Source: Eukaryota sp. GEM-RC1
Lineage: Eukaryota
Reading direction: 5' to 3'
DNA: 64,000 bases
Assembly (NCBI GenBank): GCA_040285855.1
Contig: JAUFOQ010000001.1
Span: 2,728,001 to 2,792,000, forward strand
Part shown: positions 1-64,000 of the stretch, piece after piece
How positions within the stretch are numbered: the stretch's first letter is position 1
Layout: each line of letters begins with the position of its first letter
Made by a program: the position numbers and the translations under genes
The notes under the pieces: generated by a model
The model's input: only the letters and a program-made list of their open reading frames with translations
The model's database searches: none
What the model was told of the DNA's origin: nothing

Positions 1-2575
1 TCCCATTGAAACCAACAACAGACTGATGACTTTACGATTGAGAGGATGATCATCTGCAACTAGAATAGAGAATTGTCCTAATGTTAGAGTGTAATCACAA
101 CAAACCTCCGTTTACAGGAGTCTGACTGTGATGAATGTACGCAGTAGACCGTTTCCGTCCACTTAAGAACTGTTTTACCCTCTTATATGTAATTGGGGAA
201 TGTACAGTGAAGTACTCGTCATAGAATCCTTTGGGATCAATTACCATTACTGGTGATCCTTCGAACCCTGCCTTAATTAAAGGAATGAACTCTGAAAAGA
301 CTTCGTGATCAACAAAGACGTATTGCTGAAGAGATGTGTCAATAGCTGTAATTCTATTGAGAATTGTTTGTCTTGTAGGCTCTTCAAATCCATAACACTT
401 GACTCTCATTAGTCTAAGTTGAGCCAGAAGATAGCATGGCAGTGGCCGTCTTCTAGAAAACACAAAACATTGGTGATCTCGGAAGTAAGTGGGAGTGGCT
501 GCTTCATGAGGATGAACTAGAGGAAGAGTAAGCTGCAATTTGAACACAGATCCCTTCCCCTCCTTACTTCTAACGGTAATGTTTGAGCCCATCATTCTAG
601 CTAGAGAGCCTGAGATAGCTAGTCCTAGTCCTGAACCTCCGTATTTGGTAGTAATATGTGCATTGGCTTGAGTAAAAACAGTGAATAATTTGCCGAGGTC
701 TTCCGTTGAGATGCCAATACCGGTATCATGACAAGCAAGTGTGAACGATAGATTTCCATCTGCAATTGACTGTTTTCTAAGTTGAATTCTGACATAACCA
801 TCATGAGTAAATTTTAGAGCATTTGAGACCAAATTAATTAAAATTTGTTGAAGTCGATTGCAATCGCCAGTAACCATCACATCACAGACAGGGTCTACGG
901 TATTCAACAGCTCAACTGAAATTTTTGATCTAGCAATGTCTGAGTGCATTTCGACCACATGATCAACAATTGATGGCAGGTGAAACTCTGTCTGGTCAAG
1001 CGCAATTCTACCACTTTCAATTCTGGTAAAATCAAGAATGTTTGTGATAATAGAAAGCAACGATGACGAGGAATGATTCACAATCTCCAGTATTCTTTGG
1101 GATTCATCACTAAGGTCTGTACTTTGATCGAATAGAGATAACAATCCAATAATGCTGAGATGAATGATGAAGAGAACAACATACGAATTGAGCGCTGCAA
1201 TGAGGAAAACAAGTTTAACAAACGGGTTCGCTATGATAAGAGACATGTAAACTTGAACATACAATTTCATGAGATATTGTGGCCAAGAACAATGATTTTG
1301 CTTTGTTTGCTTGATCAGCAGCAGATATCGCATCCTTTAACTCTGTTAAATCAGTCATTACGCCAGTTACTTCCAGAACTTTACCATTTTCATCAAACTT
1401 TGTTGGACGACCAGACTTTCTTACCCAAATCAAGCGTGGAGGATCATGAAATGTATACCGATGTTCATCAAAAGTGGGAAACTCTTTCCCTTCAACCACA
1501 TCGTGCCACACAGAATCCCATTGGGCTAGATGCTCTGGCACCAACTTATTTCTTAACTCATCAAATGAAACAAATGAAGAGTGAAGTCCATGCATGTCTT
1601 GTGCTAACTTGCTAGAATGAATTGGTAAAGACCATACGTTAAGGAAAACACCCGCTCATTACAATAGAATCGCCAAAATCCAAGTTTTGCAAGTCTCTGA
1701 GCTCCCTCAAGATCTTCAGCTAACGACTGAAGTTGATCTTCTTTGTGATCTAACGTTTTTAACAACCTTTCTTTCTCCCTAAACTCCAATTCGTGTTGTT
1801 TGGAATCAGGTGTCTCTGCAGTTGGTTTAATTACACCAAAAACTCTAATAGTTTGACCATTGATCTGAGCACCATAGGCTTGACAGCTGATTAGCTGAGT
1901 CTTGTTTTTGATGAGGAAAGGTGCAGTGAAGACAGCATCAGAGCACACTCCATTGAGAACGTCATCAAACTGCTGTTGGATGTGAGTTCTATGGTTCGAA
2001 TCAAAGTGGTTCATAAAGTCTTGTAGAGTCTCTGGAACAGCAACATGAGATTCGAACAAGTTCAGATATCTGTCGTCAACATAAAATGAGTCATGAGAAG
2101 GGTTATAAATGAATGTTGAAACTCCACATAGAGATAAGAACTTCTCCATCAGCCAAGACGAAGTGGCAATTTGAGCTTCTTTTGGCAGAGGTTTTACGTT
2201 GTTAAATACAATTAGTGCTTCAAATGAGTTTAATGCAATAACATTGATAAGGAAGGTACGGGGTACTCCAATTGGGGATTGAAGTGTGATGATCTGAGCC
2301 TCCATTGGGATCGAGTGGGAGAGAGACTGTTTCAGTTTCTGGGTGAACAAAGAAGCTTCAAAAAAGTCTGGGAAGAGTGTATGTATATCCAATGATTTCA
2401 AGGACTCAACATCAGTATCTAGATGAAATGCCAACTTATGGAAAACATCTGCAATTGACCCATCTACGTTAATCAGAGCAATCGCTGAAGGGGATTCAAG
2501 GAGTGAATGTGGCATCCTGTAAAGATAATCAAGACTGACAGAGATATCCTCATCAAGATGAACACTGTGATACAT
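1..2575 (-). CDS. Hybrid sensor histidine kinase, copy 1 (PAS-like x2-3, HisKA, HATPase_c, receiver); 3' end runs off the window
   Basis: Introns at 1612-1637, 1231-1262, 1195-1223, 1155-1184 and 78-105 join the ORF pieces. Splicing gives H-box SHEIRTPLNSIIG, N-box ILINLVSNALKFT, G1 DTGIGI, G2 GGSGLGLAI and receiver start SILVADDHPLNRK. Confidence 0.9.
1155..1262 (-). other. Three tiny spliceosomal introns (32, 29, 30 nt) flanking microexons of 7 nt (1224-1230) and 10 nt (1185-1194)
   Basis: Boundaries GTATG..TAG, GTTTG..CAG, GTATG..CAG. Removing them restores E-I-R-T-P-L-N-S-I-I-G exactly. Confidence 0.9.
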
Positions 2576-2919
2576 GAAGGGTTTAACATCAGCTTATGTA
2601 TTGCAGTACCATTCTAGCAGTACATTCGTAATTTGTGCATGCACATTAGGGCTGTCCTTTTCATCAATCACCTAACACTAGAGATATGAGTTTGATTCAT
2701 AAAATACGACTCAAATTGAGAGAGTTGTGTGTCTTTACTCCGGAACAACATGCAAAACGATATTTGTAACTCAACATGAATCTAGAATGTTCGTTGTGAC
2801 TATATTGATTTAGAATATAACCAATGTACATTGTACTGTTTGGATTGGAACATAACAAAGTGTTATCTGTTGTACATCTGAATCAAAAACAGATATGACT
2901 AGAGAAAAGGAATACAAAC

Positions 2920-2964
2920 TCATCTACCATGAGGACGTCGTGATTTTCGAGGAAGAATATGATC
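2920..2964 (-). pseudogene. Displaced 3' end of histidine kinase copy 2 (DHILPRKSRRPHGR*)
   Basis: Removing retrotransposon 2969-9770 and one CATC TSD puts ...LITEM in frame with DHILPRKSRRPHGR-TGA. Confidence 0.75.
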
Positions 2965-2968
2965 CATC

Positions 2969-3059
2969 TAATACCTAAAGGTGCAAAGGGGAAGGTAAAG
3001 GGTGTTTATAAATCAAATTATACGTACTAGTAACACTTCACTAACACCTGTGGCTAACA
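2969..3059 (-). repeat. 3' LTR of copy 1 (91 bp, TGTTAG...GGTATTA)
   Basis: Exact match to the other three LTRs. Confidence 0.95.
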
Positions 3060-6000
3060 TTACCTCTTCTCTCTTCTTGAGCTCCTTGTCCTCTTAGCTA
3101 CAGGTGTCTTAACTACAGACGATGACTTTGGAATACTCATACTACTTGAGGTACGTTTAAGCTTAGTGGGTTTACTCTTAGCTACGTTTCTACTATTACA
3201 AAATAAATCTACATTTTCTAATTTTACAAATTCACTATACGCCTTGGTGTTCTTGATGTCCTTGGTGGGAACTGATGAAGTATCACCACCAAACCAAAGT
3301 ACAGTACAATGTTCACCATCGGGTGTATTGAACCTATCTAGGATCTTAACCACGATGTGTTCTTCAGAATCCCCAGAAGCAATTGCTCTGTGGAGATCAT
3401 GATCAGCAGGTAGATCTGATTGAAAGATCTTACATTGATGAATGCTAGTCTTACTAACATATCCAGTGATCAGATTCTTTAAGGAAACTGACGATTTCGA
3501 ATCAATTGAGACAACTAAATAAGGTCCAGTGTAATTACCATGAAGCTTACTAGTTTTGGATGCTTTTAAAACAAGGTCTCCTACATTGAATGATTGACTG
3601 GGGCCAGACTTCTTCTTTGGCTTGAGTCTCGATTGACGAACCTCTGCCTCTTCTCTCTTTTTAGTAAGACGATCCAGTTTCATTTTAATGTCGTTAATAA
3701 ACGGAACATTCTTTGTTGATTTCTCAACAGCAGCTAGTAAATTACTAGGATCTGCACCAGGACTTATGTCACTACCAAACATCAATTCATAAGGTGAGTG
3801 CCCAGTCACAGAACTATTCGTTGCGTTGATTTGCAATTGTACAGTTGGAATGTACGTTGACCAATTGTCATAATCATTGAAGTCCACAAGAAGACGACGT
3901 AGGCTTTGCAGAACGTCTCTGTGACGTCGTTCCACCAGTCCATTACTCTGGGAGAAATGAGGAATCGAACGACTTACTTCAATCGCCAGTAGGTTACATA
4001 TTGCCTCGAAAATAGCATTGGCAAACTCGGTACCATTATCACTATGGATACAAAACGGTATTCCAAAGATAGCAATCACATCCCACACAAGACGATATGC
4101 TACTTCTCTACTGTTAAGTTCTTCGAGGGGGGCTCAAAATGGTGTATCTGGTGAAAGAATCTACAAACACCAATAGGAATTGGTTTCCATTTTGATCTTT
4201 TGGAAGTGGACCAATTGTGTCGACATTAAGTCTGGCAAAAGGTCTATCAGCCCATAGAGAACCCGTCGATTCAATTATCTTTTTAGGGACAGGTGCCGTT
4301 TTCTGACACGCAGGGCATTGCTTAACATGTTTTACCATGTCAGCTTTCATACTTGGCCAAAAGTAACCACTATTGAACAATATTTCCAAACTTCGTTTCT
4401 TGTTTGGATGTCCTGACTGGACTAATCCATGTAGCATGTAAAGAACTTTCGTTCTCAAACTAGATGGAATCAAAATCTTGTTCTTGGAGTTGATGTATAC
4501 GTTGCTCATAGTACACAGTGTTGAATCCTGAAACAGTTGATCTCCTTCATTGATAGCTTTGTGTTGTTCAGCTCGAATGGTTGATAACCAAGAATCAAAT
4601 AAAGGCAATTTATTGTATGTTGAGAGGTCTTGTAGACTCTTGATAGCTAGTATGTTGGTGTTACAAGGAAGCATCTCAACGTAATCAGCTTCATCATAGA
4701 TTAACCCTTCGTGAGAAAGAATTATATCATTTCTGATGGTATGATTTGAGATCAACAGAGATTTGATTGTTTCAACTGGGCGACGGTCAATGACACGTGA
4801 TAACATGTCAGCCCATTGATTGTTTGTACCAGCTACATGCTCTATCTCAAAATCAAACTCCGAGAAAATTGGAATCCATCGTTTGACAATACGATTCTTC
4901 TCTGGAGCTGAAATCAGATAAGCAAGGTTCCTATGATCTGTAAAGATCGTCAAATGCCTACTTAATAGGAAACCTTCTAAACTAGATTCGGTCAGAATCA
5001 AGAGAATGGCATACAGCTCTTTCTGGATAGCTGCCCAATTCTGTTGACTATCATTGAGTAAACGGCTATAAAACGATACAGGTCTAACTCTACGTTCTTC
5101 TAACGGAGTTCCTGGAGGAGCTGGAGGATTTTCTTCCTGCCAGATCACTCCACCAACAGCAATGTCGGATGCATCTGTGGATATGATAATGTTCTTATCA
5201 GTATCAGGTAAGTCTAAAGCCATATGGTTTATTATTTCAGTTTTAATTTTGTCTAATAAAGCATCATGGTCTTTTGTCCAAGCAATTTTCTTGGGTTTAC
5301 CACGAGTCAGTTCATTGATTGATGCAGTCAAGTTCGAGTAGTTTGGAATCCATTCACGAACATAATTTAAAGCACCAAGTAAACTTCTAACTTCAGGTAA
5401 AGTTGAAGGAGCAGGTAACTCAATCAACGCCGAAACTCTTTTATCATCTATGCAACGGGTTTTATTACAAAAGTTGCTGCCCAGAATCTTATTAGGATGT
5501 CTAGAAGTGGTGAACCTACACTTCTTCAATCCAATCCGTACTCTAAAACGTTCTGCTCGTTCCAGTACTAGATTTATTCTTGAAATAAACTCTTCAAAGG
5601 TATTGCCTACAACAATTATATCATCAATATAAATGAAAACACCTTCGACATTGAAAATTTCCATCATGATGTTTTGAAAGATTGCTGGTACGTTTTTCAA
5701 TCCAAAACATGCTCGTTTAAAGCTAATTGACATTCCAGGTATAGACACACTGGTCTTCTCGACATCTTCTTCAGCTACATTTAGCTGCCAGAATGCTTTA
5801 GGAAGGTCAAGTGTTCCAATGAAATTAGCTTTCGAAAGGAACTCTAGAACATCACAGATCCGTGGTAAATTTGGTTTCACCGGTCTGGTATTAGCATTAA
5901 TCCCATCAGGTCCACTGAAATCTCCAGTTAAACGAGGCTTACGGTGATCATTATATACCACCAAGACTATGGGACTACTGAACTTACCAGTTGATGGTAC

Positions 6001-7077
6001 GGCCCATCCTTGTCGTATAAGTTCATTAAAAATTTCTTCGGCTATTCGCTGTTTTTCAGGGTTAAGCCTTCTAGGAGGACGAAATACAGTGACAGATTCA
6101 TCATAAAATGGAATTGTCATGGGTGGACAATCAATACCATCAGGATGTATGTCTTCTGAAAAGACTTGTTTGTATTTACTGAGTAGGCTCAGAAGCTCCG
6201 TTCTTCTTGTAGGATCATCCAATTCTATCGTGCAACCAGAGTTGTCAATGGTTTCTTCAAACAGATTTATATCTAATTGAGTGTTACCGTACTGATCAAT
6301 AGGAAAATGTGTTGAATGTTGATTTATTGAACATTTTGATTGAACTCTATTAATCGAAATTGATGGAGACCTCATTCTCTCATCAAATTCACTCTCTGCA
6401 TTGAGAATAGTGCGATGTTCTTTATCTAATCTAATGACTAGACCATCATCCGAAAGCAACCCCAGTTCTTCTTGCAAATCTCTACCAATGAGGAGAATTT
6501 TCGTTCCAGGAACTACAGGTAGAGTATGCTTAACATGAATCTGGTTGGCCAAGCTGCCAACGTTGAACGTCAGAACACCAATTGCACTACCTAAGGAAGT
6601 AGCACGAATATTATTCGCTGAGATGTATTCAATACAACTATCAGTTGTTGTCATCTCACAGTAGCGTATCAAATCTTGAGAAATTACTGAACATGATGCT
6701 GCTGAGTCAAATTCTCCTACTACTGGTACATTGTTGATTAACAATCGAATACATAAAGGACCGTTACCTTTAGTTTCGAACCCTAGGTTCTGGTTGAGAC
6801 TACGAATTGTTTCAACTGATGAAACACTTTTACCCGTACTTGATTGTGTGATCAAAGTAGCCAAAGGGTTAGTGTATTTGAGTGGTGTAGTGTTTTTGTT
6901 TGAATTATGTTGTGCATTATCAATTTTGAAAATGTATCTAGGAGATTTATGATTTTTAAAACTACGAGAACGACTATCAGGACGACTATCACCAGACCTA
7001 CGCTTATTGGACTTTGCATTATCCTGAGATTTACGACAATCAGGAGCATAATGGCCTTTTTGCCACATTTGAAACAT
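3060..7077 (-). CDS. pol: Pol (protease, RT, RNase H, integrase, degenerate chromodomain-like tail), copy 1; extra G in the run at ~4127-4132
   Basis: FDSAAS, LDLPKAFWQL, YIDDI, TDASD, HHCC (H..GHP..CPAC), VDTIGPLP, SDNGTEF, NGLVER, YTGPY. Copy 2 is intact at the 4130 break. Confidence 0.93.
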
Positions 7078-9664
7078 TCTACATCAGTGGACTTACCATC
7101 AGAGGGTTTAGAGTACCTCTGGTTGAAGGACTTTCTAGGAAAACGAGAATTTCCACGGGAATGGTCACGAGACCTTCTTTGAGAGTTTGAAAACGATGTC
7201 GTTGGCATCGAACGCTTGTAATCGATCCAAGCTGTCTTTACTTCACTCAAAAATTCAGGAAGCAAATGTTCATTGTTCTTTAAAGTGTGTTCCCACTTAA
7301 CTTGGAGATCGTTTAGAGCAGCAATTTCTTTCTGAGGATTGAGTGTACATAACACTAAGTCGGCTGAGATGCTAGCTGGGAGAAAAGTTCTACCAGTACC
7401 TAGGGAAATGGCTGTCGAACATTTTAAAATGTTGATAACAAGCTTTAGGTACCGATTCATTACAGTGGATGGATCATTAGATTGACTAAGTCTAAGATTC
7501 TTCAGATCACCCATAGCTTGAGTAGTAGAAGTGTATTGGCTCAGGAGAACCAATCTGAACCAAAGGTCTTTTTCAGTTATGTTTGAATCTGGACCTGGAA
7601 CATTTAGAAGCTTCCAGTCACTCAGCAATTGACGATCAATGAATTCGGAAACACCAGTAGGATCAATCTCTAACAAAGTGAGTCTTACGAGATCAAATTT
7701 ATTGATTGGAGCGATACCTAAACGAGTGTCAAAGTCTTTACGATTTGATTGTTTCCGGACATGAATTGCCCAATAACTAAATTCATGGATGAACTTAATT
7801 ATGTCCTCGCGACTCTCGGATTTGAGGCAGCTGGGTCTTGATTTCTTTGAAATGGACTTTTTCTTTGTTCGATCTTTTCTTTGAGGGACACCAGAAAAAA
7901 TGATGGGAGTATCAGCCAAAACGTTCGGTTCTTCGTCTTCAGATGAGCTATCTTCAGACATAGAGTCAGTGACATCAGAAAGTTCTGCCAAAGGTGATTT
8001 TGATTGAGAAGTCAGATCACTTATCTCGATCGAATTTGATCGTTTAGGAGTTTTTCTACTTCTGGTCATGTGAGCAACATGATTTTTTCTATTTTGAGCA
8101 AGCTGTTCTGAGGAGAGAGCCATGGACATAGATTCATCACAACCTTTAGCAAAGCCTTCTGGCTTACGATAAACACTTTCATGTTCTTCTAAGCTGATGA
8201 ATCTTTCTTCACCACCAAATTGAGCTTCAAAATTTTGGGTAGAGATACCATCTCTAAGACCGTGTGTAAATCTATCAACCTGCTCAGGTCTGTAAACTTC
8301 ACCAGGGAAGAATCTTTGAACACTATCTAAGCCATTTAAATCAGAAAGGTTCGGAGCAAATGTAGCTTTTTCACACATAGCTTGAGAAGCTAATGGGAGT
8401 ACCAATTGGGAACCACCAATTCCAGAAAAAGGTTGAACAGGGACAGAGTCAACATCTTGTGGTGAAGTTGACAAACTATCCAGAACTCTTGTCGCCGCAG
8501 GTAAATGACTATACTGATGACCAGTAGGGAGCCATTCGGTACTTACAGAAACGTTGTGATATAACTTGCGTTTATTGTTCAACGAATGTAAGTACCAGGC
8601 GGAGTATTCATATGAAACTGACTGACCATCAGCACTGAATATCTGGACTAAAGGTTCAATGATGATACCATGTCTAGGATCCCAAGAGTAGGTGGAAGGA
8701 AACCTATAAGTATCACCAGCTCTACTATCATATAAGTCACCCAAAAACTGTTTTATGGCTTGAGGAGACGTGCCAGGAGGAACATTTTTCAGCAAGTAAT
8801 GTCTTCCAGCAGGCATTCTATGACGCAAAGTGGGATGCCAGGGAGCAAATTTGGCAAGATGCCACAAGTCGTAGTCAGAGATGGAGACACTCTGATCGTA
8901 CGGACTTACAAACGGGATGAGATCGTTGGGAACTGCATCTCTATGAGGTCTAGACACATAACCGGTTTGTTGTTCTACAGCTAGAGCTCTCTCAGTCATG
9001 GAAAGATTAGCTGTTTTTTGCTGTTGCTCCAGAAGCTGTCGTTTTGCTTCTTCTGCCCTGGTCTTATGCTGAGCTAGGACTGTTTGAAGTTGCCTAAGGC
9101 TCTCTTCAACCTCTCTAGACAGAGGAACTGAAGGATCAACGTTATCTTTATTTAATAAACTACTAACTAACAAGGAAGAATCAGAAACATGATGAGAGGG
9201 CAATGATGTTGGCTGAACTACAGACGAAGTAGCATTACCCACAACATTGTCTCCCGGAGTACTAGTGGTATCTGAAAAGATAACGGGGACTCCGTATTTC
9301 TCCAGAACCTTCTTGATTCCAAGAGGATCTTCCTGTTCTGGTCCAATGGATGACTCCAAAGGACCAGGGTTGCCGCCAGACTCCGAAGAGCCCAAGGGTC
9401 TTATACCAGTCGTTTCGCCGGCTTCCGAAGAAGCCAAGGAACTTCCATCAACGTTTGAAGATGGGCTCTCGTGTGAGGAGAGACTCTCGGGTGAGGAGAG
9501 TTCGGACACAAAGTCCTCTTCATCTACTGAGGATTCAGTAGGCACTTCGATCGGGGTGGCAGAGCTCTTCGATACTCTGGTCTTTTGACAGACCTACTTG
9601 GCTGTCTGCGGTTAGTAACTCCTTTCTTAGGAGCAGCTGTAGTAAGATTCCTCTTTTTTACCAT
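6852..9664 (-). CDS. gag: Gag with long N-terminal extension, copy 1; one base missing in the run at ~9583
   Basis: Near-identical to 14207-17020; ATG at 9664; zinc knuckle begins CFKCGKK. Confidence 0.8.
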
Positions 9665-9679
9665 GAGGATAATAATTAT

Positions 9680-9770
9680 TAATACCTAAAGGTGCAAAGG
9701 GGAAGGTAAAGGGTGTTTATAAATCAAATTATACGTACTAGTAACACTTCACTAACACCTGTGGCTAACA
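9680..9770 (-). repeat. 5' LTR of copy 1
   Basis: Exact 91-bp repeat. Confidence 0.95.
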
Positions 9771-12616
9771 CATCTCTGTGATCAAATCACTTCTGGACAC
9801 TGGTTTTGCCATCCATGAGTTCATTCCACTGTTAATAGTATGGTACCTCGATTCAACGGACACATCACCAGTCAGACAGAGAATTTTTACCTTGGAAAGA
9901 CCATTCATGCCTTCATGTCTACGTATATCCTTTGCAGCTTGAGTTCCGGAGTACGGCATTCTATAGTCTAAACAAACCAGATCATAAGCACTTGGATTAT
10001 CTCGATATTTCTCCGCTGCTTTGTCACCATTATCAACTAGAGTCACCACACATCCCAATGAACCTAACAACAGACTAATGAATTTACGATTGAGAGGGCG
10101 ATCATCTGCAACAAGAATAGAGAATTGTCCTAATGTAAGAAAGAAAGCAAAACAAACCTCCATTGACAGGAGCCCTCAGAGTTTGAATCTTACGATAATG
10201 CAGATGTGGGGTGGACCGTTTCCATCCACTTAAGAACTGCTTTACTCTCTTATATGTAATTTGGGAATGAACAGTGGAGTACTCGCCATATGATCCTTTG
10301 GGATCAATTACCATTACTGGTGATCCTTCAAAACCTGCCTTGATTAAGGGAATGAACTCTGAAAAGACTTCGTGATCAACAATAATATACTGCTGAAGAG
10401 TTGTATCAATAGCTGTTATTCTATTGAGAATTGATTGCCTTGATGGTTCTTCAAATCCGTAACACTTCGTTTTCATTAGTCTAAGTTGAGCCAGAAGAAA
10501 ATAGGAGAGCGGTCGTCGTCTACAAAACACAAAGCATTGGTGATCTCGGAAGTAGGTGGGAGTTGCTGCTTCATGTGGATGTACCAGGGGAAGAGTAAGC
10601 CGTAGTTTGAATACCGATCCTTTGCCCTCCCTACTTCTAACGGTAATGTTGGAGCCCATCATTCTAGCTAGGGACCCTGAGATAGCTAGTCCTAACCCTG
10701 AACCTCCGTACTTGGTCGTGATTTGGGCATTGGCTTGAGTGAAAACATTGAACAATTTGCCAACATCACTAGTTGAGATGCCAATACCAGTATCGTGGCA
10801 GGAAAGAGTGAACGATAGATTTTTATCTGCTATTGATTGTTTTCTAAGTTGGATTCTGACATAACCACTGTGAGTAAACTTTAGTGCATTCGAGACCAAG
10901 TTGATTAAAATTTGTTGAATTCGATTACGATCACCGACTACCATCACGTCACAGACAGGGTCTACAGTATTCAATAGCTCAACTGATGCTTTGGACCCAA
11001 CAATGTCTGAGTGTATTTCAATCACATGATCGATAATTGATGGTAGGTGAAATTCTGTCTGGTCAAGCTCAATCCTACCACTTTCGATTCTGGTAAAGTC
11101 AAGAATGTTTGTGATAATAGAAAGTAACGATGATGATGAATGGTTGACAATCTCCAGAATTCTTTGCGATTCATCGCTAAGGTCTGCACTTTGATCTAAT
11201 AAAGACAACAAACCAATAATGCTGAGATGAATGATGAAGAGAACAACATACGAATTGAGCGCTGCAATAAGGAAAACAAGTTGAACAAACGGGTTCGCTA
11301 TGATAAAAAACATGTAAACTGGGACATACAATTTCATGAGATATTGTTGCCAAAAACAAGGATTGTGCACGGTTAGCTTCACTTGCTGCCACTATTGCAT
11401 CATTTAGCTCTGTTAAATCAAGCATTACGCCAGTTACTTCCAGAACTTTACCATCTTCGTCGAACTTTGATGGACGGCCAGACTTTCTTACCCAAATCAA
11501 GCGTGGAGGATCATCAAACGTATACCGATGTTCATCAAATGTTGGAAACTCTTTCCCTTCGAAAACATCGTGCCATGACGAATCCCATAGCTGTAAGAAA
11601 TCAGGAACTAACTTATTCCTGAAATCATCATAAGAAACAGATACTGAGTGAAGTCCATGAATTTCTTGAGCACTCTTGCTGAAATGAATAGTAAAAGAAC
11701 ATACGTCAAGTAAAATACTTGATTTTCACAATCGAGACGCCAAAATCCAAACTATGCAAGACACTGCGCATCCTTTAGATCTTTCTTTATCGATAAAACT
11801 TGATTTTCCTTACTGTGTAGAGTTTTCAACAACTTTTCTTTCTCCTTAAACTCCAATTTGTGTTGCTCGAAATCAGGTGTATCTGAGATTGGTTTGATGA
11901 CGCCAAAAACTCTAACGGTGTGACGATTTAACTCAGCTGCAAAAGCTTGACAGCTGATTAGCTGAGTCTTGCCATTGATGAGGAAAGGTGCAGTGAAGAC
12001 AGCATCAGAGCTCACCCCATTGAGAACGTCATCAAACTGCTGTTGGATGTGCATTTTGTGGGTTAAATCAAAGTGGTTCATAAAGTCTTGTAGAGTCTCT
12101 GGAACACCGATAGGAGATTTGAACATTTTCAAATATCTGTCGTCAACATAAAAGGAGTCATGCGAAGGATTATATATGAATGTTGAAACTCCACACAGGG
12201 ATAAGCATTTCTCCATTAACCAGGAAGAAGTGGCAACCTGTGCTTCCCTTTGGTAGAGGTTTTGCGTTGTTAAATACAATTAGTGCCTCAAATGAGTTTA
12301 ATGTAATAACATTGATTAAGAAAGAACGGGGAACCCCTGTTGGGGATTGAAGTGTGAAGATCTGAGATTCCATTGGGATCGAGTGGGAGAGAGACTGTAT
12401 CAGTTTCTGGGTGAACAAAGACGCTTCAAAGAAGTCTGGGAAGAGTGTATGGATGTCTAGAGATTTCAAGGATTCAACGTCAGTATCAAGATGAAATGCC
12501 AACTTACGGGAAACGTCAGCAATGATCCCATCTACGTTGACAAGAGCAATCGCTGAAGGAGATTCAAGGAGTGGCCGTGGCATTCTGGGTGGAGAATCAA
12601 GACTGACAGAGATATC
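9771..12616 (-). pseudogene. Hybrid histidine kinase, copy 2, probably disabled
   Basis: Paralog of 1-2575 with the same introns (11679-11704, 11298-11329, 11262-11290, 11222-11251, 10130-10157) and receiver LVCLDYRMP...KPV. Defects: in-frame TAG at 11752-11754, an extra base near 12246, and an LTR insertion near the C-terminus. The 5' start is uncertain. Confidence 0.8.
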
Positions 12617-13032
12617 CTATGATAAACGTTTAAAGATGACTTGTCGTCGTTCACCCGAGACACTCTCCATCCGGTGAAAGAAGTAAGTGTGTGCCGATTG
12701 TTCGATACCAATTATCATTATGGATCAGGAGGTACAGTAAAACGCGAACAAGCTTAATATTAACAATAGTTACTTTCAAGTGCTTGCAAGCTCTACAAGT
12801 GCATAAATTCTGAAGTAATCTGATTAAGACACCCGTTATGAGGACATCACGTCACACAAAGAAGGATGCAAGTAAAAACACTGTTATACATAACAAACCG
12901 TAGCGAATATTGGTCTAGCCCTATCTAAGTGCAATTATTGGTCGTTGTGCACTGAATCCTAACGGTTGTACATCAATAGATGTATATCGATTTGGAATTA
13001 AGTTGAGATGATGATTCTAACCCCCTCCTAAT

Positions 13033-13603
13033 TTGACTTGACTCATGAGTCAACCAAGCCTGACTCGAGCTGACTCATTTTAACAACCTTTGACTTGACT
13101 TGACTTGACTCATGAGTCAACCTGACTCGAGCTGACTCATTTTGAATGCTTTTTTCTATTGTACTTTATAACATAACACAAATCCTACTGTTTTCCACTG
13201 ATCTGAATTTAATACACCTGTTTCGTACCACGAACGTAAACACAGTAAACACCTTGCAGTATCGTCAGAAAGTCTTTCCCCTTTCTTTGTTACAATTTGG
13301 TTTGCAGCAGAGAACTCCAAACAGGAGAACGAATTTTACTAGAGTCTCAATAACGATAGGGTTTGATGAAGACATTGAGGAAAGACAAATGAATTTATAC
13401 AGAGAACAGCTACTAATTCGATGTACGTTGTATAATAGAATACGTTTGAATTGTATTAAATTGTATTTATTAGAGTAAACTTGAGTAGAGCTGACTCACA
13501 GACAGAAACATAGGCTTGGCTTGACTCGTGAGTCAAATGAGCCTGACTCGAGCTGACTGACTCAAAGCTCAGTGAGTTAGCTTGACTCAAAATTACAATC
13601 CTA
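13033..13603. mobile_element. hAT-like non-autonomous element, left TIR lost
   Basis: CTCCTAAT flanks both sides (13025-13032, 13604-13611). The right end reads TAGGATTGTAATT on the minus strand. Dense TGACTC/GAGTCA subterminal repeats at both ends. Confidence 0.65.
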
Positions 13604-14100
13604 CTCCTAATGAACTAGGAATGTTAATTAGTTCAGTTCAGTTCACACCTCCATGAACGGAACAGAACTAAATGAACTTACATTTTATTCCATTTTTATT
13701 ACTACATAAATGCACTTTTTTACCACATATAAGGAACGTAGGATGAAATATCTCAATAGTGTTATGAAATGGTCAACTTAAAGCCACGTAAGAACGCAAG
13801 TGTTTAAAGATCAAATTTACCGTTTTCTTAGTTAAATATACCTTTCTTAATGGTAAATTTACTGCGAAGAGCCGAAAGCGGAAGAAATTGAAGATCGTCG
13901 AAAGCAAGTGTTTGCGGAGTTGAACAAGTATATCACAGAAGCTACTTGTGATGTTTCATCCAATCCTTTACACTATTGGACCTGGAAATCACAACGCGTA
14001 CCCTAGATTGTCAACGCTATTTTGGAGAAATGCAACAATTAAAGCCAGTAGTGTTGCGTCTGAGCGTTTGTTTTTACTTGCAAGACTGATTGCATGTAAA

Positions 14101-14191
14101 TGTTAGCCACAGGTGTTAGTGAAGTGTTACTAGTACGTATAATTTGATTTATAAACACCCTTTACCTTCCCCTTTGCACCTTTAGGTATTA
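14101..14191 (+). repeat. 5' LTR of copy 2
   Basis: Exact 91-bp repeat. Confidence 0.95.
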
Positions 14192-14206
14192 ATAATTATT
14201 ATCCTC

Positions 14207-17020
14207 ATGGTAAAAAAGAGGAATCTTACTACAGCTGCTCCTAAGAAAGGAGTTACTAACCGCAGACAGCCAAGTAGGTCTGTCAAAAAGACCAGAGTAT
14301 CGAAGAGCTCTGCCACCCCGATCGAAGTGCCTACTGAATCCTCAGTAGATGAAGAGGACTTTGTGTCCGAACTCTCCTCACCCGAGAGTCTCTCCTCACA
14401 CGAGAGCCCATCTTCAAACGTTGATGGAAGTTCCTTGGCTTCTTCGGAAGCCGGCGAAACGACTGGTATAAGACCCTTGGGCTCTTCGGAGTCTGGCGGC
14501 AACCCTGGTCCTTTGGAGTCATCCATTGGACCAGAACAGGAAGATCCTCTTGGAATCAAGAAGGTTCTGGAGAAATACGGAGTCCCCGTTATCTTTTCAG
14601 ATACCACTAGTACTCCGGGAGACAATGTTGTGGGTAATGCTACTTCGTCTGTAGTTCAGCCAACATCATTGCCCTCTCATCATGTTTCTGATTCTTCCTT
14701 GTTAGTTAGTAGTTTATTAAATAAAGATAACGTTGATCCTTCAGTTCCTCTGTCTAGAGAGGTTGAAGAGAGCCTTAGGCAACTTCAAACAGTCCTAGCT
14801 CAGCATAAGACCAGGGCAGAAGAAGCAAAACGACAGCTTCTGGAGCAACAGCAAAAAACAGCTAATCTTTCCATGACTGAGAGAGCTCTAGCTGTAGAAC
14901 AACAAACCGGTTATGTGTCTAGACCTCATAGAGATGCAGTTCCCAACGATCTCATCCCGTTTGTAAGTCCGTACGATCAGAGTGTCTCCATCTCTGACTA
15001 CGACTTGTGGCATCTTGCCAAATTTGCTCCCTGGCATCCCACTTTGCGTCATAGAATGCCTGCTGGAAGACATTACTTGCTGAAAAATGTTCCTCCTGGC
15101 ACGTCTCCTCAAGCCATAAAACAGTTTTTGGGTGACTTATATGATAGTAGAGCTGGTGATACTTATAGGTTTCCTTCCACCTACTCTTGGGATCCTAGAC
15201 ATGGTATCATCATTGAACCTTTAGTCCAGATATTCAGTGCTGATGGTCAGTCAGTTTCATATGAATACTCCGCCTGGTACTTACATTCGTTGAACAATAA
15301 ACGCAAGTTATATCACAACGTTTCTGTAAGTACCGAATGGCTCCCTACTGGTCATCAGTATAGTCATTTACCTGCGGCGACAAGAGTTCTGGATAGTTTG
15401 TCAACTTCACCACAAGATGTTGACTCTGTCCCTGTTCAACCTTTTTCTGGAATTGGTGGTTCCCAATTGGTACTCCCATTAGCTTCTCAAGCTATGTGTG
15501 AAAAAGCTACATTTGCTCCGAAACTTTCTGATTTAAATGGCTTAGATAGTGTTCAAAGATTCTTCCCTGGTGAAGTTTACAGACCTGAGCAGGTTGATAG
15601 ATTTACACACGGTCTTAGAGATAGTATCTCTACCCAAAATTTTGAAGCTCAATTTGGTGGTGAAGAAAGATTCATCAGCTTAGAAGAACATGAAAGTGTT
15701 TATCGTAAGCCAGAAGGCTTTGCTAAAGGTTGTGATGAATCTATGTCCATGGCTCTCTCCTCAGAACAGCTTGCTCAAAATAGAAAAAATCATGTTGCTC
15801 ACATGACCAGAAGTAGAAAAACTCCTAAACGATCAAATTCGATCGAGATAAGTGATCTGACTTCTCAATCAAAATCACCTTTGGCAGAACTTTCTGATGT
15901 CACTGACTCTATGTCTGAAGATAGCTCATCTGAAGACGAAGAACCGAACGTTTTGGCTGATACTCCCATCATTTTGTCTGGTGTCCCTCAAAGAAAAGAT
16001 CGAACAAAGAAAAAGTCCATTTCAAAGAAATCAAGACCCAGCTGCCTCAAATCCGAGAGTCGCGAGGACATAATTAAGTTCATCCATGAATTTAGTTATT
16101 GGGCAATTCATGTCCGGAAACAATCAAATCGTAAAGACTTTGACACTCGTTTAGGTATCGCTCCAATCAATAAATTTGATCTCGTAAGACTCACTTTGTT
16201 AGAGATTGATCCTACTGGTGTTTCCGAATTCATTGATCGTCAATTGCTGAGTGACTGGAAGCTTCTAAATGTTCCAGGTCCAGATTCAAACATAACTGAA
16301 AAAGACCTTTGGTTCAGATTGGTTCTCCTGAGCCAATACACTTCTACTACTCAAGCTATGGGTGATCTGAAGAATCTTAGACTTAGTCAATCTAATGATC
16401 CATCCACTGTAATGAATCGGTACCTAAAGCTTGTTATCAACATTTTAAAATGTTCGACAGCCATTTCCCTAGGTACTGGTAGAACTTTTCTCCCAGCTAG
16501 CATCTCAGCCGACTTAGTGTTATGTACACTCAATCCTCAGAAAGAAATTGCTGCTCTAAACGATCTCCAAGTTAAGTGGGAACACACTTTAAAGAACAAT
16601 GAACATTTGCTTCCTGAATTTTTGAGTGAAGTAAAGACAGCTTGGATCGATTACAAGCGTTCGATGCCAACGACATCGTTTTCAAACTCTCAAAGAAGGT
16701 CTCGTGACCATTCCCGTGGAAATTCTCGTTTTCCTAGAAAGTCCTTCAACCAGAGGTACTCTAAACCCTCTGATGGTAAGTCCACTGATGTAGAATGTTT
16801 CAAATGTGGCAAAAAGGCCATTATGCTCCTGATTGTCGTAAATCTCAGGATAATGCAAAGTCCAATAAGCGTAGGTCTGGTGATAGTCGTCCTGATAGTC
16901 GTTCTCGTAGTTTTAAAAATCATAAATCTCCTAGATACATTTTCAAAATTGATAATGCACAACATAATTCAAACAAAAACACTACACCACTCAAATACAC
17001 TAACCCTTTGGCTACTTTGA
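14207..17020 (+). CDS. gag: Gag with long N-terminal extension, copy 2
   Basis: Starts 15 nt after the LTR. R/S-rich nucleocapsid region; CCHC knuckle split at the A5 run 16811-16815. Confidence 0.8.
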   Translation: MVKKRNLTTAAPKKGVTNRRQPSRSVKKTRVSKSSATPIEVPTESSVDEEDFVSELSSPESLSSHESPSSNVDGSSLASSEAGETTGIRPLGSSESGGNPGPLESSIGPEQEDPLGIKKVLEKYGVPVIFSDTTSTPGDNVVGNATSSVVQPTSLPSHHVSDSSLLVSSLLNKDNVDPSVPLSREVEESLRQLQTVLAQHKTRAEEAKRQLLEQQQKTANLSMTERALAVEQQTGYVSRPHRDAVPNDLIPFVSPYDQSVSISDYDLWHLAKFAPWHPTLRHRMPAGRHYLLKNVPPGTSPQAIKQFLGDLYDSRAGDTYRFPSTYSWDPRHGIIIEPLVQIFSADGQSVSYEYSAWYLHSLNNKRKLYHNVSVSTEWLPTGHQYSHLPAATRVLDSLSTSPQDVDSVPVQPFSGIGGSQLVLPLASQAMCEKATFAPKLSDLNGLDSVQRFFPGEVYRPEQVDRFTHGLRDSISTQNFEAQFGGEERFISLEEHESVYRKPEGFAKGCDESMSMALSSEQLAQNRKNHVAHMTRSRKTPKRSNSIEISDLTSQSKSPLAELSDVTDSMSEDSSSEDEEPNVLADTPIILSGVPQRKDRTKKKSISKKSRPSCLKSESREDIIKFIHEFSYWAIHVRKQSNRKDFDTRLGIAPINKFDLVRLTLLEIDPTGVSEFIDRQLLSDWKLLNVPGPDSNITEKDLWFRLVLLSQYTSTTQAMGDLKNLRLSQSNDPSTVMNRYLKLVINILKCSTAISLGTGRTFLPASISADLVLCTLNPQKEIAALNDLQVKWEHTLKNNEHLLPEFLSEVKTAWIDYKRSMPTTSFSNSQRRSRDHSRGNSRFPRKSFNQRYSKPSDGKSTDVECFKCGKKAIMLLIVVNLRIMQSPISVGLVIVVLIVVLVVLKIINLLDTFSKLIMHNIIQTKTLHHSNTLTLWLL

Positions 17021-20000
17021 TCACACAATCAAGTACGGGTAAAAGTGTTTCATCAGTTGAAACAATTCGTAGTCTCAACCAGAACCTAGGGTTCGAAACT
17101 AAAGGTAAAGGTCCTTTATGTATTCGATTGTTAATCAACAATGTACCAGTAGTAGGAGAATTTGACTCAGCAGCATCATGTTCAGTAATTTCTCAAGATT
17201 TGATACGCTACTGTGAGATGACAACAACTGATAGTTGTATTGAATACATCTCAGCGAATAATATTCGTGCTACTTCCTTAGGTAGTGCAATTGGTGTTCT
17301 GACGTTCAACGTTGGCAGCTTGGCCAACCAGATTCATGTTAAGCATACTCTACCTGTAGTTCCTGGAACGAAAATTCTCCTCATTGGTAGAGATTTGCAA
17401 GAAGAACTGGGGTTGCTTTCGGATGATGGTCTAGTCATTAGATTAGATAAAGAACATCGCACTATTCTCAATGCAGAGAGTGAATTTGATGAGAGAATGA
17501 GGTCTCCATCAATTTCGATTAATAGAGTTCAATCAAAATGTTCAATAAATCAACATTCAACACATTTTCCTATTGATCAGTACGGTAACACTCAATTAGA
17601 TATAAATCTGTTTGAAGAAACCATTGACAACTCTGGTTGCACGATAGAATTGGATGATCCTACAAGAAGAACGGAGCTTCTGAGCCTACTCAGTAAATAC
17701 AAACAAGTCTTTTCAGAAGACATACATCCTGATGGTATTGATTGTCCACCCATGACAATTCCATTTTATGATGAATCTGTCACTGTATTTCGTCCTCCTA
17801 GAAGGCTTAACCCTGAAAAACAGCGAATAGCCGAAGAAATTTTTAATGAACTTATACGACAAGGATGGGCCGTACCATCAACTGGTAAGTTCAGTAGTCC
17901 CATAGTCTTGGTGGTATATAATGATCACCGTAAGCCTCGTTTAACTGGAGATTTCAGTGGACCTGATGGGATTAATGCTAATACCAGACCGGTGAAACCA
18001 AATTTACCACGGATCTGTGATGTTCTAGAGTTCCTTTCGAAAGCTAATTTCATTGGAACACTTGACCTTCCTAAAGCATTCTGGCAGCTAAATGTAGCTG
18101 AAGAAGATGTCGAGAAGACCAGTGTGTCTATACCTGGAATGTCAATTAGCTTTAAACGAGCATGTTTTGGATTGAAAAACGTACCAGCAATCTTTCAAAA
18201 CATCATGATGGAAATTTTCAATGTCGAAGGTGTTTTCATTTATATTGATGATATAATTGTTGTAGGCAATACCTTTGAAGAGTTTATTTCAAGAATAAAT
18301 CTAGTACTGGAACGAGCAGAACGTTTTAGAGTACGGATTGGATTGAAGAAGTGTAGGTTCACCACTTCTAGACATCCTAATAAGATTCTGGGCAGCAACT
18401 TTTGTAATAAAACCCGTTGCATAGATGATAAAAGAGTTTCGGCGTTGATTGAGTTACCTGCTCCTTCAACTTTACCTGAAGTTAGAAGTTTACTTGGTGC
18501 TTTAAATTATGTTCGTGAATGGATTCCAAACTACTCGAACTTGACTGCATCAATCAATGAACTGACTCGTGGTAAACCCAAGAAAATTGCTTGGACAAAA
18601 GACCATGATGCTTTATTAGACAAAATTAAAACTGAAATAATAAACCATATGGCTTTAGACTTACCTGATACTGATAAGAACATTATCATATCCACAGATG
18701 CATCCGACATTGCTGTTGGTGGAGTGATCTGGCAGGAAGAAAATCCTCCAGCTCCTCCAGGAACTCCGTTAGAAGAACGTAGAGTTAGACCTGTATCGTT
18801 TTATAGCCGTTTACTCAATGATAGTCAACAGAATTGGGCAGCTATCCAGAAAGAGCTGTATGCCATTCTCTTGATTCTGACCGAATCTAGTTTAGAAGGT
18901 TTCCTATTAAGTAGGCATTTGACGATCTTTACAGATCATAGGAACCTTGCTTATCTGATTTCAGCTCCAGAGAAGAATCGTATTGTCAAACGATGGATTC
19001 CAATTTTCTCGGAGTTTGATTTTGAGATAGAGCATGTAGCTGGTACAAACAATCAATGGGCTGACATGTTATCACGTGTCATTGACCGTCGCCCAGTTGA
19101 AACAATCAAATCTCTGTTGATCTCAAATCATACCATCAGAAATGATATAATTCTTTCTCACGAAGGGTTAATCTATGATGAAGCTGATTACGTTGAGATG
19201 CTTCCTTGTAACACCAACATACTAGCTATCAAGAGTCTACAAGACCTCTCAACATACAATAAATTGCCTTTATTTGATTCTTGGTTATCAACCATTCGAG
19301 CTGAACAACACAAAGCTATCAATGAAGGAGATCAACTGTTTCAGGATTCAACACTGTGTACTATGAGCAACGTATACATCAACTCCAAGAACAAGATTTT
19401 GATTCCATCTAGTTTGAGAACGAAAGTTCTTTACATGCTACATGGATTAGTCCAGTCAGGACATCCAAACAAGAAACGAAGTTTGGAAATATTGTTCAAT
19501 AGTGGTTACTTTTGGCCAAGTATGAAAGCTGACATGGTAAAACATGTTAAGCAATGCCCTGCGTGTCAGAAAACGGCACCTGTCCCTAAAAGATAATTGA
19601 ATCGACGGGTTCTCTATGGGCTGATAGACCTTTTGCCAGACTTAATGTCGACACAATTGGTCCACTTCCAAAAGATCAAAATGGAAACCAATTCCTATTG
19701 GTGTTTGTAGATTCTTTCACCAGATACACCATTTTGAGCCCCCTCGAAGAACTTAACAGTAGAGAAGTAGCATATCGTCTTGTGTGGGATGTGATTGCTA
19801 TCTTTGGAATACCGTTTTGTATCCATAGTGATAATGGTACCGAGTTTGCCAATGCTATTTTCGAGGCAATATGTAACCTACTGGCGATTGAAGTAAGTCG
19901 TTCGATTCCTCATTTCTCCCAGAGTAATGGACTGGTGGAACGACGTCACAGAGACGTTCTGCAAAGCCTACGTCGTCTTCTTGTGGACTTCAATGATTAT

Positions 20001-20810
20001 GACAATTGGTCAACGTACATTCCAACTGTACAATTGCAAATCAACGCAACGAATAGTTCTGTGACTGGGCACTCACCTTATGAATTGATGTTTGGTAGTG
20101 ACATAAGTCCTGGTGCAGATCCTAGTAATTTACTAGCTGCTGTTGAGAAATCAACAAAGAATGTTCCGTTTATTAACGACATTAAAATGAAACTGGATCG
20201 TCTTACTAAAAAGAGAGAAGAGGCAGAGGTTCGTCAATCGAGACTCAAGCCAAAGAAGAAGTCTGGCCCCAGTCAATCATTCAATGTAGGAGACCTTGTT
20301 TTAAAAGCATCCAAAACTAGTAAGCTTCATGGTAATTACACTGGACCTTATTTAGTTGTCTCAATTGATTCGAAATCGTCAGTTTCCTTAAAGAATCTGA
20401 TCACTGGATATGTTAGTAAGACTAGCATTCATCAATGTAAGATCTTTCAATCAGATCTACCTGCTGATCATGATCTCCACAGAGCAATTGCTTCTGGGGA
20501 TTCTGAAGAACACATCGTGGTTAAGATCCTAGATAGGTTCAATACACCCGATGGTGAACATTGTACTGTACTTTGGTTTGGTGGTGATACTTCATCAGTT
20601 CCCACCAAGGACATCAAGAACACCAAGGCGTATAGTGAATTTGTAAAATTAGAAAATGTAGATTTATTTTGTAATAGTAGAAACGTAGCTAAGAGTAAAC
20701 CCACTAAGCTTAAACGTACCTCAAGTAGTATGAGTATTCCAAAGTCATCGTCTGTAGTTAAGACACCTGTAGCTAAGAGGACAAGGAGCTCAAGAAGAGA
20801 GAAGAGGTAA
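16795..20810 (+). CDS. pol: Pol (PR-RT-RH-IN-chromo-like), copy 2; one A missing at ~19588
   Basis: Same motifs as copy 1. Copy 1 is intact (PKKII) at this break. Confidence 0.93.
20792..20807 (+). promoter_or_regulatory. Polypurine tract overlapping the last pol codons
   Basis: AAGAAGAGAGAAGAGG, then the TAA stop, then the LTR TGTTAG. Copy 1 equivalent at 3063-3078. Confidence 0.85.
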
Positions 20811-20901
20811 TGTTAGCCACAGGTGTTAGTGAAGTGTTACTAGTACGTATAATTTGATTTATAAACACCCTTTACCTTCCCCTTTGCACCTTTAGGTATT
20901 A
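20811..20901 (+). repeat. 3' LTR of copy 2
   Basis: Exact 91-bp repeat. Confidence 0.95.
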
Positions 20902-21229
20902 TAAAACAAGACTCCAGTTAAGTGATGATTCAGTTCAATCGCATGTTTGCTTGCACTCATGGTTAATTACTGATGCTAATTAGAGTATGTTTTTCACATG
21001 ATGGTTTATTAAATTTTGGAACGATTGAGTACTACATGTACTTGTTGATGACTCGTTGATTTGATCTTAGGTGCATTATTGTGGAAACAATGGTAGATTT
21101 GCTTCAGTTCAGATAGTTCAGTTCAGTTCATGAACTAGTTCAGTTCAGTTCATGGTAGTCAGTGAACTAGTTCAGTTCAGTTCACACTTTTTTGAACTGA
21201 ACTGAACTGAACTATTTAACATTCCTATA

Positions 21230-22510
21230 ATGAACACAACACCTCTACTAACTGTATTTATGTGTAGTAGCATTGTTGCTGTTCTTTTCATGTATCAGAT
21301 ACCTCCATACATGGACGAACCTTTTCACTTTTATCAATGCATGAGGTATGCTCAGCTTGATTTCACATGGGATAACAAGATCACGACCTTTCCTGGCCTC
21401 TATATATTCTCTTCTCCCCTTCTCCTGGTCATTCGCTCCTTCATCAGTTCTTTTCCTTTACTTCTTACCATTTCACGTCTCACAAACGCTTTAGTTTCAT
21501 ACTACTGCTTCACTCTTCTACTCAAATTTCCATCCGATATCCGTCTTAGTTTCATATTGTTTCCTTTCCACTTCTTCTACACACACTTCTTCTATACAGA
21601 CTCCGGATCTTTAATCTTTCTTACTCTCTTCTTTCTTCAGTCAAGAGGATCGCCCCGTCCTACTGCTTCCATGTTAGTTTCAGCTGTTCTCGCTATTCTA
21701 TTCAGACAAACAAATATTCTTTACATTTCCGCCATCTTAGTTCTTCGATACTTTCACTTGTTACAAAACTGGATCACCACCTCTACTTCTATTCTATCTT
21801 TCCTTCGATCTTCCGTGTACCTAGTCAGATACTTTGTCTTTCTTTTACCCCTCTATATTGGGTTTGGTTGTTTCTTGATTTTAAATGATTTTTCATTGGT
21901 TTTAGGGGATAAATCTGCTCATGAGTTGGTGTTTCACCCAGCAATGATTGTGTATTTCTCTTTCTTTTCAATTTATCTATTTCCAGAAATATTTAAATAT
22001 ATTAGAATCTCTGTTTATTCTACCAAGCAGGTCTTTCTATACATTGCTACTTTTGTTCTAGTCTATGCACTATTTGTTTGGTTTCTGGACTCTAAAATCA
22101 GTCATCCTTATTTAATTTCTGATAACAGGCATTATTTGTTCTATTTCTACAAGAACGTGATACTTGCCTACTCTGGTTATGTCCTTGCCTTAGTCCCAGC
22201 TGTTGTTTTCTCAACCCTTTTGTTTACTACATATTCAGTTCTTCATTTAGAAGGTGTCGTTTTCCTATTGCTTTTGTTGATTCCGTTGATCCTGACTCCT
22301 TTGTTTGAGGTTAGGTATTTTGTACCACCTATATTGTTGTTACTGTTACTTTTTAATGATCAGACAATTATTTCAAATCAATCAGATGTTTGTTACTTGT
22401 CTTTGCTTAGAGTTGTGACTTGTTTTGTTATTAATTCGTTCACTTTCATTTCTTTTGTTTTTCCTTTTAAAACAGATGAAAACGGCGAATTTATTAGATT
22501 TGTTTGGTGA
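21230..22510 (+). CDS. ALG10: Dol-P-Glc:Glc2Man9GlcNAc2-PP-Dol alpha-1,2-glucosyltransferase (DIE2/ALG10)
   Basis: PYMDEPFH, WDNKITTFPGLY, FYTDSGS, FRQTN, GDKSAH, HPYLISDNRHY, PLFEVRYF, terminal RFVW; multi-pass membrane protein. Confidence 0.93.
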   Translation: MNTTPLLTVFMCSSIVAVLFMYQIPPYMDEPFHFYQCMRYAQLDFTWDNKITTFPGLYIFSSPLLLVIRSFISSFPLLLTISRLTNALVSYYCFTLLLKFPSDIRLSFILFPFHFFYTHFFYTDSGSLIFLTLFFLQSRGSPRPTASMLVSAVLAILFRQTNILYISAILVLRYFHLLQNWITTSTSILSFLRSSVYLVRYFVFLLPLYIGFGCFLILNDFSLVLGDKSAHELVFHPAMIVYFSFFSIYLFPEIFKYIRISVYSTKQVFLYIATFVLVYALFVWFLDSKISHPYLISDNRHYLFYFYKNVILAYSGYVLALVPAVVFSTLLFTTYSVLHLEGVVFLLLLLIPLILTPLFEVRYFVPPILLLLLLFNDQTIISNQSDVCYLSLLRVVTCFVINSFTFISFVFPFKTDENGEFIRFVW

Positions 22511-23623
22511 TTCTAAACTGTTTCTCGTAAACACTCAACTTGGGACTTTTCTTTTGTTTAAAACTACTTTAATTAGTATTGGGTATTCACTTGTTCTTTT
22601 TATTTCAAGATTTGAAATTCTTCTCATCTTTTGAATACTGGAACTTTTTTGAATTTTTCAGATTTTTACTGGGGCTAAGCCATATTTCTTTCGTGTATTG
22701 ATGTTTGTATAGATTACTTCTAGTTTATTTGATGGTATGTAAAATTCTGATTTGAAAACTTGTTGAATAACATCATTACATGTACAGTAGGTCAAAACTG
22801 TGGTGTTTTTGGGTGGTGATGAAGTCGTTTGGATTTAATCTTAGTATTATTTGTTTGTTTTTACAATTTCATAGTTTGTAGAAAGGTTACCTTATTGGGT
22901 GCCGAATAAACATCTCTCTCTCAAACTGTGTGTTGAACCAATAATATTTGTAGCATTATATTGTATTAAAATAATATATGTATATTTCATATTCAATATG
23001 TTTTAACATTGACTTTAAACTTGTTTATATTTGCACTTCGTTTTGGTTTCTTCTAGTATACTTTCTAAGAATCAAGCTAGTGGTGATATTGACTAAAAAC
23101 TTTCCAGTTGAATTTGAAATTGTAAAGTATACTCCGACTACTACAACAAATATTGACTTTAAAATTCTTTAAATAAATCAAAAACAGAGATTTATGATCA
23201 TTACCATATCTGGAAAATACACTTTTCTGTATTTTCTGTATTTTTGTATTTCGTGTATTTGTGTACATGTAGGCAATCATTTAACATCATTGTTGTATGT
23301 ACACTACTAAGAATACCGATATTACAACATCATTGCATTTGTATTTTTGTACTTTAATCTGCATCTGTATTTTTGTATTTGTATTTTGTTCAACAATTGT
23401 ATTTTCCAGGTACATGTACATGTATATGTATGATCAATACAGTGAAGTATTTGTTTTTGCTAAAATAATAACAAAAGTATCAAAAGTAACGATCCCCATG
23501 TCATCCAAACAACTTATCTTAAATCGAATTATAATATTTGTACATAGAACGAAACATTGCAAACGTCACACAAGTCCTATTCAACCAAAAATTGTCATTC
23601 CAAAAAGTAATTTCATTTGATCA

Positions 23624-25374
23624 ATGAACCTCTCCTCTCATTTGGATTCTTTACAATCCATTGACCTTGTTCGACTCGCCAAGTGCCTGAATGCTTTCGG
23701 TTCATCTTCAATAGACCATTCAACTATTCTGCAACATTCCTCTCCAGTTTTAGACCAGCTCTATGTAGAGTATCTTTCTAACATTAAATCCACAATAACC
23801 AATTTCTCTGCTCTACCAGACCTCGTTGACAAGGATTGCTCATCTACCCTCAACACTCTTTCAACAACTCTACAACAGATCCATTCCAATCCTCTAATAT
23901 CCAAAGCTAAACCTCTCTTTGATCAATATAAAGCCAATGAACAGTCTCTTGCTGAAGTTCAATCTCTCTTCAACAAACTCTCCATCCCCCATTCTGCTTC
24001 AGAGATTCTCCACTCATCTCTATCCCCATCTACCTTCAACTCTTATCTTGATTCTCTCACCATACTCGCTACTCTCATATCCAACGCAGAACATCTCTCT
24101 TCCACATACAGTCTTGCTGGCATCGTCATGACGCAGCTGACCAACCTAATGTCCTCTTCTCTTTCTAAACTAAGTTCCTATGTACATTCTTGCCTTACCA
24201 CCACTGCTTCCTCCTTCTCTGTTTCTTTAGAGTCCTTCCTTCCCGCCCTGCAACTTCTTGTCAAGCGACCTTCAATGCTAACCGATGCTCTGGAGCCAAT
24301 CATTTTTGATAGGGTTGCTGACGTCAACAAAACGTTGGGGTTGCGGTCTTCAAAGTCGTTATCGAAAATGTTGGCTGTGTTACACGAAATAATTGAAATT
24401 GAATTTGATTATTTTAAAAATCTTTTTAGTGGATGTGAAAATTTTGATATTGTGTTGGAAAACATTCTTAATGAAATTTGTACAAAATCGCAATTATTTG
24501 ATCAATTGAAAATTGTTCTACTTACATATAGAAATTTCAATACTTTACCAACAACTCCAAAAACATTTGAAAATTTCAATTCTTCTTCACTTGATGTTGA
24601 TATTCTTTTGATGAGTTGTTATATCATTTTTCAACTAAAATGGGAAATGCACGTGCTACTTTTCTTCGAGATTTGGCATTAGCAAGTGTTCATCAATCAT
24701 TCTCTTCAATCAAATGTGTGATTGATTGTTTTCAGTCGTTTTTTGAGAAGCAGGTCAAAACTTCTGCTTTCTTTGAAATATTTTCAAAAATTGTTCAAAT
24801 TTTAAGCCGATTCTACTCTCTTGGTGATACCTTTTCAGATCAATCATTAATGAATGCTGTTAATTTCTCTGATCATTTTACCTCTGTGATAACTGAATCA
24901 TCACGATCTGATTTTGACTCTTGCCTATTCTGCCTTAGTCATCTACACTCAATTTCAAGGGAACTTACTTATAACATTGACTCGTTTTTCATTGAGAAGA
25001 TTCACCAGCTTTTGATGGATTGCATCTCGGAACTTTTCAATTTCACAGCAAATTTCTTTTGTGTTGATGTTATGGAGAAGTTTAAATTGTCCGACTTTGT
25101 TATGTCTCACCATGATGGACAATCAGAATTGATTGATGAGGAGTCGTTCCTTTCTGGAATGATGACTGCCTACAGATATGTTTCTCAATATAATTCTTTA
25201 CCATTATCTAGAGAGAAGCTTTCCAAATTACCGTCGTCTGTTATTTCAATGATTGTTCCAAATATTTTTAAATTGTTTGAGAATATTTGGGATAATTTGC
25301 TTGACTTGGGTTTTGATGTGTTACAGAAAAATTCCATTGATTTTGAACCTATAACACAGTTTCTACATTATTAA
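23624..25374 (+). CDS. Helical tethering-complex subunit, COG6-like; frame break near 24606 (T run)
   Basis: ~580 aa all-alpha protein after adding one T (..DILFDELLYH..). The ALQLLVKRPSML segment resembles COG6; weak support. Confidence 0.4.
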
Positions 25375-25784
25375 ATTTTAAAATTTTGGATGGTATTCAT
25401 TTCTGTACGTAATTCCGCTTATTAATTCGATTTTGATTACGTCACATTTTGATCCTTCATTGACATGTTTCTATTTTTTAACAGAAAATGATTTCAAGTC
25501 TCTTTTTTATTTAATAATGGCATGTTGTTCTTGTATTTAGCATCCACATCATTTTTGAATATTTCGATTTCTCGAAGTTTTGTTTACAGATAACTGTGAC
25601 TCTTTGATAAAAGTTCTGGTTGGGTTTTTTTCTGGTTAAGTAACGATACGGTTTAATTTCAATTCTTTTACATAATGGATATGATACGGGTTATGATCCA
25701 AAACTCTCTCTACTAGTCTATCATTTCATTGTGACAAGATACGTGCACGTCATCAACTGTATCTGATAACGTGGTACTGCATAC

Positions 25785-26509
25785 CAGGGATGTTAAAAAA
25801 TATATTTAAATAAATAAAGTATTGTGTGGTTTTACAATAAATATATTGATGTTGACAACACCACACTAAATATATTGATATTTAAAAATCTGACAATAAA
25901 TAAATATATTTATTGCCAATATCTCTACTAGTAGTACATACTAGTATAATGTAGAAAAAACAGGGTTTATGATCATTCAGAGAAAAAAGTTCTAATGTAG
26001 CAGTGCAGTGTACTCCCAATTGTCCATTACATCCCCATCTTGGTACAACAAATCTTGACAAGAACTGTGGAGAACAATTCGAATAGTATTTTCGTGTCAA
26101 AGTTGCGAGTTGTACGTTAAAAGTAACTATTTCTCAAGGCTTGAAGGGTACAAACGTGATCGTACAAGTGTAGAGTGTCAGTAGTAAGCATTGCTCGACA
26201 TAACAATCTTTCGAACAACTAAAATCTTTAGTCATTTTGATTCATAACAGTATGATCAACTGTTTGTATCATGACTTACAAAATCGAGACAACATTGAAC
26301 GAGTTGTTTGAAGAAAGTTCGATATTTGCAAATGAAGACACGACAATTTAGCATGAAAATATATTGTCACAGTATTGAAATATTTTGCAATATTATTGCA
26401 TAATGCCGTTTGAGACAATAAATACAATGTTGATCCAACTGTTGACAATAAATAAATCAATAATATTTATTGCAATAAATAAATAATAAATAATTTTTTA
26501 ACATCCCTG
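25785..26509. mobile_element. hAT-type MITE
   Basis: TIR CAGGGATGTTAAAAAAT; 8-bp TSD CTGCATAC (25777-25784, 26510-26517). Confidence 0.92.
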
Positions 26510-27447
26510 CTGCATACACCAGCAAGTAGAAGAATAGAAGACATCAAAGGAGAAATTACAGTATCGATATATAGCTAACAGTAGTTAAAACCAGTCTTAT
26601 TAGAAGGGATTGGATGAGACAGCAGCTGAGAAATACATCAATAACTAACAGGTTCAGCAAAGCGTCATATACGTAAGACTTGTTAGAAAAAGAAGCGTCG
26701 GTTTTATGTTTCTCCCAGTGTGGCTGTGCCGCTGTGGGCATGAAATACCATTATGTAATCCTTAACTCTCAACATCGTAATCAGAGGGAAACTCTGCTGC
26801 TTTTCTAAACTGGAAGTGGAGGGTTGATATATGTAACGGACGCACAGTTGTTGACAATCACACACGATCTGACAGTTTACTCTTCATAAGTGATATGGAC
26901 AATTATCATATTCTGATTCTAGTTCCAGACAATTTGATCTCAAACAAAAGTAGAACAACTGTTAATTTATCACGAACTAAGATAAATATATTTATTTGTA
27001 CTGTATTTCATCAATAGTCTACCAATTAATTTCTTTGTTGTTGGACAATACTATTTTTCTGTTTCTACCATGTTCCAAAAGGGATTGTCGGGGTTTATTT
27101 CAGAATGAGAAACTGCCACTAAGACTTGAAAAGTAGATAGAGTAATGAAGGAGGACTTAAATTTTGTTGAAGTTTTTTTGTGGAGCTTATTTTTCCTTCA
27201 TAGTGAAGCCGCTTTTAGAATATGATGTATTCGTTTCAGTTAACAACTTACTGTAACTGCATGTAGTTGTTTGTTCATGTCTATTAGCCTAACTTCTAAC
27301 AAATACCCAAAATAGCCACCAAGTTTAGTGTGAACAATTGTGTCAAAATATTTTGATCATTTCCACGCTTTGAACACAGGGTTCGTAGATGCTTTTAAGT
27401 AATAAAAGAATTTTAATGTTTGCTAAACAATTAGAATGTTATCAAGT

Positions 27448-29022
27448 TTATTCAACGATTTCAAGTACGTGATTACTATTACATAACCTAGCATACGGAT
27501 AATAATGACCACTACTTAATCTGGGAAGAGTTCCAGTAAGAATAATTGAAGAATTACTCACAGATTTGATTGTTAAAGTGTGATTGATGAGATTTACATT
27601 GATTTCGAGTAATTCACCAGGATTCCACTGAGTTTTGTTTCCTGAGAGACAACCAGAAACAAGACCATTATAATTGCGAAAACAGTGAGCACTCCCATAA
27701 CAACCACCTTCAACACTAAACTTTGACTCGTCAATGACTCCAACAACAAGATTATCAGTATACCCCTGGTACCTCAACTTCCAAGTAAAATCATTACCTG
27801 GAAGAAGTGGATCTTCTCCCAATATATTTCTCCACCCAATACCACCACTTCCAACAACAACTCTCTTTCTATCCCCACTAACTTGTAACTGAGAATGTTT
27901 CTTAGTTGGGGAGAATCTAATCACTTTTGATTGAGGAACTGATGGAGACACCACTTGAGTTTCTGTAGTTGTCTTTTTAAGTTGCTCAATTTCCTGTTGT
28001 AGTTTGGTAATTTCGTTAGACTTTGTAGCAGTTAAATTCTGAATATCAGTTGTTAAACCAGAATTGTTGCTATCTAAATCAGAAATTGTTGTCTTCAAAT
28101 GAGAGATTTCTGTCTTCAAATCATGATTTTCCGTTGCTAAATCAGTAGTAAGTGTGTTTAAATCAGAATTGTTACTTTCTAAATCCGAACATTTGGTAGT
28201 TAATTCAGAATTTTGAATGTTCAAATCAGAATTTTCTTCCTTCAAATCAGAATTTTCCTTCACCAACGAGTCAAAATAAAGATTCTTAACTCTTGTGAAC
28301 AAAAACTTCATCAAATCGGCTTCCAATTCTTCAACATCTTTTAAAGGAACAAACAAAAACTCATCCCATTGTTGAAAAGAAAAGGCTTCAATTGAACAAG
28401 AATTTAATACAGTTAAAAACTCATTCAAATCAAAACTTTGATTCAAAATTGATTCCACCATTGATTTAATGAACCACGATTGAGATTGAGTGGAAGTACA
28501 GTATTTTGAAAGTGTTTGTAACCCTTCAGTAGTGATTTCCATCACGTCATCAATCAGAAGGTCATCAATTTTACAAAAGAAAGGACCAGCGAATTCCAGA
28601 GCTCTCAAGTCACTTCTTTCATTTGCTTCTTTAATGAATAATTTTAACCAAGCCCAAGTTACGAGATGGGTGTCTAGGTGGTTTTCCACTTGTACGATCA
28701 GTTTGTCCACTTGGAAGTAGTGAACGAGAAAGTAGAAGTCATAGGCATTGTTCTCGTTGAGGGTGAAAGTTCGTCCAAAGAAGGACTTGATGAAGGCAAG
28801 AAAGTTGTTGGAATGGACAGGGAGATGGGAGAAGTCGATTGGGTTTTCGTCTCTATCACCAAACTCCAAGAACCAAAGAGACCGAAAGTAGGTAGAATGG
28901 GCAGCAAGGATGATTCTATGTACTTCAATAGACTCTTCTCCAAATGTAATAGTTTGATTACAGAGGGAAGGGTCATCGAGGATGATGGAAAGAGTTTCTG
29001 TTGGGGGAAGAGAGAATGACAT
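27448..29022 (-). CDS. BTB/POZ - coiled coil - B30.2/SPRY-like protein
   Basis: VHRIILAAHSTYFRSL (BTB), heptad NSDL repeats, and a C-terminal beta domain (TWKLR..VGVI..GELLEINVNL..YPYA). Start taken at MSFSLPP, shared with the paralog. Confidence 0.8.
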   Translation of the reverse strand: MSFSLPPTETLSIILDDPSLCNQTITFGEESIEVHRIILAAHSTYFRSLWFLEFGDRDENPIDFSHLPVHSNNFLAFIKSFFGRTFTLNENNAYDFYFLVHYFQVDKLIVQVENHLDTHLVTWAWLKLFIKEANERSDLRALEFAGPFFCKIDDLLIDDVMEITTEGLQTLSKYCTSTQSQSWFIKSMVESILNQSFDLNEFLTVLNSCSIEAFSFQQWDEFLFVPLKDVEELEADLMKFLFTRVKNLYFDSLVKENSDLKEENSDLNIQNSELTTKCSDLESNNSDLNTLTTDLATENHDLKTEISHLKTTISDLDSNNSGLTTDIQNLTATKSNEITKLQQEIEQLKKTTTETQVVSPSVPQSKVIRFSPTKKHSQLQVSGDRKRVVVGSGGIGWRNILGEDPLLPGNDFTWKLRYQGYTDNLVVGVIDESKFSVEGGCYGSAHCFRNYNGLVSGCLSGNKTQWNPGELLEINVNLINHTLTIKSVSNSSIILTGTLPRLSSGHYYPYARLCNSNHVLEIVE

Positions 29023-29941
29023 TTGAAGCAGTGCAAAAGGAGGTGAGAAATGGTATGTACAATGTTTTTCTACTGAACTGCATGTGGTTTGTCTAATTAG
29101 TGTCATCAGCAATTTAGTCTCAGTGAGACTAATTCTTAAGTTGACCTTTGTTAATGAGACTATAATCCAAGTACATGTATACTCGATATAGATTAATTTT
29201 TGTTTTCTATGTTTCCTATGCTCTGGTTGGCTTTACGGACTATTCATATGTTCCATCATGACCGATCTTTTTAAGCATCTTACGACCTCAAGACCCTGCT
29301 GTTATTACCTCCGAGGAAAATATCTGGGATTCTGATGGAATTTCAGACAGTACAAACCATGGTTACACGTAGTGAACTCTCTTTGGACTTTGAAGCTGAT
29401 GAACATATAAACAGCACTCAAATGTACATTGCTTTTGAAAAAATTGTTGGAAAATAAGCTGAATTTTGTGGTGGGACTGAGAATCACACTGATCACTGTC
29501 ATTCGCAACAATAAATAATAAAAAATGATAAAGTAATCTTATACTTAGTAATTCAATTATAAATTATTGTCGAATTTGAATTGAGGGCAGACTAGAAGTG
29601 AAATTATACTTCTTTGGAATTGTATCTCAATTAATATAAACAATATAATACAACAGTTCTGATGAACATTGACCTAAGTGCCTTGAATTAACAAGCTCCT
29701 TCGAAGACCAGAATCCAAGTCGTTCAGTTACAAATGGTAAAGAATTTCAAAATCTAGAACAGAATAATTTGTAAGGTATTTTGTAGAAAGTACCGATTTT
29801 CGAAATATGGGGCAACCCTTAATCATTCTTTCCAGAACCCTTCTTTATGGCTTTCAATTACCGAAACAAACTTTGTATTTTACAATAACAACAATAATGA
29901 ATATTGAAAATGATTTTTTATTGTCCTTTTTTTACAAACTA

Positions 29942-30553
29942 CACTTCAGGAAACATTTAGTCTCACTGCAGAATTAGTCTCAGTACAAAATTAGTCTCAG
30001 TGAAACTAATTGTGTCCTGCTCATTTTGAAAAGTCCTCTTGTGAGACTATATTTGTCCTGCAATTTCCAAATACAACAACTTTTTTTGTAAATTAAACTG
30101 TTCCTTACAGCTCGTCCATAGACATTAATTACTAACAACAAACAGCTGGGATGAATTACCTCTGCACGTAAAATGTATACATATGAATCTAGACCTCATT
30201 TTATTCTATTTGTGATTAGTTAGTCTTTCTTTCAGTAACATGGTCTTCGAACACAATTCGAAAGTCTTTTAAACTAGTTCAAATCCATGTTTAATCTGCT
30301 GTTCATCAAGAACAAAGCGTGCTAGCATAAGTTGAGGGTGACTGATTGATTGGAGCCTAGATGATGGTGATCATTTGTGTGTTAGTGATCAAATCTGAGT
30401 AATGAAGTCTATTTTAACACTTCGACAATTGTGCAAAATTAGTCTCAGTGCAGAATTAGTCTCACTGAGATTTGGTGAGACTAACTTTGGGATGACTAAC
30501 TAAAATCTTGAGTACAGAATTAGTCTCAGTGAGACTAAATGTTTCCTGAAGTG
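29942..30553. mobile_element. MITE with CACTT termini and TA target duplication
   Basis: Perfect TIR CACTTCAGGAAACATTTAGTCTCACTG flanked by TA; many TTAGTCTCA/TGAGACTAA subterminal repeats. Confidence 0.85.
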
Positions 30554-31757
30554 TAGCTTAATAGATCCCTCATTACAATCTGATAATACCGAAAAGTCAT
30601 ACAGTGTGTATTAATGCGAAGGAACAGGTGTTGTTATCACTGTTCAAAATGTACATGATACGTGTGATCAACAAGTATGGTCCAAAAGTCTATTAGTCTA
30701 CCTTACATGGTGGAAAGGCATGATCAACACCGAATTCGAGGACGTCACAGTGACATTGCATCATAATGAGACTAAACACTAGGCATCTGCTTGCAGAAGG
30801 ATGGAGAGCACTAAAGAAGAAAGTACAATGCAGACAGCGATCTACCAGTCAGTAAAAATAGGTAAATAGAGTTTAATTGGAAAGGAGTGAATGTGATAGC
30901 AACTGAAAAACGTATCCATAACTAACTGGTTCAGTAAAGACTCATATACGCACAACGTGAAGTGTGAAAAAACTTGTTAGAAAATAAGCATTGGTTTTAT
31001 GTTTCGCACAAGGCAGTGGCAAGACACTTACGGACTTCAGAGCTCTCATCAATTCTTCATCCGAGGGAAATGATTGCATGTGCGTTATTGTAACGGAAGG
31101 AAAAATGAGGAGGGTTGTATAATGTAACAGACGAACAATTGTTGAGATAGAAACCAATTCAGCTGACATGAAACAGTAAAGAAATCTTCCAGAACCCAAG
31201 AATGAATCTTGAGAACAAGGTCAAAACATCTGAAACATGACACGAATCTTCATCATTGGCCATGGTGTTGTCTTAGTTTGAAAAGACAAATGAACGTATT
31301 ACCTATAGAAATAATCCTGATAGAGTAAAGTCGCTCTGTAGTTAAGTGAATGAGAAAAGGAAAAGGACAAAGAGGACAAATATTCAATAGCGAATCTGCG
31401 TGCTTCTGAAAACACACGTGTTCGAGTGTACAAATACACTCTGACTATATGCACCACTCAATGTATTATCAATTCATTTACTGTTACAAAACGCACCACA
31501 TGTCAAACGCACAACAACAATCTTTCCTAACACTTTCCCTCTATCGTCCTTCTTAACTTAAATTGCTGCAAGCTTCTCAGTAACAGCTCTCTCGCTGTGC
31601 TAAAAGTGATGAACATAATGTTCAGACTTATTCATGTTGAAATGAAGTTTTTTTTGTGGAAAGTAATCTGTTTACACCATTTGCGCAAAGGTCTTAGTTA
31701 AATCACATGGGTGTCTTCAAACCTCCACCAAAAGATAGGATGAAGCAAGTTTAATGT

Positions 31758-33870
31758 TTACTTAATTGTATTGAATATTGAAAAACAGTCCAATGGTTCC
31801 ACGTCTGCCCCTTCTATTGTTATATTACTATTAATTTTTAACGCCTCAGCAAATGCCATAACACCTTCATCTCCCATAGGATTGAGTCTAAAATCAAGAC
31901 ATGTCACTGTAGTGTTTACTTTTAATGCCTCTGCCAATGCTCTAGCACCTTCAGCTCCAATAGAGTTCTGTAACAAACATATACTTGTGACTGTGGTATT
32001 AACTATCAACGCATCTGCCAAAGCTTTAGCACCTTCATCTTCTATAGTGTTTGCGTCTAAATCAATAATGGTAATTGTAGTATTAACTTTTAACGCATCT
32101 GCCAAAGCTCTAGCACCTTCAGCTCCAATAGAGTTGTTTTCCAGATCAATACACGTAATAATGGCATTGACTTTTAACGCATCTGCCAAAGCTCTAGCAC
32201 CTTCAGCTCCAATAGAGTTGTTAAATAGATCGACACTTATAAACGAAGTATTAACTATTAACGCATCTGCCAAAGCTCTAGCACCTTCAGCTCCAATAGA
32301 GTTGTTAAATAGATCGACACTTATAAACGAAGTATTAACTATTAACGCATCTGCCAAAGCTCTAGCACCAGGATCTCCAATCAAATTTCCACCAAGGTCA
32401 ATACAAACACCAGTATTGATTTTTAACGCCTCTGCCAAAGCTCTAGCACCTTCATCTCCAATAGAGTTTCCGTACAGATTAACACTTGTAACTGTAGTAT
32501 TAACCTTTAATGCATCTGTCAAAGCTCTAGCACCTTCAGCTCCAATACCGTTTCCACTGATAAAAATAGCAGTAACCGTATGATTAACTTTTAACGCTTC
32601 TGCCAAAGCTCTAGCACCTTCATCTCCAATAGAGAGGTACTTGAGATCCACACTTGAAACTATATCATTAACTTTCAATAATTCTATAAACTCCATAGCA
32701 ATAGAAGGATCAACACCAACATGAAGTTGCTTTAGACATGGGAAAATGGACTAAGCCTTGTTTAGAAATTCCAAGTCATTGTGAGTCTCCAATTTCAGCT
32801 GCAAACCTGAAATTACATGAGAAAAAACTCAATATTTCATCAACATTAAAAATCCCGTATACGTACAAGAAAACAGACTGCACGTCTGCTTTGAGGAAGC
32901 AAGCAATTGAACAGAGTTTAGGAAGATCTTCCAGTGGTACGTGGAACGTGCTTGTTTGAAAAAACACGTTAATTGCTAGAAAAGCAGATTCAAAGAAATG
33001 ATGGCTTACATAGCCAACATTCTTAAAGAATGAAATTAATTCCGACTGTAAATCCTGGAGAAGATAGTAAGCATTGCAACGGCTTAGTTGTAGGGAAGAC
33101 TTACAAAGAAGTCTCAATAAGTGGGCATTAACAAGAATCATCAAAGACTGCTGAAATCGTATGTATCTTGAAGAAGATTGAAATGAGGATGTCAAAGTGA
33201 GAAAATCAAGTGATTTAGGTTCAGCATTAGGATTAGACGCACATGTCAAAGAATTCAATGGTTTAACAGAAGACTGAGGAGCAGAGGCTACATAGGTACG
33301 AATAGGACGGCCATGAATCTTAAACATCCAGTACTCATCTAAGCATTGCTTGAGTCCTTCAGCATCAAGAAATTCGACGTAGTACTGGCCCGGTATATTA
33401 CCAGAGGAACGCACTTCTTTAACGGGAAGAGAGGCCAAAGTTCGTTTGATGCCGGCCTCTGTTGTATTGTATGCAACGTTGACGAGTTTTGCAATGAAAG
33501 GGGCTTCGTAGGGAAGTTCATATTCCTCGTGGTGTGGACGTTGAGTGGAAACGTGTGATTCTCTGGTAACACTTGGATTGCAGGATGAACGAGTAGCATC
33601 AATCTGGAAGGAAGATATAATATCAGTTCTGTCTTGCTTATCACCTACTATCAGATGATATACTACACATAGACTCTCAGCAAGTTGAATCTCTTGATAT
33701 CGAATATTATCTCCTAGTCCAGTCTTAAAACTTTTTCCACCAAGTTTATTATCTAATCTCTGTTTGAATCGTAACTCGCAAGTTGTATCAGTTCTCATGA
33801 AAACTCGTTTTATTAGCATGATTGCGCCATAACAAAAGTACGATACTTTATCATTTGATAATTTGAACAA
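31758..33870 (-). pseudogene. Chimeric RRM + family domain + RI-type (28-aa) LRR gene, with a frameshift (~32822) and an in-frame TAG (~32751)
   Basis: ~9 IDLxxNSIGAEGARALADALKVN repeats; RFQQSL domain shared with 44887 and 51400; eIF4B-like RRM upstream. The true start is uncertain. Confidence 0.7.
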
Positions 33871-35077
33871 TACGTACGAACTCTAGTCGTCTGAGTTAGT
33901 GCGAGTTGACTGTATTTTTAAGTGTTCCGAACTTCAATTAAATTTGCAATTTTCAGTTGCGATCATCAACAATTTTTGGCTGTTGACTCTTGCAAGTCTT
34001 CAGATATTGCTCAAATTTTGAACCCTTCGAAAGATTCGCTATATGACGCTGAAAATGAGAATGCTAGTGTATCAAGGTAAGTACATTAAATCACAGCCTT
34101 GAATCCATGGTGACACTATAACATTGTCTTTCAGCCTTCGTCAGAATCTTCATATACAAATTTGCGTTCTTTTGGTAAGGAGCTGCTACATTTGTTTGTT
34201 AAAGTTTGTTCAGAATTTGATCAGAACCTTTAGTGTGTTAATCGTTACAGATTATACTGCTACACTGATTGTTTCACTTAGTCTCACTGGCACTAATTCC
34301 GTACGTCATTTTCACTGGTCACATATCGGAATTAACTATCATTGAGACTAATTATTTCGCACTTGTATTAGTCTCCAATTACAATCATTTATGATAATGA
34401 AAACATTGAAGGACAATAACCCTAATTCAATTGAATAACATCATCAACCATTTGTTCTTGCTCGAAGTCTCTTTCAGGAAGAGGAAACATACATTTTCAT
34501 TTTCACTTTGTAAGTTAATGCCACAGATACGTTCATTCTATTATGGCCAAGTTGTTTGGTTGTAATTACTTTTCAGAATTGGGTAGACCGTACGATAGTT
34601 TGTTCTATTAGTCTCTATTTAGTAAATGTGTGGTTGCCACAACATAATTTCATAAACGAAATTTCATGTACTAGCATCCATCCTTTCAACTGTGTAATTC
34701 AGCTACAAACAGCAGAACATCATGAAACTATTGTGAATCCGTCTCCTCCATGACGAATCGTCGGAAATAAGTCTACTCATAATAGAGTTGTTGCACTTTA
34801 GATCAATCCAGTTGTACTGATTTCTTCAGAAACTGTTCCAACACAAGGTACCGCATGATGAACACATTAGCTTTAACACTAAACTTAACATACAAATATT
34901 ATTGGTTAGTTTGTAAACTGGACAATGATATCATTCGTGCAGTCATCGGCCTTACGTCATCACTACATTAATTGACACTCATCGAGTTTTCAGACTCTCT
35001 CTGGTGTTAACAACATGTTTCAGTTTCATCGTAGGATTTCATTGTTGTAGATATCATGTTCACCTTCTACTACATCA

Positions 35078-36510
35078 ATGCTTCAAGGAACTTTAGAACC
35101 CAGTGCAGAAGGACCGGTAGATGTTGAAGTTAATGACATCAAACGATCACAAGTCTCTTTCTATGACAAAATTGATGCCTTAATCTCTCGCTATACGGAA
35201 ACTGATGTCTGTCCTATTGGAGAGACAAGAACTTATGAAATGGATCTCATTCTGCGGCTCATCTTTGTTCTCGCCACGGTCGGTTTTCCTTTCTTCAGTG
35301 CCGATACCTTGATAACAAGATTGGCTAAACGTTGGGGATATCAAATTTATCTAGCAGCTACACCCAACATAATAACAGTTGTTGTCATTGGTGAGAGACC
35401 AAACAAGGCCAGCGTATACACAGTTTGTTGGACTTTCCTCACTAGATCTGATCACAGGTTCCGCTTTATAGAAACATTCCAGGTATGTGTACTTCGACTC
35501 TCATTTAAGGTCCATTCTTCATGGATTTGATAGAAGAATATGGTGTGTTGCTAAATGAAGCAATTACAGGAAGAATTGATATAGACGAAACTTATGAACG
35601 GCTTTATCGAACACTCTCTCGAAAGCACAACAGACCGGCTGCTCTGTACCTCATTGCTGGAGCTACTTCTGCCTTGGGACTGGTAACGTTGTTCCCAGAA
35701 TCTCATTGGCTTGATTTGGGAATTGCTGCTGCTGGAGGTTTTCTTACTCAGCTGTTATTGCTGATAGGCAAACAGCCATGGATAATTTCAAGATTTTTTA
35801 AACTTTATGAGTTTACGGTCCCATTCTTCGTTTCCTTCTTTGTAGCTAGCGTTGCAACCTTCTTGCCAATCTCCCAAGAATCCATTATCATTGCTAGTAT
35901 CTCATGGATTCTTCCAGGAATCACTGTCACTTTAGCTACACTAGAACTTGCAACGTTAAACACTGTTCTTGGATCGGCGAGGTTTGTCTTTGCCATAATT
36001 GTTATCTTGCTCTTGGCGTTCGGAATAACAGGTGGTCTATTTGCAATTACTTTGTTCACATCAAGACCTGTTGACTATGATGGAGGTGGAATTCCGGTTT
36101 TATTTTTGCTTCTGTTTATACCAGTAATAGCAGTTTCATTTGCAGTCCTAATGAATGCCAAAGTACACCAGTTCTTGACATTCACCATTGCATCAGCCCT
36201 TGCTTACTCCATTGAGAGAGTATCAAGACCAGCATTAAACGATTTCAGTGTCGCGGCCTCAGCATTTGTGGTAGGTGCGTTTTCCTACCTGTATAGCTAC
36301 CTCTTTAAACAACCAGCGATCATATTTAGTGTTGCTGGGATCCTTATTCTTGTTCCAGGATCTCTAGCAGTTCTTGGTTTCGTTGATGTGATTGGAGGTG
36401 ATGTGGTTGATGGATTGGTAGTTGCTTTGCAGGTATTAATTATTTCTGCACAAATCTCACTAGGGCTACTGTCCGCTACGGTCATATTTAATTCGTCAAA
36501 AACAATTTAA
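35078..36510 (+). CDS. ThrE-family (threonine/serine exporter-like) membrane protein; introns 35423-35457 and 35483-35509
   Basis: ~10 TM segments with ILPGITVT..EL...GSARF and ILILVPGSLA motifs. Splicing gives ..VYTVPLYRNIPGPFFMDL.. Confidence 0.8.
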
Positions 36511-37820
36511 TAATTATTATTTCTGAACTACGTATGTAGAAATTTATTGTTGCAAATAAACTCCAAGTTTAATTAAGGAACTCTTTGCTCCAATTATTGT
36601 CTTACGATTTTACATATATCCAAAGTCCAGAACCAAGTAGGTTTCACAACCGAAAATGATGACTCGACAGTTTAGTGAAAAGAAACGGTAAAATGATTTA
36701 ACCAGGTATTTTGGAGGCCGTAATGGCAAAAGCAGTGCTCTATCAGCTTGCTGTTCTGTTTGGCAGAAATAGGAAACATAATAGTACGACCACACCTGTA
36801 TGACATTTTCTTCCATAAAGCAGATTCATAAAGAGTGGTCTGTCTTTATCAACAGGTTATAGCAACATTGAAACAAATGTAAGCCAATCAATGGAAGTCG
36901 TTCTGTAGAAATATATAATAGTCTGCCTAAGATCTGAAACTGTTGTGCTGTGGTAAGAACAAGGCTTTTGATTCTGAAAGAAGACATAAATGTCTCTTGT
37001 TAGATTGTGTTTTTAATGGATCCACCCATACCTTATGTTGATGCTCTAAAAGCCCTTCACTCCTGTCCAAAACCCTTTGTGACTCCCTCCCACTTCCAGT
37101 TAGACACTCCTCGTACTCCATGTACGAGAAGTCTTCAAAAACCTTTGTGAAGACATTATCACCTATACGAACAAGATCTCTTAAGTCTCATATCGGCTTC
37201 ATCTCTTCTGATGTTGCTTCTCCTCATCCATATAAACCACAGTCTGTCAAGACCGTTTCTTCCTCTGACAATGCCATTTATCAAGAACAACCACTTTGTT
37301 CTGAACCTCGATCTCCTTCATATGTCGCTGCTCAACTTTCCTTTCAAAGATTTTTGTATCGTTAAGAGTTGTGTCGTTCTTATATTTGTTGTTCATTTTT
37401 TCAGTTTTTTGGATAGTTGACCGTTCGACCTGTTAATCAGCTTTAAAGAGAGTTTGACTGTAAAGTGAAGCATGTTCAATTTCTTCGGTTTCCGGTCAAT
37501 CTAAATTTCTCAATCTCTTCAGCTTACAATTCTCATCAAAGAACTTCTTGATTATTGAACCAATACTGTGTTAGTTCCATTTTTCTTCTGGTTCTTAAAG
37601 ACACAAAAGTACCTACTGATATATAGTGGATCTTATACATCCTTTCAAGTTGGCATCGACTCGCAATGCAGTGTCATGACAAAAGGAATAAACATCGGTA
37701 TAGTGAGTTGTCCATAACAAACCTAGATCAATTATGTCATATATATTGAGATGATATGCTATTGCAATCCATAACTCAATGAAACTATTTTTATAGAACT
37801 CAATTTGGAGAATCGTCAAG

Positions 37821-38039
37821 CTATTTTAAATACTTGTCCCTTGCGGTTTCTCTCAGTTTTGGGTCTATGTCTAAGCAGACATGTCTCTCTGGTCTCATTG
37901 CACATTCCTCCTCTGGTACTGGGCTGAAGTCACCTTCTTTCCTCCTGGCAGCTAGACATTCCATTTCTAGTCTATGCTGCTCCTTCATTGCTTTGGTTTC
38001 TTCTTTGTGTCTCTGTTTGAGATCTTTAAGGTCAGACAT
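37821..38039 (-). CDS. Small charged hypothetical protein
   Basis: Coding-like composition, MSDLKDLKQRHKEE...; no recognised motif. Confidence 0.4.
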   Translation of the reverse strand: MSDLKDLKQRHKEETKAMKEQHRLEMECLAARRKEGDFSPVPEEECAMRPERHVCLDIDPKLRETARDKYLK

Positions 38040-39406
38040 TGTGGAAGTTGATGGAAATGTTGTGTGATACAGTTTGCTATACTCTCGCAGATATCTGTTT
38101 TTCCTGGTATCTTTCTCTGTTGTCATAATCGCTTGCTAGTCGTCATTGATGTATTTCAATACTCTGTGATATCTTTAATTGTCGTGTTCTGTCGATTTTT
38201 ACCACACGTATTTTTAATCAATTTACTACTGCCTTTGTTCCGATTTGACAACAATTTTTGAGATATATATTCATCCAGATGCCTTGTTTAAAGCACTGTA
38301 ATTCAAAATAAACCACTTGATTAGCCATCTTATCAGCAACGATCGAAATTTTTATTAAGTTCCAATCATTCATTTCTACTACGTCAGGGTTCACTAAAGT
38401 AGTAAAAATTACAGTGGTTTATATTACTTCAGCTATAAAGTACAATATGATCTTTTGTTTTTCAGTTTCAAATTTCCATATAGCCATGACTTCCCTAAAC
38501 ACCATATAACAGATGTCAGTGTGTGTTGGAGATGATGTAGTTTCTGTAGGGAATAGCAACAATCTCAAGACGTCAGATACTGATTATTATTTTACAGTGA
38601 TTGAAGTGACTCCCAAGTTTGAAGAGTCGATGTTGGTTAAATAAGTGTTTATCAACAGCTCGATAGTTGGTGACAGATTTTGTTGACTTTCTATATTAAC
38701 ATTTAGATATAATTGCTTCATTGGACCACTGAAAACCAACATTGAAGTTTTGCTACTTGACTCACCTTGAAATTTCGAAGTAAAGTAAATTGTTGTTTTT
38801 TTGGAAATACATGTATTTAAGTTATTCCAAATGTAAGGCTAAACAACTAAAATTTGATATCATTAAAACAACACCCCTCACTATCAAATCTTACAACAGC
38901 TTTGTCCTCATAAAAGGAACTCACTGCTGATAAAGCTTTTGAGATGATTAGGAGAAATGTTTTAAAAAAAGCTAATACGGTACGAATTGTTGATTATTTA
39001 CCTTTATTCTTTATAGAATTTACTTTTACATTCCCCTATAAAATATTTCCTACAAACTCATTTGTTCTAGCCATTCTATAAGAGGTAAAGTCAACAAAAG
39101 CCCTTCAGCGCTTAAGTAAAACCTGTTGTAGATTCAAGAATCTAAAATTACTCAGGGATTTCCTTGAAAAGAAAAAGCCTGATGGTAATTCAGATGACAA
39201 TTTATTCCCTGTTTCGTCAGAGTCAGAGTCTGACACAGTCACAAAATGGTGGAAACGGTATTTAGTAAAAAATTGTCATGGTAAAACCTTAGATCTTGTT
39301 TGTGATGACGTCATGCCCAAGTATGTTCGAGATACATCTAGAAGAACTCTGTCTGTCAGAAACACCAATAAAAATACAATTTACTTAAGACAAAACAAAA
39401 AGAATA

Positions 39407-40593
39407 CTATTTCAACAATTTTTTCAAACCATCAGAGATTGCAGGAACATAACGTACAATAACGTCTGTTGCAACAACAGCCACTACCATTGCAACATAG
39501 ACACAGATCACGTTATCAACGGAAAAAAGTCCAACGATGGTCATAGAAACCCATGAAACCAAAAAGCCAATGAACAACAAAAATTGGTAAGATATGACGA
39601 CTCCAATATTTGAAATAATCAAAAATTAGCTTTGGAACAAGGTTCTTTGAGATCAAAATGCGGAAAGCTTCCAACACAATCAAATTCTGGCACAAAAAGA
39701 ACACATTGCTGATTGGATTTTTGTTTGAAGTAATGATCATCATTTTCAAACCCATAATGATCAAATCCTGACGAAACAAAGAACATTGGAACGAACAGCG
39801 CAATCCAACCAACGATTGCAATCAAATTGAGCTTCTTCATCGGAACAGTTTCTTTGTTGTAAGGTCGCCAGTAGCAACCTAGATAGGCTCCAACCATTGG
39901 GAAAATGATCCAACTTCTGAAGGGAAAGGTACTGAGGACCCCAGTTCCAATGATGAAATATCCCATAAAGCCAGTAGGATCAGTTTCTGGAGGAGCGAAG
40001 TCAAACATGGACAGAACTATGACAAGAAGGATGGTCACGGCTAGTTGGGCGTTCTTCTTCATCTCTAAAGCTCTAAAGAAGGCAATGAAGACTAGAGCAC
40101 CACCAACAAAAGGGTATATGTCAACTCTGAAGACAATGTTTAGATAAGTCCATCCGAAATCACTTGGGCAAACTTCTTTAGTCAGACAGCTCACATAGAA
40201 AGGAATGGTTCCACGGCAGATGTTGAGGAGATATCCAAAGCCCCATAGTTTCAAACCTCTAACGAAGAGCGGCTTTGCAGGATTACGCTCTGGATCTGCA
40301 CAGTTAATCCCCAATATGAACATGAAGAAGACGGCAACATTCCCCGGACCTACAGCTGTCCATCTGAACCAGGCGGTATCTTGAAGATCAAAAGTGGCAA
40401 AGTATAAAACAACGTGTTGGATGACCATGAGAAAGACTGAAAGACCACGAAGAAGGTCCATCGCCTTTTGACGATGTTCTACTTCTGGATCTTTTGTGAT
40501 GATTTTGGAAGTAGATTGCTCACCATTCTCGTTAGTCCTGAGAGGATTGGGCGTGGTCAATTCAATCATAACGTGCGCAGCATTCTGAGTCAT
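39407..40593 (-). CDS. Membrane acyltransferase-like protein (HGSNAT catalytic / DUF1624-like), two homopolymer frameshifts
   Basis: RQKAMDLLRGLSVFLMVIQH, RGLKLW..GYLLNICRG, FPFRSWIIFPMVG, and after correction WSRHILPIFVVHW. Confidence 0.72.
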
Positions 40594-42411
40594 CTTTGAC
40601 AGAAAAGTTCAATGATGATGTTTCTTTAAGAGACTTTCTGTCCTGTCCATCAAATTCTATTGTTCTCTGTCTACATAACAGCAACAACATTATAGTGCTT
40701 CTTGCATAACATGTCTTACTCATAAGTATCTATGACTTATACTAAACATTAGCCAACCCAAGTTCTCTCCATCTAAATAGACTTACTCATCTCACCAAGA
40801 GTGTCCGCGTAAGGGAAGACTGTGGACATTTGATCGATCGCAGTTGCTTGATCTATCGTTGTTCCGCTTTCCAAAGTCCGTTTACATTGTTCATTAACAC
40901 TCTTTGTACTCTTCTATATACAGATAGAAGAGTACAGTTCTCCCTTGATTTAAGCTATGTTGCCGAAGATTTCTTCTTCGAAAAAGGTCCTCGAGTTGAT
41001 CCAATAATTGAACCCCAGCTTGATCTTCTCCTACGATGTGGTGTTGTTCTCACTTCACTCGTCAATATGATGACGTTGACAGACTTGACACGTGTCAGTC
41101 TTTACTAACTCATCTGACTCAGATACATGTGTGTTAATGTTCTTTGTAATTCGAAGGAGAATGTGAATCAGTACATTTCTGTTTACTACAACCATCCATC
41201 ATGACTGTCTGGATTGGAGTTTTTACTACTCTGCAAGTATTGAAATAATTCTACTTATTTGAGGTTAAAAGTCAGGCTTTGAAATGGCCATTGGTTCTTA
41301 GATTTTAAATCAAATGATGATGCACGTATAGAATGGTATGAAAGAAACACAAATACTCGTGTGTTAATTATATAGAAAATCAAATTAATTTCTAGAGTGA
41401 TGGCTTTTCTACTTTTTTTATGTTTGGTGTCTTCTGATTCTGACGGTTTATCATCTCTTGGAAAACATCATGAAGATAAAGCGGCTCAAAATTTCCAGAT
41501 TCAGTCTTGATGTTTACACTGACACTTCAGTATATCTAGATCGTCCCTTAGTAGTTCGAATATATATGTTCAAATAAAATCAGTTTGAGTTTGAGGTAAA
41601 TAGATAACAAATGGATTGAATCAGACTAATTATTGATTTGCACTACTTCATGTCACGAATGTGTTAACTGTTAACTGTTCCTCATAACGAAACTTAAGTT
41701 CAGATACCAGTAACAATGGAGTCTGAGTGTCGGTGATTCACAAAATTTGTGCCAGTTAATGGTTTTTTTTAAAATAGTCATAGTGATGATATTTGTAGTG
41801 TAAAATTGTAGTGTCATCAAAGTGAGTGTTAAATTTAAGAATCTTTGGTCATCTACGATGTCAAGAATTATTATGAGCACTACATGCATTACAATAACAT
41901 GTACTCTAATATTTAGAATGTTAGTGACTACACTTTTTACCAACAGTGAATCCTACAAGTCGATGCAATTTGCAAAGGAAATTGTCAAGTTAGATAGGAG
42001 AATTCTAAGCAACACTCAAGATGGTTATCAACTGTCCTCTGGTGATTGTGATGTGATGTCATTCAGTAAGAAGAGCGAGTACAAAACTAAAATGAAGGAT
42101 TGCATTTGTGCCTCAGCATTTGAACAGATTTTACTGTATGATGAAAACTTTGGTTTCCCGCAAATCTGGACCCTAAGTTCTTGTGTTTTTTCTGTGCTGG
42201 TGTGTGGTAATCAATTGTTGCAAATAAACCTATCTTCTTCCATAGACCGCAATTATTCCTAATACACTGTACATATACTGTACTTAGTTTATTCAAAGCA
42301 AAAGTGATCAGAAATTCACATGTAGGTTAAAAATAAATAAATAGTTTTTTTAAATAAAAGAAGGTAATCAATAAAATAGTTTATTGAATAACGAAAAGAG
42401 GAATGTTAATT

Positions 42412-43929
42412 CTAACACTTCATGTCAGGAGTGCGTTGAAGTGGACAAAACAAGTTCATGTTAACATAAGGATCAATTTTGTTGAAATATTCAATCTCAG
42501 GATAATGGAAATTTCCAAATACTTGACAAATCGATGAAGTCCCATATCCACAATAAGCAGGCTTGTCAGGCCAATTCTCACGATAAATAGCAAGCTGTGC
42601 CAAATCCTTGGGAGTTTGCTCCTGTGGAACAATAAAGTCAATCAAATCAGGATGGAAAATGCCTCCTTGTTTCAAAAGTTCAAATACAAATGAACTACAA
42701 ACAAGCTGGCGATTACCATCATACATCCAGTCCTTGTCTTCAGGAATAGCAAGAAGTTGACCAAAGTTCATATCTCCTCGTTTAATGAGAACTTTAACAA
42801 TGTCTTCTACAGACTTAACAGAGTAATCATTGAGGCGATGGCGGAGACCTGCAAACATGATAGTATCAATGTAGTCAGGGACAACGGCTTCAGCGATCTT
42901 CGTAGCAACCAATATCATTTGCCAAGTGAAGCTTCCTGGCCAATTATCATGCTCAGCTGAAGTAAGAAACAAGAGGAGGAAACCATACTGTCAATAAAGG
43001 TGTATATGAAGTTTGACATACCATATGGTGTCCCTTCGTTACGTTTGAACCATTCTACAGCGGCAGAATTGTTGAACCTTTTAGAAATGTCATCGCTAAG
43101 AGGCATCAATATCGCCATCTCGTATTTTATTGTACTTTCCTCCTTCAACCACCGTTCAAAAGGAGTGGCAGAAAATCCCCTTCTGGGCTTGAATTCCTTT
43201 CCATGGGCCTGATAAGTAGACTCGACGAAATGAAGGACACCGTCGATATCAAGAATAATACCGCTAGTATTAGTATAAAGAAAAGGGAACAAACCAATGA
43301 CCAGCAAATGCACCAGTTCCAAAGGAGATGATTGTAGTTATAGCAGATCCACCATCTGATTCAAGGATCACGTCACCAGGTCTCAATAAGTTCACATCGA
43401 AGGCGGTGGGTGGAATATGGCGGGGTTGAAGCGTGATGTTGAGTCTTTCTTGAAGAAAGTCAACGTTTTCTCTAGCCGAATGTTTCCCCATGAACATATG
43501 TAATGTGTGGAACACGTCCTTAGCATTGTGGATGAACGATTGGTCGACATTGAAGATGAAAACACCGTTTTTCTTTGCGTCAATAAAGTCTTGATCAGAG
43601 AGACGTATGTGCCATCTATGACGACCACGGAAGAAAACTTCTCGTAAGTGAAGGCCAGATTGTGTTAGAACAAGGTATGTATCCATGCAGACAGGAGATC
43701 GAGCATATGAAGTTTCAAGCGAAACGACAAGCTTCTTATCCTTATCTTGGAATTTGAACGTCATGGTATTTTCATGAAAGCATCTCGCGTCCCAATCAAA
43801 AGAACGATCACCATCAGAAGAGTTGAAACTGGTTACCAATGTGGGAAGAAAGTCGAAGTGTGATGACTCGACAACAGCACACGTTAGTGATAGAAGAAGA
43901 AGGACGATCAATAAGACATAGATCAACAT
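42412..43929 (-). CDS. Secreted permuted papain-like (YiiX/YaeF-type) protein; introns 43264-43294 and 42957-42988
   Basis: Signal peptide; LRPGDVI, GHCGII after splicing, EGTPYG, and VCSSFV give His-before-Cys order; QEQTPKD. Confidence 0.65.
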
Positions 43930-44551
43930 GATGTCAGATGGTTTAAAAAGGTAGAGGCAGAAATTGAATTGGATTGAACTTTCCGTGTTCTGAGGAACTG
44001 CCTAGACTAGTAGTAGCATGTTCAACTAAATTCTCATGTCTGATAATGTAGATGAAGAAATCTTGTAATAGACAGACAACAATTAAACGAGAATAAACTG
44101 ATGTGATTAAACAACAAATGAATTTGTCTATACAACAGATGTCAGATGTCATTTTGTGGTTTAGTCTCTAAAAGTCCTTGTTCTTGTCAGGCTGTGCTTG
44201 GGTTTGATGAAAATTACTCCAGAAATTGTTGTCCAAAAGGAAAATACAGTATAAAACATCCCTTATTAGCTAAGAAAGAGAATCATAGTGGTGTTTTAAA
44301 TCAAAACTACTTTAATGTTGTACGTACTATTTTAGTACCATTAAAAATGAGATTGCCTCGCAAACCAATGATACACTACCTCTCACATTCCAATCAATTA
44401 AGTGTAAGAATACATGCTATTCGATGCATACAATGCAACAAGAGTTCTCTAGAAACAAGAAAAACAAATCCTTCAGTAAACAGTGTTTCACAAGAATAGT
44501 AAATTAGAAAAACAATCTTCATCATACATAATGTGGCTAGGATAGAATATA

Positions 44552-44696
44552 CTATATCCTGCCTAATGGAGCACCCCTAAAACCAAAATGAACAGGTGCT
44601 CTAAGATATAGCACCTGCCTAATAGAGCACCTGTAATTATAAAAGGTGTATATCTGGTCACAATTAGGAGAAGGTGCTCTATTAGGCAGGGTATAG
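44552..44696. mobile_element. Tc1/mariner-type MITE (145 bp)
   Basis: TIR CTATA(T/C)CCTGCCTAAT(G/A)GAGCACC with TA on both sides; an internal third copy of the TIR core. Confidence 0.8.
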
Positions 44697-44886
44697 TACT
44701 TTTGACAATCCATGTAATCTATAGTATAGAAAAAAACGGGGTTTATGATCAATCAGTGATATCAATGCATTTGCAGAAGTTAATATAGATAGATGTCATT
44801 TAAATGGACGGTCAAATTGGATCAGTGCTTAAGTGTTTCCGATACCTGTTGATTCTTTTGCTAATTCTTGTGGTTGATTCGTCCAA

Positions 44887-47315
44887 ATGAACTCTCAGTC
44901 TTGTTTTATTTGTGGAACTGCTGGACCGTATTGTGTTAAGGTCTCTGGTAATCGATATGTCTGCATCGATGAATGTCTTGACCAATGGGAATCCAATCCA
45001 TGCCCAGCATCTCCCCCTTCCGATCCTTCTTCCCCTGAACCTCTCTCTGACTCCCCTCCTCCGTTTCCTAGGTCTCCTGAGTCTATCTCCTTACAACAAT
45101 CTTTAATTGTTTTGATTACTTCTCACATACTTCAACGTCTCCTTATGCGCTTTCTTAATCAGAATAATTGTGCATTCCGCCGTCATCTAACTGGAATGAT
45201 CAAACAAATAGCAGCCCTAACAGAACAAGTTGGTCACGTCAGCTTAAGCTTTCTAGACTGCTCCTTTCCAGCAATTAAACACTTCTTTGAAACAAACACC
45301 TTCTATGTTTCTACTGAAGATCTTCCTTCGCTCTCTTCAATCTCTTCTTTCTTTAAAGCTGATGTGAGGTCTGTTTTCTTGTGTAATGTAAGTCTTTCCA
45401 ATGTTGCTCAACCATGCTACTCGGATTGGTTACATTGTGTTTCAGGCATTTCCATTTCATTAAACTCTACTAGTAGTGGTATTTGTGATGATTTTTCCTT
45501 TACTACTCACTTTTCAGGACTTAAAACAGTTAATATCGTAGTGAACTCACCCATGGTCTTCAGTTCATTCTGTCAATCATTTCTGATTAATTCTAGATCT
45601 GTGGAGGAAATTAATTTAAAATTTAGACTTGGCTCTACTTCCAAATCTGAATTACTATCTCTTGGTGAAGTATTTTCATCTGTTAAAACTTTAAAAACTG
45701 TCACACTTGAGTTCTACAATCATGATGACGATACTGAACGTGATGATTACACGGAAGTACTTGACGATGAAGACTTTGCGAATTTGTTCAATATCATTGC
45801 TCAATGTAGTTCCATTAGATCTCTTAATTTGACTTATTTTATTACTTTTGATTGCACTTACAGTTGGACAACGATCTCTTCTTCAGTGGTTCTTATGCCA
45901 CTTTTCAAAAGTAATTCTCTTAAAAGTTTAGCTTTCCCACAGAATTGTTCTTTAGATTCTAGAGTCTGTAACGCTCTTAAAAACAGTTTGACTATTGAGG
46001 AATTAACTCTAAATTTGACGGAATCTCATTATAAACTATGCCAAGTTTTGAGCTCTAGCCAGATTTTAAAAAAACTCAAAATTTTAAAAACTTCATCTTC
46101 ACTTTCACCTATTTTTGAGTCATTGGGTTCCAATACTTCTTTATTAGAGTTAGAAATAACTCATGATGGCTTTCGACCATCATTTAATGACCGTGAGGCT
46201 GCATCTCTAAAGAAAATGTTGCAATTTAATTCAACTCTCCTTGTTTTAAATTTGGATGGCTCTTTAATTAATTCATTTCATTTAAACAGTATTCTCGATG
46301 GAATTCAGTTGAATTCAGGACTAAAAACAGTTGGCTTTCCCCACTCGGATTTAAGTTGTTTAACGTTGTTATTTGAAGCAATTTCTCGAAAAGAGTTACG
46401 TCCTCTGACTAAGGTATATCCCCACTATATTGATTTTAGTACTGGTTCTATTTGTTATGACAACAATATTGAAAATTCTGATTTAGTTACACTTTCCGAA
46501 GCTTTGAAATCAAATGTTCCAATCAAACGTGTTGATTGTCGTCGATTGAGCAGTCCAAATCTAGAAGGGCTCATCGCTTTATTTGAAATTCTTTCCATCA
46601 ACAAGTCATTGATAGATGTTAATATTTCCCCCATTCTATTGATGTTGAAAAGGGCATTCTTGGTTATTCCCCCAGCTTTCTCACTCCAATTACTCCTAAA
46701 GATATTTCAAATCTACAGTCTTTTCTAGAGTTGTTTAAAATCAATAAGTGTATTCTTTATAGATGCAATCTTTCTGATGAATCAATCACTGCATTGTGTA
46801 CCTTAATTAAAGACAATCATTCATTGACTTCTCTTGACTTGAGTTACTGCCCTTTATCTCATGGCAATATTTTAAAACTAATACATTCATTGAAAGTTAA
46901 TTCTGCTTTGGACAGTCTCAGTCTCGAAAATTGTTCGATTACACTCAAAAGCTTACAACTACTTTTCGAATTTATTTCAACTGGGTGTAGACTTTCCTGT
47001 CTCCATGTATCTCCTCATTCAATTAATACTGGAAGTGGATTGTTTTGTTTTGCACCCCGAGTTTCTACCAAAATTACTACCAAAGACGTGTCATCGCTAA
47101 AGTCCTCTCTAAAAAGACTCAAAATTAATAAACTTGAGATGCATAGATGTCGTTTTTCTAATGAAGTAATTACGGCTATGTGTGATTTAATCAGAGCCAA
47201 TACTTCTTTGACTTCTATTGACTTCAGACACTGTGAGTTGTCCGGTGAACAGGATTCAAGATTAATGATTGCCCTTCAAAGCAACTCTCATTTAACAACT
47301 CTTTCAGAACATTAA
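44887..47315 (+). CDS. Divergent LRR protein with N-terminal C2-C2 motif and family domain; one C missing near 46628
   Basis: CFICG..VCIDEC, SLQQSL..HILQRLL, FFETNTF..ADVRSVFL, and RI-like repeats (NTSLTSIDF, NHSLTSLDLSYC). Confidence 0.7.
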
Positions 47316-47963
47316 TTCTTTCAATACTGAGTTTTCTTCAAGAAATTAGTTTGTTTTAATTTAAAACTTTTAAATCAGTGTTCTACTCTTAAAACCTAAG
47401 TATTGGTTTAAGTATTGGATCTAAACAGAGATATGCACCAAATCAGAACATTTTTTGAGCTTACTTGCAGTATCACTTTTTGGTCCGGAGTTCAGCAGGT
47501 CATCCCCCATTATTTCAAGATTTCAACTCTCTACTTTGGCTTAATCTGTTTGTCTTAACGGTATTTATTTCTAGTTATTGTTGCAGTCTTTGATTGTACA
47601 AGGAATTATCCAAAAAGTGGCATGTGAGTCTGATTTTGAAGAAGTTTGGTTGGAGCTTTTGAATGATATTAAAAGTGCTAAGAATCAAGAGACTCTTTTG
47701 AGCAGTATTCCTAAACAACAACTTTGTGTGAGGTTTACTGAGCAGTTTGTTAAGGTTGTACCTGGGCATAGGCCTTTTTGAGTAGTTTTTATTGGGATCC
47801 CTTTAATAGTGTTATGGAGTGTACTGTTGAAGAGGGAAGGGAGGATGTTAGAGTAGAGGGGAAGTTGCTTTTGGCGGCGTTAACTAATGACGTGGCAGTG
47901 GCGGGGTCAAAGCTGCTGCAGAAATACACATAAAATTTAGGAAATAATAACATGAATAAAAAC

Positions 47964-48085
47964 TAGAGCTGTCAAACGGCTCGGCTCAAGTCGTATCCAT
48001 ATATGGCTTGACTTACTCAAATGCCTCCAGCCGAAGCCAGAATTCTCCAAGCCAGGTCATATGGCTCAAGCCGCTGACAGCTCTA
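47964..48085. mobile_element. hAT-type MITE (122 bp)
   Basis: TIR TAGAGCTGTCA; 8-bp TSD ATAAAAAC (47956-47963, 48086-48093). Confidence 0.9.
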
Positions 48086-50136
48086 ATAAAAACTTCATAA
48101 CATCATCATAGTATGTACCAACGATTTCAAGTCCATGATCACTACGACTTAACAAAGCATACGGATAACAGTTACCACGACTTAATCTGGGAAGAGTTCC
48201 AGTAAGATTAATTGAAGAATTACTCACGGATTTGATTGTTAAAGTGGAATTAACTAGATTTACATTGATTTCGAGTAATTCACCAGGATTCCACTGAGTT
48301 TTGTTTCCTGAGAGACATCCCCAAACTTGATTACCAGTATTGTGGAAACAGTGAGCATTCAAATAACAATGACATTCATCACTAAACCTAAACTTTGACT
48401 CGTCAATGACTCCAACAACAAGACCACTAGTAGTCCCCTGGTACCTCAACTTCCAAGTATACTCATTACCTGGAAGAAGTGGATCTTCTCCCAAGATATG
48501 TCTATACCCACTACCACCACTTCCAACAACAACTCTCTTTCTATCCCCACTAACATGTAACTCAGAATGTTTTTTAGTTGGGGGAAATCTAATCACTTTT
48601 GATTGAGACGCCACTTGAATTTCTGTAGTTGTCTTTTTAAGTTGTTAAATTGTTTGTTTTAGTTTGTTAGTTTCGTTAGCCTTTGTAGTAGTTAAATTCT
48701 GAATATCAATTGTTAAACCATCATTGTTTCCTGCTAGATCAGAATTCCTTTTCTTCAGATTAGAGATTTTCTTTTTTGAATCACGTGATAATTGAGTGAG
48801 TTGATCTTTTAAAGCTCTATTTTGCTGTGACACAGTGGACAATTGATTGACAATCTCTGAGTTCTTCTGTTTAGTAGCATCTAACTGATTTTTGACAGAA
48901 TTAAAGACATATTCAGATACCGTTGATTTCAATTCCAACTCTAATGCGAAAACTGCATCATTTATATTTTGAGAAAACTCTTGACACTGTGATAATTCAC
49001 GTTCTTTTCAGAAATTTCTGATTGAAGTGACAAAACTCTGATGTACAATTCAAAACTCTGTGATTCAAATAATTCAAATCAGTAGAAGATCGATCATTTA
49101 TACGACTGTTTAACTCATCTTCAACGGACTGGCAATCGTTTGAAAACTCTTCAGATAGTTTGTTCAATGATTCATATATATCTTCTAGACTTGGTCTTTC
49201 ATTCATGTCCACGTGGCAACAACTTGAAATCAAATCAACAATACATTGGTCAATAAGTGGAGGAAATTTCAATCGCAAAGTACCCATTTTGGCTCCACAA
49301 ATTGCAGCAACATCATATCCTTCAAAAACAAGCTCATTGCAAAATAATTCATAAAGAATCAGACCAAGGCTGTAGATATCCGATTTGAGAGACTTTCTAT
49401 TAGACATAGCTTCAGGAGCTACATATTTAAAGGTAAAGCTCAATTGATTAACTTTGAGTGTGGTTGTTTCTGAAAGGACTTTCGAGGTACCAAAGTCACT
49501 CAATTTAGCTGCACCTCCTACAATCAACACGTTTTCTGGTTTAAGATCACCATGTAGAATGTTGTGGGAGTGCAAATGTAGAAGTGCTTCTACAATCTGT
49601 TTAGCATAGGTTAAGGAGAGAGGAGAAACTGAGGATGGTACAGTAAGGGAAGCGGACGCCATTTCCATAACAATGCCAAGTTGGTTCTCGGGTAACCAAA
49701 CAAGGCCAAAGACACGCAAAACACACGGATGGTTGAGATTAAACATGGTCAGCAGTTCTTTACGGAGTCTAACTCTGTCCTTTTCAGAGTTACAGAGAAC
49801 AACCTTCACAGCTATCGTTGCATTGCTCCACGTCCCAGAGTAGACACGAGAGGAACCACCAACACCAAGAGGTTTAGAGAAATCGATCAGGAGGTCGCTT
49901 TGAGGAATTTCACAAAGGAACTCCCCAGATTTAGATGACGCGATAACGTCTAATAGCGCAAGATTGGTTACAGGCTCCGGCAGTTTTGGGCTGCGGCAGA
50001 AAGGACAGGCGGAAACAGAGGAAGCACATATCAAACACACGGTGTGCTGATTAAGACAGATGACAGTGGGAATGCGATCCTTAGCGTCAAAGGGCTCTTC
50101 ACATATTTTACATCGGAGGATGTTGGATATAGACAT
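48066..50136 (-). pseudogene. RING-HC - protein kinase - coiled coil - SPRY-like gene; two homopolymer indels (~49005, ~49053) and an in-frame TAA at 48645
   Basis: CKIC..C..H.VC..C..CPFCR RING; GVGGSSRV, AVK, HGDLKPEN, DFG, APE kinase motifs; tail near-identical to the BTB genes. Confidence 0.75.
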
Positions 50137-51399
50137 GAGAAAGAATAATTAAAAGTTTCTGTAAAATCCAAAATGCAAACCACACCAGCAGAAACTCTAC
50201 AGTAGTCATTGTCACTTTGTCTCATATCAGTAAAATCAAATGTTATTAACTAAACAAAAGAGTAATAAAACAATGATATCAATAAACAGGGATTATACTG
50301 ACTTGAGATTTTACCAAACTTGTAAATCACAACATTCTTTACTTTCTGTGATTCCACGTTTTGCGATGGGTAGTTATCAGAACCGAAAGAAAATTGTACA
50401 GAGTGATGTTTATAGTTTGATTTATATGACAAATCTTTTTCTTCCCGTGCGTTTTACATTAATGACGCTTAAAGAGAACAAACGGTAGTAGGTGCAGTAA
50501 GATTACATTTTAGAAGCGTTCATTGAACACTAAGTATCCTTGTTTCTATTGAATAAGTAATTTAAATAACTGCGATTATTCATTTTCATCAATTTCAATA
50601 AAGGCCATTTGTTTGTTCAAGAGAACGTCTTCTATATTGTTTTTAAATATATACCTCAGATCCTGTTGAGAAGTAAATGTACTACATGTAGAATTGAAAT
50701 TATTGAAAGACAAAAGTTTGATTTAAGTAACAGAATTTGCCGCCGAACAAGATTCCAATATGAACTGTCCAACAATATATTTGAAATATTTAACATTTGA
50801 AGAGTCCTGACTAAGACTTTGCCACAAAACATAGCTAAACGAAATCTCCTTGAATTACTAAGATTCTTGAGAGAAACCGTTTAAATGTCCAACGCAAACC
50901 CACAGTGAAGCAAATCATACACATACCACTCTGTTAATAGTGGGCAAGTGTAATTCGTACCATAACTTTTAACATTGGTTTCAGCGAGTGCTGAACTTTT
51001 TTGAGACAAAGTTGTGCTTCACATCAACTTTGCTCTGTACATCGTTTGTCAGCAACCAACGATACTTAAGGTAAGGTGAGAGTCTATTTTGGACTTTGGA
51101 AAAATCTTACAAGAAACACAATTTCTATAAGGGTATCGAATGATAGCGCGATTCTTCGACAATTCCAGTCCTTTTATCTTAGCTAACACAGATCACAGTA
51201 TGATTTGTGAAGTATAACTATGCTTTGAGACTCTCTACATGATTATAAAGAACAACAAATGATCTACCACCATAGTACAATACAATTGTTTAAAAAAGAA
51301 AAAAAAACCTTCATTGATAGTGAAATTGACATTGTCAAATAGAACATAAATCAATATAACATGTTTAACCGCTAAACATCACAACAATTGTAAACAAGT

Positions 51400-52980
51400 T
51401 TAACAGACGATTCGACCAGACGAGACTCTTTTAACTGATTGAATTGTCCTGGAATTAAGTGTGTTATCCTCCAAATGAATCACAGTAATTGAAGAATTTA
51501 CTCCAACGGCCTCAGCCAATGCAATAGCACCTTGACTTCCAATATTGTTGGATCCGAGATCAATCTGACTGATAGTGGAATTAACTTTCAATGCATTGGC
51601 TAATTGCTTAGCTCCCTTGTCGGTTATACAGTTACCCCAAAGATTAACTTCAGTAATTGAGGTGTTGACTTTCAAAGCTTTAGCCAAATGAAGTACTCCC
51701 TCGTCACCAGTAGAGTTGCTCCACAGATTGATTTTCGTTAATGTAGAATTCACTCGCAAGGATTTAGATATCGCTATGGCACCTTCATATCCCATAGAAT
51801 TTTGACCAAGAATAATCTCAGTAAGAGAACGATTGACCTTCAAAGCTTCACTCAAAGCTATAGCACCATCAACTCCAACAGAATTGCCCCACAGATTGAT
51901 GGTATTAATAGTAGAATTTACCATAAGTCCTTCTGCTAAAGCTATGGCGCCGTCATCTCCAATAGAGTTACCCCAAAGATTAATTACGGTAAGCGTTGAA
52001 TTAACTTTTAAAGAATCTCCTAATGCTGCGACACCTGTACTACCAATGTAGTTATCTACTAAATTAATATCAGTAATTGAGGTATTCGCTTCCAATGCTT
52101 CGAATAAAGCAGTAGCACCTACATCGTTGATGTAGTTAAGTTGAAGATCAATAACAGAAACAGAAGAATTTAATTTAAAAGCTTCAGCCAATGCCATGGC
52201 ACCTTCATCACTAATAGAGTTGTGACCCAGATTAATGTCAGTTATGGTCGTATTGACCTTCAATGCTTCAGCCAATGCAATAGTTCCGTCATTGTCAATA
52301 TAGTTTCTACCTAGATTAATCTGAGTAATTGACCGATTCCCTTTCAACAACTCTGTCAATGGCTTTAACAAAGAACTATCAAAACGCACATCAAGACGTT
52401 TAAGACGTGGGCAGAAGCACGGAGAGCAGTCATTGAGGAAGTTCAAGTCGATCTCTGCATTTAGTTTGACTTTCATACCGGAAACGATATGTGAAAGTTC
52501 TAGTAATTTTTCGATTCTAAAGTATCCACCTACATGTAGGAAGATAGATTGAACCTCTGCTCCAAAGAAAGAAGCAATAGAAGAAAGAAGTGTAAAATCT
52601 TGGGATACTACAGGGAACGTGTTTGTAGCAAAGAAGATGTTAACTGCTGGAAAGGAAGATTCAAAGAAACGTTGGCTAAGAAAAGCAACACTGTTCATAA
52701 AGGAATGTAGTTCTTTCATCAAGCTGAGGAGAGGTCGGCGAGGTTCAACTTGGTTTATAACAAGACAAGGTTTCAAGAGACGGTTGGCCAAGTGGGTATG
52801 AACTAGCATCAATAAGGATTGTTGGAAACGAAGAGATTTAACTGTCTTCTTCTTTGTACAAGATGTGAAGCTGTTTGAAGACCATAGACATTTAAGTGAG
52901 CATACATGTCGATTAGAACCAATTTCCAGCTTATGGAAACCAACAGATTGGCAAACAGAACAAGATCTGGTTGGCATCAT
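51400..52980 (-). CDS. RI-type (NLRC3-like repeat) LRR protein with N-terminal C2-C2 motif and family domain
   Basis: ~11 28-aa repeats (INLWGNSIGDDGAIALAEGLMVNST); CSVC..VCSLKC; RFQQSLL. Confidence 0.85.
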   Translation of the reverse strand: MMPTRSCSVCQSVGFHKLEIGSNRHVCSLKCLWSSNSFTSCTKKKTVKSLRFQQSLLMLVHTHLANRLLKPCLVINQVEPRRPLLSLMKELHSFMNSVAFLSQRFFESSFPAVNIFFATNTFPVVSQDFTLLSSIASFFGAEVQSIFLHVGGYFRIEKLLELSHIVSGMKVKLNAEIDLNFLNDCSPCFCPRLKRLDVRFDSSLLKPLTELLKGNRSITQINLGRNYIDNDGTIALAEALKVNTTITDINLGHNSISDEGAMALAEAFKLNSSVSVIDLQLNYINDVGATALFEALEANTSITDINLVDNYIGSTGVAALGDSLKVNSTLTVINLWGNSIGDDGAIALAEGLMVNSTINTINLWGNSVGVDGAIALSEALKVNRSLTEIILGQNSMGYEGAIAISKSLRVNSTLTKINLWSNSTGDEGVLHLAKALKVNTSITEVNLWGNCITDKGAKQLANALKVNSTISQIDLGSNNIGSQGAIALAEAVGVNSSITVIHLEDNTLNSRTIQSVKRVSSGRIVC

Positions 52981-54168
52981 GAATTAGCTTATAAATTTCA
53001 GGTGAAGAGTATATTGCTAGAAGGGAAGTGTGATAAAGGTCCTAGAGTAGAGGAATACACTTTGATGGAAGATAAACAATCAAAACTGTTTTTTTAAATC
53101 TTTGTTTATGGAATAAAAACACTAAAATAAACACAAATACTAGAACTCAATATCATTAAAGCAACAATCATTGCCATTAAAACTCACATCAGCTTTTTCT
53201 TCATAAAAAACAGTGAGAGCTTATACAGCTAAACTGTTATTATTTATTTGTCATGATCATTTACAATCACAACTGTTTTTAATGGAATAATGTCTATTGT
53301 ACATACTCTAAAGAGAGTTTAGCGCTGTAAAGAGTGTTGACTGTACAAACAATTACGATAGAACATCATTTACATGTACCAGTCTATACGAAACGTTTGG
53401 CTAAAATAATGACTTTAGTACCACTATCATTAAATGAAGAACGATATTGAACTACTATCGGATTTATTCAAGTATGACAAAAATATATTTTTCAAACGGA
53501 GGTTAGTGTTGTTCACAACAATGTAAACTGCCACATGTAACTCAAATTATTGAAGCACAAGATAACGCTTCTCTTTAAGCAGATCTGATCAGGTTCTTTG
53601 AATGATCTCTTTACATCGAGGTATGATTATCAGAAGAAGTCAAAGTTTCAGTAAATCCTACTGATCAAGTGTTCTGTATAGTTGTAGTTATTCATCATTC
53701 CTTATGATAGAATCCTGCTATAGTTAAAACAATTCCCCATGTCGTCTCCTGAACTCTGCCAGCAGTCACAACCTTTTGTGAAGTAGAAGTTGAAATAACA
53801 ACCTGATGACCTGATGTTACACTGAAACTGTTACAATGACAACCAAATTTAGTTACATGTATTTCATCAATTTTTGTATGTGCAACTACAAATTGACTTT
53901 AAAAGAACTTCTATTTGAACTGAGCCTTTGATGATTGGTGATGATGGAAAACACAGAACATCATTCTTCAGACATTTATTACTACTGATGATTGGCAGTA
54001 GAAATAACGGAAAAATGATAAAAAAAATCGGACTTGAATGATTGAAAAAACTAAAACTAAGTAACAGAACTCCAATAAACAAACCAAACTCAAAGTGAAG
54101 TGAATTACTACACACAAATGTTTCATGAACAATAATTGATTGTTACCCCTGGATTTACAATTTGTTAC

Positions 54169-55563
54169 CTATCCATTAACAAATTCTAAAAACTGCACAT
54201 CTCGCTGCAAGAACTTTTTAACTGGAAACTCTGCTTTAGTATTCCCTTCCAAAAGTTCCTCTAAATACTTGAGACTTTCTTCTTGATAAAAATCAACAAA
54301 AGATGAAATATTCTCAAGTTTACTCTTAATGCTGTGAGCAAAAACTTGAAGTTTGTACTGGTGAATTGTCCTTGATGCCCTCTGGAGAGCAAACTGTAAC
54401 ATTAAAGGAAGCTGCGGTAAAATATTAAAATATTGTATCCAATTTTTTGAATAAAAAGAGGAAAAAAAGACCTAAAGTTAGTTGCTCCACGTGATCAAAT
54501 GACTGAGTGTCACGATTCCACTCACTGATCCTTTCTATCACATCACCACCTGCCAAACTGATTTGATTGGCATGTGTATAAAACCTGGAAGTGTTTAAAG
54601 AAAGCAAAAGTGTTAAACATTTAAATTTTGAAAAATTCTTTGAGAACGCATGATCGAAATCACACTTATAAAGTGACAACAACGACGACAACAAACGATT
54701 AATTTGCTCAATATTCATACTGAAATCATACTTTTCTCGAGGATATTCAATTAAAAGATAGTCCAGGTACAACAATACCTTTACACACACTTCAAGCAAC
54801 GGAATAAAGAAAGCGACATTTGACTCAAAATCCTGACAGCTAATGTCTTGATGCACAGCACGTATTCTATCCTTAAAGAAATAATAAGAATCAAGAATAG
54901 TTACACGTTTGTCAATTAAATTCTGATACAACATCTCACAAAGTCTCGTCACCGTAGCATGTAATGCTTTGGGAGTCCTAACGTTGGCTGCTGACACGTC
55001 AGAACCTGCTGCAGATCTCTTGAACTCTTTGATAGGAACCATTCCTTGAGGAGTGATCTCAAGAGGATGCAGCATGTTTTCAGAAGTTCGAAGTTGTTGT
55101 TCTGGGAGAGGACATAGAGAGTCGCAGGTAGGGGTGAATGCTTTTGTGTATCGCTTTTGAGAGGCTTGTTGGAGTTGTTTCTTTTGTTTCTTTAGTTTAA
55201 GGCGTTGGATGCTGCCTTTGATGCGAGGTTCTGGGGGAGTGGGTTTGACCTTGAGCGTGGAGATGGGAGTAGTGGAAGGGGAAGGGATAGGCGTGTAGTG
55301 GTGAGTGTGAGAGGGTGTTGGTGGTGTGGGTTTGACCTTTTGAGAGGTGGAGGTGCTTGAAATAGTGGAGATGATGTAGCAATAGTAGTAGAAGATCGTT
55401 TTATTTTGGGGACAGGTTCAGATGACCAGTCGTGTGTATCAATAGTGCCTGATTCCTTGTGATGTTGTAAAAGCCTTTTCAGCTCTTTCTGCATAGCCTG
55501 CCTGTCCACCAGTGACGTGGCTACAAGAAAGCATTTGTCAAGAAATGTTGGGAGACTACTCAT
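54169..55563 (-). CDS. SAC3/GANP/THP3-domain protein, broken by homopolymer indels (~55230, ~54463)
   Basis: TCDSLCP..E..R..L..LE, KEFKRSAAG, VRTPKAL, YYFFKDRIRAVHQDI, DWSSEPVP. The 3' end is uncertain. Confidence 0.78.
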
Positions 55564-55672
55564 TTGTTTTGGAGAAAGGGGAGAATGTTTAAAACTTGTA
55601 ACACCAATAAATTACACCTCATATAGTATCGTAAGTGTCCCAATACATGCAAGAAAATCTGTTTACTTGTAT

Positions 55673-56343
55673 CAGGGCTCCTCATAAATAAATATAAATT
55701 CTATTTATTTCAGGGCTCCTCACAAATATATATAAATTCTATTTATTTCTATTTATTTCTATTTATATTTATTTTTGAGCCTTTTTGGCGATCATGCAAA
55801 TAAAACAAAATAAAACAAAATATAAATAAATATAAATAAAATCTCTTTCGTTTATCCATACACTTGAGGTCCTTTTTACTCAGTCTAACTTCAAAACTCT
55901 CTTTTAGATCATAGTCAAAATGAACGCGTGCCAACTGGTACTGTCAGAATCATCAATATAAACGAAGAATGTGCTCATTACAATGAAATTGTCAAAATTT
56001 CCTACAACGAATTAGTAGATGTTGATGAAGCTGTTTTCTCATACTATTCTTTAGGAGTGAACGAAAGAAACTTTATAGCAACTAAAATGCTGCTCGATCT
56101 TAATGGGTCTTGATGAAATGACAATATTGGTGCAATCATATTAAGTAATGGGTCAGATATGATTAGACGAGCCAAAAACTGTCCAATGAATTGGTTTCCC
56201 TTACCATGACTTGAACTAAGACTTGTATAATAATATTTTGCTAAAATTTGTGTTTTATTTTGTTTTAATTATATTTATTTCATATTTATTTTTGGCACTT
56301 TTTGATGTTCAAATTATTTTAAATTATCTTATGAGAGGGCCTG
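55673..56343. mobile_element. hAT-type MITE with duplicated left end
   Basis: Imperfect TIR CAGGGCTCCTCATAA / CAGGCCCTCTCATAA; 8-bp TSD ACTTGTAT (55665-55672, 56344-56351). Confidence 0.88.
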
Positions 56344-56871
56344 ACTTGTATCAAATATAAAATTGCTTGTATTGAACTCTTATAATGTTTGCTTAATAAT
56401 TAAAAATAAAATTAAAGTTTTTGACACGAATATTGGTGATGTTTAAGAATCGAACAACCCTAAAGGGTATTTGCTTTTGATCAGTTTATTAATTGATAAC
56501 CTAATTAATTTTCTATTAATCGTCATAGTTGATATCTGACCACTCTATTGGAATAAATGCTTTAAATGAGGAAACTTGTCCAGTTTAATCAGATTGTGCC
56601 TAGGTAAGAAGAAGCAAAAGAATTCACATCAGTCGAGATTTTGTCAATTTTGTATCATAATATGTTTTCGTATTTCTACTTGGTTTTTGAGTTTTTCTTG
56701 TTTGTGAAAAAATGTGTTTTGTGCCAAATTTGTTAACAAAACTGTGTACCAAGATCGTTCATGGTAGTCACTATTACATTGAAATATTTAACACTTAAAT
56801 ACGGAATATACATATGAATTTAGAAAAGAATTATATTACACGGTATAAACAATGACGATTTTATGAACTTT

Positions 56872-58405
56872 TTATTCAACAATTTCAAGAACGTGATTAC
56901 CCCTACATAACCTAGCATATGGATAATAATTGCCACTACTTAACTGGGGAAGAGTTCCAGTAAGATTAATTGAAGAATTACTCACGGATTTGATTGTTGA
57001 AGTGTGATTGATGAGATTTACATTGATTTCCAGTAATTCACCAGGATTCCACTTAACTTTGTTTCCAGAGAGACAACCCCAAACACCAGTACCATAATTG
57101 TGGAAACAGTGAGCACTTGTATGAAGATCACCATCAACACTAAACATTGACTCGTCAATGACTCCAACAATAAGATATTGAGCGTGCCCCTGGTACCTCA
57201 ACTTCCAAGTATACTCATTACCTGGAAGAAGTGGATCTTCTCCCAAGATATTTCTATACACCCCATCACCACCACTTCCAACAACTCTCTTTCTATCCCC
57301 ACTAACTTGTAACTGAGAATGTTTCTTAGTTGGGGAGAATCTAATCACTTTTGATTGAGGAACTGATTGAGACCCCACTTGAGTTTCTGTAGCTGTCTTT
57401 TTTAAGTTGTTCAATTTCTTGTTGTAGTTTGGTAATTTTGTTAGACTTTGTAGTAGTTAAATTCTGAATATCAGTTGTTAAACCAGCATTGTTTGTTCCC
57501 AAATCAGAAATTGTTGTCTTCAAATGACTGATTTCTGTTGTTAAATCAGAATTGTTGCTTTCTAAATCCAAATTTTTTGCAGTTAATTGAGAATTCTGCA
57601 AGTTCAATTCAGATACTTCTTCCTTCAAATCAGAATTTTCCTTCACCAAAGAGTCAAAATAAAGATTCTTAACTCTTGTAAACAAAAACTTCATCAAATC
57701 GGCTTCAAATTCTTCAACATCTTTTAAAGGAACAAACAGAAACTCATCCCATTGTTGAAAAGAAAAGGCTTCAATTGAGCAAGAATTTAAAATACTAAAA
57801 AACTCATTCAAATCAAAACTTTGATTCAAAATTGATTCCACAATTGATTTGACGAACCACGACTGTGATTGAGTGGAAGTACAGTATTTTGAAAGTGTTT
57901 GTAACCCTTCAGTAGTGATTTCCATCACGTCATCAATCACAAGGTCGTCAATCTTAGAAAAGAAAGGACCAACGAATTCCAGAGCTCTCAAGTCATTTCT
58001 TTCATCTGCTTCTTTAATGAATGGTTTTAACCAAGCCCAGGTCATGAGATTAGTGTTTAGGTGGTTTTCCACTTGTACGATCAGTTTGTCCACTTGAAAG
58101 TAGTGGACGAGGTAGTAAAAGTCATAGGCATTGTTCTCATCGAGGACGAATGATTGTCCGAAGAAGGACTTGATGAAGGCAAGAAAGTTGTTAGAATCAA
58201 CAGGGAGATGGGAGAAGTCGATTGGGTTTTCGTCTCTATCACCAAACTCCAAGAACCAAAGAGATCGGAAGTAGGTAGAATGAGCAGCAAGGATGAACTT
58301 GTTCACTTCAATAGACTCTTCTCCTAATGTGATGGTTTGATTGCATAGGGAAGGTTCATCGAGAATGATAGATAGAGTTTCTGCTGGGGGAAGGGAGAAT
58401 GACAT
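56872..58405 (-). CDS. BTB/POZ - coiled coil - SPRY-like protein, paralog 2; extra T in the run at ~57398
   Basis: Highly similar to 27448-29022. T6 versus T5 explains the ORF break. Confidence 0.8.
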
Positions 58406-59374
58406 GAGAAGTAGTGCAAAGAGAGAAATGCAGTTGTTCGTTTCTGGTAAGAGAATCCTTACGTTTGTCCGTTTCCACCACAATCCCAGCTACATGTAGT
58501 GAACATTACGCATTCTTTCTCTATCATTATTACAATGCTTGTGGGTGAACCTGTTTCTTTCCAATTTCTTCTTGTCATAATCTTTCAAGTCTTTCCTACT
58601 AATCTTCAGTCCTTCTCTCTTCAAAGTATCTTCTGGTCTCTGTTCCTTGTATTTGAGATTACGATCTCTCAAAGTTACATGGTCTTTATCACCTCAGTTC
58701 TTCTTTCAAAAAACAACTCTTCCACTTCAGTACTCCTAAAAGAACATCTTACTTGTCACTTCTTAGGTCTTTGCTACCTCTCTGTGAACAATCAATGACA
58801 CGCCAATTCTTTCATACTTTTCCTTACAAAATCACTTCTTCTCCCAATGATAGTCTGCTTCAAGAGTCATCAGTTACAACGGTTACTGTAGAAGAAAACA
58901 TTAAGATAAGATCAGGACTCGTGAGAATTCTGCTTCTTTCTTTTAAATAATTTAATATTAAATTTGAGATTTTTCTTATTACGTGCTTAAATACGGCATT
59001 GGTGAAGCTGCAAGTTATCAATCAAAATTTGAATCAGCTGTTGATCGTGATTTGTCTTCAAAACTAAATCTGTCGTCTTTCTGTGAACGAAGTAAGTTCG
59101 TTTACTAATATATAAGCATTGTTGTCTAACAACATTGAATAATTTTAAATTATTTAATCTCAATCAAGTTATTACATTTTCTAAAGTAGGGCGATTGAAA
59201 ACCATTAAAGAATTTGTAATAACAGAATCCTAGAGGTTTCTGGTTGAATTTCAAAGATTTGTTTAGTAGCTTTAAAGAAACTCTGTAGTGGATCTTATTG
59301 AAAAATTGATAGGTACTTTTAAATCAGACCGCTTGTATATTGTCTAATTATTGTTTTATTAAAGGGGAAGTAAT

Positions 59375-60400
59375 ACCAGGTGGAACGTTCATCAGCAAGT
59401 AATACCTACTTGGTGGCATACGGTTTCTGATGACTGAGTGCCATGGTTGGAACTTTGCAAAGGTCCACGTGTCAGCATCAGAGATGGATACACTGATCAT
59501 GTGGAGTTACCCAAGGAATAGTTCTTGGGGATAGCGTCTCGGTGGAAACCTATGCCGTTAAACTCAACAAGTCGTTCAACTTCATGAGCGCGTTCTTCGG
59601 GAGACATACGCATTCGTATAGCTTGTTGTTCCTTTTCAGCACGAATCCTCTTCTCTGCTTCTGCTCTCATGGACTTTTCTTTAGCTAGTGATTCCTGCAA
59701 TACTCGAGTCACACTAACTACTTCAGTAGGCATCTTTGGAGGAACTGGCTCTACACTATTGTTGACAGATACTCCTCATTGATTACTATCATTAAAGAAA
59801 CTACTAGAGAAATCAGCAGAGGAAGAAGAAATACTCTCTTGACTAATGTCTTTATTTAGAGATGCGGAAGTTCTACTTGTTCCACTGGGATAATACTCTA
59901 GCACAGTCAACCAGTTCATAAGAAGCCACGGATACCAAAGTTGGCAAGTCAGAGATTATCCCATCCTTGTTACGGGCAGCAAAGATTTCTGTAGGCCTAG
60001 AGGACTAATAACATGAGCAAACCTGGTTAGAAAGATGGAGTCTGACAATTCTAGTCGGTGAGCCTTGTTCTTCGCTTGAAGGAATTCCTTCAAGTAACAA
60101 GACAAACGTTCACGGACATTTTCAACCCGGACATCCAACCGTAAATGCAGGAAAGCTTTGTCAAACTCCTCATAAGAAGTGAAAGAGATACCCTAAGAGA
60201 TGCAACGGCGTCTCTATCGTACAATTTGACTGTACAATGGACTGCAGTAAAAATGGGAAAGGCAATAGGCGAAGAGGGACAAGGGAAGACCGGTCAGTAA
60301 CTGACTCGTAGATCTTCCACTCGTTGAGGATCATCAGGTTCACTGCCAACACCGTCATAAGATAGAGATTTTATTGCGTGTTGGATGTTTTTCTTTTCTT
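59375..60400 (-). mobile_element. Degenerate gag relic of a divergent relative of the full-length LTR element
   Basis: Frameshifted translation HRDAIP..VSISDADTWTFAKFQPWHSVIRNRMPPSRYYLLMNVPPG matches Gag HRDAVP..VSISDYDLWHLAKFAPWHPTLRHRMPAGRHYLLKNVPPG. Confidence 0.8.
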
Positions 60401-60879
60401 TAGCCTTTCTTTAGCTTCCGTGAGCATTTGGTCTATTGTATACTTTCTACAACTGTGACAGACTAGTCGTTCTTGGTAGGTGGTGACTTGATGGTGGCTA
60501 GCACATAACTCTAGGTCGGTGGTGTTGTAGTTACAGTGACCACGTGGGATTTTTGGTTGGGGTTCAAAATTATTTTACAGGGTAGATAGGAAAAAGGATG
60601 GTACCTTTATAGGGAGAAGATAATCTATAGTTGAAGGCATTGATTGTAGGAAGTGACGAAGAGATTGTTGCGAACGCATGATGCCATATTTTGGTGATTT
60701 ATTGGTATCCTATAATACGACTTTGATACAAATACAAAGTAACAGTGTACTATTAGTTTCTCAGCAACAAATGCATTGTTTATGTTCAATTTTTATTTGT
60801 AACAATTAATTAATACATACTAATTCAGAAAATGAAAGAAGTGAAATTCTTCACATTAACATGAGAATCATTCCTGTAC

Positions 60880-61510
60880 AAATGGAACTTAAATACTTGG
60901 GAATTCTTCTAGAAAGAGCAAACATAATTGGATTCACCCATACAACACTACAAACAATAAATACTCATGAATGTGACGCTAAGAGTAAATGACGCTTATG
61001 TTATCACTACTACTTTATCATGAAGATACACAGTCTGAGTTTATTTTTTGCCAGTAAGGACTCGCGCTATTTTTTCTGTTATATCTAATCATCTCATCTA
61101 CTTTGCGTGGGAGATTTATTTTCAATCTAAAAGTTCATGAATGGCTTGTTAACATGATACTTGGTTTAGATTTTTGGTCATTTGGGTTGTTACAGAACAT
61201 CATGTGTATCTGTAAAAACAAACATAAAGCTAGCTTTCATCATTTGATCAATTGTTCAATCTTCATAGATTGTCCTTCAATTTTGCACAACAGTCTTCGA
61301 GATACTTGTTTGGAAATGTTTAAGGCGAATGGTTTTCATGGAAAAGTTGAACCATTACTTTCTCATCTTTCAGATCACACGTTGATCCTTGCAAAGCTGC
61401 AGCTATTGCCACTATTTTGAATACTTCAAATGATCCGCTGAAAGACGCTGAGAACGCCAAAGCGTCTAAGTACGCACATCAAGTTGCTGCATTGAATTCA
61501 CGAAGAATAA
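60880..61510 (+). mobile_element. Relic of an RLE-type (CRE/R2-like) non-LTR retrotransposon
   Basis: ELKYLGI (~60885), CIC......HHLINC......LHNSLRD..VEP, and DP..AENAKASKY; heavily decayed. Confidence 0.55.
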
Positions 61511-62447
61511 AATAGCACATTTCTAATGAATTCGGGGAACATTTCTTCATACATAAGAAATAGAAACACACTGAATTTTGTAACTGTGTTTTTAGCGATG
61601 AAACGCATCTGTATTTATTTGTTATCTGTTTCTACATTGCCAGCTGAACGATGACATGAGAACGGCCGTATTTGTGGTAGTTTCAACTTTCTCAACAGTT
61701 CAACTACCAACTCTTTCACATAATCACTGCAACATGTGACACACTGTTAGAGAAAGAGTTCAGACATTGGACATACATCGAACAATACAAACCTACGTTA
61801 CATTAACGCCTATTTTCATTTCACAACAATCACTATTCATAATTTGCAAATACGGTTTCTATCCATTGAAATCACATACAACATTCTTATGTAGTTTTAC
61901 GATTAGATGATGAACAGTTTTAAATGATATTTCTATATATGTTTGAGTTAAATATGACTGTTAAGTATGGTCATTTGGGTCATAGATACGTACCAGCGTG
62001 GTTATTTAGCTATAACTTCCAATTCACCATGCATAAAGGAAAGGGTTGTGTGATCACATCACGACACTAACGAGGGTTTGATTTAGACGGCGTACAAACA
62101 CTTGTGTACAACACTGATTTTTCAATAACAGTTTCCCTTAACATACACTACATTGTAGTACAGTGTAATACCTGATCTTTCATTTTGTTGAGATTTTAAT
62201 ATGAAGTAAAATCAAGTTCCGAGTCCCCATCCTTTTGACAAAAGCAAAAACTACTGTACTTTTAGAAAAATCGTTAAGATGCTTAACTTAAGACCCAATA
62301 TGAGCACAATTGGCATATTTCTGAAAATTGCCAACACTGAACATAACCTAAAATGTCCAGACACCAAACACATGGTAATTGACAGGTTGAACTTGTGTCG
62401 TGTTCCACAAGTTATTTAAAAAACAGATTTGCTCCAGCCCAATCTAC

Positions 62448-63755
62448 ATGTTAAATAACTTGTTTCCTCAGTTAGTTCATGCAATTAACTCAGCCTCTGG
62501 TAACCCTGGCATTTTCATAGCCAGTAGTGGTGGTAGCAATGCCTCTAGTGCCCTCACATCAGTCTATGGCACTTCCAAATCCTTCTTGGGCAGCTTCTGT
62601 GGCTATCACCAGCAACTAACCAACTCCTTTCTTGGCTTCTCAGCTACAACCTATTCCTCCTATCAAATGGCATTTGATTTGATCACTGCATCTCTTCGCT
62701 ATCTTATCAAAGCTCTTCCAGATCATCCTTCTTTTCTCCCATGTGGAGTATGTGCTGCTCTAGCCACTAATCCTCCTAGGCGTGGTTCGGACCGCGCCTT
62801 CATTTCAATATATTCCACCAACTCTTCCTCGCTCCATCTTTCCTACATTGAGTTTAAACCCTTTGAATCTTCTTCCATTGAAGAACGTAGAAAGTCTCAA
62901 GAAGATATTGTAACAGCCATTACCCTCAACTCCATTGCTCTCGTTTCACGTGTTTCTTCTGATCATCTTATACCCGAATCTATCCTTCAAAGCATACTTC
63001 CCTTTGAGATTAAGACAACGCAATACCAATTTCACCCGCAACTTTCTTCATCTGTTTCACTACTTAATTCCCGACATCTTGTTGTATATCCTAAGGACAA
63101 CATTTCAAAACCTCGCTTTATTCTTGACCATCGGTTTACCTTCCCCTCTGAATTCGCTCTTTTCTGTGGATCATTTAATCCCTTGCACTTGGGTCACGTC
63201 ATGTTGATTGATCGTCTTCAATCAACAGTCAAAATCCCTTGTTTTGCTGAGTTGACAGCTGTCAATGCTGATAAGGGAGTTATAGATGATGACGTGTTAA
63301 AGACTCGACTGGAACAGTTTTCAAGGGAGAGTTTAGCCACAATGTTCAATAATGAAAAGAGTAATGAAAATTTAAATTTTGATGAGTTTGATGCTCTGTT
63401 TCCCGGTGTGTTTGTGAATGTTTTCCCAACATTTGAACAAAAGACTAAGTTCATTTTGTCAATCAAAAAAGATTGGAAACCGGTGTTTGTTGTTGGATAT
63501 GATACGGCGATTCGAATCGTAAATTCCAAATATTATGATAGTTTTGAAAAAATGCAGGAAATGATTGACTGGTTTGTTTCATTGTCTGCTAAGTTCTTTG
63601 TTGCTGGACGTTTAGTCCATGGATTATTTAAAAAATGGTCAGATGATGACGTTTCTCATTTACCAAATGCTTGTAAGTTATTCTTGTCTTTGGATGATTT
63701 CAGATTTGACCTTTCTTCTTCTGAACTTCGGAGGCAAAAAGAGAATGTATTGTAG
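62448..63755 (+). CDS. Nucleotidyltransferase (NMNAT/cytidyltransferase-like) with N-terminal CinA-like domain
   Basis: GSFNPLHLGH (HxGH), NADKG, VVGYDTAIRI, FFVAGR, SSSELR; N-terminal SGGSNA..GTSKSFL. Confidence 0.8.
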   Translation: MLNNLFPQLVHAINSASGNPGIFIASSGGSNASSALTSVYGTSKSFLGSFCGYHQQLTNSFLGFSATTYSSYQMAFDLITASLRYLIKALPDHPSFLPCGVCAALATNPPRRGSDRAFISIYSTNSSSLHLSYIEFKPFESSSIEERRKSQEDIVTAITLNSIALVSRVSSDHLIPESILQSILPFEIKTTQYQFHPQLSSSVSLLNSRHLVVYPKDNISKPRFILDHRFTFPSEFALFCGSFNPLHLGHVMLIDRLQSTVKIPCFAELTAVNADKGVIDDDVLKTRLEQFSRESLATMFNNEKSNENLNFDEFDALFPGVFVNVFPTFEQKTKFILSIKKDWKPVFVVGYDTAIRIVNSKYYDSFEKMQEMIDWFVSLSAKFFVAGRLVHGLFKKWSDDDVSHLPNACKLFLSLDDFRFDLSSSELRRQKENVL

Positions 63756-64000
63756 AGATGGTTTGTAGTTGAAAGTGAAGGTCTAGATAGCTGAGATAAA
63801 CCCTAATTAAACGAAAACCTCTTATTCATGACAGTTCGTAATTAGTTGGGACATCTTCTGAAAATAGACGGAACATATCAGGATCATATAATGACGATGT
63901 TTTGTAAACATGTTTACATAATTTAATTACTGTATTGATAATGGATGGAATCATGCATTCCCTTGTTTTGTGGGACATTGGATTTACAGTAATTTCAAGT

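Follow-up and report, generated by a model that had tools for sequence, protein, structure and literature searches.

A histidine kinase H-box predicted to be assembled from 7-nt and 10-nt microexons between three tiny introns in an unclassified eukaryote

The phospho-acceptor H-box of a hybrid sensor histidine kinase gene from 'Eukaryota sp. GEM-RC1', an unclassified single-celled eukaryote, is probably encoded on exons of 7 and 10 nt set between three tiny GT-AG introns, which are predicted from the sequence to be removed constitutively. With all three introns out, the mRNA would encode a continuous SHEIRTPLNSIIG phospho-acceptor helix, and the spliced protein would be expected to autophosphorylate on the His of this helix and then to pass the phosphate to the Asp of its own receiver domain. 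Each tiny intron is presumably recognized as a unit by the spliceosome (intron definition), and the introns would be removed one after another, since a 7-nt exon offers factors little space to occupy both flanking sites simultaneously. Neat as it is, the gene structure is an ordinary one. The gene family has at least five members on a single 3.98-Mb contig, two of which (copies 1 and 2) lie in the window, by which we mean the whole stretch of 64,000 nt that was analyzed (contig JAUFOQ010000001.1, positions 2,728,001 to 2,792,000).

Results

Architecture of the kinase gene. By its sequence, copy 1 is a PAS-HisKA-HATPase_c-REC hybrid sensor histidine kinase gene, all parts of which lie on the minus strand. 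Exon A (1638..2515), the first coding exon as counted from a conserved ATG (MPHSLLESP...), encodes an N-terminal sensor region whose end is weakly PAS-like; in the deposited model, the coding sequence begins 20 codons upstream of this ATG. A 26-nt GT-AG intron (GTATGG..CTAG, 1612..1637) within the PAS_3-like region, which is used in the deposited protein P0001, joins the open reading frames (ORFs) at 1604-2593 and 1215-1655. In exon B (1263..1611) the PAS_3-like domain ends (Pfam PAS_3, E 2e-4) and the DHp helix begins; the exon closes with ...LATISHEI, which includes the phospho-acceptor His. The remainder of the DHp (IIGLLSLF...), the HATPase_c domain (88.6 bits in Pfam) with its N, G1, F, and G2 boxes, and a linker are on exon C (106..1154), which is followed by a 28-nt GT-AG intron (GTTTGT..CATTAG, 78..105) ahead of the receiver (REC) domain exon (1..77). 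The latter starts QFSILVADDHPLN..., and the gene continues beyond the window.

All catalytic motifs are present in P0001. Pfam HisKA matches at 46.0 bits (cut-off, 26.9) over profile positions 1-66; the ATP-binding domain contains QILINLVSNALKF, DTGIGI, FTVFTQ, and GGSGLGL, representing the N, G1, F, and G2 boxes; and the receiver domain (Response_reg, 63.7 bits) has ILVADD, LVCLDYRMP, and AKP, representing the acidic pocket, the acceptor Asp, and the Lys. Among non-self matches, the best are to proteins of bacterial or metagenomic origin, at 28-46% identity. The T content of the introns is 42-48%, versus 30-31% in the three long exons (A-C). The window reads well in the standard code, with an open frame of 413 codons, unlike most ciliates.

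Layout of the H-box cluster. The SHEI codons at the end of exon B (1274-1263) can be read directly from the sequence and are followed by intron 1 (1231..1262; 32 nt, GTATGT...TCATAG). Then come the 7-nt microexon CGAACCC (1224..1230), which supplies the codons for R and T and the first base of that for P; intron 2 (1195..1223; 29 nt, GTTTGT...TTGCAG); the 10-nt microexon CGCTCAATTC (1185..1194), which supplies the remainder of P, the codons for L and N, and two bases of that for S; and intron 3 (1155..1184; 30 nt, GTATGT...TCTCAG), which is in frame and free of stops. Coding resumes with IIG... at 1154, and the three introns and two microexons together occupy exactly 108 nt of genomic DNA, all on the minus strand. 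Both exons are microexons in the sense of being at most 15 nt long, flanked by two introns, and coding in frame; both are identical in copy 2. A GT donor and an AG acceptor whose joining restores the conserved frame are present for all three introns in both copies.

An earlier note on this DNA had proposed that removing three GT-AG introns of 32, 29, and 30 nt gives SHEI-RTP-LNS-IIG exactly, and direct reading of the minus strand confirms this. Its statement that no ORF contains an intact H-box is likewise borne out: the upstream ORF ends in ...SHEIVCSSLH..., and the downstream ORF, like exon C itself, matches Pfam HisKA at profile positions 20-66 only. The frame consequences that it described hold as well: the frame shifts when one microexon or both are skipped and when intron 1 or 2 is retained (in the case of intron 1, a stop follows 13 codons further); retention of intron 3 keeps the frame.

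Tests of the triple removal. Candidate splicings were scored against a profile built from 159 homologous H-box segments of 116 non-self homologues. Sixteen GT..AG pairs gave 92 removal combinations, 32 of them open, and the proposed triple was the unique best at 100.6 bits (99.4 in copy 2), with the runner-up at 84.9. Keeping intron 3 gave 84.9 bits in copy 1 and 83.4 in copy 2, and the unspliced sequence reached 49.7 at most. Spliced copy 1 covers positions 2-79 of the 80-position profile, a full-length DHp appearing only after intron removal and a full-length, gap-free match only after removal of all three. In 200 shuffles of the 108-nt core, 122 yielded any open candidate, with a maximum of 81.1 bits and a mean of 69.0 (sd 3.5). 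The spacing H-E-x-R-x-P-x-x-x-h-h-G occurs in 144/159 homologous segments; the remaining 15 lack the Gly and have no extra residues. Three introns within 17 coding nt also represent nonrandom clustering (P about 0.002). The arrangement of the cluster is not due to chance. Excision of the type seen with ciliate-like, TA-bounded IESs was considered as well and rejected, since cuts at TA pairs, followed by eye, do not yield RTP.

Copy 2 and the other paralogs. Copy 2 (9765..12583, minus strand; deposited as P0004, 732 aa) has the same cluster layout as copy 1, as had been claimed, at 11329-11222 on the minus strand, with intron 1 at 11329-11298, the 7-nt exon at 11297-11291, intron 2 at 11290-11262, the 10-nt exon at 11261-11252, and intron 3 at 11251-11222. 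This paralog is disabled: there is an additional base near 12248 and an in-frame TAG in exon A (LAK to LA-stop), its C-terminal tail is lost at 9770, where a retroelement copy begins, and it is flanked by retroelement copies. The two copies differ at synonymous sites at a pS of 0.40, yet no stretch of 108 nt in the gene is better conserved than the cluster, with 6/91 bases changed in the three introns, none of them among the 30 of intron 3, and an identical run of 56 nt across intron 3.

The intron position is common to copies 1 and 2 and to P0002, P0003, and P0226, and at least five paralogs share one and the same layout. In P0226, P0002, and P0003 the intron interiors have diverged faster than the splice signals. 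The P0226 model leaves introns 1 and 2 unspliced, stops short at the H-box, and contains no intron-3 codons. As deduced from the protein, this paralog differs at no fewer than 10/32 bases of intron 1 and at least 4/29 of intron 2, with the donor and acceptor ends kept. Four changes in its microexons can be deduced from the protein by parsimony. Three are silent in the spliced frame, including both of those in the 10-nt microexon, which fall at third positions, and the fourth is silent if it is C>A; the corresponding chance probabilities are 0.04 and 0.014, and these parsimony-based changes are silent only in the spliced frame.

These paralogs bear on the idea that the family is decaying and that the three segments are insertions that broke the H-box, their GT..AG ends being coincidental. 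The frameshift, stop, and truncated tail of copy 2, in its place between retroelement copies, and the truncated P0226 model would suit this idea, but we find it scarcely credible: the motif is restored exactly, which none of the 200 shuffles comes close to, the layout is the same throughout the paralogs, the changes deduced for P0226 are silent in the spliced frame (the fourth on the stated proviso), and copy 1 is open throughout when fully spliced (790 codons, 0 stops). Furthermore, dN/dS in the kinase core is 0.15, indicating that the family has been selected as protein.

What the deposited models contain. The claim that automatic annotation misses this structure stands only in part. With intron 3 kept, the copy 1 coordinates reproduce deposited P0001 over 800/800 residues. 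The 7-nt exon and the splicing of introns 1 and 2 are thus part of the deposited models already, in four of the five paralogs (P0001-P0004). Missed are intron 3 and, in the fifth model (P0226), introns 1 and 2 as well. The P0004 model bypasses a real stop codon, which suggests that the deposited models are ab initio rather than transcript based. A search of proteins of 30-516 and 617-2000 aa for transcript-derived fragments found none.

Intron or coding insertion. In four of the five paralog models intron 3 is translated into an insertion of 9-10 residues (YVVLFIIHLS in P0001), the most hydrophobic stretch of the protein in these four paralogs. We believe that the public models are probably wrong here and that a stop-free intron with a length divisible by three (3n) has been mistaken for coding sequence, an error that gene finders tend to make according to Roy and Penny 2007 (PMC1950532). 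If the models were right, only introns 1 and 2 would be spliced and the 30-nt segment would code for a hydrophobic insertion just after the H-box. This is unlikely in our view, although the segment preserves the frame without a stop in 4/4 models that contain it, is identical at 30/30 positions between copies 1 and 2 despite the synonymous divergence, and differs in length among paralogs by 3 nt only. The 4/4 count is biased, since only paralogs with an open segment could be modelled in this way.

Several features of the segment favor its being an intron. Its removal adds 15.7 bits, 0/159 homologous segments have extra residues at this site, and the 66 HisKA positions are stretched over 77 residues of P0001, which means that Pfam treats the segment as an insertion. 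The segment is 70% pyrimidine, similar to the other introns, and has a GTATGT donor, a CAG acceptor, and a TTCAT motif spaced from the acceptor like that of the 26-nt intron. Across the four paralog models, 5/10 of its columns are invariant versus 503/708 overall; the invariant residues include YV and S, which overlie the GTATGT and AG signals, and the changes located between the signals are radical (V>D, I>T, H>Y, L>P). One paralog has 9 residues in place of 10, a difference that should not be tolerated by a helix of a four-helix bundle. The coding interpretation is further opposed by P0226, which is without such codons, and by the probable ab initio origin of the models that contain them.

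Some observations run against our reading of intron 3 as an intron. It belongs to the 3n stop-free class, which is depleted among tiny ciliate introns according to Bondarenko and Gelfand 2016 (PMC5014332). Coding constraint would also fit its complete lack of change within the most conserved part of the gene, and it is kept in most of the deposited models.

Tiny introns elsewhere and intron origin. An unrelated gene at 42412-44001 has introns of 31 and 32 nt with the same donor types, and canonical-looking tiny introns were found at 2/10 other ORF junctions examined, so the splice rules of this genome rest on few cases. The window showed no enrichment of a loose donor/branch/acceptor motif (29 occurrences versus 24.8 +/- 4.7 expected), a scan for GT..AG pairs joining two open frames gave no signal above that of scrambled signals, and a scan that took in every pair of ORFs was too noisy. 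At the ThrE gene junction (35051/35509), the sole frame-consistent candidate is a 23-nt GTGTAC..AAG, and the upstream ORF is without Pfam support. As to the origin of the introns, duplication of neighboring exon sequence left no trace, similarity to flanking exons being at chance (p 0.13-1.0), and comparison for a repeated 'introner' found only shared splice signals (best p 0.018 before correction over 10 pairs).

Discussion

The earlier note had suggested that splicing of the cluster might act as an on/off switch for the kinase. Regulation of this kind, as a switch or as a means of tuning the kinase, might work by detaining intron 3 or skipping microexons, for example. It could draw on the frame shifts that follow from mis-splicing introns 1 and 2 or either microexon, on the in-frame retention of intron 3, and on the pronounced conservation of the cluster with its identical run over intron 3. 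Moreover, detained introns tend to flank plant microexons (PMC8831610). We nevertheless regard such regulation as very unlikely. The frame argument is valid for most coding introns, the second instance that had been cited is the disabled copy 2, and nothing in the analysis points to regulation. The conservation is limited to two neighboring copies and is absent in P0002, P0003, and P0226, so local gene conversion explains it equally well. A more specific version, in which intron 3 is a conserved, in-frame, stop-free 'detained' intron that controls kinase output, is highly improbable. Were it true, retention would insert 9-10 hydrophobic residues ten residues past the phospho-acceptor His, with a twist of the DHp helix as the result, and an inactive or phosphatase-biased kinase could be made without triggering mRNA decay. 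The adjoining frame-shifting microexon introns would make the choice all-or-none, and the conservation of the 108 nt would reflect control.

Constitutive removal of all three introns, the reading that we prefer, combines phenomena that are already known, namely, microexons that encode motifs and 3n stop-free introns misread as exon. Plant coding microexons (15 nt or less) reside in conserved motifs, are missed by annotation, and include adjacent pairs (Yu et al.). Similarly, two adjacent microexons here lie in a conserved motif, the models are partly wrong, and the structure is conserved among copies. Unlike in plants, the flanking introns are only 29-32 nt and the cluster 108 nt. In addition, the structure belongs to an unclassified protist, it interrupts the catalytic H-box of a two-component kinase, and its splicing is predicted from sequence. 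In ciliates with tiny-intron genomes, 'splicing spellchecking' operates via nonsense-mediated decay (PMC5014332). The introns described here resemble that 25-35 nt class, and retention of intron 1 or 2 would lead to a frameshift or an early stop; intron 3, being 3n without an in-frame stop, departs from the ciliate pattern, in which this class is underrepresented. Being 30 nt long, in frame, stop-free, and translated in 4/5 models, intron 3 corresponds to the error class of Roy and Penny 2007, which was deduced from genome-wide length distributions, whereas we address one intron by homology (PMC1950532).

The literature search found no mention of GEM-RC1 and no paper joining microexons with tiny introns; microexons and histidine kinases both occur in PMC11096116, in separate passages. 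With bacterial-type hybrid sensor histidine kinases (PF00512 + PF02518 + PF00072) the protein shares the domain order and all catalytic motifs, but it is encoded by a eukaryotic gene with at least five predicted spliceosomal introns, in a multicopy family beside retroelements.

In summary, the gene offers a clean and checkable case of a catalytic motif that is predicted to come together only when two microexons are spliced, in a genome whose introns are about 30 nt long. It also points to a specific error, probably a systematic one, in the public gene models of the organism. The retained intron-3 stretch could pass for a membrane helix, and the models may mislead counts and classification of two-component sensors in this lineage as well as the training of gene finders. 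Biologically, the structure would be a modest curiosity unless its splicing proves to be regulated.

Results

Read from the sequence of the minus strand, the exon of copy 1 that ends in the codons S-H-E-I (1274-1263) is followed by a 32-nt putative intron, GTATGT...TCATAG (intron 1, 1262-1231), the 7-nt microexon CGAACCC (1230-1224), a 29-nt putative intron, GTTTGT...TTGCAG (intron 2, 1223-1195), the 10-nt microexon CGCTCAATTC (1194-1185), a 30-nt segment, GTATGT...TCTCAG (intron 3 or segment 3, 1184-1155), and, directly after it, a downstream exon that starts with CATTATTGGA.... Cutting the three GT...AG segments from 108 nt yields SHEI|RTP|LNS|IIG exactly as the earlier note had proposed for the phospho-acceptor motif (H-box) of this histidine kinase gene, and the layout is identical in the paralogous copy 2 (11329-11222, minus strand). 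The intact motif is absent from every single open reading frame (ORF) at the locus. The upstream ORF continues past SHEI into ...SHEIVCSSLHVSYHSEPVC-stop, and in the downstream ORF (95-1336) the Pfam HisKA match is limited to profile positions 20-66, adjoining a strong HATPase_c match. The frame relationships claimed in the note also hold: skipping one or both microexons, or retaining intron 1 or 2, causes a frameshift, while retention of intron 3 is in frame.

A profile of the DHp helix and H-box, built from 159 segments of 116 non-self homologues, gave 100.6 bits for copy 1 and 99.4 bits for copy 2 with all three introns removed, 84.9 and 83.4 bits, respectively, with intron 3 kept, and at most 49.7 bits for unspliced frames. 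When GT..AG segments of 15 to 70 nt, at most three at a time, were removed from the cluster stretch in every possible way, 16 pairs produced 92 combinations, of which 32 were open; the proposed triple was the unique best, with the runner-up at 84.9 bits. When the 108-nt core was shuffled, an open candidate arose in 122 of 200 cases, with a top score of 81.1 bits (mean, 69.0; standard deviation, 3.5). Since the triple is the unique best and is unmatched by shuffles, the observation is confirmed as something other than a chance pattern. We regard a structure of three tiny introns and two microexons as the probable one, with considerable confidence for splicing predicted from DNA, and introns 1 and 2 are more strongly supported than intron 3.

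A diverged paralog outside the window, P0226, bears on the microexons because introns 1 and 2 are translated in its deposited model, which thus exposes their sequence in that copy. In a codon-wise alignment with copy 1, the bases of P0226 were deduced from the protein by parsimony. Inside the introns, P0226 has diverged from copy 1, with at least 10 of 32 bases changed in intron 1 and at least 4 of 29 in intron 2; both starts (GTATGT and GTTTGT) and the TTTCCTCATTGCAG end are preserved. On the same parsimony basis, the 17 microexon bases carry four changes. In the spliced frame, three fall at silent third positions, of which the 10-nt exon has two and the 7-nt exon one, and the fourth is CGA to AGA, which is silent, or to GGA; in the read-through frame, all four alter a residue. 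Of 38 changes that would show in the read-through frame, 13 would be silent in the spliced frame, so that three or four silent hits would have a chance of 0.04 or 0.014, with nucleotides deduced from protein. This may point to selection acting on the predicted spliced reading of the microexons.

The coordinates of copy 1 with intron 3 kept reproduce residues 21 to 820 of its deposited protein, P0001, at 800 of 800 positions; the annotators had therefore already spliced introns of 26, 32, 29, and 28 nt and used the 7-nt exon. Hence, the expectation that the structure would escape automatic annotation is only half right: it fails for introns 1 and 2 and the 7-nt exon but stands for intron 3, which is translated in all four full-length models, between LNS and IIG, as YVVLFIIHLS, YVDLFITHLS, or YVFLIIYPS. 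The model of copy 2, P0004, bypasses a genuine in-frame TAG by an unlikely intron, which suggests that the deposited models are ab initio and not transcript based, and their treatment of intron 3 thus carries little weight. For the P0226 model (GEMRC1_000158; 447 amino acids), no Pfam domain is recorded; because introns 1 and 2 are left unspliced in it, the model finishes in the wrong frame and is truncated at the H-box. After its cluster, the true-frame sequence still resembles a DHp helix (IIGL...), and the kinase half of this gene is probably unannotated.

Several lines favor an intron at segment 3. Its removal gains 15.7 bits. Extra residues between the H-box and the hydrophobic-hydrophobic-Gly occur in none of the 159 homologous segments, the spacing being fixed in 144 and the remaining 15 lacking the Gly, without an insertion. 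On P0001, the 66 positions of the Pfam HisKA profile are spread across 77 residues. The donor of segment 3 is GTATGT and its acceptor CAG; pyrimidines make up 70% of the segment, and TTCAT is spaced from the acceptor just as in the 26-nt intron. Among the residues invariant across paralogs are Y, V, and S, whose codons coincide with the GTATGT and AG signals; between these, the segment varies (V to D or F, I to T, H to Y, and L to P, plus a one-residue deletion), and 5 of 10 columns are invariant, versus 503 of 708 overall. A difference of 9 versus 10 residues in a helix of a four-helix bundle would rotate the downstream helix by about 100 degrees. P0226 has zero codons for segment 3; either the intron is missing in that copy or the gene finder spliced it. 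The alternative, that segment 3 is coding as in the four deposited models, draws on its length, a multiple of three (3n), and its freedom from stops in the four models that contain it, on its identity between the two window copies (30 of 30 nt), and on the depletion of this 3n stop-free class among tiny introns of ciliates, as stated in PMC5014332. In favor of an intron, the 3n length and the lack of stops match an error class described by Roy and Penny (PMC1950532), in which 3n introns without stops are mistaken for exon. On balance, we favor segment 3 being an intron.

Copy 2 (9765-12583, minus strand) is 84% identical to copy 1, with a dN/dS of 0.15 over the kinase core (pS, 0.40) and 0.17 to 0.27 in the first exon. 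Copy 2 carries an extra base near 12248 and the in-frame TAG, and its C-terminal tail is lost at about 9770 (9765-9775), where ITEL.. in the paralogs becomes ITEMC-stop. The left retroelement arm ends only a few bases away (9770), which would fit a truncation of the copy by the element. The inverted pair of Ty3/gypsy-like elements that brackets copy 2 (2969-9770 and 14101-20901; 6.8 kb each, with RVT_1, RNase H, and integrase) differs by a few small indels and is otherwise essentially 100% identical; in the left element, one of the indels disrupts the integrase frame. No LTR-type direct repeats of 150 nt or more were found for the pair. Either the two elements inserted very recently or the pair is an assembly artefact. 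Given the lesions and the tail loss, copy 2 is a recently disabled copy in which the intron layout is still visible, a second witness for structure, not for function.

Between the two copies, 6 of 91 bases changed in the H-box introns versus 12 of 54 in the other two (Fisher P = 0.009), and the H-box introns are also better conserved than the exons. The most conserved 108-nt stretch of the 2.5-kb alignment is 1253-1146 (11320-11213 in copy 2), although synonymous sites differ by 40%, and the longest identical run (56 nt, 1201-1146) reaches from the last bases of intron 2 through the 10-nt exon and intron 3 to 9 nt past it. The same cluster varies in other paralogs. Local gene conversion between the neighboring copies, added splicing constraint around the microexons, and a translated isoform are each possible explanations.

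The two further predicted introns of copy 1, of 26 nt (1637-1612) and 28 nt (105-78) on the minus strand, have GTATG/GTTTG-type donors as in the H-box introns, a YTNAY that ends about 7 nt before the acceptor, and a YAG acceptor. All five introns contain 42 to 48% T, versus 30 to 31% in the three long exons. The position of three of the five inside 17 coding nt is nonrandom (simulation P = 0.0017), and no sign was found of an origin of the H-box introns from flanking-exon duplication or a repeated element. An unrelated minus-strand gene with no Pfam match (ORFs at 42412-44001) has predicted bridging introns of 31 nt (GTTTGT..CTAG) and 32 nt (GTATGG..TCAG) within 42957-43294; tiny introns are thus not peculiar to the kinase gene, in what is a small sample. 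Ten other ORF junctions gave canonical-looking tiny candidates in two cases, only poor ones in five, and none in three, and a loose composite splice motif was not enriched over the whole window (29 observed versus 24.8 expected). In a ThrE-family gene (35483-35509, plus strand), two ORFs lie in different frames; a GTATGT..TTAAG candidate has 27 nt (3n), and the sole frame-fitting segment is a 23-nt GTGTAC..AAG. The junction could hold an unusual intron, or the sequence could contain an error here.

Discussion

The window's own protein, P0001, is listed in NCBI as hypothetical protein GEMRC1_001245. Its source, Eukaryota sp. GEM-RC1 (taxid 3038955), is an unclassified eukaryote mentioned in no paper found in our literature search; four further paralogs (P0002, P0003, P0004, and P0226) lie on the same 3.98-Mb contig. 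P0001 consists of a weak PAS_3 match, HisKA, HATPase_c, and Response_reg, in that order, with the receiver DD, D, and K and motifs that we take to be the H, N, G1, F, and G2 boxes. Because no convincing membrane segment is present, the translated intron 3 (an artefact) aside, we class it as a soluble hybrid sensor kinase. Its closest non-self matches are bacterial or metagenomic proteins (28 to 46% identity). Among the matches listed, own paralogs excepted, all that bear an organism name are bacterial, many others being metagenomic proteins without a name, and a named relative from eukaryotes is absent from these matches in a mostly prokaryotic database. The family may have been acquired from bacteria by transfer and gained its introns afterwards.

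The sequence shows that only a triple-spliced mRNA encodes an intact DHp helix. In the predicted splicing, each intron of about 30 nt would be recognized as one unit, and the introns would be removed one after another, because the 7-nt exon leaves scant room for factors at both flanking sites simultaneously. The product would be a normal hybrid kinase in which the H-box His is autophosphorylated and the phosphate is passed to its own receiver Asp. If intron 1 or 2 were retained, a premature stop would follow; with intron 3 retained, the protein would gain a 10-residue hydrophobic insertion. That splicing of the cluster is regulated and acts as a switch, as the earlier note envisaged, is a possible, as yet unsupported idea.

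Parallels exist. In plants, it is well described that conserved motifs can be encoded by microexons of at most 15 nt that annotation overlooks (PMC8831610); the H-box cluster resembles these, with the splicing here predicted from DNA. PMC11096116 reports an adjacent pair of 5- and 12-bp microexons verified by RNA-seq, and PMC5014332 describes the tiny introns of ciliates with their quality control. What stands out in GEM-RC1 is the small scale, with 108 nt holding both microexons and all three introns, besides the catalytic motif involved and the obscure host. With its flanks, the translated intron 3 makes up the 19-residue window of highest hydrophobicity in the deposited P0001 (residues 435 to 453; mean Kyte-Doolittle value, 2.3), which might be taken for a transmembrane helix. 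The case also supplies a concrete correction to public models.

Follow-up and report, generated by a model that had tools for sequence, protein, structure and literature searches.

According to our analysis, the 64-kb window, by which we mean the whole stretch of DNA analyzed here, contains two gypsy-type insertions of 6.8 kb, both of them intergenic, between host genes: copy A on the forward strand (positions 14101 to 20901) and copy B on the reverse strand (2969 to 9770). The two copies share 99.9% identity, with four substitutions and three one-base indels over 6801/6802 nucleotides. The repeat search returned the LTR pair of copy A at 14099 to 14191 and 20809 to 20901 (93 nucleotides, 100% identity) and that of copy B, on the reverse strand, at 9680 to 9770 (5′ LTR) and 2969 to 3059 (3′ LTR; 91 nucleotides, 100% identity). 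Shared by the four LTRs without a single difference is a block of 91 nucleotides; the two surplus nucleotides in the copy A pair are a coincidence, since the left target site duplication (TSD) ends in AA, as does the TAA stop codon. In copy A, the 5′ LTR (TGTTAG...GGTATTA) is placed at 14101 to 14191 and the 3′ LTR at 20811 to 20901, both on the forward strand. Each LTR half gave exactly four of four matches, where 100 shuffles led to an expectation of 0.

All four LTRs start with TG (TGTTAG) and finish with TA (GGTATTA); none has TG..CA ends, which Ty3/gypsy elements usually but not always possess. Perfect 4-bp TSDs flank both copies, namely, TAAA/TAAA in copy A (14097 to 14100 and 20902 to 20905 on the forward strand) and GATG/GATG on the element strand in copy B, where they read CATC on the forward strand (9771 to 9774 at the 5′ end and 2965 to 2968 at the 3′ end). 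Four identical 91-bp LTRs ending in TATTA and a 4-bp TSD, as stated in the original prediction, are thereby borne out, the termini and the TSD length being based on two insertions. Within the LTR, three TGTTAG/TGTTAC repeats begin at LTR positions 1, 14, and 25, TATA-like runs occupy LTR positions 38 to 55, TAAAC occurs at LTR position 52, and the 3′ third is C/T-rich.

The layout between the LTRs is compact. Only 15 nucleotides of leader separate the 5′ LTR from the ATG, at 14192 to 14206 in copy A (forward strand, with the ATG at 14207) and at 9665 to 9679 in copy B (reverse strand); the copy A leader holds no TGG and no tRNA-type primer binding site (PBS). At the other end, the TAA stop codon (20808 to 20810) adjoins the first base of the 3′ LTR at 20811, and the polypurine tract, a 16-nucleotide purine run on the forward strand (20792 to 20807), lies within the last codons (..SRREKR), 3 nucleotides (the TAA) before the 3′ LTR, so that the final five sense codons, AGA AGA GAG AAG AGG, encode RREKR within the run. 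The leader length, the abutting stop codon, and the coding polypurine tract had all been anticipated and were reproduced at these coordinates. The codon-embedded tract is also kept in sister families, where P0004 (86% identical) ends in ..KRTRSSKEEKR and P0005 (70%) ends in ..KRTRNSKREKR.

Gag-pol domains and homopolymer frame breaks

The Pfam search and motif inspection gave the domain order Gag(CCHC)-PR-RT-RNaseH-IN. As assembled, the Gag frame of copy A runs from 14207 to 16816 on the forward strand, up to the first half of a CCHC zinc knuckle (CFKCGKK, 16796 to 16816). Gag has no Pfam match. Its residues 1 to 230 are Ser-rich and of low complexity, and its N-terminal domain (14927 to 15373, forward strand; model pLDDT 51; Atlas best score, 0.80) is without known relatives; in a sister family of 46% overall identity, Gag shows strong conservation of this domain. 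A further part of Gag (16028 to 16666, forward strand; model pLDDT 70.4) is predicted to be all-helical and capsid-like: in VIA-align, its top row was the Copia capsid with a Z score of 8.0, which is under the tool's safe level for helical models, retroelement capsids made up 9 of the 50 rows, and Foldseek returned no match at an E value of ≤0.001.

The second frame (16816 to 19593, forward strand) encodes the second half of the knuckle (16816 to 16836), a protease with the motif FDSAAS at 17161 to 17178 (Asp_protease_2, weak, E value of 0.0046), the reverse transcriptase (RT; RVT_1, 18034 to 18399, with YIDD at 18241 to 18252), RNase H (RT_RNaseH, 18592 to 19017), and the HHCC zinc domain of integrase (Integrase_H2C2, 19402 to 19578). 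The third frame (19590 to 20810, forward strand) encodes the integrase DDE core (rve, 19623 to 19913; D at 19644-64, D at 19824-47, and E at 19926-49), which matches foamy virus and Ty3 integrases, a GPY/F motif (20343 to 20360), and a C-terminal tail (20472 to 20672), followed by the stop codon. The matches to RVT_1, RT_RNaseH, Integrase_H2C2, and rve occur in that order, and each exceeds its Pfam cutoff. In copy B, gag-pol occupies 3060 to 9664 on the reverse strand.

Neither copy is one open gag-pol frame as assembled, copy A having two breaks and copy B three. Common to both, and not spelled out in the original prediction, is an A5 run (16811 to 16815, forward strand; 7057 to 7061 in copy B) with a frame change of −1 inside the knuckle (CFKCGKK/GHYAPDC). 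The CX2CX4HX4C motif therefore appears only if the break is bridged; a −1 reading there restores it exactly. An A4 run private to copy A (19588 to 19591, forward strand; A5 in copy B) disrupts the frame between the HHCC domain of integrase and its catalytic core, and on the reverse strand, copy B has an A4 run of its own at about 9583 to 9586 (A5 in copy A) and a C6 run at about 4127 to 4132 (C5 in copy A). Such changes in homopolymer length account for three of the seven differences between the copies, each breaking the frame of one copy. The gag-pol span as assembled measures 6604 nucleotides in copy A and 6605 nucleotides in copy B, and both become 6606 nucleotides (97.1% of 6801) only after one-base changes at homopolymer runs. 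The earlier figures of about 97% coding and one 6606-nucleotide span in both copies were reproduced, but the single 6606-nucleotide ORF is a prediction that hangs on these corrections. No further ORF of at least 100 amino acids was found on the element strand; with 97% of the element being gag-pol, there is no room for a third, env-like ORF. A gene-dense host in which control regions are very short is the likely reason for such extreme compaction.

We favor, with some reserve, the reading that the breaks are Nanopore assembly errors. According to the available part of the genome paper, the host genome was assembled from Nanopore R9.4 data, with Illumina reads used for correction; all three of the frameshifting indels that separate the copies lie in homopolymers, and three such indels against four substitutions would be far above usual neutral decay. 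The break at A5 sits in an otherwise perfect zinc knuckle, and of the sister-family proteins, the two that extend across the knuckle (P0016 and P0146) both have Gag, CCHC, and protease in a single frame. The same A5 miscall in two copies would not easily come from random error and needs a context-specific one, since both copies keep the frame at the element's three other A6 runs. These in-frame runs, together with the identical A5 run, speak for a less likely reading, in which the breaks are real and both copies are defective, having either decayed after insertion or descended from an A5-broken master moved in trans by sister-family proteins, for example, those of a recombinant family with 97% identical pol. 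P0012, the only other annotated protein of the family that covers the A5 region, begins just past the break, one sister family (P0016; the cluster counts 15 member sequences) combines a near-identical pol with an intact knuckle, and deletion derivatives show that nonautonomous copies persist. If the breaks are instead assembly errors, as we prefer to read them, the element is also a marker of residual homopolymer errors in the repeats of the host assembly.

Two other readings fare worse. An LTR of 90 bp ending in ...GGTATT, paired with a 5-bp TSD as is usual for chromovirus-like elements, is improbable as the real geometry. Chromoviruses have a 5-bp TSD, relatives of the element bear chromodomains, and copy B is compatible with this geometry (AGATG/AGATG), but copy A gives GTAAA versus ATAAA (4/5 matching), the LTR would still end in something other than CA, and the 91-bp/4-bp geometry fits both copies perfectly; the earlier remark that the 90-bp alternative suits copy 1 alone agrees with this if its copy 1 is the one at 2969 to 9770. 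Least credible is the view that the Gag:Gag-Pol ratio is set at A5, in the manner of many retroviruses, by programmed −1 ribosomal frameshifting or by transcriptional slippage. At this shared site, reading in −1 after GGC AAA AAG yields exactly ..GKK GHYAPDC, but unshifted Gag would lose half of its knuckle and carry a terminal stretch of about 70 hydrophobic residues read out of frame, C AAA AAG is not an X XXY YYZ heptamer, the 84 nucleotides downstream of A5 fold no better than shuffles (z of +0.18; 114 of 200 shuffles equal or better), and both sister families have one continuous frame with no A run there.

Host, relatives, and comparison with known elements

Skoliomonas sp. GEMRC, a free-living anaerobic protist of the metamonads, is the most likely host. 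When the RT was compared with solved structures only, Ty3 Gag-Pol/RT scored best (E values of 2.5e-47 and 1.2e-45), followed by those of caulimovirus (2.7e-27), foamy virus (about 1e-21), and gammaretrovirus (about 1e-13). The domain order PR-RT-RNaseH-IN and Ty3 as the closest solved relative mean that the gypsy-type label first given to the element is right. In a tree of 39 rows made up of database hits, with named GyDB/Repbase references not among them and the clade unnamed, the element and its nine closest skoliomonad proteins form a starred 10-row clade, whose sole outside neighbors are two chromodomain-bearing proteins and one element of the metamonad Aduncisulcus. The skoliomonad elements have at most 40% identity to anything outside the skoliomonads, and the family is multicopy, with deletion derivatives (P0012, P0125, and P0126) of 96 to 99% identity.

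The word "retrotransposon" does not occur in the available part of the publication on these organisms' genomes, and a literature search for LTR retrotransposons of metamonads found no paper on them by title or abstract. The proposal of an undescribed lineage gains support from the separate 10-row clade and from this silence. That the element had recently been active is likewise supported: the LTRs are identical, the copies differ at only seven sites in 6.8 kb, and the TSDs are intact, and from these sequence features, it has likely transposed recently.

Nearest among relatives outside the skoliomonads are P0039 and P0041, which resemble chromoviruses in carrying a Pfam chromodomain after GPY/F. 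The integrase tail aligns collinearly with these recognized chromodomains (E values of 2e-5 for P0039 and 0.014 for P0041), but it departs from chromoviruses in giving no Pfam Chromo match of its own at an E value of ≤10. It retains one of the three aromatic positions of the methyl-lysine cage, which we take to be those assigned from work on HP1. Judged by this alignment, the tail is probably a degenerate chromodomain, homologous to that of P0039 and P0041.

Ty3 of Saccharomyces cerevisiae (Metaviridae) has 340-bp TG..CA LTRs, a tRNA-iMet primer, and a 5-bp TSD, passes from gag to pol by a +1 frameshift, and targets Pol III starts. The element in the window shares with it the order PR-RT-RNaseH-IN, a CCHC motif in Gag (in our element, one that spans the A5 break), a polypurine tract by the 3′ LTR, and an LTR starting with TGTT, but differs in its 91-bp TG..TA LTR, in showing no tRNA-type PBS, in its 4-bp TSD, and in its predicted single ORF. 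The mag lineage, compared here by description only, is similar in its short LTRs (about 77 bp in mag of Bombyx mori) and in often having a single ORF; its elements differ in having tRNA primer sites, TG..ACA ends, and animal hosts. For the Mag-like elements of Culex, LTRs of 119 to 304 bp and TSDs of 4 to 5 bp are listed (PMC3286476, Table 1), and the primer sites of Mag-like elements are of the tRNA-Leu/Ser/Arg type (PMC3286476). Described gypsy lineages include 4-bp TSDs and LTRs of 119 to 145 bp, and Culex gypsy elements have short TA-rich TSDs (PMC3286476). The errantiviruses (gypsy and Zam) are likewise Ty3/gypsy elements without TG..CA, having 5′ AGTTA... and 3′ ...TAAYT in the Zam/errantivirus group, and in Culex have short TSDs; they differ from our element, which has a 91-bp LTR and no third ORF, in their env-like third ORF and LTRs of at least 300 bp (PMC3286476).

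The novelty first seen in the TA end was overstated, since TG..TA (TGTA) is one of seven noncanonical motifs in plants, according to the accessible part of bioRxiv 10.1101/137141. That the integrase may accept such an end, as first proposed, is a possibility based on the two insertions. As described in the same part of that source, the non-TGCA plant elements have LTRs shorter than the canonical ones and insert near genes, as does our element with its TG..TA termini; they differ in being mostly Copia (89%, with 11% Gypsy; mean noncanonical Copia LTR, 272 bp) and in their unrelated plant hosts. The 91-bp length and the TG..TA ends, put forward as unusual, are real, as is the 4-bp TSD, but precedents exist for LTRs far shorter than 200 bp, for TG..TA termini, for gypsy termini other than CA, and for TSDs of 4 bp. 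The element represents a new family, extreme in form, of a well-known kind.

Taken as a whole, we consider it probable that the window harbors a Ty3/gypsy-order LTR retrotransposon family, with two 99.9%-identical insertions that have 91-bp TG...TA LTRs and 4-bp TSDs and have likely moved recently, predicted to encode a single Gag-PR-RT-RNaseH-IN polyprotein if the homopolymer breaks are assembly errors.

Priming, life cycle, and significance

The 5′ LTR edge raises the question of how reverse transcription is primed. No TGG was found within 16 nucleotides of the 5′ LTR end, and no tRNA genes were found in the 64-kb window or in 18 of 32 metagenome loci. Across the LTR/leader junction, at the expected primer-binding position, lies a perfect 12-nucleotide palindrome, TAATAATTATTA (14190 to 14201, forward strand), one of 39 palindrome centers of at least 12 nucleotides in 64 kb. 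The LTR-edge site ATAATTATTATCC is complementary neither to the ...CCA end of a tRNA nor to the element's own LTR. Tf1 has a single gag-pol ORF and no tRNA-type PBS, the first 11 bases of its RNA pairing with the PBS. Our element is like the Tf1/Tf2 group in its predicted single ORF and in showing no recognizable tRNA-type PBS, but unlike it in lacking self-complementarity between the LTR and the following 45 nucleotides, where no complementary stretch of at least 7 nucleotides (G-U allowed) was found.

In the life cycle that we propose, the transcript would begin past the TATA-like runs, in the final third of the 5′ LTR, and terminate in the 3′ LTR, which would leave an R region of only about 10 to 30 nucleotides, the U3/R/U5 layout being wholly inferred. 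Translation would begin 15 nucleotides past the LTR, the protease would cut the polyprotein, and the capsid-like Gag with its one zinc knuckle would package the RNA. Minus-strand synthesis would be initiated on ATAATTATTATCC, no more than a few bases from where the LTR ends, and plus-strand synthesis from the polypurine tract; integrase would then join a canonical U3 end (TG, equal to CA on the other strand) and a noncanonical U5 end (TA) with a 4-bp stagger. A more far-reaching view is rather doubtful: that a metamonad-specific, chromovirus-like branch has brought the LTR retrotransposon close to its minimum, with 91-bp LTRs, an R of about 10 to 30 nucleotides, and the PBS and polypurine tract squeezed against or into the ORF, and has given up tRNA priming and the CA end in favor of a novel primer, paired with a palindrome of A and T alone where the LTR ends, and of an integrase able to process TA termini.

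In LTR finders, a minimum LTR length of 100 bp is commonly set and, as stated in the accessible part of bioRxiv 10.1101/137141, TG..CA ends are often presumed. Elements like those in the window would therefore be missed and the repeat content of compact protist genomes undercounted. With this family, the metamonads gain a diversified, apparently active lineage of LTR retrotransposons, elements that have barely been described there. Priming becomes a concrete question, as the LTR-adjacent sequence matches neither the 3′ end of a tRNA nor a self-priming scheme, and the family is a natural experiment in how small an LTR may be and still serve as promoter, R region, polyadenylation site, and integrase recognition sequence.

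LTR boundaries and coding organization

According to our analysis, the element is a real, extremely compact family of the Ty3/gypsy type, present in the window as copy A (14101-20901, plus strand) and copy B (2969-9770, minus strand). When the whole window was searched for repeats, two perfect direct-repeat pairs emerged, 14099-14191/20809-20901 and 2969-3059/9680-9770, and reading of the four junctions identified a 91-nt block, starting with TGTTAG and ending with GGTATTA, which is common to all four long terminal repeats (LTRs). The first pair seems 2 nt longer because the final AA of the left flank coincides with the AA of the TAA stop that precedes the 3' LTR. Each LTR half matches the window exactly four times, with no match expected from 100 shuffles, and no LTR copies beyond these four lie within the window. 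Copy A is bordered by a perfect 4-bp target-site duplication (TSD; TAAA/TAAA), as is copy B (CATC/CATC on the plus strand; GATG in element orientation). The original prediction had found one copy alone compatible with a 90-bp LTR plus a 5-bp TSD; this reading indeed suits copy B (AGATG) and fails for copy A (GTAAA versus ATAAA), so that 91 bp with 4 bp is the only geometry fitting both copies.

The LTR termini, as read from these two copies, are TG...TA instead of the usual TG..CA; the LTR pairs, TSDs, pol order, closeness to Ty3, and polypurine tract agree with a Ty3/gypsy LTR retrotransposon, and a tRNA-type primer site is not recognizable. An exact 26-nt LTR pattern had no matches among viral contigs or in a genome-contig collection that lacks the complete host genome, and a metagenome scan with the pol alignment returned 32 loci, all of them distant (best segment 22 to 46% identity) and uninformative on termini.

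A leader of only 15 nt separates the 5' LTR from the ATG at 14207, the TAA stop at 20808-20810 directly touches the 3' LTR, and the final five sense codons (RREKR) fall inside a 16-nt purine run at 20792-20807. Given a frame-preserving length at each homopolymer run, the coding span is 6,606 nt in both copies, i.e., 97.1% of the element. All figures put forward in the original prediction for the LTRs, TSDs, leader, stop, purine run, and coding span were thereby reproduced.

As assembled, neither copy carries one open frame. End-to-end alignment of the copies revealed four substitutions and three one-base indels, all three located in homopolymers. In copy A (plus strand), the frame changes at 16811-15 (A5) and at 19588-91 (A4, which is A5 in copy B); in copy B (minus strand), it changes at 7057-61 (the same A5), at about 9583-86 (A4, which is A5 in copy A), and at about 4127-32 (C6, which is C5 in copy A). 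The A5 break common to both copies splits a zinc knuckle, with CFKCGKK in one frame and GHYAPDC in the -1 frame, which joined yield an exact CX2CX4HX4C motif.

We are inclined to regard this shared break as an assembly error. Both sister-family proteins that span the site, P0016 and P0146, read continuously through Gag, knuckle, and protease and have no A run there. The closest proteins carry the source name "Eukaryota sp. GEM-RC1," and, according to the paper describing those genomes, their assembly relied on Nanopore R9.4 reads with Illumina correction; in addition, three frame-changing indels, all in homopolymers, set beside four substitutions would resemble miscalls more than decay. On the other hand, the identical "miscall" would have to be present in both copies, in neither copy do the three A6 runs elsewhere in the element disturb the frame, and P0012, the sole other annotated protein of the family covering the region, begins just past the break. 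A real break is the less probable of the two readings. A programmed -1 frameshift at the A5 run is unlikely, since unshifted Gag would have its knuckle cut, the heptamer departs from the X XXY YYZ pattern, and the 84 nt downstream of the run are no better folded than shuffles (z = +0.18).

Encoded proteins and relatives

Pfam domains follow the order RVT_1, RT_RNaseH, Integrase_H2C2, and rve, together with a weakly matched aspartic protease, and the motifs FDSAAS, YIDD, HHCC, D-D-E, and GPY were all found. Among solved structures, those of Ty3 are closest to the reverse transcriptase-RNase H region (E values of 2.5e-47 and 1.2e-45), ranking ahead of the caulimovirus, foamy virus, and gammaretrovirus enzymes. 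The last ~65 residues have no Pfam match of their own; when used alone, this integrase tail aligns with the Pfam-recognized chromodomains of P0039 (E value of 2e-5) and P0041 (E value of 0.014), the nearest relatives outside skoliomonads, and these alignments point to a degenerate chromodomain.

With ~870 residues ahead of the knuckle, Gag is of unusual length, and it matches no Pfam family; only 18 relatives were detected among 1.84 billion representative proteins, and two by word-index search. The 280 residues preceding the knuckle are predicted to adopt a helical two-lobed fold, in a model of fairly good overall confidence. The best structural neighbor of this capsid-region model is the Copia capsid (Z = 8.0 over 164 aligned residues), and retroelement capsids (dArc1, dArc2, PEG10, MOAP1, PNMA2, MLV, and Ty3) account for 9 of the 50 rows listed, although the comparison tool itself notes that such Z values are unsafe for helical models. 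A Foldseek search with the same model returned nothing at an E value of ≤0.001. Further upstream, 14927-15373 (copy A Gag residues ~241 to 389) is a strongly conserved block, also present in the sister families at 46% overall identity, which has no Pfam family and no detectable relatives outside the skoliomonad elements; it appears to be an additional domain of Gag. The model of this block is of low confidence, too poor for a fold search, and the best Atlas score for it, 0.80, is at chance level.

Element-derived proteins with 96 to 99% identity are encoded elsewhere in this genome, on other contigs, so the family is multicopy; they include internal-deletion derivatives (P0012, P0125, and P0126). 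P0016 combines the Gag of a different family with a pol 97% identical to that in the window, and looks like a recombinant between families. For a quick maximum-likelihood tree, we combined 39 pol sequences, namely, that of the window and 38 chosen from 120 listed database matches; the tree contains no named reference elements and is rooted for drawing only. In this tree, the window sequence and nine skoliomonad proteins form one starred clade, the sister of which consists of two unnamed chromodomain-bearing proteins, followed by an element of the metamonad Aduncisulcus.

Proposed replication cycle

The steps beyond the observed parts derive from the general cycle of LTR retrotransposons. RNA start and end would both have to fall within the 91-bp LTR. 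Its TATA-like runs occupy positions 38 to 55, and transcription would probably start in the last third of the LTR, at about positions 60 to 80, which would leave an R region of only ~10 to 30 nt; R lengths of 11 nt for MMTV and 21 nt for RSV are cited in the literature. Within 60 nt downstream of 18 host open reading frames (ORFs), the most enriched 5-mer is TAAAC (8 occurrences against an expectation of 1.72, spread over 6 of the 18 genes), which is also found at LTR position 52. As a candidate poly(A) signal it is a lead only, since its uncorrected P value of 4e-4 does not survive 1,024 tests.

Since both LTRs receive a copy of whatever lies between R and the primer site, the primer must pair no more than a few bases from the LTR end, on ATAATTATTATCC. 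This sequence lacks TGG, so the ...CCA end of a mature tRNA does not fit; tRNA genes were detected neither in the window nor in the 18 of 32 metagenome loci scanned. Self-priming of the Tf1 type is not supported either, given that ATAATTATTATCC has no complementary LTR stretch of at least 7 nt; the energies computed for such duplexes (-8.2 to -14.1 kcal/mol) had no control and were not counted. A perfect 12-nt palindrome, TAATAATTATTA, extends across the LTR/leader junction at 14190-14201; 39 such palindrome centers occur in the window, corresponding to a chance of roughly 0.7% per given site. The same palindrome recurs at 36508-36519, overlapping the stop codon of a ThrE-like ORF (35521-36510), probably by coincidence. 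Folding of the LTR-leader RNA gave a z of -0.75 and was equaled by 43 of 200 shuffles.

Sister families that are 86% and 70% identical retain, at the protein level, the residues encoded by the polypurine tract, and this conservation is consistent with a constraint at the RNA level. On integration, the U3 end would present a canonical TG and the U5 end TA, and the stagger would be 4 bp.

Insertion sites and precedents

The neighboring ORFs belong to ordinary host genes, including tandem histidine-kinase paralogues, ALG10, BTB proteins, and a kinase. Both copies are intergenic and in the same orientation as the gene that follows: copy A lies 328 nt upstream of an ALG10-like ATG (21230), and copy B lies 393 nt upstream of the ATG of ORF 1604-2575 (minus strand). 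Two insertions (junctions 14100/20902 and 2968/9771) are too few to reveal a target preference. The histidine-kinase paralogues (HisKA plus HATPase_c) occupy 1-2550 and 10053-12618 with 83 to 88% DNA identity; copy B sits between them and stretches their repeat period to an apparent 10 kb, as against ~3.25 kb once the element is subtracted. Their similarity ends at 2550/12618, short of the insertion site, and the paralogue is therefore uninformative as an empty site.

Around copy A, short palindromic motifs with GTTCA/TGAAC units occur at 13623-13684 (417 nt before the element) and 21162-21223 (261 nt after), and TTGACTCATGAGTCAA palindromes form three repeats upstream, within 13033-13137 and 13516-13558. 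These motifs are not part of the element and could represent promoter elements of the host or very small repeats. Elsewhere, the only Rfam match of the window at gathering score is a U3 small nucleolar RNA (31154-31332, minus strand; 37 bits, E value of 1e-4). Arrays of 84-nt tandem repeats (60 to 77% identical) lie within ORFs at 31827-32762 and 51493-52263, the latter in a leucine-rich-repeat protein (LRR_6; ORF 51400-52980, minus strand). Paralogous stretches at 27447-28359, 48113-48783, and 56871-57742 are 78 to 89% identical, and ORFs 27448-29112 and 57341-58483, which contain such stretches, encode proteins with BTB/POZ plus coiled coil.

LTR-finding methods presuppose LTRs of at least 100 bp; those of mag of Bombyx are reportedly ~77 bp. 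The original prediction had suggested an undescribed lineage whose integrase accepts a TA end. The gypsy-type assignment is borne out by the pol order and the closeness to Ty3, and the compactness was reproduced, whereas the TA end and the short LTR are not unprecedented. Zam-type gypsy elements likewise lack TG..CA. Among Culex gypsy lineages, TSDs of 4 bp, single ORFs, and LTRs as short as 119 bp occur (PMC3286476). The same TG..TA ends are, according to a preprint, one of seven noncanonical motifs of plant elements, 89% of which are Copia and 11% Gypsy (bioRxiv 10.1101/137141). A literature search, judged by title or abstract, turned up nothing on LTR elements of metamonads, and the available text of the genome paper does not describe mobile elements of this lineage. 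The element is likely to have moved recently. Neither its TA end nor the absence of a tRNA-type primer site lacks precedent; the novelty is the combination of features, in a deep-branching protist lineage.
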